Shown here piece by piece: positions 1 to 64,000 of a stretch of DNA of 64,000 bases (positions within the stretch are counted from its first letter, which is position 1; every line of letters starts with the position of its first letter). A model generated the notes under the pieces. It was not told the origin of the DNA. It saw only the letters and a list, made by a program, of their open reading frames with translations, and ran no database searches. The translations under genes were made by a program, and so were the position numbers. The DNA is from an uncultured Acidimicrobiia bacterium (lineage in GTDB: Bacteria > Actinomycetota > Acidimicrobiia > Acidimicrobiales > AC-14). Where the stretch lies: the NCBI GenBank assembly GCA_963773275.1, contig CAVZAH010000009.1, positions 865-64,864 on the forward strand, written 5' to 3'.

Positions 1-54
1 AGGTCGACGTTGCTAACCCGGCGAGCCAGTTTTGGAGCTGCGCTGGCGACGGCC

Positions 55-528
55 TCAACGACTGGTTTCGACTCGCTCCCGTCCCGATCGGGCTCGCTTG
101 GAAGCTGACCGACGACGCAGACCTCGCGCAACGAGCCAACCCACAGCGGTTCCCGGGACAAAGCAGGCCAGGACTTCCTGAACTGCTCTCCCGGGACCCG
201 ATTCGGGTTCCCCTACCGACCAGACCGATGTCTTCTGCTCGACTCTGACCACGCTCTCCCTCATACCGAGCCAGCGCCGCTCGACGACAAATCGCTGCGC
301 GTCGACCTGCCTCACCCGGATGCTCGATCCCGGCCATCGGTACTTTCCGGTCTCCTCCGTGGCTACCGGCCTAGCGGCCTCGAATGTCGGATAGCGCGGT
401 GGCGCGAAGACCTCGAATTGTGCGAACAGGTAGACCCAGACGACCACGGCCACGAGCACGCCGACCGCCAACCCAGCGATCACCGGGACGAGCAATCGTC
501 GCTGATTCAGCACACTAGGTCCAGCCAA
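55..528 (-). CDS. hypothetical single-pass membrane protein
   Basis: ORF with N-terminal hydrophobic helix (LLVPVIAGLAVGVLVAVVVWVYLF); ATG overlaps stop of upstream vWA gene; no recognisable domain. Confidence 0.4.
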   Translation of the reverse strand: MAGPSVLNQRRLLVPVIAGLAVGVLVAVVVWVYLFAQFEVFAPPRYPTFEAARPVATEETGKYRWPGSSIRVRQVDAQRFVVERRWLGMRESVVRVEQKTSVWSVGEPESGPGRAVQEVLACFVPGTAVGWLVARGLRRRSASKRARSGRERVETSR

Positions 529-3102
529 AACGGCACGCTGGCGGTGCTGGGCTCGTCGTCGATGTGCGCCTGCCCCGGGTTGGTCGGATCACCAGCCTGG
601 TCCTGGATGCGCTTGAGGAGTTCCTCCACCTTCACATCGCTCCGGCGAAGCTTGATGCCCAGGTCGATGGCTATGCGGCCACTGCGGACGTCCTGCTCGG
701 ATGCCCCGAGGTTGCCCGCCTGCTCATTGCAGGACAATGCCGTGTTTGCCACTCGTGGATGAAAATACCCCGTTGCCAGAAACCCGACGAAGTGTCGGGA
801 CGGGCTGCGCTCAGAGTCATCGTCGGGGAAGCCGTCACTGTCGACGATGTCCTTGCGGTAGTGAGACGTAGCCTTGATCTCCTCCGGGGGATCCACGCGG
901 TTCGGCCCGTCTAGCAGAAGCGGGAACGGATGGCGTCCGGGGTCGAGACCGGCCAAAAGCTCGCTCGCCTTGCGCATGAAGGCGTCGTTGCTGCAGCCAT
1001 TGGCGTCTCCCGTGCAGTTCGCCTCGCCCGCGAAGTCTCTGAGTCTCTTCATCATCTTGTCGAAGGATGCTCCGACGAGGGGGTCCGTTCCGTCCCTAAC
1101 CTCGTCACCGTCGGACTTGCCGTCCCCGTCCGTGTCGGCGATGAACGGCTTCGTCCCCCGGGTCTTCTCCTGGGAGTCCGACAGTCCGTCACCATCGGTG
1201 TCGGCCAGCCGGGGATCGCTGTACACGAGATTCCAGGTGTAGTCGGGGCCGAGGAAATCTAGGACCTTCGCGCCGATCTCGACACTGTCTGAGAGTCCGT
1301 CGCCGTCGGTGTCGACGAGCGTCGGATCGGAGGTGTAGCGCGAGCCATAGAAGGGCCCGGAGATGGCGCCGTTGCGTTCCTGGCAGTCCGTGAGTCCGTC
1401 GCCGTCGGTGTCGGTCCCTTCGTCAACGTTGTTGTGATGGATCTCATCGAAGGCGGCGGCCAGTTGGCTGGCATTGGCCACCGGGAAGTACTGGCCGCCA
1501 GTCCCGGCGGCGATGTCGCGCAGCAGCGTCTCGTTGACCGCTGAACCGAGCCCGATCGTGTAGATGGTGATGGACTTCGACTTGGCTTCGGTGGTGAGGT
1601 CGATGGAGTACGACCCGTCGCCGTCGGTGAGCAGCACAATCACCCGGGCCGGGTCGCCCTGGGCGCCGAGCGAGTCGATTCCGGTGCGGATGCCGGCACC
1701 GATGTTGGTGCTGCCGGAGTCGTCGATGGTGTCGATGGCGGCCTTGAGCGCAGCCTTGTCCGACGTCAGTGCCTGGGCCAAACGGGACGAGCCGTCGAAG
1801 TCCACGACAGAGGCCCGGTCGTTGACGAGCAGGGTGTCGACCAGCTTCTTGGACTCCGACCGGCGCAGGCCCTGGGGGTCGTTGTCCGCCATCGACCCCG
1901 AACTGTCGAGCACGAGGGCCAGGTCGAGGGCCACGGGAGGCGATCCGGTGGCCCGACACGTCGCACCCACAGAGGTGAGCACGCCGTTCCACTGAAGGGA
2001 GTCGAAGAGCGAGTAGGTCGAGAAGTGGGTGACCTCGGCAGTCACGACATTGCCCAGGAGGTCGACCACTTGGATGTCTGCGGCAGGCACCCACATCTGG
2101 TGCGGCTCGTCATACCTGAACAGCCGAAGATTGGCCTCGTCGCCGGTCACCTGGGCGTCGGTGTAGGTCATCGACACGGTGGCCTTCTGGAGGCGATCGG
2201 TGTAGGCGGGGGAGAGTTCGAGCCCGATCGGCGAACCGACCTGGCCGGTGGCGCCGTTCAGCGTGGGGACCGGAGTGAGGTCTTCGAACCGGAAGTGCTC
2301 GGCCAGAGAGGCGTCGCCGGTGAGGGCCACCGTCGTGCCGCCCTCGGTGGCCGACGTCGTCCTGGTCTCGGCCACGAGCGGGTCGGTCCCCCCGGCGATC
2401 TCGGCGCCGTCGGGGAGGTCGTCCTCATCGGTGTCGGCCCGAAGGGGATCTGTCTCGTGGACCAGCACCTCCTGGCCGTCGTTCAGACCGTCGCCGTCGG
2501 TGTCAGCCGTGATGGGCGAGGTTCCTGCCGCCTGCTCCTGGATCGCCCTGAGGCTGTCCCCGTCGACGTCCTCCTCTGCGTCCCCGATCCCGTCGACGTC
2601 GGTGTCGGCCTTGAAGGGCGAGTGCTCCGGACCGCCGTCGAGGATCTCGAAGGTGTCGGTCAGGCCGTCGTGGTCGGTGTCGGCAAGCGTCGGATCGGTT
2701 CCGATCCGGCGTTCAAGCGTCGTCCGGGATGTCGTCGCTGTCCCGGTCGGCGTTGGGGTCGGGAAGAGTCGTCGTCGTGGTGGTCGTGGTGGAGGTCGAC
2801 GTGGTCGTCGTAACCGGGGTACAGCCCAAGGCGACGGCGACCGAGTCAAACACGGCCCGGAACGACGGCAGCGCCGCGCCCAGACTGCGCAGGACTGAGC
2901 ACACGACGGGGTTGGCCTTCGCCGCCGCCCTCGGCGGGGTCCGCTGGGTGGACGCGGTCGCTGTGGTGACACCGAGCGAGGCGACGATCAAGAGGGCGCC
3001 AAGGCAGAGGGCGGTCTGTTGGCGCGACCGCCGAAGCGGTGACTCGGCCAGGCTCCGGGTACCCCGCTGGACTGCCCGTGCCACCCGATCCAGCGTCGAC
3101 AT
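507..3102 (-). CDS. secreted von Willebrand factor A domain protein with many thrombospondin type-3-like Asp-rich Ca-binding repeats; encoded as two ORFs (507-2972 and 2713-3102) joined by an apparent frameshift near 2715-2725
   Basis: Repeated DTDGDGLSD/DTDHDGLTD motifs; vWA MIDAS-like LDSSGSMAD...TDG; upstream ORF has strong SD GGAGGTG 9 nt before ATG at 3102, a signal/TM segment (ALCLGALLIVASLGV) and a poly-Thr linker, then stops while the TSP3 frame continues. Confidence 0.6.
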
Positions 3103-3351
3103 CCCCCCGCCACCTCCGCCAGTTGGCGCTCCACCGTGAGGCGCCGGTCGGCAGAGTACAGGAGCAGAACGACTGCTCGCCGGGTCGAGCCCGGTGTCAC
3201 CGGACCGTGCGGGTACGACGTTAGGCGGGCGAGCGGAGGCACCGGACGGTGTTGTTCGACCCGGGTGACCCCTCGGCGACCCGGAAGGGGTGACGGGATC
3301 ATCGACACCTACAGTCCAGCTCTTCGCGTCCGAAGGGAAGACGTCGTCGCC

Positions 3352-3879
3352 GTGTTGGCGCGGAAGTGCGCCCACGTCGGGGTCGCTCCGCCGGACCTGG
3401 CGACCATTCACGCCTCACCGTTTCGGACCGAGATCGAGGCCGAGTGGGGGAACATGCTCGCCCACCAGTTGCCGGCCCTTCCGCCGTTCAAGCAGTTCTG
3501 GAACGGGCTCGAAGAACTCTTTGGATGGCTCGAACAGACTGTGGTCCTGCCCACGCTCGCCCGGGCGGAGCTAGGGCACCTCGATCCGGAGTGGCGCGCG
3601 CCTCGCTCGATGACAAGCTGGCGATCGGGGGCTCCTATCGAGCTAATCCGCTTTGCGGGAGCCAACCGACTGAAGGTGGCAATCGACTACCGCGCTGAAC
3701 AGGGTCGATGGGGCCCGCGAGTCGTCGAACCGTATTCGCTCCGCCGGACGCTGGACGGCAACCTGGTCCTCTTCGTGGTCAACGACCGTGGCTTTCTCCG
3801 CAGCTATCGCGTCGACCGCATCGCCGGTGCTTCCGTCACCCGAGACTCCTTCGTCCCCCGCTTTTTCGTGGAGTTCTGA
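3352..3879 (+). CDS. WYL domain protein (small, no obvious HTH); start uncertain (GTG 3352 or ATG near 3455)
   Basis: C-terminal ...GPRVVEPYSLRRTLDGNLVLFVVNDRGFLRSYRVDRI matches the WYL signature; N-terminal part of listed ORF 3136-3879 is Arg-rich and probably not coding. Confidence 0.55.
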   Translation: MLARKCAHVGVAPPDLATIHASPFRTEIEAEWGNMLAHQLPALPPFKQFWNGLEELFGWLEQTVVLPTLARAELGHLDPEWRAPRSMTSWRSGAPIELIRFAGANRLKVAIDYRAEQGRWGPRVVEPYSLRRTLDGNLVLFVVNDRGFLRSYRVDRIAGASVTRDSFVPRFFVEF

Positions 3880-4070
3880 CGCACTGCTCGCGCCCGGTCG
3901 AGCCAGGCGGCTCTGGATCGAGGCCCGTGGTTCTCGAAGCGGCTGGCTCCAACCGGATCGTTGAGTGTTTGACGACCAACTATCCGCCCGCTTATCTCGG
4001 GTGTACTGGGACGTACTGGGTGTACGCGGTGGACTGGAGCGCCGACAGAACCGCAGGTCAGGGCACTAGA

Positions 4071-4144
4071 GCGCACTCGATAGACAATCGGGAGCGGACT
4101 CTTAATCCGCGGGTTCAGGGTTCGAGTCCCTGGGGGCGCACCCA
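4071..4144 (+). tRNA. tRNA-like element (degenerate tRNA or 3' tRNA fragment, Lys-CTT-like anticodon arm)
   Basis: Canonical anticodon arm GCGGA-CTCTTAA-TCCGC (4094-4110), 5-nt variable loop, T-arm CAGGG-TTCGAGT-CCCTG (4116-4132), acceptor 3' strand GGGGCGC + A + CCCA; possible 5' acceptor GCGCACT (6/7 pairs) but no convincing D-arm. Confidence 0.35.
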
Positions 4145-4260
4145 CAAAGTCGCAGGTCAGGACGCTGCAGAGTTCCTGTCCTGTCGGATTCTCGGCACCC
4201 TTCACCCGCTCATCCGCCCGCTTATGACTGACAGTGCTAAACTGTTGCTAAACTCGTGTC

Positions 4261-4740
4261 GTGACACCGAGTGAAGAGCGGTTCCGGGCGAAGGTGCGCC
4301 AGCAAGGCAGCCACGAGGTGTGGTCCGGTGCTCGGGACGCCCGAGGCACGGGACTGGTCCGCATCGATGGCTCCCTTCGCACCGTGCAGCGAGCCGCCTG
4401 GGAGTTCGCTCACGGTCCCCTTCCTCCCGGGGCCCGAGTGCTCGCCTGTCCGGAGGAGCGTGCCTGCGTGCATCTCGGCCACCTGCGACTCGACCGGCCG
4501 CAGACGGCGACAGTGACACCGCCTCGCCGCCAGCGCCGCACCGGATCGAAGCGCGAGGTCAAGCCCGGGGTCTGGGAGCTGGCTGTCAGCCTCGGTACCG
4601 GGCCCGACGGCCGCACTCGACGTCGCTACCGCACGATCAACGGCGGCGAGGATGACGCGGACCAGGCGCTCACCGACCTTGTCGAGACGACGTTCGGGCC
4701 TACATCGCCTGGGAGACCTACGAGTGCGGGAGCTCCTTGA
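4261..4740 (+). CDS. HNH endonuclease-like domain followed by integrase AP2-type arm-binding domain (probably part of a disrupted integrase locus)
   Basis: VWSGARDARGTGLVRIDGSLRTVQRAAWEFAHGPLPPGARVLACPEERACVHLGHL resembles HNH_3 (catalytic His apparently replaced); GVWELAVSLGTGPDGRTRRRYRTINGGEDDADQALTDL resembles integrase N-terminal arm-binding domain. Confidence 0.5.
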   Translation: MTPSEERFRAKVRQQGSHEVWSGARDARGTGLVRIDGSLRTVQRAAWEFAHGPLPPGARVLACPEERACVHLGHLRLDRPQTATVTPPRRQRRTGSKREVKPGVWELAVSLGTGPDGRTRRRYRTINGGEDDADQALTDLVETTFGPTSPGRPTSAGAP

Positions 4741-5029
4741 TCGTTACCTCACCTGGCTCGACGACGGTACCGCCACCGCTCCGATCGAGAGCTACCGCAA
4801 GATCGCGGACACCGTCATCGAACCCGTCTGCGGTCGCCAGTTCGCCGCGCTCCTCGACACCGCCGACGTCGATGTCCTGCTGCGGACAGCGCACCAGGGC
4901 GGCGCCTCTCCCCAGGAACTGAAGGAGATCCTCGCCCTCCTGGCCGAGACCTACCGCTGGGCGCGAGGCCGGCGGTGGACGACCCGGAATCCGACGGCGG
5001 ATACTCGAGTTCGCGACATCGTGCGCTGA
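4652..5029 (+). pseudogene. tyrosine recombinase/phage integrase N-terminal core-binding (SAM-like) domain fragment; catalytic domain missing
   Basis: RVRELLDRYLTWLDDGTATAPIESYRKIADTVIEPVCGRQFAALLDTADVDVLL...ETYRWARGRRWTTRNP typical of integrase N-domain; out of frame with upstream AP2 domain; ORF stops at 5029 with no R..HxxR..Y catalytic domain. Confidence 0.5.
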
Positions 5030-5095
5030 TCGCCGTGGGTATCCAAGCTGGGCCGGGACCCGCGACCTTCGGGCTTTGCGCTCCGACGCAGCGGC

Positions 5096-5530
5096 TCAGG
5101 CATCCCCGGCGCCAGGATCGACTGGCTGGGCTCGCATGAGCTGCGGCACGCCATCGAAGATCGAGTCCTCGGTGGCGAGCGGGCGGTTGGCGGCGAGTGC
5201 GACAGCGGCGACCCACCGGTCGGCCTCGTGCTCCTTGGCCGCGAGTCCGTGACCAGCGCGAGCAGCCCAGGTCCGCACGCCGACGTAGGCGTCGATGACC
5301 TCACCGATCGGCGGGATGACCACCGTCATGCCTACCAGGCGTTCGAGCTTGCTCCGCCGCGTGGCGCCCCACCCGGCGATCTCGGCCCCGAACCGCATCT
5401 CGGCAACCACCGGAAAGGGCAGGATCCATCCGACCGGAGCGAGAACCGGCTGCCACCGCTCCTTTCTTGCAGATGGTCGTTGGTCGAGCCACACGCTGGC
5501 GACCATCGTGTCAACCACGACGGCTGGCAT
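5096..5530 (-). CDS. vapC: PIN-domain VapC-type toxin
   Basis: VVVDTMVASVWLD N-terminus and WVAAVALAANRPLATED C-terminal motif typical of PIN/VapC; immediately downstream of small antitoxin-like ORF. Confidence 0.7.
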   Translation of the reverse strand: MPAVVVDTMVASVWLDQRPSARKERWQPVLAPVGWILPFPVVAEMRFGAEIAGWGATRRSKLERLVGMTVVIPPIGEVIDAYVGVRTWAARAGHGLAAKEHEADRWVAAVALAANRPLATEDSIFDGVPQLMRAQPVDPGAGDA

Positions 5531-5539
5531 CAGCAGGTG

Positions 5540-5776
5540 TCAGGCGTCTTCGAGGATCCGGAAGAACTCGTCCGCTTCCTCTGGGGTCAGGTCGTCGATG
5601 GCCAACCGATCGAGATCGCCCATGGGTTGCAAGCCTTCGAGCAGCTCAGCGATGGTCGGCTCCGCCCGCTCAGGATGATGAGTTGCGTTGTCCGACACAC
5701 CGGCTCCCTTCCGCGCAGCTGTTGGCAAGGGTAGCGGGTGGGTCGCCGCCGCCTGCCGAGCCGCCCGACGCCACAT
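5540..5776 (-). CDS. putative antitoxin partner of VapC (start likely internal)
   Basis: Small acidic C-terminus LLEGLQPMGDLDRLAIDDLTPEEADEFFRILEDA; stop 10 nt before vapC start. Confidence 0.45.
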   Translation of the reverse strand: MWRRAARQAAATHPLPLPTAARKGAGVSDNATHHPERAEPTIAELLEGLQPMGDLDRLAIDDLTPEEADEFFRILEDA

Positions 5777-6461
5777 GGCCAGGCTTCGCAGCCGGATGCT
5801 CGACCACGACGGCGCCCCGTGGAAGGATCGAAGGCATGAAGGACGGCCGGATCAGCCGACACGACGATTTCCGATCGACCGTGGCGCTGCTCCGATCGAG
5901 GGCGACCCCCGAGCGGCGGGCCGAAACCTGAACCTCGTCTTCGGCCCGGAGGACGAGGAGGATTTCCTCGCCTCCCAGGACGCGCTCCTCGACCGCTTCG
6001 CGCGTTGGTTGGACGAGGAGCGCCCGGTCGAAGGCGATCCGGAGGAGATCGCCAGCGATGTCGGCCTCGCCCTGAGCTGGAAGTGGGGCTATGGCGACGG
6101 CGACCTCGGCCGATGGCAGACCGGGGATGTCGCTGAGTTCCTCCTGGAGTGGTGCCCCCGGAAGCTGAGCGTGTCGCAAGCCGGCTGCGGCTCCATCCCC
6201 TCCTCGTTGGCCGCCTTCGCCGCCTTCCTGGACGACCAGGCGTTACTGGCACTCGGGTCGTCGATGTTGAGAACCTGGCCCCGCGTACACGTTCCTGGTA
6301 CAAGTGCAGTCGAGGCCCTACGGCCACTACGGGGCCCCGCGAGACATTCGCGTCGGGGCCACCCGGTCGGCACGCCGCCGGTCGAGAACGTCCCGGAGGT
6401 CTGCACTGGTGGGCATCGACCGGTCACGGGAGCCGCAACCGTTCAACGGGCTGGCCAGTGA
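5688..6461 (+). CDS. hypothetical protein (true start probably well downstream of 5688)
   Basis: Protein-like middle segment [29 protein letters not shown]...[27 protein letters not shown]; no recognised domain. Confidence 0.3.
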
Positions 6462-6831
6462 GATCGGCGATCAGCTCGTAGTCCTGGTCGAGATGGAGGA
6501 CCGTGAGCTGCGCCAGCTCGGCGGTCGCCGCGTTCAGCAGATCAGGGATCGAGGGTGCCCGATGCTGGCCCCGGTCGGCCAGGGCGGCCTGTACGGCGAC
6601 GGCACGATCCTCGATCGAGGGCGTCATGTACTCGATCGGCATGGACGCCAGAGGTGGCCTGCCGACGCTTGCCCGCAGCTCTCCGGCCGAGCGGGCGGAG
6701 AACCCGACCTCCAGACGCGTCACCGTCGTGATCCGCACCTGGCCACGCTGGATCCTCGACGCCCACTCCGCGGCATCGTCGCTCTGAGCGAGGCGCACCA
6801 GGGCGGACTTGTCGATCAACCAGGCAGTCAC
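6424..6831 (-). CDS. vapC: PIN-domain VapC-type toxin
   Basis: [14 protein letters not shown]...[32 protein letters not shown] classic VapC signature; 4-nt overlap with upstream antitoxin. Confidence 0.75.
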
Positions 6832-7049
6832 CGCCAGGCTTGGCCCATCACCTCCGGATCATCGAGATCGGCGAAAGTCCGCGCGAACCGCGACAGATCA
6901 TCGACGGTCACGCTTCTGGAGTCGTCGCTCCGCTCGCGAGACAGCGTTCGCCGCAGGTACTCGGTCCGAGACAGCCCGGCCCGCTGCGCCTTCGCGTCGA
7001 TGGCGGCCACGACGTCGTCTGGGACGTCTCGGATCAGGATGTCCGGCAT
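6828..7049 (-). CDS. vapB: VapB/FitA-type ribbon-helix-helix antitoxin
   Basis: [36 protein letters not shown]; strong SD GGAGGTG upstream of ATG at 7049. Confidence 0.75.
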
Positions 7050-7236
7050 GCGTACACCTCCGTGATATCTAACGATAACACCGGCCTGCCGCACGCAGAC
7101 AGTGTTCCCGCCGGGCGAGGTCGCTTCGGGGTCTGATGGTTCGCCGATTTTGTTCGCGAACCAGGCCTGGCGAGCGATGCGTTTGGCGGTGTGCTGAAGT
7201 CTGTCCAGGACTGTGTTCGCGACCAAGGAGAACCAC

Positions 7237-7650
7237 GTGAGCTCTCGACTCAATCCGTACATCACCTATGACGGCAACGCCCGAGCGGCCCTGGAGTTCT
7301 ACGAAAGCGTCCTGGGCGGCACGTTGAGGATCAACACCTTCGGCGAATTCGGGGGAGGGGACGAACCGGGCGCGGACAAGGTCATGCACGGCATGCTCGA
7401 GACCCCGAGCGGCTTCACACTCATGGGCGCCGACACACCCCCTGGGATGGAGCACGCGCCCGGGACCAACATCGCGGTCAGCCTGAGCGGCGACGACGCC
7501 GACGAGCTGCGCGGGTACTGGGAGAGCCTGTCCGCCAACGGCTCGATCTCGGTCCCCCTGGAGAAGCAGATGTGGGGCGACGAGTTCGGCATGTGCACCG
7601 ACCAGTTCGGCATCACGTGGATGGTGAACATCGCCCAGTCACCGGCGTGA
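7237..7650 (+). CDS. VOC/glyoxalase-fold protein of the PhnB-like family
   Basis: LNPYITYDGNARAALEFYESVLGG...VMHGML...GITWMVN typical of PhnB/3-demethylubiquinone-9 methyltransferase-like domain; AAGGAG 6 nt before GTG 7237. Confidence 0.6.
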   Translation: MSSRLNPYITYDGNARAALEFYESVLGGTLRINTFGEFGGGDEPGADKVMHGMLETPSGFTLMGADTPPGMEHAPGTNIAVSLSGDDADELRGYWESLSANGSISVPLEKQMWGDEFGMCTDQFGITWMVNIAQSPA

Positions 7651-7868
7651 GCGATGCCCTGGTCCCCGGTGGGGCGCTCCGCCGGTGAGGCTGACGCTGA
7701 GGGCGGCGAAGGCGGCCGCCACGACGACGTCGGACAGCGGTGGCCTCCAGCCGGCGTCGGCGTCGGCGTCGGCGTCTGCGGGATAAACGAAAGCCTTACC
7801 TCCCGCCGGCGCATCGCCCCCCGGGCGTACGTCTGCCGGCATACGCTGGCGAAGGCCGGTGGACCCCA

Positions 7869-9431
7869 CTAGTCCCCGGGGCCGTTCCCCCGCTGCAGGA
7901 GGGCTCTCACGGTCGTGATGGTGTCGGCGTCGGCCGGGTCCTTGTCGTCGCGATATCGCCGCACCCGGGCGAAGCGAAGGGCCACGCCACCGGCGTAGCG
8001 GGTCGACGCCTGGACCCCGTCGAGGGCGATCTCCACCACGAGGGGCGGGTCGATCTCGACCACGTGCGGGTGCGGCCGGCCGGACTCGCGGGCCAGGAAC
8101 TCGCTCGTCTGCCACTCGAGGAGGGCGTCGGTGAGGCCCTTGAACGTCTTGCCGACCATCACGTAGCCGCCCTCAGGGTCCCGGGCGCCCAGGTGGAGGT
8201 TCGACAACCAGCCCCGACGGCGGCCGCTTCCCCACTCGGCGGCCAGGACGACGAGGTCGAGGGTGTGAACCGGCTTCACCTTGCGCCACGCCGCCCCCCG
8301 CCGTCCGGCCTCGTAGGGCGATCCCACCGCCTTCACCATCACGCCCTCGTGGCCGGCCGCCAGCGCGTCAGCCTGGAAGGCAAGGGCGGCGTCGAGCTCA
8401 TCGGCCGTCGTGGCCAACGACGGCACCCGGGGCACACCGATGCGGTCGAGGGCGGCCGCCCGCTCGCCGAGAGGACGGTCGAGGAGGTCGGCGCCGTCGA
8501 GGTGGAGACAGTCGAAGAACCAGACGCCAAGCGACGCCCGTCCCGGGGGGCCGGTCCGCCGTCCGAAGCTGCTCATCGTCTCCTGGAACGCCTCCGGCCC
8601 CTCATCGCTCACGCCCAGGATCTCGCCGTCGAGCACCACCTGGCCGACGTCGAGGGTGCGCAGGAGGGCGACAACAGCCGGCAGGCGGTCGGTGACGTCG
8701 TTGAGGTTGCGGGTGTAGAGGCGGACCTCGTCCCCCTTGCGGTGGGCCTGGATGCGGGCGCCGTCGAGCTTCCACTCGATCAACGAGGGCCCGAGCTCGG
8801 CCAGGGCTGAGCCGACGTCGGCGGACGTGGATGCGAGCATGGGCAGGACGGGGCGGAGCACGTCGAGGCCGATGGCGGCCAGGCCGGCTTCGCCCTCGAC
8901 CAGAGCGACGGCGGACACGCGAGCGAGGTCGCCGGCCAACATGACCGCCCGCCGGACGGTCGCCAGGGGAACGCCCGACGCCCGGGCGACGGCGTCGGTC
9001 ATCACTCCTTCGAGGGCACCCTGCCGCAGCTCGCCCATCAGGACCCGCCGGATGAAGTCGGACTCGGCCGCGGTCGCTCGGGCCAGGAGGTCGCCCAGCA
9101 GGGCGAGGCGGCGGGCGCCCGCCCCCTGCCCTTCCAATGCCTGCAGCTCGGTGACGGCCCGGTCGAGCTCGAGGATCTCGATCGACGGGTTCTCGGCTGT
9201 GGTCGGGTCGACGGCGCGGAGAGTCGCCCACCCGATACCGACCTTGCCTTGCCGGGGCCGGCCGGCGAGGAAGGCGACCGCCGGCACCACCTCGTCCGGA
9301 GCCAGCCGCCGGAGCAAGTCCGAGAGGCTGGCGACCTTGGCTAGTCGGGATCGGGTGGAGCCCACCGCCTCCGACGTCCGCACCACCTCGGCGATCAGCA
9401 TCCGGCCAAGGTACGGCGCCGCCCTGCGCAC
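7869..9431 (-). CDS. ligB: ATP-dependent DNA ligase (LigB/Cdc9-like)
   Basis: Adenylation motif EWKLDGARIQAH (KxDG), ~520 aa, OB-fold C-terminus. Confidence 0.8.
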   Translation of the reverse strand: MRRAAPYLGRMLIAEVVRTSEAVGSTRSRLAKVASLSDLLRRLAPDEVVPAVAFLAGRPRQGKVGIGWATLRAVDPTTAENPSIEILELDRAVTELQALEGQGAGARRLALLGDLLARATAAESDFIRRVLMGELRQGALEGVMTDAVARASGVPLATVRRAVMLAGDLARVSAVALVEGEAGLAAIGLDVLRPVLPMLASTSADVGSALAELGPSLIEWKLDGARIQAHRKGDEVRLYTRNLNDVTDRLPAVVALLRTLDVGQVVLDGEILGVSDEGPEAFQETMSSFGRRTGPPGRASLGVWFFDCLHLDGADLLDRPLGERAAALDRIGVPRVPSLATTADELDAALAFQADALAAGHEGVMVKAVGSPYEAGRRGAAWRKVKPVHTLDLVVLAAEWGSGRRRGWLSNLHLGARDPEGGYVMVGKTFKGLTDALLEWQTSEFLARESGRPHPHVVEIDPPLVVEIALDGVQASTRYAGGVALRFARVRRYRDDKDPADADTITTVRALLQRGNGPGD

Positions 9432-9518
9432 GCCGTGATGAGTACAGATCTCGTACTGCTCCTTTGGCCGCCGAGACCGGGTTTACGCGGTGGACTCCAC
9501 CAGCGACAGAACGGGAGG

Positions 9519-10292
9519 TCAAGCGTCCCGGAGAACACGGGCGAAGGACCGCCCCGCGATGTACCACGTGACTGCGAACAATCCGACGCAGGTGGCGACC
9601 GCCTTGGCGACCGGCGCCCACGAGAACGGTTCGCTGACGAACACCCTCGCCCCTCCGATCACGTAGGTGAACGGGTTCCACGCCGAGATCGCCTGCACCC
9701 AGCCGGGCATCATCTCGCCCGAGGCGAAGACGGTCGTGAGGAACATCAACGGTACGAAGATCGGCAGCAGGGCGAACGGGGCCTGGGGGTTCCTGGTCCG
9801 CATCCCGACGGCGTAGAAGATCCCGCTGTAGGCGAGGGACCACAGTGCGAGCAGCCCCAGGATGGCGACTACACCCCCGGCACCGCCCCGCAGCTCACCC
9901 CCCAGGGCGAGGCTCGCGCCAAGGACGAGGGCACCGGCGGGCAGCACTCGCAGCACGTCGAAGAGCAGCCGACCGAGCACGATCGCCGCCGGATGCACCG
10001 GCAGGACCCGCAGCCGGTCAAGGTAGCCGCTGCGGAAATCGATGACCAACGAAGTGGCTGAGTAGCCGGCGCCCATCATCCCTGTCAGCAGCACCATCCC
10101 CGGCGTCTCCCAGGTCACGTACCTGCCTGTCGGGAACCCAGGCAGGCGGGCGACGTCGGCGAAGATCTGGGACGTCAGCGTGATCATCACCAGTGGGACC
10201 ATTGTCGGGAGCACGAACGCGATCGTCGGGTCCCGCCGACCCTCACGGAAGCTCCGGCGCAGGAGAAGCCAGGTGTCCGTCGCGATCGCCAT
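9519..10292 (-). CDS. ABC-2 type exporter permease (DrrB-like)
   Basis: Six hydrophobic segments; ATG shares one base with stop of upstream ATPase (TGATG). Confidence 0.75.
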   Translation of the reverse strand: MAIATDTWLLLRRSFREGRRDPTIAFVLPTMVPLVMITLTSQIFADVARLPGFPTGRYVTWETPGMVLLTGMMGAGYSATSLVIDFRSGYLDRLRVLPVHPAAIVLGRLLFDVLRVLPAGALVLGASLALGGELRGGAGGVVAILGLLALWSLAYSGIFYAVGMRTRNPQAPFALLPIFVPLMFLTTVFASGEMMPGWVQAISAWNPFTYVIGGARVFVSEPFSWAPVAKAVATCVGLFAVTWYIAGRSFARVLRDA

Positions 10293-11332
10293 CACATTCT
10301 CCCCCCACCGAGGGCGCCCGCCGAGCGGGCACCTGCCTGGTCGTGGACCCCGTCCCCCGTCCTCGTGCCCGTCAGCTGCACGAAGACGTCCTCGAGGGAC
10401 GCCTGGGAGATGTCGAGATCCGTCATCGGGACGTTCATCCCGTTCAGGCGCTGGAGCAACATGAGCACCGCATCTCCCTTCGCTTCCTCTCCGAGGAGGT
10501 GGATCTGCACGCGACCGTCCTCGAGCTGGACCTCGTAACCCTGGGCGCCGGCCTTGACCGCCGGCACGTCCTCGTCCGCCACCCGGAACCGCACCGTCAC
10601 CCGGCCGAACCTCGACGTGAGTCCGCTGACGGTCCCGGACGCCACGACCCGGCCGCCATCGATGATCGCCACCATGTCGGCCAACCTCTCGGCCTCCTCG
10701 AGGTACTGGGTGGTCAGGAAGACTGCGGTTCCGTCGTCCCTCGCCTCCTTGACCATCGCCCACACCGCCTGCCGGCTCTGGGGGTCGAGCCCGGTCGTGG
10801 GCTCGTCGAGGAACAGCACCCGGGGCCGGTTGCTGAGCGCGGTGGCGAAATCGAGCCGCCGGCGCATGCCGCCCGAGTACCGGGAGATTCGCCGGTCGGC
10901 GGCCTCCGTCAGCTCGAAGGTTTCCAGCAGCTCGGCCGCCCGGCGGCGCGACTCCTTGGCCCGCTGACCCCAGAGCCGGCCGACCAGCTCCAGGTGCTCC
11001 CTTCCCGTCATGAGCTCGTCGAGGGCGGCGTCCTGCATGGTGACGCCCATCGCGGCGCGCGCGGCCGCGGCCTGGGTGACGACGTCGTAGCCGGCCACGG
11101 CCGCGGTCCCCGCCGTTGGGGGGGTGAGGGTCGTGAGGAGTCGGACGGTCGTGGTCTTGCCGGAGCCGTTCCGTCCCAGGTATGCGAGGACACTCCCCCA
11201 CTGCACTTCCAGGCTCACGTCGGCGATGGCGGTGTGGCCTCCGGGATAGGTCTTCCCGATGGAACGGGCCTCGATGGCGAGAAGCTCGGACGGGGGGGAC
11301 TTGACCTCCCGCTCGTGCTGCTGGACGCTCAC
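10292..11332 (-). CDS. ABC transporter ATP-binding protein (DrrA-like)
   Basis: Walker A GRNGSGKTT, signature YSGGMRRRL, Walker B LFLDEPTTGLD; GTG start overlaps stop of upstream ORF (GTGA). Confidence 0.8.
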   Translation of the reverse strand: MSVQQHEREVKSPPSELLAIEARSIGKTYPGGHTAIADVSLEVQWGSVLAYLGRNGSGKTTTVRLLTTLTPPTAGTAAVAGYDVVTQAAAARAAMGVTMQDAALDELMTGREHLELVGRLWGQRAKESRRRAAELLETFELTEAADRRISRYSGGMRRRLDFATALSNRPRVLFLDEPTTGLDPQSRQAVWAMVKEARDDGTAVFLTTQYLEEAERLADMVAIIDGGRVVASGTVSGLTSRFGRVTVRFRVADEDVPAVKAGAQGYEVQLEDGRVQIHLLGEEAKGDAVLMLLQRLNGMNVPMTDLDISQASLEDVFVQLTGTRTGDGVHDQAGARSAGALGGGRM

Positions 11333-12110
11333 GCGGACCCCCCTTGTGTCGAGGAGAGCACCCCGGCGAACGGATCCCGTCCCACCAGTTGGCCCTCCGA
11401 CTCCACCACGACGCATCGGGCGAACCACAGCTTGACCGATGGATTCCCGCTGAACTTCGCCATCGACGCTCGGTGCGTGGGATCCCGGCGAGCCCACGTC
11501 AGCGCGTCGGACAGCCTTCTCCAGCAGGTGACGGTGAAGCCTTCGAACCGGCCGACGGGGAAGGAGGCGGAGGTGAAGGTGCACAGCGCCCCCGGACTTC
11601 GATGCTGCGCGTCGGTGGAGGTCGCAAGGCCGTTGAAGAACGACGGGAACCGCCGGAGGGGCAACTCGGCATGGGTGATCACGACGCCGGGCACCTCAGC
11701 GCTCGCGTCGGTCTTGTCGCAGCCCGCCAAGGGGTTCCCGCCGCCGATCGTTCCCACCGTCCGCACGGGTCTCAGCAGGCAGCGCCAGGACTCGACCGCC
11801 GGGATGTCCTCCGAGACCCAACGGCGGGGCGCCTGATCGTCAGGGTAGGCCCGCAGCACGAGGATCCGCCGGTAGTCGATGGCCAGGCAAACGCCGTCCC
11901 GCCGGCGCAGGAAAGACCACAGTGACGGCCGCCTGGCCTCGGGCCACGGGGGGAACAGGCTCGTCCCCGAGCTGGTCGGCTGGGCGCCCACATGGATCGG
12001 CTCCCCGGGACGGCCGGAGTCCGGCCGGGCCCGCAGCACGGTCCGGCCGGCGCGGAGCGACGGGAGGGTGAGTACCTCCAGGGTCACGAGCACGGTGCAC
12101 CTCCGAATGG
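11329..12110 (-). CDS. hypothetical protein translationally coupled to the ABC ATPase (start uncertain)
   Basis: C-terminal ~250 aa of listed ORF 11329-12783 is protein-like (LAIDYRRILVLRAYPDDQAPRRWVSEDIP...); N-terminal half is Arg/Pro-rich and overlaps the LuxR gene. Confidence 0.3.
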
Positions 12111-12388
12111 GCACAAAGCGGGCCACGGGTGGAGCGACGTCGCGGCCGACATCAGGACGCGGTCGGTCTGGGACAACTCCCGGGGAGCGGGAGCGGCAAA
12201 CCCGGCGACGACGGTTGCCGCCGTCGCTCGCGTCATCGACGACGCCGCGCTGACCGCCGGTCGCCGCTCCCGCCTCGGCTGAATCATCTTTGATGTCACG
12301 TCGGCAGTCTGCGCAGGGAGCGGTTGCACCGGCATCAGTGAGATTTCGGATTTCGTGCTGACCGGCGGAGCCGGCCGATGACGCGCCC

Positions 12389-15355
12389 TTAGGTCCTGCG
12401 GGCGGCCTCGGCGGCCAAATGGGCCCGTGTGGCCATGCCGAGCTTCTGAAACACGTGGTAGACGTGCGTCTCGATCGTCCGCCGGGAGACGAACAGCTGC
12501 TCGGCAATCTGACGGTTGGTGTGTCCCCTACCGACCAGAGCGACGACGCGACGCTCGGTATCCGTAAGGCTCTCCCACCCGAAGGCCGGGCGTGCCGGTG
12601 CCCGACCCCGCCGGCGGACAGTCGCACCCAGGCTCCGGAGCGCGGCTGTCGTCCGGGCCGCGTTGCGGGCCGCGCCCATCCGCTCGAACGACCCGAGCGC
12701 CTCCTCGAGCAACCCGACCGCTTCGTTCGTGCGACCGACCCGTGCCAGCGAGGCGGCCGCTTCCTCGGCGGTGAATGCGGCATCCGTTTCCCGTCCGCCG
12801 CGGCGATAGCCGGCGACCGCCGCCACCAGGAGGTCCGGTGAGTCGTCGATCAGGCCGCGACACCTGCGTGCCGTCGCCGAGGCGCTCTCGACCGACGACC
12901 GCTCGGCCGCCACCTCGACCTCGGCCGTGACCGACTCAGCGCGGTCGCGACGACCTTCGACGAGCGCGACGCGGACCAGATCGGGGGCGAACCAGCGGTA
13001 GCCGAGGTAATACCGGAGGGGCTCCGCCATCATCCACGCCGCGTCGAATGCCCCGAACGCCTGCGCAGTGTTCCCGGCTGCCTCGGCGAGCACGCCTTCC
13101 ACCCAGAGACCCCATTCGACGGGCCAGTGCGGCCCGGCCTCGACCACGTCGTCGAGGGCGATCGAGGCCCATGTGTGGTCCGCCGCCAGCATCTCCCGCC
13201 GCGCCGCTCCCAGGCGCGACTGGGCGCCTTCCGGATCTCCCCGGTGTACGGCCAGCCAGGCGAGGACACCGTGCAGGAAAGGTGCGTGGACGCGGGTGCC
13301 GACATCGTCGACCAGGGTGAGCGCGCCCTCGACCTCGGCCGCCGCATCCTCCCAGTGGCCGGTGGAACACCGCAGCATGGCCAGCGCCCAGTGGTAGAGG
13401 GGCAGCCACACCACGGTGCCGCGCTCCTCGGCCAGGCGCAGACCCTGCTGCAGAGCGGCCTCGGCCTCGACGAATCGGTCGGCTTCCATCAGCATCAGCC
13501 CGAGGTGGTAATGCGGAAGGAGCTCTCCCATCTGGGGATGCGTCGAGCGCCCGGCGAGGTCGACTGCCCGGCGAGCCAAGTCCACCGCCTCCGACACCCG
13601 CCCTTGGGCGTCGGCCACCACCGACGCGGTCTGGAGGCCGAGGCAGACGGCGACGTCCTCGCCCAGCCGCTCGCCGTCGGCGGTGGCGCTTTCCGCCTCT
13701 GCTCGAGCCCGGTCGACGTCGCCCAGGAACATCCGGAGATGGGCCGCCAGGGCGCGCGTCACGACCTGCTCCACGTCGGCGATGCCCGCCACCGTCGAGG
13801 CCGCGTCGTACTCGGAAACGGCAGCTGCCAACTCGCCACGTACCCACAACGCCGCCGCCAGCGCCCGGTGGAGCGCGGCCTCGACCGGCGGCGGAGGTCG
13901 GGAACGAAGAACCTCCCGGGCGAGAGCGGCAGCATCGCCCGGCCGGCCGACCCGGACCAGCAACGGGGCCAGGTCCCCAACCAATCCGCCCCGCACCGGA
14001 CCGGAGCCGTCAGCCAGCTCGAGGGCACGCTCGAGGAGGTCGACGGCGATGGCCGGCGAGCGAGAGGCGACATCGTGGGCCGCGTCCCGGAGCCAGTTCA
14101 CGGCCTCGGCATCGCCTGGCGCCCCGCAGATCAGCAGGTGCTCGGCGACAAGCGCAGGCGCCGCACCCGCGGAGATGAGGGCGCCGGCCACCTCGCGGTG
14201 CAGACCCCGACGCAGGGCCAGCGGCAGGTCGTCGTAGATGGCGGCGCGGATCAGCTCGTGACGGAACGCGAGGCGTTCGCCCTCCTCCTCCAGGATCCCG
14301 GCCCGCAGCGCGTCGGTGAGCGGCCCGAGGATCTGCGCGACGCTCCGCGCGCAGACTGCCGCCAGATGCGACGGAGCGAAGGACTGGCCCATGACGGCGG
14401 CGATCCGCAGGACCTCCATGGTGGCGTCGGGAAGCGTGTTGATACGGCGAAGGATCGTGAGGCGAAGCGTCGGCGGGAATGAGACATCTCCAATCTCGGC
14501 GACCCCGTCCACCGTTTTGAGGGCGCCTTCGTACCGCAGCGCCCGCACCAGCTCGCCCACGAAGAGCGGGTTGCCGGCGGCGGCGGAGACCTGAGCCAAC
14601 AGCCGAGGGCCCGGAGTCGCCCCGGCAACTTCACGGGTCATCGCCCGCACCGGCTCGCGATCCAGCGGTCCCAGGACCATGTGGGGTGCCCCGAGGGCGA
14701 CGAGTGCATCGGTGACCTCCTCGAGCTCCGGGTTCCGGACGGTCGGACGGTAGGTCAGCAGGAGGGCGACCGGACGCTCGGCCAGGCGCCGCGCGATCGA
14801 ACGGACGGCCCGAAGTGTCGAGGGGTCCGCCCAATGAAGGTCGTCCAGGGCGAGGACCACGGGCCCACTGGCGGCGAGCCGTTCGAGCACTGTGACGATG
14901 GTTTCCACGATCCGAAACCCGACGTCGGACGTCCCGATGAGGGAGGCTTCCGGGCGGACACCACCCTCCTGCCCGCTGATCGCGTCCGCCAGCGCGGCGG
15001 CGTCCGGGTCGGCGGAGCCGAAAACCGGGGCCAGGGCGGCGGCGATCGATCCGAAGGGCTGGTCCCGCTCGAGCTGGTCGGCGGTCCCGTAGAGAACACG
15101 GAATCCGCCCTGCCCGGCGTGGTCGATCGCTTCTGCGAGCAACCGGGTCTTGCCGATCCCGCCCTCACCCGCGATCAGGCAGGTCCGCCCGACGCCGAGG
15201 CGGACGGTGTCGAGAAGCTCCCGCAACAAGGAGAACTCCGCCGAACGACCGACCAGGGAGCCCGTTCTGGCGAGCGGCGGGCCCGTGCCCGTGCCCATCA
15301 ACAGGGCGGACGGCGGCATGAGGGTACCCGTGACCACCCTCCTGATGCCCGCCAT
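12389..15355 (-). CDS. large ATP-binding LuxR-family transcriptional regulator (LAL/MalT-like: AAA+ NTPase, TPR-like middle, C-terminal LuxR HTH)
   Basis: Walker A CLIAGEGGIGKTRL, Walker B VVLALDDLHWAD, C-terminal LTDTERRVVALVGRGHTNRQIAEQLFVSRRTIETHV. Confidence 0.8.
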   Translation of the reverse strand: MAGIRRVVTGTLMPPSALLMGTGTGPPLARTGSLVGRSAEFSLLRELLDTVRLGVGRTCLIAGEGGIGKTRLLAEAIDHAGQGGFRVLYGTADQLERDQPFGSIAAALAPVFGSADPDAAALADAISGQEGGVRPEASLIGTSDVGFRIVETIVTVLERLAASGPVVLALDDLHWADPSTLRAVRSIARRLAERPVALLLTYRPTVRNPELEEVTDALVALGAPHMVLGPLDREPVRAMTREVAGATPGPRLLAQVSAAAGNPLFVGELVRALRYEGALKTVDGVAEIGDVSFPPTLRLTILRRINTLPDATMEVLRIAAVMGQSFAPSHLAAVCARSVAQILGPLTDALRAGILEEEGERLAFRHELIRAAIYDDLPLALRRGLHREVAGALISAGAAPALVAEHLLICGAPGDAEAVNWLRDAAHDVASRSPAIAVDLLERALELADGSGPVRGGLVGDLAPLLVRVGRPGDAAALAREVLRSRPPPPVEAALHRALAAALWVRGELAAAVSEYDAASTVAGIADVEQVVTRALAAHLRMFLGDVDRARAEAESATADGERLGEDVAVCLGLQTASVVADAQGRVSEAVDLARRAVDLAGRSTHPQMGELLPHYHLGLMLMEADRFVEAEAALQQGLRLAEERGTVVWLPLYHWALAMLRCSTGHWEDAAAEVEGALTLVDDVGTRVHAPFLHGVLAWLAVHRGDPEGAQSRLGAARREMLAADHTWASIALDDVVEAGPHWPVEWGLWVEGVLAEAAGNTAQAFGAFDAAWMMAEPLRYYLGYRWFAPDLVRVALVEGRRDRAESVTAEVEVAAERSSVESASATARRCRGLIDDSPDLLVAAVAGYRRGGRETDAAFTAEEAAASLARVGRTNEAVGLLEEALGSFERMGAARNAARTTAALRSLGATVRRRGRAPARPAFGWESLTDTERRVVALVGRGHTNRQIAEQLFVSRRTIETHVYHVFQKLGMATRAHLAAEAARRT

Positions 15356-15518
15356 CCGCGTGCATGCTAGCGATCAGCGGGCGAGCATCGCCGAATCTGT
15401 CAGCGTTCCCGCCACCGAGCGAGAGTCGCGCCCACCGCCGCCTCAGCGTCCCCCGGCAGCCCCACGTCGATCGGATGAACGCTCGATCGACGTCACTCGA
15501 CCATCACACCACAGGAAG

Positions 15519-15557
15519 CCGTACACTGTTCCGGTACGGTGTTTTGTACGGAGTGTT
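15519..15557. promoter_or_regulatory. three direct repeats GTAC(A/G)(C/G)(T/A)GTGTT-like immediately upstream of the DUF1778 antitoxin gene; candidate TA operator
   Basis: GTACACTGTT 15521-15530, GTACGGTGTT 15534-15543, GTACGGAGTGTT 15546-15557, followed by SD AAGGGAGG and ATG 15572. Confidence 0.4.
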
Positions 15558-15571
15558 GGCAAGGGAGGCAC

Positions 15572-15844
15572 ATGTCGACCAGGTCCGAGCGAATAGAAGC
15601 ACGGCTTTCCGCAGAGGAGCGGGCGCGGATCGAGCGCGCGGCGCGATTCGAGGGCCGGTCGCTGTCCTCGTTCCTCGTGGAGGCAGCGGTCGTGCGAGCT
15701 GACCAGGTCCTTACGGAAGCCACTGTGACCGTCGTGCCGGCCGACTACTTCGACCGGTTGGTGGCCGCCATGGACGAGCCCGGTCGAGCGCCTCGGCTCG
15801 AACAAGCCGCAGCGCGGGTACGCCAGGATCGCCGCATCGAGTGA
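15572..15844 (+). CDS. DUF1778-family antitoxin (TacA-like) of a GNAT toxin system
   Basis: RSERIEARLSAEERARIERAARFEGRSLSSFLVEAAV typical of DUF1778; SD AAGGGAGG; stop overlaps start of GNAT gene. Confidence 0.65.
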   Translation: MSTRSERIEARLSAEERARIERAARFEGRSLSSFLVEAAVVRADQVLTEATVTVVPADYFDRLVAAMDEPGRAPRLEQAAARVRQDRRIE

Positions 15845-16353
15845 TTGTCGGCCTCGCCATCGAGCCGCTCACCGACGAGCACGACGTCGCGTCCTTCGGC
15901 TGCGGGAACCGCGACCTCACGGACTGGCTTCCCAACCATGCATTGCACGCCCTCGGCCAGGGCACGCGGACCTACGTGCTGGTCGGGCAGGGCCGCAGGG
16001 AGGTGCTGGGGTACTTCGCGTTGGCCCCCCACTTCGTCGAGCGTGAGGAGCTCCTGCGGCGGATGGGCCGCGGGGCGCCCTGCCAGGTACCGGCCATTCT
16101 GCTGGCCAAGCTCGCTCTTGACACGAGCCTCCAGGGACAGGGCTTGGGCCGCGAGCTGCTGATCCGGGCATTGACCACCGTTGTCGACGCGGCTCGCGTC
16201 GCCGGCGGAAAGGTCGTCGTCGTCGACGCTGTCGATGACGCTGCCGCTGCGTTTTACGGGGCCCACGATTTCGCGGCCGTGACGGGAAACCCGAGGCGGC
16301 TCGTCATGAAGTTGAGCACGGTGGCCCAAGCCCTCGGACGACCGTGGCCATGA
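15841..16353 (+). CDS. GNAT-family acetyltransferase toxin (TacT-like)
   Basis: ~170 aa GNAT fold (LLAKLALDTSLQGQGLGRELLIRAL); GTG start overlaps antitoxin stop (GTGA). Confidence 0.65.
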   Translation: MIVGLAIEPLTDEHDVASFGCGNRDLTDWLPNHALHALGQGTRTYVLVGQGRREVLGYFALAPHFVEREELLRRMGRGAPCQVPAILLAKLALDTSLQGQGLGRELLIRALTTVVDAARVAGGKVVVVDAVDDAAAAFYGAHDFAAVTGNPRRLVMKLSTVAQALGRPWP

Positions 16354-16369
16354 TCGACCCGCCCTCGGA

Positions 16370-16639
16370 TCAGGTACCCGACCATTCCGGCGGCAAGCCA
16401 TCGTTCCCGATCCTCGGGCGCGGCGTTGGCGGTGATGGCGCGTGATGCACCCAGCGCATCATCCAGTCGTAGCGGAACGCCACCTGTAGCTCCGCCGCAG
16501 AGAAGGCGAAATTGATCTCGCGTCCGAACTCCACCAGTTGGCCGGTGGTCGGAGTCGGTCCGAGCGCTGCCATCCGCTGCTGCAGCTCGGGACGCTCGCG
16601 CACCTCGTGGAGGAAGGTGAGGGCTGCTTGGGTCGACAT
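16370..16639 (-). CDS. Nif11-domain small protein (Nif11-type leader-like N-terminus, 29-aa C-terminal extension)
   Basis: MSTQAALTFLHEVRERPELQQRMAALGPTPTTGQLVEFGREINFAFSAAELQ matches Nif11 family pattern; 3-nt gap after upstream gene stop; last gene of operon. Confidence 0.6.
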   Translation of the reverse strand: MSTQAALTFLHEVRERPELQQRMAALGPTPTTGQLVEFGREINFAFSAAELQVAFRYDWMMRWVHHAPSPPTPRPRIGNDGLPPEWSGT

Positions 16640-16642
16640 GGG

Positions 16643-18671
16643 TCAGGGGCTGATGACCCCCGGACGGCCGAGCGCGGCCGCGACCGCCGCCGACGTGAAG
16701 ACTCGATGTTGGTCGAGCCCGTTGATCGTCCTTTGCTGTCCTGCTGCGTCGGCCGGCCCCGGCATCGGAACGCGTAGACGTGCGGAAGCAATCCAACTGC
16801 CGTCCGCCCGTTGCGCGTTCACAAGCCATTTCACCGCCCTCGCGCAGGCCTCCTGCGCATCCAGGGTTCGTCCCGAGGCGGAGGATGCGCACGCACCAGG
16901 CGGTCGCCCACGGCGAAGGTTCGCCGTCGGTGCTGAGAACAGCGCCGGTCGCGCCCACCCGCCTCTGCGCCCACGCCACCGCCTGCACCCTGGTCGCGGC
17001 GCAAGCCTCGGCGGCCAATGCCGTCGTGTACTCGTCATCCCACCACCAATAGCCCTTCCAGCCTCCCGCGGGAGTCTGCCGGCCGGCCAGGTACTTCACG
17101 GCCCGATCACCGACGATCGGTGCCGCGGCGGCGGTGACGCAGGCGTGGTCCGCCTGCCAGCCGGCCAGCGACGCATCCTCGGGCAGGCGCGCATACCGGC
17201 GAATCGGGTCGCGATCGGCGTACGTCGTGAGACCGCCACCAGCCAGGACATGCCCGTCGAGAAACCGGCGGGCGGCGGCGACGCGTTCGTCCTGGGCGCC
17301 GAGGCCACCGGCCAGTCGCAGCGCCCAGGCGGTGCTGTCGGCATCGGCGGGCGTCAGCCGGTTGTAGCCCCAACCCGGCTCGTCCCCCCGTCGGAGGAGC
17401 AACGCCCGCCACGCCCGCTCTGCCCCGACGCGGGCGGCGTCCGCCCCTGCTTCCAGCAGGCAGGCGGCCACGAACGCGGTCACCCACTCGTCGCTCGGAC
17501 CCGCGGGCAGGAAGAAGTCGGACCAGCGCCCGGTGTGCGCCTGCCGGGAGAGCACGAAGGCGACCGCGTCGTCAAGGGCCTGCTCCACGAACCGGTCTGC
17601 GTCCGAGGCCGGTTCCTCCACCTCTGGATGGGCGGCGCGCCAGACGTGCCCCGCGCCCCAATAGCCCTTGAGCGAGACGTCCTGGTCCGTCACCGTGAGC
17701 TTCAGGTGGGAGAGCCGGCGCTCGGTGGTGGAGAACTGGTCGGCGGGGCCACACAGCGATGCCGCGATCCAGGGCGCGGGCCACTCCCCGTGCGTTTCGG
17801 GCGGACGCAACACGCCGGGCAGGTTCAGGAAACCCGAGGCACTCTCCGATGTGCAGAGGTCAGCCGAGGACAGCTCTTCGAGGAGCGCCTGCCAGCGCGG
17901 CTCGCCCGGCGGCTGGAATGCGAGCACCGCTTCCAGTCCCAGGCGGGGGTGGACATCGGTGCCCACGTCGAGACAGACCGTGATCCGGTCCACCCGGTCG
18001 AAGGCCCAGGCTGCCCATTGTTCGACGCACGACGGCGAGCCACTCCAGCCCACGGCGCGCAGGAACGGGACAAGGTCGTCCAGCCGAAGCCCCTTGACGT
18101 TGACGCGCAGGCCCTCGGTGGCGCGACCGAGCATGGCGCCGATATAGGCGACGCACGCGCCGGTGGGACACTCGGTGAAGCAGCGCGCCAGGTTCTCGTC
18201 CAAGCCGTGCGGCCACGGTGCGGGCAGCAGGAGCCCCAGCGCCTCACGGGCGACCGATCGCTCGCCCGCTGCGAAGAAGACCGACGGCATCGAGGTTGGC
18301 CGCGGGGCGGTGTCCAGGTCGTACTCCAGGAAGACCTCGGCGATGCCATGATGCAGGAGCGTCCCGGGGTCGGCCCATGCCGTGCAGAACCGGCCGAGCC
18401 GCGCCCATGGGCCTTCGCCCTCCTCAGCCGCAGGATGGGCCGCCAGGATGAAGTCCCGCAGCAGAGCGGGTTCTCCATCCCCCAGAATGACGCACTGCTG
18501 GAGATCGAGCTGGGGCGCACGATCGGCCATCCGGCTCTCCAGCCCGATGCGCGGGATCGGCGCCATGCGCCGCGCCAGTTGCACCAGGTGCTCCCGGTTG
18601 GCCGGGGCATCCCATGGCGCCGGGAGCGCGGGGCAGAGCGTGGGCCAGAAATCGGCAAGCGTCGCCGTCAA
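16643..18671 (-). CDS. large protein: N-terminal region with Cys..His-x11-Asp spacing reminiscent of transglutaminase-core lasso leader peptidase (B2), C-terminal squalene-cyclase/prenyltransferase-type QW repeats; apparent frameshift near 16870
   Basis: QW motifs AFVLSRQAHTGRWSDF, KYLAGRQTPAGGWKGYWWWD and (frame-shifted) AVKWLVNAQRADGSWIAS; LLHHGIAEVFLEYDLDT with upstream Cys; listed ORF 16254-18671 becomes Arg/Gly-rich after ~16880 while QW repeats continue in ORF 16643-17038; 4-nt overlap with kinase gene. Confidence 0.5.
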
Positions 18672-19693
18672 CGGGGCAGGTACGCCATCGCGTCCAACAG
18701 TGCGTCACAGAGCTCAGGCAGCGCGGCCAGGGCGTCCGGACGGTCCACGATGCGAACGGGGGTGGTGCGAGCCAGATCGACCAACGTCAGGAAGCGCTCC
18801 TGGTCGACCGTCGAGTCGAGCCACGCAGGCGTGAGCAGCTGTCCCGCCAACTGTGGCACCGCCGCGGCCGCGGGCAGGGCGGTGACACGCGGCTCCACTA
18901 ATGCGTCGCTGCGGGGCGGCAGCAGGAAGATCCCCGCCAACGGCAGCGGCGCACCTGCACTGCCGAGGCTCGCAGGCTCCCCGAGGGAGACGACGGCCTT
19001 CTCCTCGAGTCGCTGATAGTCGACGCCGGCGAGCTGTGGTGAACGCGACCAGAGCGGGGTTGCGGCTTTCGCCGGTATGGCGAGCACAGCCTGGGCCTCG
19101 GGTGTCAACCGGACGCCGCTCAGACCGGGGAAGACGGCCCAGCACTCGGGCAGCCGGGTCAGGGCGGCCACATCGTCGCTGACGCCACGACAACCGCGCT
19201 GCATCAGGGCGCTGACAGTGGTGGACTTCCCGGCCCCTCGGATACCGGCGAAGAGAAAGGCTCGGTCGCGCCACGCGACGACGCTGCCGTGAATCACGAG
19301 TCTCCCGTGCCGGTGCAGCAGGTAGCCCATCACTGTGCTGAACAACAGTGTCGAGACGTAGGAGAGCGGCACGGCAGCGGTCCACGAGACGACCACCCTC
19401 GCGCCACCGGGCGAGATGTCGAACTGGACGTGGTGGTCGGCGTAGCCGAAACGCAGTCGAGTCCACTCACCCTCGACCTCCGACGAGAAGGACACGGCCA
19501 GCCATCCACCCGTCTCCTCGACGATGACGGTGGACCCGGCCACGACTGCCTCGTCTCCGTCGTTGCGCACGCCCACACAGTCGACCTGCACGTCCCCTGG
19601 TCCGGCTGCATCCTGGCCGAGGTCCGGCGCATCGAGCCGAGCGTCGCAGGCCAGCGTCAGCCCAAACACGTTGTAGTGGAACGCGTGAGGCAC
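18668..19693 (-). CDS. HPr kinase/phosphorylase C-terminal-domain-like kinase (lasso-peptide-type precursor kinase candidate)
   Basis: P-loop FAGIRGAGKSTTVSAL in HprK-like context (GRLVIHGSVVAWRDRAFLFAG...). Confidence 0.65.
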   Translation of the reverse strand: MPHAFHYNVFGLTLACDARLDAPDLGQDAAGPGDVQVDCVGVRNDGDEAVVAGSTVIVEETGGWLAVSFSSEVEGEWTRLRFGYADHHVQFDISPGGARVVVSWTAAVPLSYVSTLLFSTVMGYLLHRHGRLVIHGSVVAWRDRAFLFAGIRGAGKSTTVSALMQRGCRGVSDDVAALTRLPECWAVFPGLSGVRLTPEAQAVLAIPAKAATPLWSRSPQLAGVDYQRLEEKAVVSLGEPASLGSAGAPLPLAGIFLLPPRSDALVEPRVTALPAAAAVPQLAGQLLTPAWLDSTVDQERFLTLVDLARTTPVRIVDRPDALAALPELCDALLDAMAYLPR

Positions 19694-19732
19694 GAGCGGC
19701 TCGGGAAGGCCTAGACCCCGGGGTCGCGCGGG

Positions 19733-19915
19733 CTAGGACGCATAGATGTTCGCACCACCGCCGCCATCGAAATTCGGCCCCGCGGCGTTCATCATGGTCA
19801 GGTCACGCACGTTGCCGTACGTGGACAGGGTTGGCGACTGGTAGTGCTTCTTGGCCGCCGGCGTGGTCGCGTCAGCGGCCATTGGGTCGGTTCCATCCTT
19901 GGGATGCTCATGCAT
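19733..19915 (-). CDS. lasso-peptide-type precursor peptide (leader ...KKHYQSPTLSTYGNVRDLTM, predicted core MNAAGPNFDGGGGANIYAS)
   Basis: Leader matches YxxPxLxxxGxxxxxTx with Thr at -2; core has Asp at position 9 and C-terminal Ser; 8-nt overlap with cyclase gene end; alternative internal Met start possible. Confidence 0.55.
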   Translation of the reverse strand: MHEHPKDGTDPMAADATTPAAKKHYQSPTLSTYGNVRDLTMMNAAGPNFDGGGGANIYAS

Positions 19916-21734
19916 GCGTGGTCTCCTCGAGGTCAGGGAGGTGAGTAGGTCGCTGGTCCCAGTGGGGCCGATGACGCAGCCAGTACGCCAGTTGGACGGG
20001 TGGTCGATCCGTCGCCCAGGTGTGAGCCTGCGCGGCCGCGGGCTGGCTTCTCACGGCCTCGAGCCAGTCGGCATCGACATAGGCTGCCATCTCCGGGGCA
20101 CCGAGCAGGTCGATCTCCCAGGCTGGGGCTCCCGTCCGGCTGTTCCGTTCGAGTGCGACGTCGCCGGGCATCACCGTCTTTGGTCGCGTGCGGACGACCT
20201 CCGGCAGGCGGTCGCCCATCGCCTCCCGCAACAGCCGCTTGCCGTCGAACCACGGCACCGGCGGGATCGCCAGCACGAACTCGAGCAGGCGCAGGTCGAA
20301 GAACGGGAAGCGGACGCTCAGCCGGAAACCGTTGTAGCCGGAATCCGACCACGCGAACAACGTCCGCCAGAGGGGCGCCTGCACCAGTCCGACCTGCTCG
20401 CGCAGGGCCCGCCGGTGGAAGGTGGCAGAGCGCTCGGCCAGGTCCATGCGCCGGGCCCACTCCGGGTTCACCCACGCGGGGAGCGGAACCGGTCGACCTC
20501 GCCGTTGACGGTCTCGACGACTGGTCACCAACCGCCGCAGGGGCCACTGCCAGGAGCCCTGCCGGAGCGCGGCCCAGGCTCGTCGCCACGCGAGATCGGG
20601 CGGAGCAAGGAGCGGGTCGCCGCCGTAGCCGGTCAGCAGGACAGGCGCGAACGCGGCGGTGCGCCGGCAGATCTCCGCCATCTGCCAGTACATGGCGGCG
20701 CCTGGTTCTGGCGGCACCCAGGCCGGATGGGCTTCGGGTTCGGCGCTCAGGTAGGTCTCGCCGTCCACCAGCTCGACGGGAAATCCCGCATGCTCCGCAA
20801 CCCGGGTCGCCAGAATCCCCTCCTCATCGGGGATCAGCGAGCGGTAGTCGATTGTGTACGCACGGAGATCGAACGGCCGACCGGTCGCTCGGAGGGAGTG
20901 GCGCGCGGTGACGGCGATGCTCGTCGAGTCCATCCCGCCGCTCAACTGGGTGCCGACACGGTCGGCGCGCAGACGGTCGCCGACGGCCTGGTCGAAGAGC
21001 AGCCGAAAGTGCTCCGCGTAATCTTCAGGGCGGCGATTGCGAAGGAGGCGCGCCGGCTGGCGCAACGTCCAGTAGCGCTCGATGCGCACTCCGCGCCCGT
21101 CCCACCAGAGTTTGTGAGCGGGCGGCAGGCGGCGAATCGCGGCATAGCCGGTCGCCGCGTCGTCGACGTAGACCGTGAACAGCGCCAGGTCCGCCAATGT
21201 CTGTTCGTCGAGGGTGTCGGCGACGCCGGGATGACGGAGCAGGCTGTGGAGGGTGTTGCCCAGAACGAGTGTGCCGTTGACCGTCGTGTAGAAGAGCTGG
21301 GCCACGCCAAGTTGATCGCGCGCCGCCAGCAGCCTTTGCCGGCGTTCGTCCCACAGGACAAAGGCGAAATCGCCGATCAGGTGATCGAGGCACGCGTCGC
21401 CCCAGGTCAGGTAGGCGTGGAGGATGAGCTCGACGTCGGGCGCGTCGCCGGCGACGTCGCGTCGCTGCGCACGCAAGCGTTGGATGAGCGCCGTCCGCCC
21501 GTCGATGCGGGCATCGGCTGCGATCCACACTTCGCCGTCAAGGCTGCAGGGCTGTATCTCGTGGGCCGACTCGATCGTCGTGCGGAAGAGCGTGTGCCCG
21601 AGCCCGACCCGCTCTCCCGCCCACGTGCGTTGCGCATCCGGGCCACGAAAGGCCATCGCCGCCGCCATCTGGGTCAGGAGTCCGCGGTCGAGGGGTGCGT
21701 GATCTGTGTTCAGCAACCCGACGAACCCGCTCAA
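19908..21734 (-). CDS. asparagine synthetase B-like lasso peptide cyclase (C protein)
   Basis: N-terminal glutaminase-like domain, PP-loop SGGMDS, ~608 aa; flanked by PqqD-like and precursor genes. Confidence 0.8.
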   Translation of the reverse strand: MSGFVGLLNTDHAPLDRGLLTQMAAAMAFRGPDAQRTWAGERVGLGHTLFRTTIESAHEIQPCSLDGEVWIAADARIDGRTALIQRLRAQRRDVAGDAPDVELILHAYLTWGDACLDHLIGDFAFVLWDERRQRLLAARDQLGVAQLFYTTVNGTLVLGNTLHSLLRHPGVADTLDEQTLADLALFTVYVDDAATGYAAIRRLPPAHKLWWDGRGVRIERYWTLRQPARLLRNRRPEDYAEHFRLLFDQAVGDRLRADRVGTQLSGGMDSTSIAVTARHSLRATGRPFDLRAYTIDYRSLIPDEEGILATRVAEHAGFPVELVDGETYLSAEPEAHPAWVPPEPGAAMYWQMAEICRRTAAFAPVLLTGYGGDPLLAPPDLAWRRAWAALRQGSWQWPLRRLVTSRRDRQRRGRPVPLPAWVNPEWARRMDLAERSATFHRRALREQVGLVQAPLWRTLFAWSDSGYNGFRLSVRFPFFDLRLLEFVLAIPPVPWFDGKRLLREAMGDRLPEVVRTRPKTVMPGDVALERNSRTGAPAWEIDLLGAPEMAAYVDADWLEAVRSQPAAAQAHTWATDRPPVQLAYWLRHRPHWDQRPTHLPDLEETTHA

Positions 21735-22024
21735 GCGCCTGGTCGTCCCGCGCGTCGGATCAACCCGGCGGCGGCCAGCTCACCAACCAGGCGATCGACG
21801 TCGCTCCGCACCGTCGCTTCGTCGACGTCGTACTCCTGCAGGATGGCGGCAACGACGGGCTCTGTGGTGCCGTGCTCTTCGAGCAGCTGCCACATGCGGC
21901 TACCGACTTCGTCCAACCCGAAGTAGGTCTCGGATGTGAGGTGAAGCAGCACGATTTCGGCGTCCAGTTGTTGATGAAGCACCGCATCGGGGATGGTGAT
22001 CGGTGAGCTGTCGGACTGGCTCAT
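21731..22024 (-). CDS. PqqD-family RiPP recognition element protein (lasso B1)
   Basis: 97 aa, VLLHLTSETYFGLDEVGSRMWQLLEE...LQEYDVDEATVRSDVDRLVGELAAAGLI; 4-nt overlap with cyclase start. Confidence 0.7.
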   Translation of the reverse strand: MSQSDSSPITIPDAVLHQQLDAEIVLLHLTSETYFGLDEVGSRMWQLLEEHGTTEPVVAAILQEYDVDEATVRSDVDRLVGELAAAGLIRRAGRPGA

Positions 22025-22137
22025 TCGCTACGTGCTCCTCCTCCGCGGTGCGAAACCGACTTCTCGGGTGCGTCGGCAAATGAGGTCATCAATGTAAGAC
22101 GTTCCAGGTGGTCGCCGCCCGTGAACGGCGGTGCGTC

Positions 22138-22857
22138 TCAGGTTTCCGGGACTGGAATCGCCGCGACCTCCAGGCGGGCCAGTCGTTCACGGACCGCGGG
22201 GGCGAAGGGGCTCCAGAGGAACCAGCGGCCGAAGGCGCGGGTGAGCGATGGGAGGCCTTGGATGGTGACGGTGCCGTCGCTGAGGGCGGTGGCCAGCGGC
22301 ACGATGCCGGAGAAGACGCGCATCAGGGCCACGGCGTCGGTGGTGACGAGGACGTCGGTGTCGAACCCGGGGTGCTTGACGCAGACGGACGGCTCCCCGC
22401 GATCGAGAACGAGCCAGATCGTGACGGCACCCGGACCGAGGTAGTCGAACTCGATGACGACGCGCCGGTCGGGCAGCCGGCCGTGGTCGACCCGCCGGTG
22501 CATCCACCACGTGAGGCTGATCGGATCGACCTCGGCCGGCTCGGGTTCGGCGAACAACCAGCGCACGGCCCACTCGCCGAGGGCGGCCAACACCGGCTCG
22601 AGATCCTTGCCGGCGGGGGTGAGGTGGTACTCGTTGCCGCGCCCCGATGCGGTCGGTCGACGCTCGAGGACGCCTTTGCGCTCGAGGTGGCGCAGCCGTT
22701 CGGCGAGCAGGGTGCGGGAGATGCCGGGCAGGCCCCGTTCGATGTCGTTGAAGCGGGTGCTGCCGATGACCATCTCCCGCAGGATGAGCGGGGTCCACCG
22801 GTCGGCGAGCACCTCGCTGCCGAGCGACACGGGACAGTACTGGCCGTACTCGCGCAC
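22138..22857 (-). CDS. HxlR-family winged-helix transcriptional regulator with C-terminal extension
   Basis: YCPVSLGSEVLADRWTPLILREM...RFNDIERGLPGISRTLLAERLRHLERKGVLER. Confidence 0.7.
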   Translation of the reverse strand: MREYGQYCPVSLGSEVLADRWTPLILREMVIGSTRFNDIERGLPGISRTLLAERLRHLERKGVLERRPTASGRGNEYHLTPAGKDLEPVLAALGEWAVRWLFAEPEPAEVDPISLTWWMHRRVDHGRLPDRRVVIEFDYLGPGAVTIWLVLDRGEPSVCVKHPGFDTDVLVTTDAVALMRVFSGIVPLATALSDGTVTIQGLPSLTRAFGRWFLWSPFAPAVRERLARLEVAAIPVPET

Positions 22858-22900
22858 GCTTCCAAGGGTACAGATCCCGTACTAGGCGCGCCTCCCGGCC

Positions 22901-24076
22901 GTGCGTATGGTCAGTCCCATGAGCACCTCAGAGGATGTACGCACCGAGGACCGGGAACGAGAGCTGGTGGCGTGGGCCGCGGAGCTCGGCGCCCAGATCG
23001 GCGAGCACGCCGCCCGCCACGACCGGGACGGCACATTCGTGGCCGAGGCCTACGAGATCCTCGGCCGATCGGGCTACCTGGCCCTCGCCGTCCCCGAGGA
23101 GCTCGGCGGGCGGGGGGCCACCATCCGCCAGGTCGCCATGGCCCAACGGGAGCTGGCCCGGCACTGCGCGTCGACCGCGCTGGCGTCGGTCATGCACCAC
23201 CACGTGGTGCTGTTCACGGCCTGGCGCTACCGCCGCGGCATGCCGGGCGCGGAGGCGACGTTGCGGCGGGTCGCCGCCGAGGGGATCGTGCTGGTCTCCA
23301 CCGGCGGGGCGGACCTGACCCGTCCCCGGGGCTCGGCAGTGAAGGTGGAGGGGGGATACCGGGTCAGCGGCCGGAAGATCTTCGCCAGCCAGTCGCCGGT
23401 GGGCACGGTGCTGTCCACCATGTTCCCCTTCGAGGACCCCGACGCCGGTCGCATCGTGCTCAACATGGCCGTCCCCATGGCGAGCGACGGGGTGAGCGTC
23501 CTGGAGACGTGGGATGCCCTCGGGATGCGCGGCACCGGGAGCCACGACATCGAGCTGCGCGACGTGTTCGTGCCCGAGGAGCGGGTGACGGCCCGACGCC
23601 CCTACGGCCGGATCGACAATCCCTTCCAGGTGATCCTGAGCATCGCCATGCCCCCCATCGCGGCCGTGTACCTCGGGGTGGCCGAGGCCGCCCGCGACCA
23701 CTCGGTGGCCCTGGTGACCGGCACGTCCCGGGCCGAGGACCCCACCGTCCAGCGCCTGATCGGACTCATGGACACCCGCCTGCGGGTCGCCGGCTGGGCC
23801 CTCGACGGCGCCCTGGCGATCGTCGGCGACGATCCCGGCCCGTCGATGGACACCGTGGTGGCCGTGATGGCCGCCAAGCGGGAGATCGCTCTCGGCGGCG
23901 CCGAGGTGTGCGACCTCGCCCTCGAGGTGGGCGGCGGCGCCGCGTTCTACCGGACCAAGCCCATCGAGCAGTGCTTCCGCGACATCCGCGGCGCCAAGTA
24001 CCACCCCCTCACCCCGGAGGAGTCCCTGGTGCACGCAGGCAAGGTCGCCCTCGGGCTCCCCGCCGACGAGCGCTGA
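22901..24076 (+). CDS. acyl-CoA dehydrogenase family protein
   Basis: ACAD three-domain pattern (...LGGRGATIRQVAMAQRELARHCASTAL...GGYRVSGRKIFASQ...); alternative start ATG 22919. Confidence 0.75.
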   Translation: MRMVSPMSTSEDVRTEDRERELVAWAAELGAQIGEHAARHDRDGTFVAEAYEILGRSGYLALAVPEELGGRGATIRQVAMAQRELARHCASTALASVMHHHVVLFTAWRYRRGMPGAEATLRRVAAEGIVLVSTGGADLTRPRGSAVKVEGGYRVSGRKIFASQSPVGTVLSTMFPFEDPDAGRIVLNMAVPMASDGVSVLETWDALGMRGTGSHDIELRDVFVPEERVTARRPYGRIDNPFQVILSIAMPPIAAVYLGVAEAARDHSVALVTGTSRAEDPTVQRLIGLMDTRLRVAGWALDGALAIVGDDPGPSMDTVVAVMAAKREIALGGAEVCDLALEVGGGAAFYRTKPIEQCFRDIRGAKYHPLTPEESLVHAGKVALGLPADER

Positions 24077-24156
24077 CCGCAGGCCGGGCCGGCTCCATCG
24101 GCCGACGCCTGAGACGTCCGGGCTCTGGTCGGCGAGTGGGCCATTACGATGGGTCC

Positions 24157-24717
24157 ATGGCGATCTCGGTCTCCCGCCGCCTCTTCACCGCCGACGAGTA
24201 CGAGCAGATGGCGGAAGCGGGGATCCTGCACGAGGACGACCGGCTCGAGCTGCTGGAAGGCGAGATCGTCGAGATGACCCCGATCGGCCCGCCCCACTCC
24301 GGGTGCGTGAACCAACTCAACCGTCTGTTCACCTCCCGCATCGGCGACCGGGCGGTGGTCGCCGTCCAGAACCCCATCCGCCTCGGGACGCTCTCCGAGC
24401 CCCAGCCCGACGTCGTCCTTCTCGAGCCCCGCGCCGACTTCTACTCCACCACCCATGCCGGCCCCGACGACGTGCTGCTGCTCGTCGAGGTCTCGTCGTC
24501 GGCGCCGTTCGACCGCCTCGTCAAGATGCCCCTCTACGCCCGGTATGGCATCCGCCAGGCATGGCTGGTCGACGTCGACGCCAAGGTGGTCGAGGTGTAC
24601 CGACTCACCGGCGAGGGCTCGTACGGTGACCCCGAACTGGTACAGGGACCGGCACGCGTCCCTGTCGACGCGTTCCCGGATGTCTCGGTGACCGCCGCCG
24701 ACATCCTGGGCGCCTGA
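24157..24717 (+). CDS. Uma2-family (DUF820) endonuclease
   Basis: FTADEYEQMAEAGILHEDDRLELLEGEIVEMTPIGPPH...DVVLLVEVSS typical Uma2; preceding 2 kb of listed ORF 22108-24717 is Arg/Gly-rich non-coding-like. Confidence 0.7.
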   Translation: MAISVSRRLFTADEYEQMAEAGILHEDDRLELLEGEIVEMTPIGPPHSGCVNQLNRLFTSRIGDRAVVAVQNPIRLGTLSEPQPDVVLLEPRADFYSTTHAGPDDVLLLVEVSSSAPFDRLVKMPLYARYGIRQAWLVDVDAKVVEVYRLTGEGSYGDPELVQGPARVPVDAFPDVSVTAADILGA

Positions 24718-24755
24718 CTCCGGAGAAGGCCCGGACGGCGGGTAGCTTCGGGGTC

Positions 24756-25028
24756 GTGGGCGAGACGATCACCGACGAGGAGCTCACCGCGTTGGCCCTG
24801 GCCGCCGATCCCGACATCGAGCTCGACGCCGACGCGGTGCCGATCGACCCGTGGGGCGGTGAGGAGCCCGTACACCCGCTGCCCGGCTGGTACATGCCGG
24901 TGCCGATGGGGACGCCCCGCCCGCTCCGGGGCTGGCGGCGGGGCGTCGTGCTGGTCGTCGTCGGCTCGTTCGTCCTCATCAACGCCTACGGCCTCTGCAG
25001 CACCTACGGCACGGTCGGCTTCGGCTGA
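24756..25028 (+). CDS. small hypothetical protein with C-terminal transmembrane helix
   Basis: Acidic N-terminus, VVLVVVGSFVLINAYGL hydrophobic segment; no homology recognised. Confidence 0.3.
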   Translation: MGETITDEELTALALAADPDIELDADAVPIDPWGGEEPVHPLPGWYMPVPMGTPRPLRGWRRGVVLVVVGSFVLINAYGLCSTYGTVGFG

Positions 25029-25045
25029 TTCGGCTGACGCTCAGC

Positions 25046-25732
25046 TCAGCGGTGCTCGGGGTTGGGGAAGTCGAACCGGCAGCCGGCGTCCCACTCGGAG
25101 CGCTGGTTGCCGTGGGCGGGGATGCCGCCGGCGTCCTTGAGCATGCGGCCCAGGTGGAGCAGGTTCCAGGTCATGAACGTGGTGTTGCGGTTGGTGAAGT
25201 CGTTCTCGGGGCCGCCCGAGCCGGGGTCGAGGTACGACGGGCCGGGTCCGGCCTCGCCGATCCAGCCGGCGTCGGCCTGGGGCGGGATGACATAGCCGAG
25301 GTGCTGCAGTGAGTAGAGGATGTTCATGGCGCAGTGCTTGACCCCGTCCTCGTTACCGGTGATCAGGCAGCCGCCCACCCGTCCGTAATAGGCGTACTGC
25401 CCGGCGTCGTTGAGCAGGTGGGAGTTGCCGTACAGGCGCTCGATGACCTTGGTGCACACCGACGACTTCTCGCCCAGCCAGATCGAGCTGCACAGCACGA
25501 GGATGTCGGCCGCCTTGACCTGCTCGAAGATGGCCGGCCACTCGTCGACGTCGAAGCCGTGCTCGGTCATGTCGGGGTAGACCCCGACGGGGATGTCGTG
25601 GTCGACGGCCCGCACCAGCTCCACCGTCACCCCCTGGCGGCGCATGATCTCCATGGAGATGTCCGCCAGCGCCTGGGTGTGGGACAGCTCCGGCGATCGC
25701 TTGAGCGTGCAGTTGATGAACAGGGCCCGCAT
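25046..25732 (-). CDS. NAD(P)H-dependent FMN reductase / flavodoxin-fold oxidoreductase
   Basis: MRALFINCTLKRSPELSHTQAL...ADILVLCSSIWLGEKSS typical FMN_red family. Confidence 0.6.
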   Translation of the reverse strand: MRALFINCTLKRSPELSHTQALADISMEIMRRQGVTVELVRAVDHDIPVGVYPDMTEHGFDVDEWPAIFEQVKAADILVLCSSIWLGEKSSVCTKVIERLYGNSHLLNDAGQYAYYGRVGGCLITGNEDGVKHCAMNILYSLQHLGYVIPPQADAGWIGEAGPGPSYLDPGSGGPENDFTNRNTTFMTWNLLHLGRMLKDAGGIPAHGNQRSEWDAGCRFDFPNPEHR

Positions 25733-25852
25733 GTCGGAGAAGTCCCACGTCGTCTGGCGACACAGGTCCTCCTGCTTCGGGGTCAGCTCCACGGATTCCT
25801 CTCCTCGCAGTCGGGTGTCGGCTGGTTGCTGTCCCGCGACCACGGTCCGGCG

Positions 25853-26527
25853 TTACGCCAACCGGGCCAGGGTCTCGGGGAGCTGGCGGAGGTCGGGCAG
25901 CTCCGCCGCCCAGAGCTCACCGCCCCGGCTGCGCTCCCCCCGCCGGTTGATCCACACGGTGGTGATCTCGAGCTCGGCGCACGGCTCGATGTCGTGGAAC
26001 AGGCTGGCCGCCACGTGGACGTGCGTTTCGGGGTATCCGGTGCGCCGCTCGAGCTCGTCCCAATGGCGGTGGCCGGGCTTGTAGGACCCGATCTCCGAGG
26101 CCACCACCCGCTCGTCGATGACGACGCCCAACCGGGCGATGGAAGCGTCGAGGAAGTCGGCATCGGTGTTGGACAGGATGGCCAGCTTCCAGCCGTCGGC
26201 CCGGAGCCGGGTGAGCGCCTCGGCGACCTCCGGGAACGGGGGCCACTCGGGCAGCGAGTCGGCCAGGGCGGTGGTGTCGCCGTCGGCCAGGGGCAGTCCC
26301 CGGACCGCGGCCAGTCCCCGGAGCGACCGCTCGAGCACCTGCCGGTAGGTGAGCGAGCCGTCGAACTGCACCACCGGCTCGACCGCGTGGTAGTAGGCCA
26401 GCAGCTCGTCGACGTTCTCGCCCGGCCACAGCCGGGAGAGCACCGCGGCGATGCCGCCGTTCCAGTCGATGAGCGTGCCGTAGCAGTCGAAGCTGGCCCA
26501 GCGGTCCACGGGCTCGAAGTGTGTCAC
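25853..26527 (-). CDS. HAD-superfamily hydrolase (haloacid dehalogenase-like)
   Basis: Motif I FDCYGTLIDW near N-terminus (GTG start 26527), SNTDADFL, SYKPGHRHW motifs. Confidence 0.6.
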   Translation of the reverse strand: MTHFEPVDRWASFDCYGTLIDWNGGIAAVLSRLWPGENVDELLAYYHAVEPVVQFDGSLTYRQVLERSLRGLAAVRGLPLADGDTTALADSLPEWPPFPEVAEALTRLRADGWKLAILSNTDADFLDASIARLGVVIDERVVASEIGSYKPGHRHWDELERRTGYPETHVHVAASLFHDIEPCAELEITTVWINRRGERSRGGELWAAELPDLRQLPETLARLA

Positions 26528-26535
26528 CCCCGCCG

Positions 26536-26647
26536 AACCGGTGACACGAACGGGCGTCCTGGCGACCAAAAACGTCACCGGTTGGCGGGCTCGGCCCAAC
26601 TGGTGACAGAAACGGGCGCCCTGGCGCCCAAAAACGTCACCGGTTCG
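26536..26647. repeat. two tandem ~50-bp imperfect direct repeats, each with nested dyad symmetry (GGTGACA...TGTCACC outer, GGGCGCC/GGCGCCC inner), directly upstream of the HAD start in the HAD/lon divergent region
   Basis: 26536-26585 AACCGGTGACACGAACGGGCGTCCTGGCGACCAAAAACGTCACCGGTTGG vs 26598-26647 AACTGGTGACAGAAACGGGCGCCCTGGCGCCCAAAAACGTCACCGGTTCG; a third GTGTCACC/GGTGACAC dyad overlaps the start codon. Confidence 0.6.
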
Positions 26648-27049
26648 CCCATCGCCCGCCCGGGGCGGGACGCGAAACGGCCCCGAGTAGCCCTCTGGGC
26701 CGAGACCCATCGCGCTTCTCGGGACCGCATTTCGCTCGGCTCCCCTTCCGCCTGCCGCCCGTGAGGGCAGGCCTGCTTCCGGTTCGCCTGCGTCCGCTGC
26801 TGCCCCACCGGGATCCTGCTCCGCTTCCGGCTTGCGCCCTCCGCTTCGCTCTCACCCAGTGTGCTCGGCACCGGACGAAGCTCACTGTACGGAAAACCGC
26901 TGGGGAATGGAAGGGGTGCAACCTGTGGATTTCCGAAGAACACCGAGTTTCTTCGCCTGGGCGCCCACCCCGGGAATCGCCGGGCCCGGAGCCGTGTTCC
27001 GATACATACCTGTTTCTTAACTCCCCTTCTCGAGAGTCAAGGTGGCCCC

Positions 27050-29413
27050 ATGCCTGAGCTGCAGACCACAACCCTGCCCATCCTCCCCCTCACGACCGGC
27101 GTGATCCTGCCGGGGATGGTCGTCACCCTGACGGCCGACACCGACGAGGCGAAGGCGGCGGTGGCCGCAGCCGAGCGGGGCGACGGCCGGCTCCTGCTCG
27201 TGCCCTTCGTCGACGGGCAGTACGCCCGCACCGGCACCATCGGCAAGATCGAGAACGCGGGCGACCTGCCCAACGGCATCCGGGGACTGATCATCCGGGG
27301 CATCGAGCGGGCCACCGTCGGCGCCGGCATCGCTACCGGCAGCTCGGCCCTCCTCGTGCAGGCCGACCCCATCGCCGTCCCGCCCTTCGGGCCCCGCGCC
27401 CACGAGCTGGCCCGTGAGTACCGGGCGATCGTCGAGACCATCTTCGACAAGAAGGGCGTCAGCCACCTCAACGAGCACCTGCGGGGCATCTCCGACCCCG
27501 GGGCCATGGCCGACACCTCGGGCTACGCCCCCGAGCTCACCATCGAGCAGAAGGTCGAGGTCCTCGAGACCGTCGACGTGGAGCAGCGCCTGGAGAAGGT
27601 GCTGGCCTGGATGCACGACGTCCTGGCCGACATCACCCTGAAGGAGCGCATCCACAACGACGTCAACGAGGGGATGGAGAAGACCCAGCGCGAGTTCATC
27701 CTCCGCCAGCAGATGGCCGCCATCCGCAAGGAGCTGGGCGAGTCGGGTGACGGCGAGGACGTCATCGAGGAGTACCGGGCGAAGGTCGCCGGCGAGCAGG
27801 TGCCCGAGCACGTCCGCAAGGCCGTCGACAAGGAGCTCGGTCGCCTCGAGCGCACGAGTGAGCAGAACCCCGAGCACGGCTGGATCCGGGGCTGGCTCGA
27901 CACCGTCACCGAGCTGCCGTGGGGCGTCAAGTCCGACGACCAGCTCGATGTCGCCGACGCCCGGGTGATCCTCGACGCCGACCACACCGGTCTGAACGAC
28001 GTCAAGGACCGCATCGTCGAGTACCTGGCCGTCCGCAAGCTGCGGTCCGACCGCGGCCTCGGCGCCGTCGTCGGGCGGAGCTCCGGCGCCATCATCGCCC
28101 TCGTGGGCCCCCCCGGCGTGGGCAAGACCTCGCTCGGCGAGTCGGTGGCCCGCGCCCTGGGCCGCAAGTTCGTGCGGGTGTCCCTGGGCGGCGTGTCCGA
28201 CGAGGCCGAGATCCGTGGCCACCGCCGCACCTACGTGGGCGCTCAGCCCGGCCGTATCGTGCGCGCCCTGCGGGAGGCCGGCACCATGAACCCCGTCTTC
28301 CTGCTCGACGAGGTCGACAAGCTGGGCAGCGACTGGCGGGGCAACCCCTCGTCGGCCCTGCTCGAGGTGCTCGACCCGGCCCAGAACCACACCTTCCGCG
28401 ACCACTACCTCGAGATCGACCTCGACCTGTCCGACGTGCTCTTCGTCGCCACCGCCAACCAGCTCGACACCATCCCCGGGCCCCTGCTCGACCGGATGGA
28501 GATCATCCCCCTCGACGGCTACACCGACGACGAGAAGGTCGAGATCGCCCGCGACCACCTGGTGGCCCGTCAGCTCGAGCGCAACGGCCTGTCGGAGGAC
28601 GAGGTCTCGATCACCGATGCCGCCCTGCAGTCGATCGCGGGCGGCTACACCCGGGAGGCCGGGGTGAGGAACCTCGAGCGGGAGCTGGGCAAGGCGCTGC
28701 GCAAGGTGGCCACCAAGGTGGCCGGCGGCGACCTCCAGCCTCCGATCGCCATCGACGAGGACGACCTGAAGACCTACCTCGGCCGCCAGCGGTTCTTCTT
28801 CGAGGCGGCCGACCGCACCTCGGTGCCGGGTGTGGCCACCGGACTGGCCGTCACCGGCATGGGCGGCGACGTCCTCTTCATCGAGGCCACCAGGCTTCCC
28901 AGCGGCGAGGACGCCCACGGCGGCTCGGCGCTCACCATCACCGGCCAGCTGGGCGACGTCATGAAGGAGTCGGCCCAGATCGCCCTCTCCTACGTCCGCT
29001 CGCACGCGGAGGCCCTCGGCATCCCCGTGGCCGACCGGGTCCACCTCCACGTCCCCGCCGGCGCCATCCCCAAGGACGGCCCGTCGGCCGGCATCACCAT
29101 GGTGTCGGCCCTGGCCAGCCTCATGACCGGCCGCCCGCTGCGGTCGAGCGTGGGGATGACCGGAGAGGTCACCCTGCAGGGCCGGGTCCTGCCCATCGGA
29201 GGGGTCAAGCAGAAGGTGCTGGCCGCGTCGAGGGCCGGGCTGAAGGAAGTCATCCTCCCCATGCGCAACGGGCCCGACCTCGACGACGTCCCCGAAGCGG
29301 TCAAGGAGACGATGATCTTCCACCTGGTGGAGGACGTCACCGAGGTGCTGGCGCTGGCTCTCGAGCCGGCGCCGGTGGTCGTTCGGACCTCCGCCGCCCC
29401 CTCCGCCGCCTGA
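27050..29413 (+). CDS. lon: ATP-dependent Lon protease (LonA)
   Basis: N-terminal LON domain, Walker [10 protein letters not shown], Ser-Lys dyad region [16 protein letters not shown]...K; SD AAGGTGG upstream of ATG 27050. Confidence 0.9.
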
Positions 29414-29563
29414 TTCGCCGCCACACAGCTCGCACCACTCGTCGCACCACAACGTCGCACTCGGACCGTGCCCCCCTCTCGAGGGGGGCACGGTCGCGTC
29501 ACCGGATCGGCCCTTGTCGACCGCTATCTCGGGCGCGGCCGGGAGGCTCGCAGTCTCTCGTGA

Positions 29564-30212
29564 TCAGCCGGAGTAACGGGGCTCCGAGAGGACTTCGAGG
29601 AGGCGGCGGGCGGTCCACTCGTCGGTGACGAGGGTGGTCGGACGCATGGCCGGCACGGCGGTCAGGGTGGCCAGCACGGCCGGGAACTTGTAGCGGCCGC
29701 CGGCCACCAGCACCCGCTCCCGGGCCCGGGCCAGGATGCCGGGCGCGACCGCGACCACCCGGTCGTTCAGGCGCTCGACGACGCCCTCGACGACGGGGCG
29801 CAACGGCGGCGGCACGTCGTCGCCCATGAGGTAGTGCTCGCACACGTCGATGACGGCGGCGGGCGCCTCCGGCCACACCTGCCGGGCGAGGATGTCGAGC
29901 TCGTCCTGCACCGACTCCGTCGCCCGCGATCGGAACGACACCACGTGGTGGCCCTGGGACACGACGCCGCACCCGTAGATCGCGATGTCGAGCTCGAGCC
30001 GGGGGCCGGACGGCGGCGGGTCGAGGAGGTGGGGCGCGACCAGGCCCAGCACGGCGTCGCGGTCGGCCGGGACGAAGATCGGGAGGTGGACGGGGGTGAC
30101 GTGGCCCCAGTCCTCGGGGCCGGCGCGGAGGTGGCGGGCCAGGCCCTCGGCGTTGTGGTCGGCGTCGACGATGTCGGGCCAGTCGGGCGACGGCGAGCCC
30201 ATCGTTGCGCCG
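29564..30212 (-). CDS. SorC/DeoR-family sugar-binding-domain-like protein (no clear HTH; start uncertain)
   Basis: C-terminal VLVAGGRYKFPAVLATLTAVPAMRPTTLVTDEWTARRLLE resembles SorC-type effector domain; upstream part of listed ORF is repetitive (VGEGVGEDVGRG). Confidence 0.35.
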
Positions 30213-30413
30213 GTGAGGGCGTAGATCCGGTAGCCGGCGTACGGCAGCCGATCGGGGACGAGGGGGCTCAGCTCATTGTGGCCGCCCTCGCGGATGCCCC
30301 GACCGACATCCTCACCGACACCCTCACCGACGCCCCGACCGACGGGCCGGTCCGATGACCGCCCTCCGATCGGCCGGCGAGTCGAAGTCTGGTTCTCGGC
30401 GCCTGGCCGACCC

Positions 30414-30460
30414 TTTTGTGGAGCATAAGCGACCTCCCAGGTCGTTTTTCCTCCACAAAA
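30414..30460. promoter_or_regulatory. nested inverted repeat: 10-bp arms TTTTGTGGAG / CTCCACAAAA around an inner hairpin CGACC-TCCCA-GGTCG followed by TTTTT (terminator- or attenuator-like on + strand)
   Basis: Sequence read directly; overlaps the candidate GTG start (30418) of the OmpA-like lipoprotein gene. Confidence 0.5.
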
Positions 30461-31002
30461 CACGTCACCCCGCCCCCCGCCTCGCCGCCGTGCTCGCAGT
30501 CGCCGTCCTCGCCGGCTGCACGAGCCGGTCGACGGCGGGCCCGGATCCCGACCTGCGCCCCCTGGGCGACGAGCCGGCCGTCGCCGTCAGCGTCCCGGAC
30601 GGCCCCGAGACCCTGCCCACCTGGCAGCGTCAGGAGGGCCGGGCCACCCTGACCATCCCCGCCGACCTCCTGTTCGCCAAGGACTCAGCCGACCTCGGCC
30701 CGACGGCGGTCGAGGTGCTCGGCCGGGTCGTGGACGAGGTCACCGCGGACGCGAAGGTGCTGGTCGAGGGGCACGCCGACGGCGACGGCGACGAAGGCCA
30801 CAACCAGGAGCTTTCGGAGCGGCGGGCGGCGACGGTCGGCGCCTGGTTGGCCGACCACGGCATAGACCCGTCCGCCATCACCACCCGGGGGTGGGGCGAG
30901 TCACGCCCCGTCGCCGACGAGAAGGACGACACGGCCAAATCCGAGAACCGCCGCGTCGTCATCACCGTCATGTTCTCGGCAACAGCAGGGGGAACCCGAT
31001 GA
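30418..31002 (+). CDS. OmpA-family peptidoglycan-binding lipoprotein
   Basis: Lipoprotein signal ...RLAAVLAVAVLAGC; C-terminal OmpA_C motif NRRVVI; start 30418 (GTG) vs 30490 ambiguous. Confidence 0.6.
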   Translation: MEHKRPPRSFFLHKTRHPAPRLAAVLAVAVLAGCTSRSTAGPDPDLRPLGDEPAVAVSVPDGPETLPTWQRQEGRATLTIPADLLFAKDSADLGPTAVEVLGRVVDEVTADAKVLVEGHADGDGDEGHNQELSERRAATVGAWLADHGIDPSAITTRGWGESRPVADEKDDTAKSENRRVVITVMFSATAGGTR

Positions 31003-33002
31003 ACGTCATCCTCATCATCGCCGGCGTCACGACCGCCCTGGCAGTCGCCGTCGTGCTCAAGTCGGTGCACCGCATCGGACCGGCCGACGTGGGCCTGGTC
31101 ACCAAGAAGCTGTCGCTGCGCAAGCTCCACAACGAGGACCCGATCGCCTTCTCCGGCGAGGCCGGCTACCAGGCCGAGCTGCTCATGCCCGGTCTGCGGT
31201 TCAAGGTGTGGCCCGTCTTCTCGGTGGCCCGCTTCCCGTGGGTCCAGGTGCCGGCGGGTGAGATCGGCGTCGTGATCGCGCAGGTGGGCGAGTCGCTGCC
31301 CATCGGCGCCAAGAGCGCCGTCTACAGCCCGAGCTTCGGCAACTTCGCCGACCTGGGCGATTTCGTCACCGGCCGGGGCCAGAAGGGCGTCCAGCGGCCG
31401 GTGCTCCCCCCGGGCACGCTCCTTCCCATCCACCCCGTCGCCTTCGTCGTCATCACGTCCCGCGAGGTGTTCGGGCTTCCCGTGTCGCCCGAGCTGGCGG
31501 GCTTCGCCGACACCGGGAACCTGAGCTGCGAGTCGTACGGGCTTCGCCCGCAGGACCTCGAAGTCGTCGTCATCGCCCCCAAGGGCGACGTCGACGTGGT
31601 CGGGATCGTGACGATCCTCGAAGGGGCGCCCCTCGACAAGGGCGACATCGCCTCCCGCCTCGGGTCCTTCGACGACGTCGCCGCCCTCGAGACCGACCCC
31701 GAAGCAACCGACGCCGAGCTGATCGAGCTGCTGATGGGCTCGAAGAACGACCTGCACAACAACTACCAGGACTTCCAGAAGTTCGTCGACGCCGGCGGGC
31801 GCATCGGCCTCCAGCACGACCCCCTGCTCTACGGGGCGTACCTGCTCAACCCGTTCCTGGTCCGGGTGACGATGGTGCCCATGCTGGTGGTGAACCAGGG
31901 TGAGGTCGCCGTCATCAAGGGCTTCGTGGGGCTGCCGACGCTCGACACCTCGGGTGTCGACTTCAAGTTCGGGTCGATCGTGCGGCCCGGCCACCGCGGC
32001 ATATGGCAGGAGCCGCTGCGCACCGGCAAGTACGCCATGAACCCTCGCGTCTACGCGGCCGAGATCGTGCCGACGTTCATCCTGACCCTCAACTGGGCCA
32101 ACGCCCAGAGCCAGGCCCACGACCTCGACGCCCGCCTCGAGCCGATCGTCGGCAAGAGCCGGGAGGGCTTCGTCTTCACCATCGACCTCCAGGTGCAGAT
32201 CCACGTTTCCGACACGAAGGCGCCCAAGGTCATCTCGATGGTCGCCACGATCCACAACCTGGTCAACGAGGTGCTCCAGTCGGCCGTCGGCAACCACTTC
32301 CGCAACACCCTCCAGCACCTGGAGGCGGTCAAGTTCATCGAGACCCGCCGGGAGGTGCAGCGGGCCGCTTTCGAGGCGGTGCGCGAATACCTGGCCGTCT
32401 ACGACGTCGAGACCCGGGGCGTCTACATCCAGGACGTCGTCTTCCCCGAGGAGCTGGTGGAGGTGCTGACCCGGCGGGAGATCGCCGGCCAGGAGCGGAC
32501 CACCTACGTCGAGCAGCAGAAGGCGGAGACGGCCCGCGTCCAGATGGAGAAGGCGCGGGGGACGGCCGAGATGCAGGCCGAGCTGGCCACGGCTCAGGTG
32601 TCGGTGGAGATCCGGGAGAACCAGGCCCGGGCCCGGGAGGCGCAGGCCGGCGGCGAGGCGGCCTACGTCCGGTTGACCGGGCAGGCCGAGGCCGACCGGA
32701 CCGAAGCCCTCGGCCTGGCGGAGGCCAGGGCCACCGAAGCGCTCGGGCTGGCCCAGGCCGCCGGCTACGACGCCCAGCGCCAGGCCATCGGCGAGATGGC
32801 CACCGCCCTGGTCGCAGTGGCCAGCGCCGTCGCCGAGGGTCACATCTCGGTCGTGCCCGACGTCCTCGTCACCGGCAACGGAGGGGGCGCCCTCGACGGG
32901 CTGGCGGCGACGGTCATGCACCTCCTCCAGGGGAGCGGCAACGGCCACGGGCCGGCCGCGGCCGACCCGCCGGTGGAGGAGCTGACACCCGTCGCCTCGT
33001 AG
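30999..33002 (+). CDS. SPFH/band-7 family protein (flotillin-like) with long C-terminal coiled-coil Ala/Glu-rich region
   Basis: N-terminal TM MNVILIIAGVTTALAVAVVL, SPFH core, EA-rich coiled coil; ATG overlaps OmpA stop (ATGA), SD AGGGGGAA. Confidence 0.8.
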   Translation: MNVILIIAGVTTALAVAVVLKSVHRIGPADVGLVTKKLSLRKLHNEDPIAFSGEAGYQAELLMPGLRFKVWPVFSVARFPWVQVPAGEIGVVIAQVGESLPIGAKSAVYSPSFGNFADLGDFVTGRGQKGVQRPVLPPGTLLPIHPVAFVVITSREVFGLPVSPELAGFADTGNLSCESYGLRPQDLEVVVIAPKGDVDVVGIVTILEGAPLDKGDIASRLGSFDDVAALETDPEATDAELIELLMGSKNDLHNNYQDFQKFVDAGGRIGLQHDPLLYGAYLLNPFLVRVTMVPMLVVNQGEVAVIKGFVGLPTLDTSGVDFKFGSIVRPGHRGIWQEPLRTGKYAMNPRVYAAEIVPTFILTLNWANAQSQAHDLDARLEPIVGKSREGFVFTIDLQVQIHVSDTKAPKVISMVATIHNLVNEVLQSAVGNHFRNTLQHLEAVKFIETRREVQRAAFEAVREYLAVYDVETRGVYIQDVVFPEELVEVLTRREIAGQERTTYVEQQKAETARVQMEKARGTAEMQAELATAQVSVEIRENQARAREAQAGGEAAYVRLTGQAEADRTEALGLAEARATEALGLAQAAGYDAQRQAIGEMATALVAVASAVAEGHISVVPDVLVTGNGGGALDGLAATVMHLLQGSGNGHGPAAADPPVEELTPVAS

Positions 33003-33418
33003 CACGTGGTGCCTCGGGGGTCACCGTCGAGCACTCTCTCTCGTGGTGCCGGCGCCTCGACGCCCTCGTGGTGGGGGCGGCGTGCGACCTGGCGGCGCCG
33101 TCGTTCGACGCCGGCCAGCGCTGCGGCGTTCTCCGCGCCAGCACCTCGAGGCCTGCTGAAAACCGAACACCCGGCTACGATCCCGGCACGGTTTTCCGCG
33201 TTCGAGGAGTGCCGATGCGAGCGAGGCTGGGGGGCATTGCGGAGTCGTCGTGCCGGACGTCTCACACGTCGCGTTGGCGGCGTGTGGCGACGACGAGGAC
33301 ACGGCAGACGAGTAGCCGACAGCCGGGACGTCGGCGCGCGGGTGAGGTCGTCGTGCCGATTCGGGCGATCAGGTGAGCTTTCTGTCAGACTGCCGCCCAC
33401 CGACAACGGGGAGTTGCC

Positions 33419-35134
33419 ATGCGTAGAACGGCCCTGCTACTCGGACTGACCGCCCTGGTCCTGACGGGCGGTTCCGCGGCGCTGTCGCCGGCGGCGGCCG
33501 CCGGCGACCAGGAGTACGTCGTCCTCTTCCGCTCCGACGCATCCGGCGCTGCCGCCCGGCAGGCCGTCACCGCCGCCGCGGGCACCGTCGTGCGGGAGAA
33601 CACCGCCGTGGGGCTGGCCACGGTGCGGTCGTCCAACCCCCGCTTCCTGGCCGATGCCGGCCGTCAGGGCGCGGTCGAAGGGGTCGCCCGGAGCGTGCCG
33701 GTCGGCAGCGCTCCGCCCACCAACCGTCCCAAGCCGGACGACGTCGAGCGCCTGACAGCCGAGCGCCAAGCCGCTCGCCAGGCGACCCAGGCCCCGGCCC
33801 AGGCCGCCGCCGCGGCCGCAGCTGCGTCCGTGGTCGTGGGGGCCGAGCCCCTGGCCGGGCTCCAGTGGAACATGAAGATGATCCGGGCCACCGCCACCGA
33901 GTCGCACGCCGTCCAGCCGGGCGACAAGCGGGTGCTGGTCGGGATCATCGACACCGGCGTCGACGGATCGCACCCCGACATAGCCCCCAACTTCAACCGG
34001 TCCCTGAGCCGCAACTTCACGACCGACATCCCCCTGATCGACGGGCCCTGCGCGGAGGAGCCCGACCACTCCTGCGCCGACCCGGCCGACGTCGACGAGA
34101 ACGGCCACGGCACCCACGTGGCAGGCATCATCGGCGCCCCCATCAACGGGCTGGGCATCGCCGGCGTGGCCCCCAACGTGACCCTGGCCAACCTCCGGGC
34201 GGGCCAGGACTCGGGCTACTTCTTCCTCCAGTCCACCGTCGACGCCCTCACCTTCGCCGGCGACAACGGGTTCGACGTCGTCAACATGAGCTTCTACACC
34301 GACCCGTGGCTGTTCAACTGCGCCGCCAACCCGGCCGACTCGCCGGCCGAGCAGGCGGAGCAGCGCACCATCATCGCCGCCACCCAGCGGGCGCTCGACT
34401 ACGCCAACGCCCGGGGCGTGACGATGGTGGCCGCCATGGGCAACGAGCACACCGATCTCGGACGGCCCACGTCGGACGCAACCAGCCCCGACTACCCGCC
34501 CGGGGCGGCGAAGCCGAGGACAGTGAACAACTCCTGCCTGAACCTGCCCACCGAGGGCCGCAACGTCATCGCAGTGAGCTCGGTGGGGCCGAGCAAGGCC
34601 AAGGCCGACTACTCCAACTACGGCCTGGAACAGACCGAGGTGGCGGCCCCCGGCGGCTACTTCCGCGACCTTTTCGGGACGCCGCAGCACCGCACCGTCG
34701 GCAACCTGATCCTCTCCGCCTACCCGGAGCGCCTGGCGCGGGAGGCCGGCGACATCGACCAGAACGGGCTCCCCACCAACGAGTTCGTGGTCCGCAGCTG
34801 CAAGGCCGCCGTCTGCGGCTACTACCAGTACCTCCAGGGAACGTCGATGGCGTCGCCCCACGCGGCGGGCGTCGGCGCTCTCATCGTCAGCAGGCTGGGG
34901 TACACGGATCCCCGCCGGGCCGGGCTCACGCTGCCGCCGGCCTCCACCGAGGCGATCCTCGAGGGAACGGCCACACCCCGCCCCTGCCCCGTCCCCCCGC
35001 TGGTCTCCTACGCCAACGAGGGGCGGCCGGCGGAGTACAACGCCCTGTGCCTCGGCCCACCCGCCCTCAACGGCTTCTACGGCCGGGGGATCGTCGACGC
35101 CCTCTCTGCTGTAACCCTGCGCCCCCGGGTATAG
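33419..35134 (+). CDS. secreted S8-family subtilisin-like serine peptidase with propeptide
   Basis: Signal peptide MRRTALLLGLTALVLTGGSAA; catalytic D (GIIDTGVD), H (HGTHVAG), S (GTSMASPHAAG). Confidence 0.85.
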   Translation: MRRTALLLGLTALVLTGGSAALSPAAAAGDQEYVVLFRSDASGAAARQAVTAAAGTVVRENTAVGLATVRSSNPRFLADAGRQGAVEGVARSVPVGSAPPTNRPKPDDVERLTAERQAARQATQAPAQAAAAAAAASVVVGAEPLAGLQWNMKMIRATATESHAVQPGDKRVLVGIIDTGVDGSHPDIAPNFNRSLSRNFTTDIPLIDGPCAEEPDHSCADPADVDENGHGTHVAGIIGAPINGLGIAGVAPNVTLANLRAGQDSGYFFLQSTVDALTFAGDNGFDVVNMSFYTDPWLFNCAANPADSPAEQAEQRTIIAATQRALDYANARGVTMVAAMGNEHTDLGRPTSDATSPDYPPGAAKPRTVNNSCLNLPTEGRNVIAVSSVGPSKAKADYSNYGLEQTEVAAPGGYFRDLFGTPQHRTVGNLILSAYPERLAREAGDIDQNGLPTNEFVVRSCKAAVCGYYQYLQGTSMASPHAAGVGALIVSRLGYTDPRRAGLTLPPASTEAILEGTATPRPCPVPPLVSYANEGRPAEYNALCLGPPALNGFYGRGIVDALSAVTLRPRV

Positions 35135-35180
35135 GGATTCGTTGCATCGTCCGATTGTGAACCACGAACCGAGGAGCCCA

Positions 35181-36872
35181 ATGGTGCGACCGATACGGAA
35201 GACCAACTGGCGGCTGCTGTGCCTGCCCCTCATGCTGGCGGTCGTTGCCGCAGCCTGCGGCAGCGACGACGACGGCGACGGCGGGGGGGCGTCGAGCGAC
35301 ACGACGTCGGTGGCGGTCCCCAGCGGGGGGACGCTCGTCCTCGGCGCCGAGCAGGAAGGTGACTGCGCCGACTGGATGGGCAGCTGCGGCGGCACCAGCT
35401 GGTTCTTCTGGTCGTGGGGCGCCATCACGATGCCCCGCGCCTACTCGGTCGAGCCGGCGGGCGACGGGTGGGTGGCCAAGCACACCAGCCTGCTGACCGG
35501 TCCTGCCACCCTGACGACGTCACCGAAGCAGGTCGTCACCTACACCATCAACCCGGCGGCGAAGTGGTCCGACAACACGCCGATCACCTCGAACGACTTC
35601 AAGTTCACGTGGGAGCAGGTGGCCACCGGGTCCAACATCTACGACCGCACCGGCTACGACAAGATCGAGAGCGTCGACAACAGCGTGCCCGGTACCGCGG
35701 TCGTCACGTTCAAGGAGCCCTACGCCGACTGGCGGACGACCCTGTTCGGCGGCAACTACGGGATCTACCCCGCCCACCTGGTGAAGGACCACGCCGAGAT
35801 CGCCAACGGCTACACCTGGTCGGGCGGCCCGTGGAAGCTCGACCACTGGACCAAGGGCACCGAGTGGGTCATCGTGCCCAACGAGAACTACTGGGGCGAG
35901 AAGCCGAAGCTCGACAAGGTCATCTTCAAGTTCATCAGCGACACCTCGGCCGAGTTCCAGGCGTTCAAGGCCGGAGAGGTGCTGGGGATCTACCCCCAGC
36001 CCCAGCTCGACGCCGTCGACCAGATCAACGCCGGCCTGCCCAACGCCAAGGCCCAGTACACCGACCAGACGGGCAACGCCGAGGGCCTCTGGATGAACGC
36101 CGGCAAAGCGCCGTTCGACGACCTGAACTTCCGTGTCGCCGTCGCCTACTCGATCGACCGCGACGCCATCGTCAACCGCCTGTTCGGTGGCCTCGGGGTC
36201 ACCAAGGCGCTCCAGACGATGACCGCCCCCATCCTGGCGCCGTTCGCGTCCACCAACGCCTTCGCCCAGTACAAGAAGGACCTCACCAAGGTCAACGAGG
36301 CCATGACGAAGTCGGGCTGGACGAAGGGCAGCGACGGGATCTGGGAGAAGGACGGCCAGAAGGCGGCCTTCGAGATGAAGACCACCAGCGGCAACAAGCG
36401 CCGGGAGCTCACCGAGCAGATCCTCCAGCAGGACCTGAAGGAAGCCGGCTTCACCATGACGATCAACAACCAGGCGGCGGGCGACCTGTTCGGCGACCAG
36501 CTGCCGAAGGGCGACTTCCAGATCGCCCTCTACGCCCAGGTGCTGACGTCGTTCTACCCGAGCAACTGCAACCTGTTCTGCTCGAAGAACATCCCGACTG
36601 CGGAGAACAACTTCTCGGGGCAGAACTGGACCCGCACCAACGTCGCCGACCTCGACACCCACTACGGGCTGACCGAGACCGAGCTCGACGAGCCCAAGGC
36701 CCAGGCGGCCAACAAGAAGGGCGACGACGCTCTCGCCGCCGCCGTGTCGATGCTCCCCCTCGACCCGCTGCCGAACATCCTGCTGACCAGCACCAAGATC
36801 GTCGGCCCCGTCGCCGACAACCCCATCCAGGGACCGTTCTGGATGATGTGGGGTTGGGGCCTCAACCCGTAG
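35181..36872 (+). CDS. ABC transporter substrate-binding lipoprotein, family 5 (peptide/nickel, DppA/OppA-like)
   Basis: Lipobox LMLAVVAAACGSDDD; SBP_bac_5-like length and motifs; followed by two permeases and two ATPases. Confidence 0.8.
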   Translation: MVRPIRKTNWRLLCLPLMLAVVAAACGSDDDGDGGGASSDTTSVAVPSGGTLVLGAEQEGDCADWMGSCGGTSWFFWSWGAITMPRAYSVEPAGDGWVAKHTSLLTGPATLTTSPKQVVTYTINPAAKWSDNTPITSNDFKFTWEQVATGSNIYDRTGYDKIESVDNSVPGTAVVTFKEPYADWRTTLFGGNYGIYPAHLVKDHAEIANGYTWSGGPWKLDHWTKGTEWVIVPNENYWGEKPKLDKVIFKFISDTSAEFQAFKAGEVLGIYPQPQLDAVDQINAGLPNAKAQYTDQTGNAEGLWMNAGKAPFDDLNFRVAVAYSIDRDAIVNRLFGGLGVTKALQTMTAPILAPFASTNAFAQYKKDLTKVNEAMTKSGWTKGSDGIWEKDGQKAAFEMKTTSGNKRRELTEQILQQDLKEAGFTMTINNQAAGDLFGDQLPKGDFQIALYAQVLTSFYPSNCNLFCSKNIPTAENNFSGQNWTRTNVADLDTHYGLTETELDEPKAQAANKKGDDALAAAVSMLPLDPLPNILLTSTKIVGPVADNPIQGPFWMMWGWGLNP

Positions 36873-36978
36873 CAGCCGCCGCACCATGGCGTCATCAGAG
36901 ATCGGAGTCTCACCCGGCGCCCGGCCGGTCCCTTCCGCGGACCGGCCGGGCGTGCGCCCGGCCCGGACCTGAACCCGC

Positions 36979-37944
36979 ATGCTGACGTACGTCGCACGGC
37001 GCGTCCTCTACTCCATCCCCGTCCTGCTCGTCGCCTCGTTCCTCCTGTTCGCCTTCGTCCGGGTGACGTTCGACCCCACCGACCGGCTCCGGTCCTCCCG
37101 CGATCCCCAGGCCATCGAACGGGCCCGCAAGGAGCTGGGACTCGACAAGCCCATCGTCACCCAGTACACGACCTGGCTCAGCGACTTCGTGCGAGGCGAC
37201 TGGGGCGAGAGCACCCGCACCCAGGAGCGCGTCCTCCCGGTGATCCGGCGGGCCTTCTGGAACACGCTGCAACTGATCATCTGGGGGGTGTTGCTCGCCA
37301 CGCTGATCTCCGTCGGGGTGGGCGTCTTCTCGGCCGTGCGGCAGTACTCCCTGGCCGACTACGGGTTCACCGGTCTGTCCTTTTTGGCCCTCGCCATGCC
37401 TCCGTTCTGGTTCGGGCTGATCGCCATCCAGTTTCTGGCGGTCTATCCCAGGGACTGGTTCAACCTGGCGACGACGCCCCTCTACTTCGTCGGCCTCCAC
37501 TCCTCCACCGCCACCGGCGTCGGCGACTACGCCCGGCACCTCGTGCTGCCGGTGCTGACGCTGACGATCCAGATCATCGCCAGCTGGAGCCGCTACGGGC
37601 GGGCGTCGATGCTCGACGCACTCTCGGCCGACTACGTGCGTACCGCCCGGGCCAAGGGCGTCCCCCGCCGGCAGGTGATCTTCAAGCACGCCTTCCGCAA
37701 CGCCCTCATCCCTCTCGTCACGGTGATGGCCCTCGACATCGGCGCCCTGTTCGGGGGGCTGGTGGTCACCGAGCAGATCTTCTCGATCCCGGGGATGGGC
37801 CGGCTCTTCGTCGACTCCCTGATCCAGGGTGACGTCAACGTGCTCGTGGTCTGGACCGTGATCACGGCCTCGTTCGTCATCGCGTTCAACCTGCTGGCCG
37901 ACGTGCTCTACGGCCTGCTCGACCCGAGGATCCGGTACACGTGA
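36979..37944 (+). CDS. ABC transporter permease (DppB/OppB-like)
   Basis: BPD_transp_1-type permease; 4-nt overlap with next permease. Confidence 0.85.
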   Translation: MLTYVARRVLYSIPVLLVASFLLFAFVRVTFDPTDRLRSSRDPQAIERARKELGLDKPIVTQYTTWLSDFVRGDWGESTRTQERVLPVIRRAFWNTLQLIIWGVLLATLISVGVGVFSAVRQYSLADYGFTGLSFLALAMPPFWFGLIAIQFLAVYPRDWFNLATTPLYFVGLHSSTATGVGDYARHLVLPVLTLTIQIIASWSRYGRASMLDALSADYVRTARAKGVPRRQVIFKHAFRNALIPLVTVMALDIGALFGGLVVTEQIFSIPGMGRLFVDSLIQGDVNVLVVWTVITASFVIAFNLLADVLYGLLDPRIRYT

Positions 37945-38894
37945 CGCCCGAGCCCGACGACCACCCCGACCCGGCGCTCGTGTCCACGCGCGGCATCTCC
38001 AGCGCCGCCGGCATGGACCTCGAGCTCCTGGCCGCGACCGAACCGGCATCCCGGACCCAATGGTCGCTGTTCGGGCGCCGGTTCCTGCGCCACCGGATGG
38101 CGGTCGTGTCGGTGTTCCTGCTGTTGTTCCTCTTGGTCGTCTGCTTCGGTGCCACGTGGGTGGCACCGTACGACCGGAACGAGATCGATCTCCTGCTCGG
38201 GCCACAGGGGCCGTCGGGCGCCCACTGGTTCGGCACCGACGAGCTGGGGCGCGACCAGCTGACCGAGATCATGTTCGCGGGCCAGATCTCACTCAAGATC
38301 GGCCTGGCGGTGGCGTTCATCGCCACCGTGGTGGGCACGATGCTGGGCTCCCTGGCCGGCTTCTTCGGGAAGATCCCCGAGCAGCTCCTCATGCGCCTCA
38401 CCGACCTCTTCCTCGTGGTCCCCGCCATCGCCATCCTGGCCATCGCCATCAAGAAGTTCGGCAACAGCAGCACGACGATCGTGCTCGTGCTGGCCGGCCT
38501 CGGCTGGATGTACATCGCCCGGGTGGTGAGGGGCCAGGTGCTGTCCATCAAGGAGAAGGAGTTCGTGGAGGCGGCCCGGGTGTCGGGGGCGTCGAGCGCC
38601 CGCATCATCTCCCGCCACATCCTGCCGAACATCGTGGGGCCGGTCCTGGTGAACGCCACCCTCGGGATCGCAGCCGCCATCGTCACCGAGTCGACGCTGT
38701 CGTTCCTGGGCTTCGGCGTGCAGCCCCCGGTCACCTCGTGGGGACGGATGCTGTCCGACGCCCGGGGGACGGTGGGCACCGACAAGGCCCACCTGATCTA
38801 CTTCCCCGGCCTCGCCCTCCTGCTCACGGTGCTGTCGGTGAACTACATCGGCGACGGCCTGCGGGATGCCTTCGACCCCCAGTCGAAGCGGTAG
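37941..38894 (+). CDS. ABC transporter permease (DppC/OppC-like)
   Basis: Permease with N-terminal extension; conserved region near ...AFIATVVGTMLGSLAGFFG. Confidence 0.85.
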   Translation: MTPEPDDHPDPALVSTRGISSAAGMDLELLAATEPASRTQWSLFGRRFLRHRMAVVSVFLLLFLLVVCFGATWVAPYDRNEIDLLLGPQGPSGAHWFGTDELGRDQLTEIMFAGQISLKIGLAVAFIATVVGTMLGSLAGFFGKIPEQLLMRLTDLFLVVPAIAILAIAIKKFGNSSTTIVLVLAGLGWMYIARVVRGQVLSIKEKEFVEAARVSGASSARIISRHILPNIVGPVLVNATLGIAAAIVTESTLSFLGFGVQPPVTSWGRMLSDARGTVGTDKAHLIYFPGLALLLTVLSVNYIGDGLRDAFDPQSKR

Positions 38895-38897
38895 CCG

Positions 38898-40055
38898 GTG
38901 ACCGACCCGGTGAGTGACCCGATGAGTGACCCGGCGAGGGACCCGGCGAGGGAGCCGGTGGGTGAGAGGGACTACTTCGAACCGGCCGGGCCGGAGGGGG
39001 CAGGGCCCGAGGTGTCGGACGGGGTGCCGGGCGTGCCGCTGTCGGTCCGCCACCTGCGGGTCGAGTTCCCCACCGACGACGGCCTGGTGAAGGCGGTCGA
39101 CGACATCTCCTTCGACGTGGCCCGCAACGAGGTGCTCGGCATCGTGGGCGAATCGGGATCCGGCAAGACGGTGACCGCCATGGCGATGCTCGGGCTCCTG
39201 CCCAAGTCGGCGAAGGTGAGCGGCGAGATCCTCCTCGGAGGCCGGCACATCCTGGGGCTGAGCGAGAAGCAGCTCCAACCCATCCGGGGCCAGCGCATCG
39301 CCATGGTCTTCCAGGACGCGCTGGCCGCCCTCAACCCCGTCCACACGGTCGGGGCGCAGATCGCGGAGGCGATCAACGTCCACCACGACCTTCCCAAGAA
39401 AGAGGTGCAGGACAAGGTCGTCTCCCTGCTCGACCTGGTCGGCATCCCGAACCCGAAGGCCCGGGTCGACCAGTACCCCCACGAGTACTCGGGCGGGATG
39501 CGCCAGCGGGCAATGATCGCCATGTCGATCGCCAACGACCCCGAGATCCTCATCGCCGACGAGCCCACGACCGCCCTCGACGTCACCATCCAGGCCCAGG
39601 TGCTCGACGTCCTGGCCCGGATCCAGGACCGCACCGATTCGGCCATCCTGCTCATCACCCACGACCTGGGGGTCGTGGCCGGGATGGCCGACCGGGTGAT
39701 GGTCATGTACGCCGGGCGCCAAGCCGAGCTCGGGACGGTCGACGACATCTTCTACCGCCCCCGCCATCCGTACACGTTGGGGCTCCTGGCCTCGCTGGCC
39801 CGCATCGACCGCGGGTCGAAGGCCGAGCGCCTCTACCGGATCGACGGCAACCCGCCGTCGCTCATCCACCTCCCGAGCGGGTGCGCCTTCCACCCGCGGT
39901 GCTTCCAGGCGGTTCGTCCGGAGCCGTGCGCCACGCTGCGACCCGAGCTCCTCGCCGCCTTCGGTGACGCCGGCCACTGCTCGGCCTGCCATTTCGCCGA
40001 GAACCTGGCCGAGGTGACGGCCGACCAGCTGCGAGCGGCGATGTCGGCCCCATGA
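38898..40055 (+). CDS. ABC transporter ATP-binding protein (DppD/OppD-like); N-terminus encoded by five tandem 12-bp repeats
   Basis: Walker A GESGSGKT, signature YSGGMRQR, C-terminal oligopeptide-ABC domain with Cys cluster; repeats 38898-38957. Confidence 0.8.
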   Translation: MTDPVSDPMSDPARDPAREPVGERDYFEPAGPEGAGPEVSDGVPGVPLSVRHLRVEFPTDDGLVKAVDDISFDVARNEVLGIVGESGSGKTVTAMAMLGLLPKSAKVSGEILLGGRHILGLSEKQLQPIRGQRIAMVFQDALAALNPVHTVGAQIAEAINVHHDLPKKEVQDKVVSLLDLVGIPNPKARVDQYPHEYSGGMRQRAMIAMSIANDPEILIADEPTTALDVTIQAQVLDVLARIQDRTDSAILLITHDLGVVAGMADRVMVMYAGRQAELGTVDDIFYRPRHPYTLGLLASLARIDRGSKAERLYRIDGNPPSLIHLPSGCAFHPRCFQAVRPEPCATLRPELLAAFGDAGHCSACHFAENLAEVTADQLRAAMSAP

Positions 40056-40309
40056 GCGACCACGTCCCGGACGACCGGGGGCCGGACGACCGGGGGCCGG
40101 ACGACCGGGGGCCGGACGACCGGGGGGCGGACGAGGCGGCCCCCAGCCACCCGGACCTGGGAACCCTGGGTGATCCGGAGGTGGACGAGGCGGCGTCGGA
40201 CGAGGCGTCCATGGAGGCCGCCGAGCTGGACGACCGGGCGGCGATGGAGGCCGCAGAGGCGGACGACCGCGCGGCGCGTGAGGCGGCGGCGCGTGCAGCG
40301 GCGGCGTAA
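40052..40309 (+). other. small acidic low-complexity ORF translationally coupled to dppD stop (ATGA) containing four perfect tandem 15-bp repeats (PDDRG x4); may be an out-of-frame N-terminal extension of the following ATPase
   Basis: CCGGACGACCGGGGG x4 at 40067-40126; ORF ends at TAA 40307-40309 just upstream of ATPase-frame coding sequence. Confidence 0.3.
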
Positions 40310-40361
40310 GGATGCGTCGGGTGCCGGTGCGGCGAGTGCGGGGGCGGCGGGTGCAGGGGCG

Positions 40362-41462
<1,101 letters not shown>

Positions 41463-41567
41463 TGGCTCCGAGATGGTCAGCTCACTCCCGGCGACAGGGG
41501 TGAGCCGGATCGAGTGTGCAGAAACGTGGCTATATCCCACGCAACTGCACAATCGAGCGCCCTGCTG

Positions 41568-42263
41568 TTATTGGGGCGGCGGGGGGCCGGACGGCGGTGG
41601 GGGCGGGCCTGACGGCGCCGGGGGCGGGGGCGGGCCGGGGGGCGGCGGTGGGTACGCGGGCGCTTGGCCGTAGACGGGGGCCCCGGGCGGGGGCGGGTTC
41701 CAGGGGGCGGCGGCGCCCCGGCGGGCGTTGCGGCGGCGGACGGCGGTGACGATGAGGATGGTCACGCCGGCGAGGAAACCGAAACCGCCCAGGGCGAAGG
41801 CGCCGACGATGGTGGTGACCAGCTTGCTGCCGACGCTGCGGCCGACGGCCAGGTCGCCGGTGCCGTCGGACTCGGACTGCACCACGTAGGTGCCCGGTTC
41901 CGCGATGTCGAAGGTGAGGACCGCGTAGCCGGAGTGGTCGCCGACGTTGTAGCTCAGCTCAGAGTCGTACCTCTCCAACGGCACCGGCTCGTCGGAATCG
42001 GCGGGTGTCAGCAGCACCTCGCCGTCCGGGATGTTGCCGCCGTCGGCCCCCGGCGCCTCGTAGTAGATGACGTAGCCGCCCGTGTCGGAGAACGTCACCT
42101 CACCCTCGCCGTTGGCCGACACCCGCTGGAAGTCGTCGATGGTGTCGGAGAAGCTCACGAAGCCGAGGCCGGCCCACACGACGGCGCCGATCACCCCCAC
42201 GGCGATGAGCGCCGCTCCCAGCCAGTAGCCCTTCTTCGATGGACCCGGACCCGTCGTGCTCAT
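41568..42263 (-). CDS. hypothetical membrane protein with two TM helices and Pro-rich C-terminal tail
   Basis: TM1 GYWLGAALIAVGVIGAVVWAGLGFV, TM2 LVTTIVGAFALGGFGFLAGVTILIV, C-terminal PPPPGPPPPPAPSGPPPPP. Confidence 0.5.
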   Translation of the reverse strand: MSTTGPGPSKKGYWLGAALIAVGVIGAVVWAGLGFVSFSDTIDDFQRVSANGEGEVTFSDTGGYVIYYEAPGADGGNIPDGEVLLTPADSDEPVPLERYDSELSYNVGDHSGYAVLTFDIAEPGTYVVQSESDGTGDLAVGRSVGSKLVTTIVGAFALGGFGFLAGVTILIVTAVRRRNARRGAAAPWNPPPPGAPVYGQAPAYPPPPPGPPPPPAPSGPPPPPSGPPPPQ

Positions 42264-42291
42264 CCACCCTCCCCGCTCGCTTCCCTCTTTC

Positions 42292-42765
42292 TTACAGGAA
42301 ACGCACGCCGTCGTCGCCCGCGGTTTCGTCGTCGACGACGGTGGAGCAGGTGGGGCAGTACCACCGGGCCTCCATCGGGGTGCCGCACGACCCGTGGCGC
42401 AGCGGCTCGCCGCCGCCCGTCGACGCCCCGCTCGGGCCCTGCCCCGCCCCCCACTGGGCCAGCAGGCGCAGCACGCCGGCCAGCTCCAGGCCCGAGCCGG
42501 TGAGCTGGTAGACGAACCGGGGCGGGCGGGTGGAGTACGGGGTCGCCACCAGGATGCCGTGGTGCTCGAGCTGGCGCAGGCGTTGGCTGAGGACGTTGGG
42601 GGCGATGCCGCCGAGGTCGTCGACCAGGTCGTTGAAGCGGCGAGGCCCGTCGAGGAGGGCCGACACCAGGAGGAGCGTCCACCGGTCGCCCACCCGGGCC
42701 ACCGCTTCCTCCAAGGCGCTCGACACCGGGCCCTTGGAGGTGGCTCGCTCGCTCACGGCGACCAT
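42292..42765 (-). CDS. HxlR-family transcriptional regulator with C-terminal Cys-rich (zinc-ribbon-like) tail
   Basis: DRWTLLLVSALLDGPRRFNDLVDDLGGIAPNVLSQRLRQLEHHGILV; C-terminal CGTPMEARWYCPTCS. Confidence 0.65.
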   Translation of the reverse strand: MVAVSERATSKGPVSSALEEAVARVGDRWTLLLVSALLDGPRRFNDLVDDLGGIAPNVLSQRLRQLEHHGILVATPYSTRPPRFVYQLTGSGLELAGVLRLLAQWGAGQGPSGASTGGGEPLRHGSCGTPMEARWYCPTCSTVVDDETAGDDGVRFL

Positions 42766-42787
42766 CTTGTCAAACCCACTTGCCGAT

Positions 42788-42816
42788 AGTAACTTGCAAC
42801 TCACAAGTTACTTGCA
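42788..42816. promoter_or_regulatory. 9-bp perfect inverted repeat AGTAACTTG-N7-CAAGTTACT (plus flanking direct repeat TAACTTGCA / TTACTTGCA) between divergent HxlR and htrA-like genes; candidate HxlR operator
   Basis: Sequence read directly at 42788-42816; followed by SD GGAGGAGA and ATG 42836. Confidence 0.5.
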
Positions 42817-42835
42817 GCAGGAGGAGACCCCCACC

Positions 42836-43753
42836 ATGGCAGACGTTCTGGAACAGCTGCAGCAGGCCACCGAAGAAGTGGCAGGCACCGCCGGCGGATC
42901 GGTGGTCGGCATCGGCCACGGGTGGGGCCGGGGCTCGGGAGTCGTGATCGGCGACGGCCTGGTGCTCACCAACGCCCACAACGTCCACGACCACGAGGTG
43001 CCGCTCAGCTTCGCCGACGGCCGCACCGTCACCGCCACCGTGGCCGGGGTCGACGTCGACGGCGACCTGGCAGTCCTCTCGGCCGAAACCGCCGGCGCCC
43101 CCCCCATCGAATGGGGCGACGGCGACCCCGCGGTCGGCGCGGTGGTCTTCGCCCTGGCCAACCCCGGCGGCCGGGGGCTGCGGGTCACCATGGGCCAGGT
43201 CTCGTCCGTGGGACGGTCGTTCCGGGGACCCCGGGGCCGGCGGGTGACGGGCAGCGTCGAGCACACCGCCCCCATGGCCAAGGGCTCGTCGGGCGGACCG
43301 GTGGTCGACGCCGCCGGCCGGTTCCTCGGTCTCAACACCAACCGCCTGGGCGAGGGCTTCTACCTGGCCCTGCCCGCCGACGCCGACCTGCGGGCCCGCG
43401 TCGAAGGGCTGTCGCGCGGGGAGTCGACGTCTCGCCTCTACCTGGGTGTGGGACTGGTGCCGGGCCGGGCCGCCCGCCAGCTGCGCCGGTCGGTGGGCCT
43501 GCCCGAGCGCGACGGCCTGCTGGTGCGCGAGGTGCAGGAGGACTCCCCCGCCGGCCGGGCCGGCCTGCGGGGCGGCGACCTGATCGTGGAGGCGGCCGGG
43601 CAGCCCATCGCCACCGTCGATGACCTCCACTCCATCCTCGACGGCCTCGACGAGAGCTCGTCGCTGGCGCTGGGTGTGGTCCGGGGCGCCGACGAGCTGG
43701 CGGTCATGGTCGGCTTCGGGAGCCAGGCGGCCCGCGAGGAAGGCACGGCGTAG
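42836..43753 (+). CDS. trypsin-like serine protease with C-terminal PDZ domain (HtrA/DegP-like), no obvious signal peptide
   Basis: Catalytic triad context LTNAHNV (His), DLAVL (Asp), GSSGGPVVD (Ser); PDZ-like LLVREVQEDSPAGRAGLRGGDLIV. Confidence 0.8.
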   Translation: MADVLEQLQQATEEVAGTAGGSVVGIGHGWGRGSGVVIGDGLVLTNAHNVHDHEVPLSFADGRTVTATVAGVDVDGDLAVLSAETAGAPPIEWGDGDPAVGAVVFALANPGGRGLRVTMGQVSSVGRSFRGPRGRRVTGSVEHTAPMAKGSSGGPVVDAAGRFLGLNTNRLGEGFYLALPADADLRARVEGLSRGESTSRLYLGVGLVPGRAARQLRRSVGLPERDGLLVREVQEDSPAGRAGLRGGDLIVEAAGQPIATVDDLHSILDGLDESSSLALGVVRGADELAVMVGFGSQAAREEGTA

Positions 43754-43756
43754 GCC

Positions 43757-44764
43757 ATGGCCGTGGCCCAGGTGCACCCCGAAGGCCGTCCACCCGTGCC
43801 CTCCGACGCGGAGGCGCTCGACGCCTACTCCACCGTCGTCACCAGCGTCGCCGACCGGCTGCTTCCGTCGGTCGCCAGCCTGCGGGTCATGGCCCGCGTG
43901 CCCGGCGGCCGCCGGCAGCAGGGTTCCGGATCGGCCGTCGTCGTCACCGGCGACGGCTTCCTCCTGACGTCGGCCCACGTGGTGGAGCGGGCCTCGGGTG
44001 GGGTGGCCGTGTTCGCCGACGGCGGCGAGGCCGAGTTCGACATCATCGGCTCCGACCGGCTGTCCGACCTGGCCGTCATCCGGTCCTCCACCCCTTTGGG
44101 GGGACAGGGCGTGGTGCCGGCCACCCTGGGCGACGCCGACCGCCTCCGGGTCGGCCAGCTGGTGGTGGCGATCGGCAACCCCCTCGGGTTCGCCGGCTCG
44201 GTCAGCGCCGGGGTGGTGAGCGCCCTCGGCCGCTCGTTCCCCGTGGGCGGGCCGCGCGGCCGGCTGGTGGAGAACGTCATCCAGACCGACGCCGCCCTCC
44301 ACCCCGGCAACTCCGGGGGTGCGCTGGCCGACGGCCGGGGCGAGGTGGTGGGGGTGAACACGGCCGTCGTCGGTCCCGGCATCGGCCAGGGCCTCGGGCT
44401 CGCCATCCCCGTCAACGCCACCACCCGGTCGATCGTGGCCGCCCTCATGGCCGAGGGCCGGGTGCGGCGGGCCTACCTGGGCATCGCCGGCGGCTCCCGT
44501 CCGCTTCCTCCGAGGGCGGCGCGGGCCACCGGTCAGGAGAAGGGCATCGAGGTGCTGACCGTGGTGGCGGGCAGCCCGGCGGCGGTGTCGGGGCTGAGGC
44601 CGGAGGACATCATCGTGTCCGTCGACGACGTGGCGGTGGCCGACGTGGGCGGCCTGCAACGGCTGATGACCGGCGACCGCATCGGCCGGCCGGTGCCCGT
44701 GGGCGTGTTCCGTTCGGGACAGGTGCGTTCGGTGGACGTGACCCCCACCGAACTGCCCGACTGA
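43757..44764 (+). CDS. second trypsin-like serine protease with PDZ domain (HtrA-like)
   Basis: LTSAHVV, DLAVI, GNSGGALAD; PDZ-like IEVLTVVAGSPAAVSGLRPEDIIV. Confidence 0.8.
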   Translation: MAVAQVHPEGRPPVPSDAEALDAYSTVVTSVADRLLPSVASLRVMARVPGGRRQQGSGSAVVVTGDGFLLTSAHVVERASGGVAVFADGGEAEFDIIGSDRLSDLAVIRSSTPLGGQGVVPATLGDADRLRVGQLVVAIGNPLGFAGSVSAGVVSALGRSFPVGGPRGRLVENVIQTDAALHPGNSGGALADGRGEVVGVNTAVVGPGIGQGLGLAIPVNATTRSIVAALMAEGRVRRAYLGIAGGSRPLPPRAARATGQEKGIEVLTVVAGSPAAVSGLRPEDIIVSVDDVAVADVGGLQRLMTGDRIGRPVPVGVFRSGQVRSVDVTPTELPD

Positions 44765-44839
44765 TCGTCCGGAGCTCTGACCCGGGCGCGAAGCGGCCCG
44801 CATCACCGGATACCGGTGATGCGGGCCGTCGCTGAATCT

Positions 44840-45043
44840 CTAGGCGCGCGAGACGTTGACGGCCTTGGGGCCCTTGTCGCCGGGCTCGCTGTCGTAGTTG
44901 ACCTTGTCACCCTCGGTGAGCGAGCGGAAGCCGCCGCCCGCGATACCCGAGTGGTGCACGAACAGGTCCTTGCCCTGGTCGTCGGGCGAGATGAAGCCGA
45001 AGCCCTTCTCGTCGCTGAACCACTTGACGGTTCCAGTTGCCAT
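44840..45043 (-). CDS. cspA: cold-shock protein (CspA family)
   Basis: [35 protein letters not shown] motifs; 67 aa. Confidence 0.9.
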
Positions 45044-45237
45044 GATGATGTGTTCCTCCGTGTACTTGGCCTGGCGATCTGCGGAGGAAGCGGTGAAGCA
45101 ACGACCTGCGGACGCTGGCAATGTGTCGTCCGGTCTGTCCGGTCGTACAGCCACCAGTTTACGCCATCCCGTCAACCCCCCGCTCCTCCCGCCCCACCGG
45201 TGTCCGCGCGGCGGTCGCGGCGTCGCCGGCGAGGGGA

Positions 45238-46002
45238 TCAGGTGTACATCAGGGACCCGGGCGTGGTGAGCAGCTGGCCCGTCTCGAGCCACGTCTTGAG
45301 GCCGGAAAGGATCATCGGCCAGCCGCCGTAGAGCTCGTCGTTGGCGCCCTCCCGCAGCTCGTCGTGGGTGACGGTGAGGCGGCAGGAGTCGCCCACCGGC
45401 TCGATCTCCCACGTGACCCGCGACGTGCCCTCGCGCTTGACGTCGTCGCTCCAGAGGGCGGTCATGCTCTGGACCAGCCGGCGGGGAGGGTCGACCTCGA
45501 GGTTCTCCCCCTCCCCGAGCGGTCCGGGTGCCCCGGGGTGCGTCATCGCGAAGCGGGAGCCGGGCGTGAAGTCCGACTCGATCCGGGAGCCGAAGTGGTA
45601 CTTGCTCCTGATCTCAGGGTCGGTGATGGCCTCCCAGAGCCGCTCGGGGGTCGTGCGGATGTAGATCTCGAACACCTTCTCCATCGGAGTCTCCAGTCGT
45701 GTCTTGAGACCGCTGAGCGCAGCGGCCCAGGGCTCGGCGTACTTGCTCACCCACCGGTCGTGGACGAGGCGGATGGGGACCGGGTTCAGGAAATGGAGCT
45801 TCTCCCGGCCCCGCCGCCGGGTGACCACCAGGCCCGCCTCCTCGAGCAGCTTGAGATGCTTCATCACGCCGAAGCGCGTCATCTCGAAACGTCCCTCGAG
45901 GGCGCCCAACGTCTGCCCGTCCTCCCGGAACAGCTCATCGAGGAGGCTGCGCCGGGTCGGGTCGGCGAGCGCCCTGAACACTTCGTCCACGCCCTGCACC
46001 AT
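45238..46002 (-). CDS. ArsR-family HTH regulator fused to SRPBCC (Aha1-like) domain
   Basis: [48 protein letters not shown] then polyketide-cyclase/Aha1-like C-terminal half. Confidence 0.7.
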
Positions 46003-46062
46003 AGGTGACTATTTGGTCACGTGTCAAGGTCCCCGGGCGCAGCAGGCGCAGCAGGGGCGCCG

Positions 46063-46962
46063 TCAGGGGTCGACGTGGAGGAGCTGGATCCTGGTCACCG
46101 GCGGGAGGCCGGTGACGATCTGGTGCCACTTCAGGCCCGAGTCGGAGGACACGTGGATGCGCCCGTCGGGCGCGCCGACCACCACCCTCCGGCCGGACGC
46201 GGCGATGCAGCCGGAGTCGACGTTGCCCGAGAACAGCTCGGGCAGGCCGCCCCGGACCCGGCCGAAGCGGCGGGTGCCGTTGAGGGGCCGCCGGTACACG
46301 GCCGCCTTCTTGCCGTCGGGGCCCTCCGACACCGACAGGAAGATCATGTCGTCGCTGACCGCGACCGCCCGGGCGTAGACGGCGTGGAGTCCGTCATCGA
46401 GGATCCTCCATGTCCGCCCGTAGTCGTCGCTCGCGCCGAGGCCCCTGGCCGTCGCGGCCAGCACCCGGCCCGGCTGGCCCGGCACGGTGATCACCTGGTG
46501 GACGTCGACGTCGATGTCGATGGTGGGCCGCCACGTTTCGCCGCCGTCGTCGGAGTGGACGATGCCCCCGACGTGGACGTTGACGTAGAGCCGTCCTTCC
46601 TCGTCGACGGCCGCCGTGCGGACCGCGGGCGGGCCGCCGTGGGGCTGGTACCACGTCTCCCGCCCCTCGACCTGGTCGAACGAAGGGACCGGCCGGTTGC
46701 CGCCGCCGTCGAGGCCGACCTTCACCAGGTGGGCGCCCCGGGTGCCGGCGAGCAGCTCCGACCCGGTCCACAACAGGCAGGTGGCGTCGGGCACGTCGAT
46801 GTAGTCGCCGGTGAAGGCGAGGCCCTTCTGCACGCCGTAGCCCGCGACCAGCACATAGTCGCCGGCCACGTCGAGGATCGGCTCGATGTGGAGGAGCTCC
46901 GGCCACTGGTCGATGCGGTAGAGCCCGGCCCTCGTCGCGACCACGATCGTGTCCGAGGTCAT
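46063..46962 (-). CDS. BNR/Asp-box repeat beta-propeller protein
   Basis: Asp-box motifs SDDGGETW, SDDYGRTW, SSDSGLKW; ATG overlaps pirin stop (ATGA); N-terminal 260 aa of listed ORF 46063-47745 are antisense junk. Confidence 0.55.
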   Translation of the reverse strand: MTSDTIVVATRAGLYRIDQWPELLHIEPILDVAGDYVLVAGYGVQKGLAFTGDYIDVPDATCLLWTGSELLAGTRGAHLVKVGLDGGGNRPVPSFDQVEGRETWYQPHGGPPAVRTAAVDEEGRLYVNVHVGGIVHSDDGGETWRPTIDIDVDVHQVITVPGQPGRVLAATARGLGASDDYGRTWRILDDGLHAVYARAVAVSDDMIFLSVSEGPDGKKAAVYRRPLNGTRRFGRVRGGLPELFSGNVDSGCIAASGRRVVVGAPDGRIHVSSDSGLKWHQIVTGLPPVTRIQLLHVDP

Positions 46963-47714
46963 CGCATCTCCCAGATCAGCACCTCGGCACCTCCAGGGTC
47001 CTCGTCTGCCACCAGCAGCGGCGCGCCCGCCTTCGTGAGGCGTACCGCATCGCCGGAGGCCAACTCGCCGGCGCCTTCCATGCCTACCCGACCGGCGGCC
47101 ACGAACACGTGGGCCAGCCGGGCGTCGGGAACGACCACCGTCGCCCCCGGACGCAGGCGGGCCGCCCACAGCACGGCATCCCGCTGGCGGATGGCGATGG
47201 CGCCGTCGTGGCCCCGGCCGGAGGCGATCGGGACCAGCCCCCCCTTGTCGAGCTCGGCGTTGACGTCGAGCTGCTCGTAGTCGGGGTCGAGCCGCTCGGT
47301 GTCGGGCCGGACCCACATCTGCACGAAGTGCACGTCCCGTCCCCCGCCGGCCGGGGACGGGTTCATCTCCGAGTGCCAGATGCCCGTGCCGGCGCTCATC
47401 CGCTGGGCCAGTCCGGGGTAGATGACGCCGGCATTGCCCACCGAGTCCTTGTGCTCGAGCTCGCCCGCCAGCACCCACGTGACGATCTCCATGTCCTGGT
47501 GCGGATGGGTGCTGAACCCGCTGCCGGCCCGCACCACGTCGTCGTTGTTGACCAGGAGGACCCCGTGGCCGACGTTGCGGGGGTCGTAATGGCGGGAGAA
47601 GCTGAACGAGTGGTAGGAGTCGAGCCAGCCCAGCCGGGTGTGGAACCGTTCGCCGGACCTCCGCACGTCGAAGGCGGTGAGGTCGACGGGCGACGCAGCG
47701 GGCACGGGGGACAT
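46959..47714 (-). CDS. pirin-family cupin protein
   Basis: HPHQDMEIVTWVLAGELEHKDSVGN and second cupin half typical of pirin. Confidence 0.8.
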   Translation of the reverse strand: MSPVPAASPVDLTAFDVRRSGERFHTRLGWLDSYHSFSFSRHYDPRNVGHGVLLVNNDDVVRAGSGFSTHPHQDMEIVTWVLAGELEHKDSVGNAGVIYPGLAQRMSAGTGIWHSEMNPSPAGGGRDVHFVQMWVRPDTERLDPDYEQLDVNAELDKGGLVPIASGRGHDGAIAIRQRDAVLWAARLRPGATVVVPDARLAHVFVAAGRVGMEGAGELASGDAVRLTKAGAPLLVADEDPGGAEVLIWEMR

Positions 47715-47818
47715 TCTCCCGCCAACGCCCGCCGTTGCGCATCATTCCCGGGCACCATCAACCGGGCACCATCAACCAGTCCAGGTAGCGGCTCGGCCAC
47801 GGATAGCTTGCGAACGAG

Positions 47819-48838
47819 ATGCCTCCCGAGCCCCCCGCCATCCTCGTCGAAGGCCTGCGCAAGTCCTACGGCGCCATCCGGGCCCTCGACGGCATCGACC
47901 TGGCCGTGCCGGCCGGCTCGGTGCTCGGGCTGCTCGGCCCCAACGGGGCGGGCAAGACCACCGCCGTTCGCATCCTCACCACGCTCCTCCTCCCCGACCC
48001 GGGCTCGGGGAAGGTGATGGTGGCGGGGCACGACGTGGTCCGGTCGCCGGCGAAGGTGCGGTCGGTGATCGGCCTGGCCGGGCAGTTCGCGGCGGTCGAC
48101 GAGACCCTCTCCGGGCGGGAGAACCTGGTCCTGGTCGGCCGGCTCTACCACCTGGGCAAGGCGGAGGCATCCCGCCGGGCGGGCGAGGTGCTCGAGCGGT
48201 TCGACCTGGTGGCGGCCGCCGACCGGCGGGTGGGCACCTACTCGGGCGGCATGCGCCGGCGCCTCGACCTGGGCGCCAGCCTGGTCGGCCGCCCGCAGGT
48301 GCTCTTCCTCGACGAGCCCACGTCGGGGCTCGACCCCCGCAGCCGGATCGGGCTGTGGGAGATCATCGCCGAGCTGGTGGCGGCGGGGACGACCCTGCTG
48401 CTGACCACCCAGTACCTGGAGGAGGCCGACCGCCTGGCCGACACCATCGCGGTGATCGACAACGGCCGGGTGATCGCCCAGGGGACGCCCGACGACCTCA
48501 AGACCCGGGTCGGGGGCGAGGTGGTCGAGGTGACGGTCACGCCTGCGTCCGCCGCCCGGGGTGCGGTGGCGGCGCTGTCGGCCATCGCCACCGGGGAGGC
48601 CCACGTCGACCCCCAGGCGGGCCGGGTCTCGGTGCCGGTCACGGCCGGCGGATCGGTCGTGGCCGACGCCGTCCGCCTGCTGGACGCGGCCGGGATCGGC
48701 ATCGCCGACCTGTCGCTGCGCCGGCCCACGCTCGACGACGTGTTCCTCACCCTCACCGGCCACCCCGCCGCGGAAGCGGCCGAGCCGGCCGAGGCGGCCG
48801 AGGAGGTCGACGTCGCCCCGGCCGGCGGACGGCCGTGA
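47819..48838 (+). CDS. ABC transporter ATP-binding protein (DrrA-like exporter)
   Basis: Walker A GPNGAGKTT, signature YSGGMRRRL, Walker B LFLDEPTSGLD. Confidence 0.85.
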   Translation: MPPEPPAILVEGLRKSYGAIRALDGIDLAVPAGSVLGLLGPNGAGKTTAVRILTTLLLPDPGSGKVMVAGHDVVRSPAKVRSVIGLAGQFAAVDETLSGRENLVLVGRLYHLGKAEASRRAGEVLERFDLVAAADRRVGTYSGGMRRRLDLGASLVGRPQVLFLDEPTSGLDPRSRIGLWEIIAELVAAGTTLLLTTQYLEEADRLADTIAVIDNGRVIAQGTPDDLKTRVGGEVVEVTVTPASAARGAVAALSAIATGEAHVDPQAGRVSVPVTAGGSVVADAVRLLDAAGIGIADLSLRRPTLDDVFLTLTGHPAAEAAEPAEAAEEVDVAPAGGRP

Positions 48839-49593
48839 CCGGGACCGCGCTCGCCGACGCCCTGCTGCTCACCCGCCGGAACCTGCTGCACTACGTGCGG
48901 ATCCCGAGCCTCATCGTGTTCTCGACCGTCACCCCGGTGATGTTCGTGGTGCTCTTCGGCTACGTGTTCGGGGGCGCCATCACCATCCCCGGGCTGAGCT
49001 ACATCGACTTCCTGATGCCCGGCATCTTCGTCCAGACGGTGGCCTTCGGGGCCATGCAGACGGGGATCGGGCTGGCCGAGGACATGTCGAAGGGGATGGT
49101 CGACCGGCTGCGCTCGCTGCCCATGGCCCGCTCGGCGGTGCTCCTCGGGCGGACGGCGGCCGACACCATCCGGAACTTCCTGGTGGTCGGGCTCATGGCC
49201 GGCGTGGGGCTGCTCATCGGGTTCCGGTTCCACAACGGGCTGGTGCCGGCGGTGGCCGGCCTGGCCCTGGTCGTGCTCTTCGCCCACGCCTTCTCGTGGA
49301 TCTCGGCCACCATCGGGCTGTCGCTGGGCAGCGTCGAGTCGGCCCAGTCGTCGGGGTTGGTGTGGGTCTTCCCGCTCACCTTCGCCAGCTCCATCTTCGT
49401 CCCGGTCGAGACCATGCCCGGCTGGCTGGAGGCCTTCGCCCGGGTCAACCCCGTCACCCACGTGGTCGACGCCCTGCGGGCGCTCTTCCTGGGGGGACCG
49501 GCCGCCGGCCCCGTGTTCTGGTCGCTGGCGTGGATCGCCGGCATCCTGGCCGTGTTCGTCCCCCTCTCGGTCAACCGGTTCCGCCGGCTCTGA
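48835..49593 (+). CDS. ABC-2 type exporter permease (DrrB-like)
   Basis: GTG start overlapping ATPase stop (GTGA); six hydrophobic segments. Confidence 0.8.
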   Translation: MTGTALADALLLTRRNLLHYVRIPSLIVFSTVTPVMFVVLFGYVFGGAITIPGLSYIDFLMPGIFVQTVAFGAMQTGIGLAEDMSKGMVDRLRSLPMARSAVLLGRTAADTIRNFLVVGLMAGVGLLIGFRFHNGLVPAVAGLALVVLFAHAFSWISATIGLSLGSVESAQSSGLVWVFPLTFASSIFVPVETMPGWLEAFARVNPVTHVVDALRALFLGGPAAGPVFWSLAWIAGILAVFVPLSVNRFRRL

Positions 49594-49609
49594 CGCGAGA
49601 CTCTGGCCG

Positions 49610-50290
49610 ATGCGGTGGAGTCCCCCGAAGGTGGCCGGCATGTTGCTGCGGGGGGCCCTGCCCGGGCTGCGGCGGGTCCACGCCCAGGTGGCGGTCTACG
49701 CCAAGGCGTGGGACGAGGCCAACGCCCTGGCCCTGATCGCGTCCGGCCCGCTGTGGGTCGTCCTCGGGGACTCCACCGCCCAGGGGATCGGCGCCCCGAG
49801 CCCCGACGAAGGCTACGTGGGCCAGGTCCACCGGATGATCGAAGCCCGGACGGGCCAGGTGTGGCGGGTGCTCAACCTGTCGAAGTCGGGCGGGCGGGCG
49901 GTCGACGTGCTTTCGTCCCAGATCCCGGCGCTGGAGGCCCTCGACGTCGCGCCCGACCTGGTCACGTGCGCCATCGGCGCCAACGACGTCGTCCGACGGA
50001 CTCCGTTGGCGCAGGTGGAGCGGGAGTTGCGGGAGATCATCGCCCGCCTGCCCCCGGGCTCGGTCGTGGGCACCCTCCCCCACGGGATGCTGCGGGAGCG
50101 CACGGAGGCCCTCAACGGCGTCATCCGCTCGGCCGCGGCGCAGGCCGGCCTCGCCGTGGCAGACGTCCACTCGCACACCGGCCCCCCCTGGGAGGGCAAG
50201 TTCTCCGAGGACCGCTTCCACCCCGCCGCCCTCGGCTACGCCGACTGGGCCGCCGCCTTCATGGAGGCCCTCGTGAGCGATCGTTTCTGA
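49610..50290 (+). CDS. SGNH/GDSL-family hydrolase
   Basis: VVLGDSTAQG (block I Ser), GANDV, DRFHP (block V Asp-x-x-His). Confidence 0.6.
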   Translation: MRWSPPKVAGMLLRGALPGLRRVHAQVAVYAKAWDEANALALIASGPLWVVLGDSTAQGIGAPSPDEGYVGQVHRMIEARTGQVWRVLNLSKSGGRAVDVLSSQIPALEALDVAPDLVTCAIGANDVVRRTPLAQVERELREIIARLPPGSVVGTLPHGMLRERTEALNGVIRSAAAQAGLAVADVHSHTGPPWEGKFSEDRFHPAALGYADWAAAFMEALVSDRF

Positions 50291-50330
50291 TGAGTTTTGT
50301 ACCTCAGAGGTACAAAACTCATCAGAAACG
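50282..50330. terminator. 49-bp near-perfect palindrome (24-bp arms, 1-nt centre) between convergent genes; strong bidirectional hairpin
   Basis: CGTTTCTGATGAGTTTTGTACCTC A GAGGTACAAAACTCATCAGAAACG; arms are unusually AT-rich for this sequence and span both stop codons. Confidence 0.55.
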
Positions 50331-50332
50331 GC

Positions 50333-51200
50333 TCAGATGGATGCGATTGAGCGGAGGGGCATGCGGGGGCCGCGGCGGGGCGGGGCGCCGGCGGTGGAGC
50401 CGGCCAGGAGGAGGCGGATGACCCGGCCTCGCTGGCCGCGGTAGGGCTCGAGCAGCTCGAGCATGCGGGCGTCGTCGGCCCGGGGCTCGCCGGCCAGGAC
50501 CCACGCCACCTGGTTGGGCAGGTGGTAGTCGCCGACGCTGACCGCGTCGGGATCGCCGAGGGCCACCATCGCCACCTCGGCCGCGCTCCACGGGCCGACG
50601 CCGGGCAAAGCGGTGATCCGCCGGTAGGCGTCGGCGGGCGCCATCGACGCCGTCTCCTCCAGCCGGGCCGCGTAGGTGCACGCCACCCGGATCGCGTCCG
50701 TCCGTTTCCGTTCGACGTTGCAGCGGTGGAACACGTACGAGGGCGTCGCGGCCAAGGTTGCCGGCGAAGGGGGCACGCGCATCCCGGCCGCCCCGGCGGG
50801 CCCCGGCGCGGGGTCCCCGAGGATCCGCACCAGGCGGGCGTACGACCGCTTGGCGTCGATGCCGACGACCTTCTGCTCGAGGATGGTCGGCACGAGGGCC
50901 TCGACCACCGCCTGGGAGCGTCCCACGCGCAGCCCGGGCAGCCGCCGGCGGCAGTCGGCGACGATCGGGTCGAGGGCCATGGTGTCGAGGGGGTCGTCGC
51001 TGTCATGGGCTCCGACCAGGGCGGGGAAGGACTCGAGGGCCCACGCCGCCCCGTCTCCCCATGCCCGCATGGTGAGGTTGCCGCCGGGGGCCGACGTGAT
51101 GTGGGTGGTGACCGGCCCGTGGGGGGTGCGGGTGGCCCGCCAGACCCCGTCGGGGCCCATCCGCAGCGACGGGTCGGTGCCGCCCCGCCGCAGGGGGCCG
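50333..51200 (-). CDS. alkA: DNA-3-methyladenine glycosylase II (AlkA-like, HhH-GPD superfamily); start uncertain
   Basis: HhH-GPD region VVGIDAKRSYARLV...LPGVGPWSAAEVAMVALGDPDAVSVGDYHL; upstream part of listed ORF 50333-52714 is Arg-rich antisense of ALDH gene. Confidence 0.55.
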
Positions 51201-51255
51201 AGCGTGAGGCGGAGGCTGATCGGGCGGTCGGTGCGGATCGTGCGCTGGACCGGGT

Positions 51256-52671
<1,416 letters not shown>

Positions 52672-52887
52672 CTCGGCGATGGTACCGACCGCCTACGACA
52701 GTCCGGGAGCCCAAAGCGAGATTCGAGGCATCCGAAACCTGGTGGACGGGTGCAATTTCGCCGAGGCCGAGGGCGAGGACGATGGGCGCGACGCTCGGGA
52801 CACACTTCGGTGCGTCCGAATCGTGGTGACCACGCCTGGTTTCGCCGAGATCACAACGCCAGGGGTGCGCGGAATCGAAAGGCGCGG

Positions 52888-53765
<878 letters not shown>

Positions 53766-53766
<1 letters not shown>

Positions 53767-54305
53767 CAGTCGGTGCCGGTCATCTCCGTCAGGGTGGTGA
53801 CCGTCTTCCAGTTGCGGGTCGTCCCCACCCGGTCCAGCTTCTTCTCGAGGAAGGCGTTGTTCAGCTTCGTCCGGCCGTAGCCGTTCGGGCAGTGGAGGTG
53901 GACCTCGCGCCCGACCACCTCGAATCGGTCCGGCTCGAACTTCGCGGGATCCAGCGCGGCCACCCGGTCGGCGTCGGGCGCCTCGACCAGGAACGTGACG
54001 TGCAGCTCCGACGGATCGGCCGAGCCGGCGAACGGGCTGTCACCCATGATCTTGGCCAGCTGGGCCCTGGTGCGCACCAGGACCTTGATCTCGAGGCCGA
54101 GGTCGGACGAGATGCGGCCCTCGATGGCCGCCACCAGCTTCTCCGACGACCGCTCGGCGATCCGGAAGGCGACGTTGCCGCTCTGCACGTGCGTCCGCAC
54201 GTCGTCCGCCCCCAGCTCCTCGAACAGCTGGCGGAGGTCGGGCATGGAGATCTTGTTGCGGCTGCCCAGGTTGATGGCCCGGAGGAGGGCGGCGTAGGCG
54301 GGCAC
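53766..54305 (-). CDS. DUF1697-family protein
   Basis: MPAYAALLRAINLGSRNKISMPDLRQLFEELG...GRTKLNNAFLEKKLDRVGTTRNWKTV matches DUF1697 pattern. Confidence 0.7.
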
Positions 54306-54362
54306 GGTCAGCTCCTACCCCGCCCAGGTGTGACCCCGAACGAGACGGGTAGGCCCGTCCGC

Positions 54363-55028
54363 ATGGCTTCCACCGGTGTCATCTTCGATGTCGACGGCAC
54401 CCTCACCGACACGAACTATCTCCACGTCGTCGCCTGGGCCCGGGCCCTCCGGGATGCCGGCGAGGACGTGGCCATGGCGTCGATCCACCACCTGATCGGC
54501 ATGGGGAGCGACCTCCTGGTCGAGGAGCTGCTCGGCCACTCCAGCGAGGATGCGGCCGGCGGCCACGACGAGCACTTCCGGAAGCTGATGCCCGAGATGC
54601 GCGCCTTCCCCCGGTCCGGCGACCTGCTGGCCGAGGTCCACCGTCGGGGGGCGCTGGTGGCACTGGCCACGTCCGCCGGCGAGGAGCAGCTCGAAGCCAT
54701 GCTGGAGGCGATCGGCGCCCCCGAGGGCACCATCGACCACATCGTCAGTGCGGATGACGTCGACCACAGCAAGCCGGCGCCCGACCTGTTCCGGGCGGCC
54801 CTGGACGCCACCGGGCTCGAGCCGGCCGACGCCGTCGTGGTGGGCGACTCGGTCTGGGACGTGAAGGCGGCCGAGCCGCTGGGACTGAAGGTGGTGGGCG
54901 TCCTGACGGGCGGGATCAGCCGCTGCCACCTGGAGGAGGCGGGTGCCGTCGCCGTCTACGACGACGTGGCCGAGATCCTCCGGGACCTCGACCACACGCC
55001 GATCGGACGCCTCCTCCGCGCCCCGTGA
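54363..55028 (+). CDS. HAD-superfamily phosphatase (beta-phosphoglucomutase-like subfamily)
   Basis: Motif I VIFDVDGTLTDT, motif III K (SKPAPD), motif IV GDSVWDV. Confidence 0.7.
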   Translation: MASTGVIFDVDGTLTDTNYLHVVAWARALRDAGEDVAMASIHHLIGMGSDLLVEELLGHSSEDAAGGHDEHFRKLMPEMRAFPRSGDLLAEVHRRGALVALATSAGEEQLEAMLEAIGAPEGTIDHIVSADDVDHSKPAPDLFRAALDATGLEPADAVVVGDSVWDVKAAEPLGLKVVGVLTGGISRCHLEEAGAVAVYDDVAEILRDLDHTPIGRLLRAP

Positions 55029-55038
55029 GGGAGGCGGA

Positions 55039-55122
55039 CTACCTGCCGCGACCCCTCCGCCAGCCCCAGCCGGCCACGAGGAAAACCAGGAAGATGATCA
55101 GAAGCCAGACCAGGAATTCCAT
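55039..55122 (-). CDS. unlisted 27-aa hydrophobic small ORF MEFLVWLLIIFLVFLVAGWGWRRGRGR
   Basis: ATG 55122 to TAG 55039 read on minus strand; single TM helix plus basic tail; below ORF-track length cutoff. Confidence 0.3.
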   Translation of the reverse strand: MEFLVWLLIIFLVFLVAGWGWRRGRGR

Positions 55123-55378
55123 GTGGTCACGCGTCCCTTTCTTCGGTACTCGGAAATGGCGGGCGGACAGCTGTGATTCTCAACACTGCGCTCGGCGACC
55201 GATCCCCCGGCATCGAAAGGGGGCAGGTAGGGACGGATGCGCCATGCGTGCGGGACGTACCCAACAACAGTGCCTTTCACCTCGCCGTACGTTACCGGAT
55301 GGGGGCGCTGGGTCCCGAGGGCGGGTGTGGCCCGCAGGCGCGTCGCCCGGCCACGCAGCGGCCGTACAGTGGACCGTC

Positions 55379-56617
55379 GTGGCACGCGAGGTCCTCCACT
55401 GGAAGCACCTGTACTCCGAGGTCGTCACCTCGGGGTTGTGCACCGGCTGTGCCGGCTGCGTGGTCGCCTGCCCCCACGACGTCCTCGGCTACGACGACGG
55501 CGAGGGCGCCTACAAGCCCTTCCACCTCGAGGAGGAAGAGGGGCCGGGAGGGTGCGGCCACGGCGACCGGGGCTGCACCTCCTGCACCCGGGCGTGCCCC
55601 CGCTTCCGCGACTGGGAGCCCGAGATCGACACCGCCATCTTCGGCCGCACCCGGGCCAAGGAGGAGGTCTCAGGCATCTCCAAGGACATCATCCTGGCCC
55701 GGGCCGCCGACCCCAAGCTGGTCGAGATCGGCCAGGACGGCGGGCTGGTGTCGGCCATGCTCATCTGGGCCCTCGAGCACGACATCATCGACGCCGCCCT
55801 GGTCTCCTACCTGGAGGGCGACGGCACCTCGTGGAAGGCGATCCCGGGCGTCGCCCGCACCCGGGAGGAGGTGCTGGCCGCGGCGGGTAGCCGCTACACC
55901 TACTCGGCCAACACCATGGCCTACGAGGAGGCGGTGGCCGGCGGGGCCGAGAAGCTGGCCCTGGTGGGGATGAGCTGCCAGTCGTCGGTGCCGCCGGTGA
56001 TGACGGTTCGCAAGGCGGGCAAGCCGGCCCGCCGGTTCGTGCTCAACATCGGCCTGCTGTGCTCCAAGACGTTCGACGACGCCATCTTCGAGGAGCTGCT
56101 GGAGGCGAAGCACGGCCTGAAGCGCCAGGACATGGTGAAGATGAACATCAAGGGGGTCCTGCAGATATGGATGCGGGACGGCAGCTACCACGAGGTCCCC
56201 CTCAAGGAGTGCCACGCCTGGACCCGCGAAGGCTGCAAGATGTGCCCCGACTTCGCCGCCGAGCACGCCGACATCTCCACCGGCGGGATCGGGGCCTTCG
56301 GCGACTGGACGCTCACCATCGTCCGCACCGACCTCGGCCGCGACATCATCATGCGGATGCTGCAGGACGGCACCATCGAGGGCCGGCCGGGCGACGACGA
56401 CCCGGGCGCCATCGAGCTGCTCCGCCGGCTGTCGCACAACCAGCGCAAGCGCTGGCCGGAGGTGGCGGTCGACGCCCCCCGCCTCCGCCCGCCCGACCCG
56501 CCCAAGAAGAAGAAGTCCGCCCCCGCCCCCGACGCGAGTCCCGAGGACTCCGGCTCGCCCGGGCCTGGCACACCCGGGCCCGGGCCTGGGGCGGCCGCCG
56601 GGAGCCCGGCCCCGTGA
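55379..56617 (+). CDS. coenzyme F420 hydrogenase/dehydrogenase beta-subunit-like (FrhB/FdhB family) iron-sulfur flavoprotein
   Basis: N-terminal CTGCAGCVVACP ferredoxin-like Cys motif and further Cys cluster CGHGDRGCTSCTRACP; FrhB-like central region; Lys/Pro-rich tail; GTG start inferred. Confidence 0.7.
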   Translation: MAREVLHWKHLYSEVVTSGLCTGCAGCVVACPHDVLGYDDGEGAYKPFHLEEEEGPGGCGHGDRGCTSCTRACPRFRDWEPEIDTAIFGRTRAKEEVSGISKDIILARAADPKLVEIGQDGGLVSAMLIWALEHDIIDAALVSYLEGDGTSWKAIPGVARTREEVLAAAGSRYTYSANTMAYEEAVAGGAEKLALVGMSCQSSVPPVMTVRKAGKPARRFVLNIGLLCSKTFDDAIFEELLEAKHGLKRQDMVKMNIKGVLQIWMRDGSYHEVPLKECHAWTREGCKMCPDFAAEHADISTGGIGAFGDWTLTIVRTDLGRDIIMRMLQDGTIEGRPGDDDPGAIELLRRLSHNQRKRWPEVAVDAPRLRPPDPPKKKKSAPAPDASPEDSGSPGPGTPGPGPGAAAGSPAP

Positions 56618-57216
56618 ACGTCGACTTCGCCGTCACCTGGGACTACCGCTGCCCCTTCGCCCGCAACTTCTCGGAGCACGTGCTGGTGGCGCTGCAGAAG
56701 GAGCCGGGCTGGACGGTGCGGTGGATCCCGTTCTCGCTCAACCAGACGCGTGTCGAGGAGGGCGGCCTCGACGTGTGGGACGACCCCGGGATGGATGCCG
56801 CCCGGCTGGCCGTCGAGGTGGGGGTCGCGGTGCGCGACTCGTTCCCCGACGTCTTCCCCCAGCTCCACTCCGCACTCTTCGCAGCCCGCCACGACGACGC
56901 CCTCGACATCCGCCAGGCCGACGTCCTGCGACGCGTCCTGGCCGCCAACGGGCTCGACCCCGACGAGGTCTTCGCCATCGTGGCCACCGGCGAGCCGAAG
57001 GAGACCTTCCGCCGCCAGCACCTCCAGGCGGTGGCCGAGCACGAGGTCTTCGGCGTCCCGACGGTCATCACCGGCGACGACGCCTTCTTCGTCCGGGTGA
57101 TGAACCGCCCCGGGGGCGACGCCGACGGGGCCCGGTCCACGGTCGAGCGGGCACTGGCCCTCGCCGACACCTGGCCCGAGCTGAACGAGTTCAAGCACAC
57201 GACCATCCGCCGGTAG
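56614..57216 (+). CDS. DsbA-like thioredoxin-fold oxidoreductase (FrnE/2-hydroxychromene-2-carboxylate isomerase-like)
   Basis: WDYRCPFARNFSEHV (active-site CPF), GVPTVI; GTG start overlaps stop of FrhB-like gene (GTGA). Confidence 0.7.
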   Translation: MNVDFAVTWDYRCPFARNFSEHVLVALQKEPGWTVRWIPFSLNQTRVEEGGLDVWDDPGMDAARLAVEVGVAVRDSFPDVFPQLHSALFAARHDDALDIRQADVLRRVLAANGLDPDEVFAIVATGEPKETFRRQHLQAVAEHEVFGVPTVITGDDAFFVRVMNRPGGDADGARSTVERALALADTWPELNEFKHTTIRR

Positions 57217-57302
57217 CCGGCGGCGGTCCAGCGGGCGGCCATGTCGGTATATCCCACGCACCTGCACACCCGACCGGCGATGACACCGCCCGCACCACGG
57301 GA

Positions 57303-58104
57303 GTGAGCGTCACCGGCCCCCTCGGCGACCTCCTGGGGATCGCCCTCGGGGTGCTCACCGGCATGCTGTCGGGCGCCTTCGGGGTGGGCGGGGCGGTGAT
57401 CTCCACGCCCGGCGTGCGCCTGCTGGGGGCGTCGACGTTCGTGGCCGTCGGCACCACCCTGCCCTCCATCCTCCCGGGAGCGGTGGCGGGCACGATCCGC
57501 TACCACCGCGACCGGCTGGTCGACTGGCAGGTGGTGGCCGGCACCGCCCCCGTCGGGGTGGCCGGGGCAATCGCCGGCTCCCTTCTGTCGCACGTGGTGC
57601 CCGGGGAGGGGCATTGGCTGATGGTGCTCACCGCCGTCATCATCGGCATCACCGCCCTCCGCATGGTCCGCACGCCCGAGCCCGAGGACGACACCGGGAC
57701 GGACATCGCCAGCCGGCTCCCCTCGCCGCCGTTCGAGGGCGACGCTGGCCGGCGTGGGGGCGGGGGCGGGGCTGCTCTCCGGGCTGCTCGGCCTGGGTGG
57801 GGGCATGGTCCTCGTCCCCGCCTTCCACCAGCTCCTGGGCATCCGCATGAAGGCGACGGTGGCCACGTCGCTGGCCTGCGTCGGCATCCTGGCCGTCCCG
57901 AGCGCCGTCACCCACGCGTTCCTGGGCGACATCGACTGGCGCCTGGCGTTCCTCTTGGCCGTGGGCGTGGTGCCGGGCGCCCGGCTGGGGGCGACGCTGT
58001 CGCTGCGGGCGTCCGACCGCAGGCTGCGGCTGGCCGTCGCCGGCTTCCTGGGCCTGTTGTCCGCCGTCTACGGGGTCAGCGAGCTGGTGGCGGCGCTCCG
58101 TTAG
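57303..58104 (+). CDS. TauE/SafE-family sulfite exporter-like membrane protein, two halves in different frames (apparent frameshift ~57735-57755 in a G-run region)
   Basis: N-half [25 protein letters not shown] in frame of ORF 56721-58778; C-half [25 protein letters not shown] in ORF 57754-58104; join falls at GGCGTGGGGGCGGGGGCGGGG. Confidence 0.55.
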
Positions 58105-58766
58105 CTGTCGGCGATCGCCCGGGCCCGGGCGAACACGGCGTCGAAGGCAGGTTCGGTGAGGACACCGGTGAAGGTGTTCTGCTGGCTCGGGTGGTAGGAG
58201 CACAGCAGGATCCGGCCGTCGGGCAGGACGTGCTCGACGCCGTGGCCGAAGCGGGGCCGGGGGCGCAGCCCGTACAGCCGGCTCACCCCGTCGAGGGCGA
58301 ACTGGCCCAACACGACCACCACGCGCACCCGGTCGAGCACGGCCAGCTCCCGCCGGAGGTAGCCGAGGCACCGGTCGCGCTCCTCCGGGGTGGGCTTGTT
58401 GGCGGGCGGTGCGCAGCGCACGACGGCGGCCACGTACGCGCCGGTGAGCTCCAGGCCGTCGGCCGCGTCCACGCTCGTCGGCTGGTTGGCGAAGCCCGCC
58501 TTCCACAACGCCCGGAACACCCAGTCCCCGGAGCGGTCGCCGGTGAAGACGCGTCCCGTGCGGTTGCCGCCGTGGGCGGCGGGGGCCAGCCCGACGACCA
58601 GCACCGTCGCGTCCGGATCGCCGAAGCCGGGTACCGGCCGTCCCCAGTAGGTCTCGTCGCGGAACGAGGCCCGCTTCTCGTCCGCCACCTGCTCCCGCCA
58701 CGCCACCAGGCGGGGGCAGGCCCGGCATTGCACCACCTCGGCCGTCACCTGATCGAGCGAGTCCAC
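58101..58766 (-). CDS. uracil-DNA glycosylase, family 4 (4Fe-4S type)
   Basis: N-terminal CRACPRL Cys motif, [19 protein letters not shown] (GEAPG-like), HPS motif SYHPSQQN. Confidence 0.7.
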
Positions 58767-58892
58767 GTCACACTCTGACCGTTGGCACACTTTGACCGTT
58801 GGCACACTCTGGCCGCAGACGCGAAAGGGAGCCGGGCCGGAGACCTCCGACCCGGCTCCCAGAAGGTCCGCCAATGGGAGTCCGGCGGACTA

Positions 58893-59043
58893 CTACTCCC
58901 CGCGGCCCTCAGGCTCGGAGCCGGCTGCGTTGAGGTCGCCGCCTTCGGTGCCGGGGTCGTTGGGAACGTCGGGGACGATGTCCCCGTCGTCCGGAGTCGC
59001 GCCCTCCACCTCGTCCTTGATCCCCTCGGTCATGTCGCTCATG
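58893..59043 (-). CDS. small acidic protein (~50 aa) with strong SD
   Basis: AAGGGAGGAACC immediately upstream of ATG 59043; MSDMTEGIKDEVEGATPDDGDIVPDVPNDPGTEGGDLNAAGSEPEGRGE; lies inside listed ORF 58893-59375. Confidence 0.35.
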
Positions 59044-59181
59044 GTTCCTCCCTTGGGCGAGCTCCCTATGAGCTCCAGCGCCTCCCTACCGCGCGGACGA
59101 CTTCGCCAACCTCGATTCCGCCAGCAGGGCGTCCGGAGGCGACCCGGGCGCTGATCCGGGCGCCCGCGGGGGCACGGTACG

Positions 59182-59838
59182 GTGGCCCCAGCCATGGCCC
59201 GCAAGAGCCCGCACCCGAGCGGCACCCTCGTCCTGCTGGTCCGCCACGGCGAGACCTCGACCACGGGCAAGGTCCTGCCCGGCCGGGCCAAGGGCCTGCA
59301 CCTCTCGGACGCGGGACGGGCCCAGGCGGAGGCCGTGGCCGAGCGGCTGGCCGCCCTCCCCAGGATCGACGCCATCTACGCCTCGCCCCTCGAGCGGACG
59401 CGCGAGACGGCCAAGCCCATCGGCGCCGCCCGCGGGCTGACGGTGCACGTCGACCGGGGCCTGCTGGAGGCCGACTTCGGCGAGTGGACCGGGATGGAGC
59501 TCAGCGCGTTGGCCAAGCGGCCGGAGTGGAAGACCGTGCAGAGCTACCCCAGCGGGTTCCGCTTCCCGGGGGGCGAGTCGTTCCCCGAGATGCAGCAGCG
59601 CATCGTCGGCGCCATCGAACGGCTGCGGGCGGCGCACGCTGGGGGGGCCATCGTCGTGGTGTCCCACGCCGACCCGATCAAGTCCGCCGTGGCCCACGCC
59701 CTCGGCACCCACCTCGACCTCTTCCAGCGCATCGTGATCTCGCCCTGCTCGGTGACCGCCATCTCCTACGGGGACTCCGGTCCCACCGTGCTCTCGGTGA
59801 ACTCCCTCGGCGACCTGGGGGCGGTCAAGGCGTCGTGA
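59182..59838 (+). CDS. histidine phosphatase family protein (phosphoglycerate mutase-like)
   Basis: LVLLVRHGET catalytic RHG motif, C-terminal VVVSHADPIKS His. Confidence 0.75.
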   Translation: MAPAMARKSPHPSGTLVLLVRHGETSTTGKVLPGRAKGLHLSDAGRAQAEAVAERLAALPRIDAIYASPLERTRETAKPIGAARGLTVHVDRGLLEADFGEWTGMELSALAKRPEWKTVQSYPSGFRFPGGESFPEMQQRIVGAIERLRAAHAGGAIVVVSHADPIKSAVAHALGTHLDLFQRIVISPCSVTAISYGDSGPTVLSVNSLGDLGAVKAS

Positions 59839-60371
59839 GCTCGTTCGAGCTCGAGAGCCTCGACCGGCTCACGGTCGGCACCGTGGGCCCGCCCGGGCGG
59901 CGGGTCTTCTACCTGCAGGCCACCTCCGGCACCCAGGTCGTCTCCCTCAAGCTGGAGAAGACCCAGGTGGCCGCCCTCGTCACCTATCTGGCCACCCTGC
60001 TGTCCGACCTCCCGTCGCCCGGCGCCCTTCCCACCGACATGGACCTGGTGGAGCCGGTGGTAGCCGAGTGGGTGGTCGGGGCCCTCGGCGTCTCCTACGA
60101 CGAGCACCGTGACCGCATCCTCGTCCAGGCCGAGGAGGTCCGGGAGCCGGAGGACGCCGGGGGCGCGTCGCCGGAGGGCGGATCACCGGAGGGCGACGAC
60201 GGCTCGTCCGCCCGCTTCATCGCCACCCGCGAGCAGGTGGCGGCCCTGGCCGCCCGCGGGGCGGCCGTGATCTCCGCCGGGCGCCCGCCGTGCCAGCTCT
60301 GCGGTCAACCCCTCGACCCCGAAGGACACGTGTGCGTGCGCCTGAACGGCCACCGGAGCCAGAGCCGCTAA
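59835..60371 (+). CDS. DUF3090-family protein
   Basis: Conserved actinobacterial pattern ...RVFYLQA...C-terminal CQLCGQPLDPEGHVCVRLNGH zinc-ribbon; GTG overlaps upstream stop. Confidence 0.7.
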   Translation: MSSFELESLDRLTVGTVGPPGRRVFYLQATSGTQVVSLKLEKTQVAALVTYLATLLSDLPSPGALPTDMDLVEPVVAEWVVGALGVSYDEHRDRILVQAEEVREPEDAGGASPEGGSPEGDDGSSARFIATREQVAALAARGAAVISAGRPPCQLCGQPLDPEGHVCVRLNGHRSQSR

Positions 60372-61063
60372 ACCTGCTCGGGACCGGCGCCATCGAGGTC
60401 AAGGGCCGCCTGCCGTGGAGCTCCAACGGCACCTTCCTGGTCGAGCTGTGCCTCGACGGCGACCCGGAGCGGGCCCACCTCGAACGCGCCGTCTACAAGC
60501 CGGGCGCGGGCGAACGGGCCCTCTGGGACTACCCCTCGGGGCTGTTCCGCCGGGAGCGGGCGGTGTACGTGGTGAGCGAGGCGCTGGGTTGGGGACTGGT
60601 GCCGGAGACGGTGCTCCGCGACGGTCCCCTCGGCGCGGGGTCGCTGCAACGCTTCGTCGACGCCGATTTCAAGGAGCACTACTTCACCCTGCTGGAGCGG
60701 CCCGAGCACCACGACGCGCTGAAGGCCATCGCCCTCCTCGACCTGTTGGTCAACAACGGCGACCGCAAGAGCGGCCACTGCCTCCTCGGCACCGACGGCC
60801 GGATCTGGGCCATCGACCACGGTCTTTGCCTGCACGACGAGCCCAAGCTGCGCACCGTGATCTGGGACTTCGTCGGACAGCCCCTCCCGCCCGAGCAGGT
60901 CGAGGACATCGGCCGCCTCGCCCTCGACCCGCCCGAGGAGCTGCACCACCTGCTCAGCCCGGACGAGCTCGACGCCCTGGTGGCCCGGGCCGCGGGCCTC
61001 GTGCGCCGGCCCTTCTTTCCCCCGGCCCGGTCGCAATGGTCCTACCCGTGGCCGTTGGTGTGA
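60332..61063 (+). CDS. SCO1664-family protein (commonly paired with DUF3090); start uncertain
   Basis: LLGTGAIEVKGRLPWSSNGTFLV...LLDLLVNNGDRKSGHCLLGTDGRIWAIDHGLC kinase-like fold signature of this family. Confidence 0.55.
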   Translation: MRAPERPPEPEPLNLLGTGAIEVKGRLPWSSNGTFLVELCLDGDPERAHLERAVYKPGAGERALWDYPSGLFRRERAVYVVSEALGWGLVPETVLRDGPLGAGSLQRFVDADFKEHYFTLLERPEHHDALKAIALLDLLVNNGDRKSGHCLLGTDGRIWAIDHGLCLHDEPKLRTVIWDFVGQPLPPEQVEDIGRLALDPPEELHHLLSPDELDALVARAAGLVRRPFFPPARSQWSYPWPLV

Positions 61064-61079
61064 CCCCGTTGGTGACGTC

Positions 61080-62138
61080 GTGACCCTCACGACCGCCCAG
61101 CTGGTCGACATGGGCGACCTCGACGCGCTCCTCATCCGCATCGACCACCTGTGCGCCGACCGTGACTGGCGGGGCGTCCTCGACCTGCGCGACCGCAGTC
61201 GCAAGGCCCTCGAGCGGGGCCGGCAGCTGTGGCCCGCGGCCAGCCACGCCGAGTACCGCCTGGCCCTGGAGGCGCCCGGCCGGGAGGCGGCGGCCATGCT
61301 CGTCCCCGGCACCGGCCGCTTCGCCCTCGGCCCCCTCGCCGAGGTGGCCGCGTCGAGCCACGCGTGGTCGGAGCTCCGACCCCACCTGCCGGGCTCGCCC
61401 GAGGCGGGCATGACCGCCCACGAGCGGGTGGTGCGGGGCGAGGACCTCACCGGCGACGACGGCATCGACCGCAACATCCTGGAGCTGCCGCTCCGCCTGC
61501 AGGAGTGGGAGCCCGACTACCCGCTGGCCACCTACCGGGCCCACCAGATCGAGGTGGCCGACGTCCCCCCGCCCGAGCTCCACCCGGTGGACGGAACGGC
61601 CGCCCCCACCCGAGCGGACGACCCCGACGCGACCAGGGCCCTCGCCGAGCTGGCCATGGCGTGGAAGCAGGAGTCGAACGGGACGGTCGACGTGGTCGCC
61701 GTCGCCGGGGACGCCGCCGACGCGGCCGCCGCCCTCGCCGGGACGCCCCAATCGGGGAGTGGCGAATCGGCCAGTGGCGGATCGGCCAGTGGCGGATCGG
61801 CCAGTGGCGAATCGGGGAGTGGCGGGCTGCGGATGGGGTCGGTGCCGGCGGGGGACGCGCTGGCCGTCATGGCGTGGGCCGCGGCCAGCGGGGGAGCCCA
61901 CGGGCGGCGCCGGGGGATGGCCTACGGACGGTTCTCGGCGTGGTGGGCCGTGGCCGCGGTGGCCGGGAGGCTCGACGACTGGCCGTTCGATCCCGATGCC
62001 CTGGGTGCGGCCGCCACCGACCTGGACTGGTACCGGTGGGCGGCGGGCGCCGCAACCACCGGTTGGTCTCTCCGCCTGGCCGTGGCCGACCCCGGTCGGG
62101 GACGGGCCTGGGCGGTGCAGGCCACCGACCACGTCTGA
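61080..62138 (+). CDS. hypothetical protein with internal Gly/Ser-rich linker encoded by 15-bp tandem repeats
   Basis: GTG start; AGTGGCG(A/G)ATCGG(C/G)(C/G) x5 at 61751-61826 encoding SGESASGGSASGGSASGESGSGG. Confidence 0.45.
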   Translation: MTLTTAQLVDMGDLDALLIRIDHLCADRDWRGVLDLRDRSRKALERGRQLWPAASHAEYRLALEAPGREAAAMLVPGTGRFALGPLAEVAASSHAWSELRPHLPGSPEAGMTAHERVVRGEDLTGDDGIDRNILELPLRLQEWEPDYPLATYRAHQIEVADVPPPELHPVDGTAAPTRADDPDATRALAELAMAWKQESNGTVDVVAVAGDAADAAAALAGTPQSGSGESASGGSASGGSASGESGSGGLRMGSVPAGDALAVMAWAAASGGAHGRRRGMAYGRFSAWWAVAAVAGRLDDWPFDPDALGAAATDLDWYRWAAGAATTGWSLRLAVADPGRGRAWAVQATDHV

Positions 62139-62294
62139 GCAACCCGGACCCCGGTCGTCGCGTGGCCCGTGGCCGGCGGCCGCGATCCCCGTGTGCTGCA
62201 CCGATGCCGGTGCCCGCTTAGGCTGCAGCCGGCGACCGCCCCGTCTACCGCGGCCGCGTCGCCGTCACAGAAGTTCCGTCTGAGGGGGAGAAGC

Positions 62295-62672
62295 TTGGCC
62301 ACAGGAGAGGTGCGGCTGGAGGTGCCGGCGTCGCCGGAGTTCCTCCGCATCACCCGGATCATGGTGGCAGGCGTGGCCAGCCGTCTCGGATTCACCCTCG
62401 ACGAAGTGGAGGACCTCCGCATCGCGATCGACGAGCTGTGCTTCGCGCTCGTCGGCAAGGGCCGCCTGGGCACGGTCGAGCTCCGCTACGAGATGCTGGC
62501 GGACGGCCTGGCGGTGGAGGGCACCGGTCACTTCACCGACGACGGGGCCAACGAGCCGCATCTCTCGCCGATGTCGAACCAGATCCTCGGGGCCATGGTC
62601 GACGAGGTCCAGCTCGGGAGCGGTCCCGACGGGCCGACGTTCCGGATGGTCAAGCGGCTGCGGCCGGCCTGA
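62295..62672 (+). CDS. anti-sigma factor (RsbW/UsfX-like HATPase-domain serine kinase)
   Basis: VRLEVPASPEFLRITRIMVAGVASRLGFTLDEVEDLRIAIDELCFALV; SD GGGGGAG then TTG 62295; stop 3 nt before sigma start. Confidence 0.65.
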   Translation: MATGEVRLEVPASPEFLRITRIMVAGVASRLGFTLDEVEDLRIAIDELCFALVGKGRLGTVELRYEMLADGLAVEGTGHFTDDGANEPHLSPMSNQILGAMVDEVQLGSGPDGPTFRMVKRLRPA

Positions 62673-62674
62673 CC

Positions 62675-63433
62675 ATGGCGTTCGACAGCAAGGAGCGGGA
62701 CGAGCTGCGCCGGAAGTTCCACGAGTACGCCAAGTCGCGCGACCGCTCCCTGCGCGACGAGCTGATCACCGCCCACATGGGCCTGGCCGAGTACCTGGCC
62801 CGGCGGTTCACCAACCGGGGCGAGCCCCTCGACGACCTCGTCCAGGTGGCCGCCCTCGGGCTGCTCAAAGCCGTCGACCGCTTCGACCCCGAACGGGGCC
62901 TGGAGTTCTCCACCTATGCCACCCCCACCATCGTCGGGGAGCTGAAGCGGCACTTCCGCGACAAGGGCTGGGCGGTACGGGTCCCACGGCGGGTCCAGGA
63001 GCTGCACCTCCGCCTCGGGTCGGTGGTGAGCACCCTGTCCCAGGAGAAGGGCCGCTCCCCCACCATCGGCGAGATCGCCCAGGCTGCGGCGGTGTCGGAG
63101 GAGGAGGTCCTGGAGGCCATCGAGGCGGGCCACGCCTACCGCTTCACGTCGCTCGACGCCCCCGCCGGCGGCGACGAGGACGGATCGCTCTCGTCGCAGC
63201 TCGGCTCCGAGGACCAGGGCCTCATCGACAGCGAGCACCGCGTCACCCTGTCGCCCCTCATCGCCCAGTTCCCGCCCCGGGAGCGCATGATCCTGCACCT
63301 GCGGTTCTTCGAGGGACTCACCCAGTCCGAGATCGCCGGACGGCTCGGCATCAGCCAGATGCACGTCTCCCGGCTGCTGGCCCGCAGCCTCTCCCAGTTG
63401 CGTTCGCAGGCGGCCGACGCGACGGACGACTGA
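62675..63433 (+). CDS. RNA polymerase sigma-70 family sigma factor (group 3, SigB/SigF-like)
   Basis: Region 2 LDDLVQVAALGLLKAVDRFDPERGLEFSTYATPTIVGELKRHFRD, region 4 LTQSEIAGRLGISQMHVSRL. Confidence 0.85.
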   Translation: MAFDSKERDELRRKFHEYAKSRDRSLRDELITAHMGLAEYLARRFTNRGEPLDDLVQVAALGLLKAVDRFDPERGLEFSTYATPTIVGELKRHFRDKGWAVRVPRRVQELHLRLGSVVSTLSQEKGRSPTIGEIAQAAAVSEEEVLEAIEAGHAYRFTSLDAPAGGDEDGSLSSQLGSEDQGLIDSEHRVTLSPLIAQFPPRERMILHLRFFEGLTQSEIAGRLGISQMHVSRLLARSLSQLRSQAADATDD

Positions 63434-63436
63434 CCG

Positions 63437-64000
63437 GATGCGGGTCTCGCTGGTCGTCAACCCGTACGCCACGTCGGTCACGGCGAAGCGGAGGGCGCTG
63501 GCGATCGACGGGCTGGCCGCGGGCCACGACCTCACCGTCGTGGAAACCACGTGCCGCGACCATGCCACCGCGTTGGCCGCGGAGGCTGCCGCCTCCGGCG
63601 CCGAGGTGGTCGTGGTCCTGGGCGGCGACGGCACCCTGAACGAGGCGGCCAACGGGCTGGCCGGCACGGACACCGCCCTGGCGCCGCTGCCGGGAGGCTC
63701 CACCAACGTCTTCGCCCGCACCATCGGTGTCGCCAAGGGCCTCGACAAGGCGGTCGACCAGCTCACCGCCTCCCTGGCCGCCGGGTCCATCCGGCGCATG
63801 CCGATGGGTGTCGTCAACGGGCGACGGTTCCTGTTCCACGTGGGCCTGGGCTTCGACGCGGCGGTGGTCGACCAGGTCGAGCGGCGGCCCAACCTCAAGC
63901 GCAAGGTGGGCCAGGCCGCCTTCGTCTACGCCACCATGACCACCCTGGCCCGCCACTTCGACCTGCGGCGGTCGCACTTCACCCTGCATTTCGGGCCGGA
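63437..64000 (+). CDS. diacylglycerol/lipid kinase catalytic-domain protein (YegS/BmrU-like), truncated by window end
   Basis: VVVLGGDGTLNEAANGL DAGK_cat motif. Confidence 0.7.

Follow-up and report, generated by a model that had tools for sequence, protein, structure and literature searches.

Lasso peptide clusters that encode an HprK-like kinase are among the closest described relatives of the operon reported here. In the clusters of paeninodin (PadeK), of the ThcoK and SyanK substrates and of pseudomycoidin (PsmK/PsmN), a kinase with the His-Lys-Asp-Asp motif known from PadeK and ThcoK (PMC9266682) accompanies a precursor that ends in Ser, and the genes follow the order cyclase, precursor, kinase (C-A-K). 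For pseudomycoidin, PsmK also forms pyrophosphate and triphosphate on that Ser, and PsmN puts hexoses onto the phosphate of phospho-Ser (PMC6993621). Terpene chemistry has been described on other RiPPs. NctPC-type maturases (Hubrich et al., Chem 2024; PMC13290415) carry an ABBA (alpha-beta-beta-alpha barrel) prenyltransferase (P) domain and an MstE-like terpene cyclase (C) domain on one polypeptide, and NctPC geranylgeranylates Trp and then cyclizes the chain. MstE (PDB 6sbb-6sbg) is a stand-alone enzyme for a small-molecule prenylated benzoate; its natural substrate, according to the PDB titles, is a prenylated phenol, geranylgeranyl dihydroxybenzoate. Soluble prenyltransferases attach isoprenoids to lasso peptides as well (Harris et al. 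2024), and Trp-prenylated lasso peptides are listed among lasso modifications in a JACS 2026 review, from which the words "terpene" and "isoprenoid" are absent (PMC13352647).

Here we analyzed a 64,000-nucleotide stretch of DNA (the window) from an uncultured Acidimicrobiia bacterium, in which one lasso-type operon combines an HprK-like kinase, a prenyltransferase-cyclase (PC) protein and a small Nif11-like protein. Neither of the latter two has been reported for the described kinase-type lasso clusters, and the window in turn lacks their B2 peptidase, nucleotidyltransferase and ABC exporter. We estimate a probability of roughly 60% that the operon product is a lasso peptide with a phosphorylated tail that also bears a polycyclic terpenoid of prenyl origin. 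For peptides of other kinds, such attachment and cyclization of a terpene have been known since 2024; for lasso peptides they have apparently not yet been characterized, and we found no experimental product of any PC-lasso cluster in the literature that we searched.

Organization and conservation of the operon

A sequence-only reading of this DNA had proposed a non-canonical lasso operon of six packed minus-strand genes. Upon checking the ORF coordinates, we found six tightly packed ORFs on that strand spanning 16370-22024, which make up a real lasso-type RiPP operon of non-canonical composition. The packing is less uniform than the 3-8 nt gaps and overlaps first claimed, as 39 nt separate the precursor and kinase genes. 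Co-occurrence in other genomes had been suggested as a check, and the gene set indeed recurs in dozens of genomes, which places the operon far beyond chance. We confirmed 166 relatives and kept 80 species-representative loci for counts. The kinase occurs together with the PC gene in 68 of the 80, and in at least 52 of these 68 it lies directly upstream. PqqD was found in 61 loci of the survey, the cyclase in 60 and a Nif11-like ORF in 64, the last two counts corresponding to 60/68 and 64/68 kinase-plus-PC loci. Relatives keep the kinase, the C-A order and the Nif11-like gene at the end of the operon, and one locus (L002) has the identical six genes in identical order. A precursor that follows the cyclase had been taken for an arrangement without a known described example; the C-A-K order of the paeninodin and pseudomycoidin clusters shows otherwise.

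Leader recognition, cyclase and precursor

The first gene (21731..22024, minus strand) encodes a 97-aa PqqD-like RiPP recognition element, B1, as the sequence-only reading had it (Pfam PqqD, E = 7.4e-20). Its top NCBIfam matches are lasso PqqD chaperone models (2e-14 and 2e-13), both below cut-off. It overlaps by 4 nt with the start of the gene for a 608-aa Asn-synthetase-like lasso macrolactam cyclase (19908..21734, minus strand). This protein has the anticipated SGGMDS PP-loop and matches Pfam Asn_synthase (2.7e-30) and GATase_7 (3.9e-22); its top NCBIfam match, NF033535 "lasso peptide isopeptide bond-forming cyclase" (7.8e-89), scores 299 bits, below the 525-bit cut-off.

The 60-aa precursor (19733..19915, minus strand) carries a lasso leader, ...KKHYQSPTLSTYGNVRDLT-M, in which the expected YxxPxLxxxGxxxxxT motif runs from Y25 to T40. 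NCBIfam matches are weak and below cut-off (lasso_cyano, 3.9e-5; lasso_leader_L3, 0.011), and relatives have orthologous precursors in the same place. In the predicted core, MNAAGPNFDGGGGANIYAS, Asp9 would be the ring acceptor, Tyr17 is the only Tyr and Ser19 forms the C-terminus. The core would begin with Met here and with Thr in close relatives. This is an unusual start for a lasso peptide, and the cleavage site may thus have been assigned wrongly. Among 60 unique predicted cores, Ser is C-terminal in 58 and Tyr is present in 59, with exactly one Tyr in 53, while Trp and Cys occur in one core each. The Tyr is kept even when it lies 4-12 residues away from the Ser, and the kinase does not explain its conservation. 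Paeninodin, a kinase-only lasso peptide, presumably ends in ...HYDS as well; in that case, PC clusters are not alone in having a Tyr close to the C-terminus.

The kinase

The fourth gene (18668..19693, minus strand) encodes the HprK-related tailoring kinase that had been recognized from sequence. The 341-aa protein gives weak database matches (Pfam Hpr_kinase_C, 1.3e-3; TIGR04352, 7.6e-9), and its family profile matches the HPr kinase structures 1jb1 and 1ko7 at ~1e-10. Its invariant residues H135, K156, D173 and D174 constitute the His-Lys-Asp-Asp motif of PadeK and ThcoK.

A prenyltransferase-terpene cyclase fusion

The fifth gene had been read as an intact ORF of ~740 aa that joins a B2/transglutaminase-like N-terminus to QW repeats. 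The idea that such a fusion would substitute for the missing B2 draws on the absence of a B2 from the window, where this protein is the only uncharacterized enzyme. We found no B2/transglutaminase signal by Pfam (including Transglut_core3), NCBIfam or fold search. Instead, fold search identified the N-terminal part (residues ~1-350; 17624..18671, minus strand) as an ABBA prenyltransferase barrel, in which the invariant residues on the barrel strands are Glu, Asp, Arg, His, Lys and Tyr and no invariant Cys was found. Moreover, many related clusters have a separate, ordinary B2 gene beside that of the PC protein (37 of the 68 kinase-plus-PC loci), so the PC protein does not replace B2. A peptidase-toroid fusion is thus ruled out by the fold and family searches, and we give the idea next to no credence.

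The QW half of that proposal fared better: the C-terminal part belongs to the class II terpene cyclases, even though a single sequence gives only marginal Pfam matches (E = 0.07). This MstE-like monodomain (residues ~360-675; 16643..17594, minus strand) is interrupted by a frameshift. Its family profile matches MstE at 1.2e-92 and 6ij1 at 1.1e-86, the single window sequence matches MstE at 1.1e-54, and Foldseek against MstE gives E = 2e-22 with a TM score of 0.83. The homology extends over the whole length of the C domain and includes the D-A-D-(T/S)-T acid motif, as P-A-D443-A-D445-S-T aligns with D-A-D109-T-T and Y493 with Tyr157. The window domain differs from MstE in being fused to a prenyltransferase and in lacking the insertion that holds R337.

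It had also been stated that nothing similar was described; however, the prenyltransferase-cyclase fusions NctPC and ChrPC, which act on RiPPs, have been published (PMC13290415). Over its full length, the window protein shares 33% identity (E = 4e-89) with a Nostoc PC enzyme whose gene lies next to NHLP precursor and LanM genes. Whereas the NctPC type has an NHLP-leader peptide as its substrate class, that of the window enzyme would be a lasso precursor with a PqqD/RRE system, and its gene is paired with those of an HprK-like kinase and a Nif11-like protein that has no core. At the barrel, R189-x-N191-x-K193 replaces the R-x-C-x-V of the Nostoc enzyme. We predict that the large gene encodes a two-part enzyme that places a terpene lipid on the peptide tail and then cyclizes it. 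To our knowledge, known prenylated lasso peptides bear a short, linear and uncyclized prenyl group at a Trp, whereas here prenyltransferase and terpene cyclase form one protein and Trp is missing from all but one of the 60 cores.

The acceptor residue

Since the characterized PC enzymes use Trp and these cores almost lack it, the acceptor must differ, and by extrapolation Tyr is likely. A prenylated Tyr would also resemble the prenylated phenol on which MstE acts.

Alternatively, the P domain could O-prenylate the phospho- or pyrophospho-Ser at the C-terminus, with the cyclase then closing the phosphate-linked chain. The kinase gene lies immediately upstream of the PC gene and overlaps it (at least 52 of 68 loci), and the phospho-Ser of pseudomycoidin is a handle for further decoration (PMC6993621). 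Structural relatives include drimenyl-diphosphate and copalyl-diphosphate synthases. The reaction would parallel that of class II cyclases on prenyl diphosphates. However, a phosphate-linked chain leaves the single Tyr in 53 of 60 cores, at variable distance from the Ser, without explanation, and the closest C-domain relatives, MstE and NctPC, use arene-linked prenyl chains. We also know of no ABBA prenyltransferase that prenylates a phosphate. We regard prenylation of the phosphate as unlikely.

The Nif11-like protein

The last ORF (16370..16639, minus strand) starts 3 nt past the PC stop codon and encodes the expected Nif11-domain protein. The 89-aa product exceeds the Pfam Nif11 cut-off (1.6e-5; 25.5 bits against 23.8), and homologues in relatives are ORFs of 63-95 aa. 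It has its N-terminal Nif11 domain in common with Nif11-type leader RiPP precursors (Haft et al. 2010; TIGR03798) but falls below the NCBIfam cut-off (17.3 against 32.3), has no GG-type cleavage site and contains no recognizable core peptide. Its short tail varies among relatives. Most of these proteins share a conserved ...AF(R/K)xDWxMR(W)... motif.

This motif raises the question of whether two RiPP systems share one operon, with the PC enzyme prenylating the motif Trp and the lasso peptide only phosphorylated. Characterized PC enzymes do modify Trp, the gene is the immediate neighbor of the PC gene, and Nif11-type precursors are reportedly among the PC substrates predicted by Hubrich and colleagues. 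Yet Sphingomonadales-type versions (for example L005, L039, L046, L047, L050, L053-L057, L061 and L073) lack Trp altogether (FRLxMxARL) while the PC gene is kept. The variable, core-less sequence after the motif and the sub-threshold NCBIfam score also argue against a precursor, and nothing would account for the one Tyr conserved in the lasso cores. We consider this arrangement very improbable. Our guess is rather that the protein is a conserved accessory subunit, a leader-like domain that acts in trans on the PC enzyme.

Proposed pathway

The domain identities are observed, as is the conservation of the gene set and of the precursor features; the order of steps, the length of the donor, the acceptor atom and the part played by the Nif11-like protein are inferred. 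For a phosphorylated and terpenoid-bearing lasso peptide, we propose the following order of steps. The leader would be bound by B1, as expected from what is known of the PqqD family. The kinase is then predicted to place phosphate, perhaps more than once, on the C-terminal Ser of the still linear precursor, because of its homology to PadeK, ThcoK and PsmK and its conserved His-Lys-Asp-Asp residues. After removal of the leader, which in most relatives would fall to a clustered B2 cysteine protease, the Asn-synthetase-like cyclase would link the new N-terminus to Asp9. The ABBA domain would move a prenyl chain onto the tail, most likely onto the single conserved Tyr. Primary metabolism would supply the prenyl diphosphate donor, probably with a C20 geranylgeranyl or a C15 farnesyl chain; no polyprenyl synthase gene is clustered with the operon. 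Lastly, the MstE-like domain would protonate the distal double bond via Asp445 and so zip the chain into a polycyclic terpenoid.

State of the operon in this genome

A GC3 frame plot shows a switch of frame within the PC gene, at a CCC run with one surplus C (16864..16866, minus strand), although the position could equally be anywhere in about 16861-16875. Removal of one C gives RILRLGTNLDAQEAC, a gapless match to 17 intact homologues, and the repaired protein has 675 aa. The public protein record of this genome (P0001) is the 776-aa read-through. The shift is either an assembly error or a real inactivating mutation.

In addition, a search of the 64 kb with an HMM of 14 cluster-associated B2 proteins found no B2 peptidase (best E ~1), so the leader-removing activity is either supplied from elsewhere or lacking. 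In the closest relatives (L008, L009, L011 and L013), a gene for B2 or for an NTP_transf_5-B2 fusion lies just upstream of PqqD; the fusion is of the nucleotidyltransferase-B2 kind reported for Firmicutes clusters. At this place the window has an HxlR regulator. With the PC gene out of frame and B2 absent, the local copy may make nothing, or unprenylated peptide only. On one reading, the operon is a decaying remnant with a truly frameshifted PC gene and a lost B2 or fusion gene, and makes no mature prenylated lasso peptide.

We find the remnant reading doubtful. The shift involves one base of a homopolymer, and similar split kinase or PC ORFs in related long-read MAG loci (L010, L013 and L026) suggest assembly indels. 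Every other gene of the operon is intact. L002/L012 also lacks B2 and has an intact PC gene, and two heterologous hosts made pseudomycoidin in the absence of B1 and B2 (PMC6993621).

A prenyltransferase-terpene cyclase fusion in the cluster

The large protein encoded within the six-gene cluster at 16370-22024 (minus strand) had been taken for an intact polypeptide of ~740 aa that joins a possible B2-like N-terminus, that is, a transglutaminase-like leader peptidase, to QW repeats. We found no transglutaminase signal in this protein with Pfam, whose B2 model had been proposed as a check, or with NCBIfam. Family, B2-HMM and fold searches ruled out a hidden B2, both within this protein and in the rest of the window. 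The protein is instead a prenyltransferase-terpene cyclase (PC) fusion and not a peptidase fusion. A profile of 44 PC family members matched MstE with an E value of 1.2e-92 over profile positions 372-690, and matched 6ij1, described as a 'prenylcyclase', at 1.1e-86, as against only 1e-18 for squalene-hopene cyclase. As a single sequence, the C-terminal half of the window PC matched MstE at 1.1e-54. The PC segment P-A-D443-A-D445-S-T-A-W, of which D443-A-D445-S-T is conserved in the family, aligned with MstE G-D-A-D109-T-T-G-W, and PC Tyr493 aligned with MstE Tyr157; D109 and Tyr157 are the residues mutated in deposited MstE structures.

The AlphaFold model of the repaired PC reached a pLDDT of 93 and a pTM of 0.92. 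Its N-terminal half consists of five beta-beta-alpha-alpha repeats, and all ten residues that are invariant in the PC family (E116, D118, F132, G178, R189, E247, P290, H322, K324 and Y337) lie in the N-terminal domain. As in NctPC-type enzymes, an ABBA-fold prenyltransferase (P) domain is fused in one polypeptide to an MstE-like monodomain class II cyclase (C) domain with DxD(T/S)T, although the frame is broken in the window. The P domain and the fusion are not covered by any Pfam or NCBIfam model, and PC proteins are labeled in databases as 'hypothetical protein' or 'prenyltransferase and squalene oxidase repeat'.

The break in the PC reading frame lies at 16864-16866. A GC3 frame plot placed the change of coding frame near 16860-16880, and the ORF list contained an 805-aa read-through ORF together with a separate 131-aa ORF ending at 16643. 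Joining both frames yielded a 675-aa PC that aligned without gaps to full-length homologues (646-726 aa), and with one C fewer in the CCC run at 16864-16866 the sequence ...RILRLGTNLDAQEAC... was restored. Since P0001, the public protein record for the PC of this genome, is a 776-aa read-through, the extra base sits in the deposited assembly. An assembly indel is plausible because split ORFs recur in loci from long-read MAGs: in L010, L013 and L026 the kinase gene is broken up into two ORFs, and the PC of L013 was called as a 412-aa fragment. A real mutation would give the same picture, and a rival reading would make the window copy of the cluster a dead remnant. A programmed frameshift was ruled out, as the full-length homologues are all uninterrupted and align gap-free once the one C is removed.

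A kinase-type lasso gene set without B2

The lasso core genes proposed in the sequence-only reading were recovered by the family searches. The first gene encodes B1, a 97-aa PqqD-family protein predicted to bind the leader (Pfam PqqD, 7.4e-20) whose top NCBIfam matches are lasso PqqD models, under cut-off. The second encodes a 608-aa lasso macrolactam cyclase of the Asn-synthetase/GATase type that carries SGGMDS (Pfam Asn_synthase, 2.7e-30); its top NCBIfam match is the lasso isopeptide cyclase NF033535 (7.8e-89), with 299 bits, below the 525-bit equivalog cut-off. In the 60-aa precursor encoded by the third gene, the expected leader motif YxxPxLxxxGxxxxxT is present as Y25-x-x-P-x-L-x-x-x-G-x-x-x-x-x-T40, and two NCBIfam lasso precursor models match weakly. 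A 341-aa HprK-related kinase, the large PC ORF and an 89-aa Nif11-domain protein complete the cluster as genes four to six, all on the minus strand. The six ORFs are tightly packed, and neighbors either overlap by 4-8 nt or are set apart by a 3-nt spacer; the 3-8 nt first given for this packing does not extend to precursor and kinase, which are separated by a 39-nt gap. A promoter/terminator scan gave no promoter-like site and a single terminator-like site, located within a gene. Third-codon-position GC is lower in the cluster genes (0.76-0.83) than in neighboring genes (0.85-0.97), which hints at horizontal acquisition.

Measured against a split-B lasso cluster, B1, the cyclase and a precursor with leader motif and an Asp/Glu at core position 7-9 are in place and the transglutaminase-like B2 is missing. 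No cluster protein matched Transglut_core3 in Pfam, and an HMM derived from 14 B2 proteins of related clusters found no match in the whole 64-kb window (best E ~1). In the closest relatives, the ORF upstream of PqqD (L009, 5210-6646; L011, 4712-6586) encodes NTP_transf_5, a PsmN-like nucleotidyltransferase, and Transglut_core3 in one frame. This nucleotidyltransferase-B2 fusion is shared with Firmicutes kinase-type lasso clusters, in which it has been reported (PMC8498205), whereas the window lacks the gene and carries an HxlR-family regulator (22138-22857) at that position. The lack of B2 sets the window clearly apart from the canonical lasso set. It is not necessarily fatal, because the lasso of pseudomycoidin forms without B1 and B2 in heterologous hosts (PMC6993621).

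Conservation of the gene set

With the repaired PC as query, we retrieved 60 relatives from the protein collection, and a genome scan with one genome per species gave 166 confirmed relatives among 185,579 species representatives, with 80 loci kept. Hosts of PC relatives include Acidimicrobiia (63-71% identity), cyanobacteria, Solirubrobacterales, Chitinophaga, Pedobacter, Sphingomonadales, Gemmatimonadales and others. Co-occurrence of the six genes in other genomes, proposed earlier as a check on the operon, was borne out. The locus L002 (63% identity) has the same six genes in the same order and lacks B2 too. Over the 68 of 80 kept loci with any lasso gene, the kinase was found in all 68, a Nif11-like ORF in 64, PqqD in 61, the cyclase in 60 and B2 in 37, and the kinase lies immediately upstream of PC on the same strand in at least 52. 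The more distant loci L003, L005 and L007 have, in addition, a Transglut_core3 B2 as a gene of its own, and a P450 or methyltransferase is often present as well. The other 12 loci are without kinase, cyclase and PqqD; several are from Nostoc, and one of these, L049, has NHLP/LanM genes.

Our census of 145 other neighboring ORFs at 28 PC-lasso loci identified NTP_transf_5 (9 loci), P450 (9), SAM methyltransferase (4) and a WelO5-like halogenase (3) as recurrent extra genes, which suggests that other lineages modify the terpenoid or the peptide further. No polyprenyl synthase was found among the recurrent families of this census.

Precursor cores and the candidate prenyl acceptor

The predicted window core, MNAAGPNFDGGGGANIYAS, follows T40 (Thr at -2) and starts MNAAGPNFD9..., with Asp9 as ring acceptor, Tyr17, and Ser19 at the end of a C-terminal ...IYAS. 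Its first residue is Met, atypical for a lasso peptide, as against Thr in close relatives. Calculated monoisotopic masses for this core are 1764.753 as a lasso, 1844.719 with added HPO3, 2116.969 with HPO3 plus C20H32, and 2048.907 with HPO3 plus C15H24. Gly, Ser, Asn, Ala, Thr and Asp are abundant in the 60 unique predicted cores of the family. Fifty-eight of these end in Ser; Tyr occurs in 59 and exactly once in 53, and it precedes the terminal Ser by 1-2 residues in 43 cores, by 4-12 in most others. The acceptor of NctPC is Trp, whereas the lasso-type PC family has nearly Trp-free cores (1/60, the same count as for Cys) and the window core contains no Trp. At L003, the precursor gene is duplicated (6150-7040), with cores NTTMGGRANDGGGAMLYLS and NTTMGGTANDGGGANIYTS, and a B2-like fragment is repeated between cyclase and kinase.

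Fifteen diverse family kinases, when aligned, all share H135, K156 (a residue of the G-x-G-K-S/T P-loop), D173 and D174. These residues of the window kinase correspond to the His-Lys-Asp-Asp motif that is essential in lasso kinases (PMC9266682), and the family profile matched HPr kinase/phosphorylase structures at ~1e-10. The window combines what marks a paeninodin-type system, an HprK-homologous kinase with His-Lys-Asp-Asp and a precursor that ends in Ser. PadeK, ThcoK, SyanK and PsmK act on the linear precursor and phosphorylate its C-terminal Ser, in many cases more than once, and they are reported to depend little on the remaining precursor sequence (PMC9266682; PMC6993621; PMC8498205). 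Because homologous kinases phosphorylate a C-terminal Ser, the conserved terminal Ser is explained, and the single Tyr is left unexplained thereby. That Tyr is a mere kinase recognition element is weakened by the variable Tyr-Ser spacing together with the reported sequence-independence of lasso kinases. The second kinase copies of L017, L018 and L021 offered no usable PC-less precursors for a comparison of C-terminal motifs.

The natural substrate of MstE is a prenylated phenol, and Tyr would be the most likely acceptor in the lasso tail. In the main rival reading, the prenyl group would sit on the phospho-Ser, by analogy to PsmN, which decorates the phosphate.

The free-standing Nif11-like protein

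The Nif11 domain that had been assigned to the terminal small protein held up in Pfam (25.5 bits, cut-off 23.8), and against TIGR03798 the window protein scored 17.3, with a cut-off of 32.3. Orthologues are 63-95 aa long with ...AF(R/K)xDWxMR... near the domain end; Sphingomonadales versions have zero Trp. In the 72 orthologues, the tails are short, variable and mostly polar, and a GG cleavage motif was found in none. The window protein does not have the layout of a Nif11-leader precursor, in which the domain is followed by a cleavage motif and core. One rival reading would make the Nif11-like protein itself the substrate of PC; its role as a conventional precursor was judged unlikely, as the tails are unconserved. 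Because the tail is unlike a conserved core and the NCBIfam precursor cut-off is missed, we treat the protein as a putative accessory subunit. From co-occurrence alone, we infer that it could be a leader domain that is detached and acts on PC in trans.

The window Nif11-like protein has a unique 25-aa C-terminal extension, HHAPSPPTPRPRIGNDGLPPEWSGT (16370-16450, minus strand), absent in its closest orthologues (66-72 aa), which may reflect a lost stop codon. In L024, L041, L042, L071 and L083, from Solirubrobacterales and other Actinomycetota MAGs, the Nif11-like tail STVAVVNxxxSS is conserved and could be a second modified peptide in that clade.

Proposed pathway and precedent

In the pathway that we propose, B1 would bind the precursor leader and the kinase would phosphorylate Ser19 while the precursor is still linear. 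The leader would then be cut off, by B2 in relatives and by some other activity in the case of the window, and the cyclase would link the N-terminus to Asp9. The P domain of PC would prenylate the tail, presumably at the single Tyr, and the C domain would cyclize the chain through protonation by Asp445 in an MstE-like manner. The full reading is of a widespread lasso family whose tail bears phospho-Ser as a head group and, on Tyr, a polycyclic terpenoid resembling a sterol or hopanoid, and whose PC depends on a free-standing, core-less Nif11 'leader' in trans. We regard it as a tentative proposal with a probability of roughly one in four.

If true, Tyr would be a new acceptor for PC enzymes, for which it has so far been Trp, and the Nif11-like protein would be a natural case in which a RiPP tailoring enzyme is recruited or activated by a detached leader. 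The products would be lasso peptides with an amphiphilic tail of phosphate and cyclized terpenoid, merging kinase-type lasso and PC-type terpenoid RiPP tailoring, hitherto separate. The conserved core-less protein raises the question of how a leader-dependent enzyme is recruited to a different RiPP class. The PC family is common, and since it occurs in the cultivable genera Chitinophaga, Pedobacter, Sphingomonas and Nostoc, direct testing is possible. Cultured strains with an intact orthologous cluster include Chitinophaga dinghuensis DSM 29821 (L027), Pedobacter arcticus A12 (L040), Sphingomonas sp. Root720 (L078) and Nostoc sp. UHCC 0251 (L014).

In their 2024 abstract, Hubrich et al. reportedly extend the genome-based prediction of cyclic isoprenoid units to Nif11 and lasso peptides, and a link between PC enzymes and lasso genes is said to have been noted already in that year. 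The components of the cluster are of known kinds. In the searchable literature, we found no characterized case that combines lasso genes, kinase, PC and a core-less Nif11-like protein, and no non-Trp acceptor has been described there for PC enzymes. A 2026 lasso review includes Trp prenylation and Ser phosphorylation, and the words 'terpene' and 'isoprenoid' are absent from it (PMC13352647). NctPC, with an ABBA-fold prenyltransferase and an MstE-like cyclase, geranylgeranylates a RiPP Trp, after which the chain is cyclized, and ChrPC is a variant with a trans-IDS-like P domain (2026 review PMC13290415, which cites Hubrich et al., Chem 2024 for PC enzymes).

A non-lasso PC context is found in Nostoc calcicola FACHB-3891 (L049, 6884-15341), with two tandem-NHLP precursors whose cores contain Trp and Cys (...HSWTGC...), a 707-aa PC enzyme, a LanM-like synthetase and a 326-aa protein without assigned family. 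Its PC is 33% identical to that of the window over the full length (E 4e-89), and the locus is probably an NctPC-type arrangement.

Genes flanking the cluster

A subtilase (S8) gene and, behind it, the genes of a complete Opp-type oligopeptide ABC transporter (33377-41462, plus strand) lie ~11 kb from the cluster. On the other side, at 15539-16353 (plus strand), the genes for a TacA-like antitoxin (Pfam TacA1, 1.6e-16) and a TacT-like toxin of the GNAT acetyltransferase type overlap by 4 nt. This pair converges on the end of the Nif11-like gene, and the two stop codons are 16 nt apart. Downstream of the cluster past the toxin-antitoxin pair, and on the same strand as the cluster, is the gene for a 988-aa LuxR-family regulator with AAA_16, TPR and GerE domains (12389-15355, minus strand).
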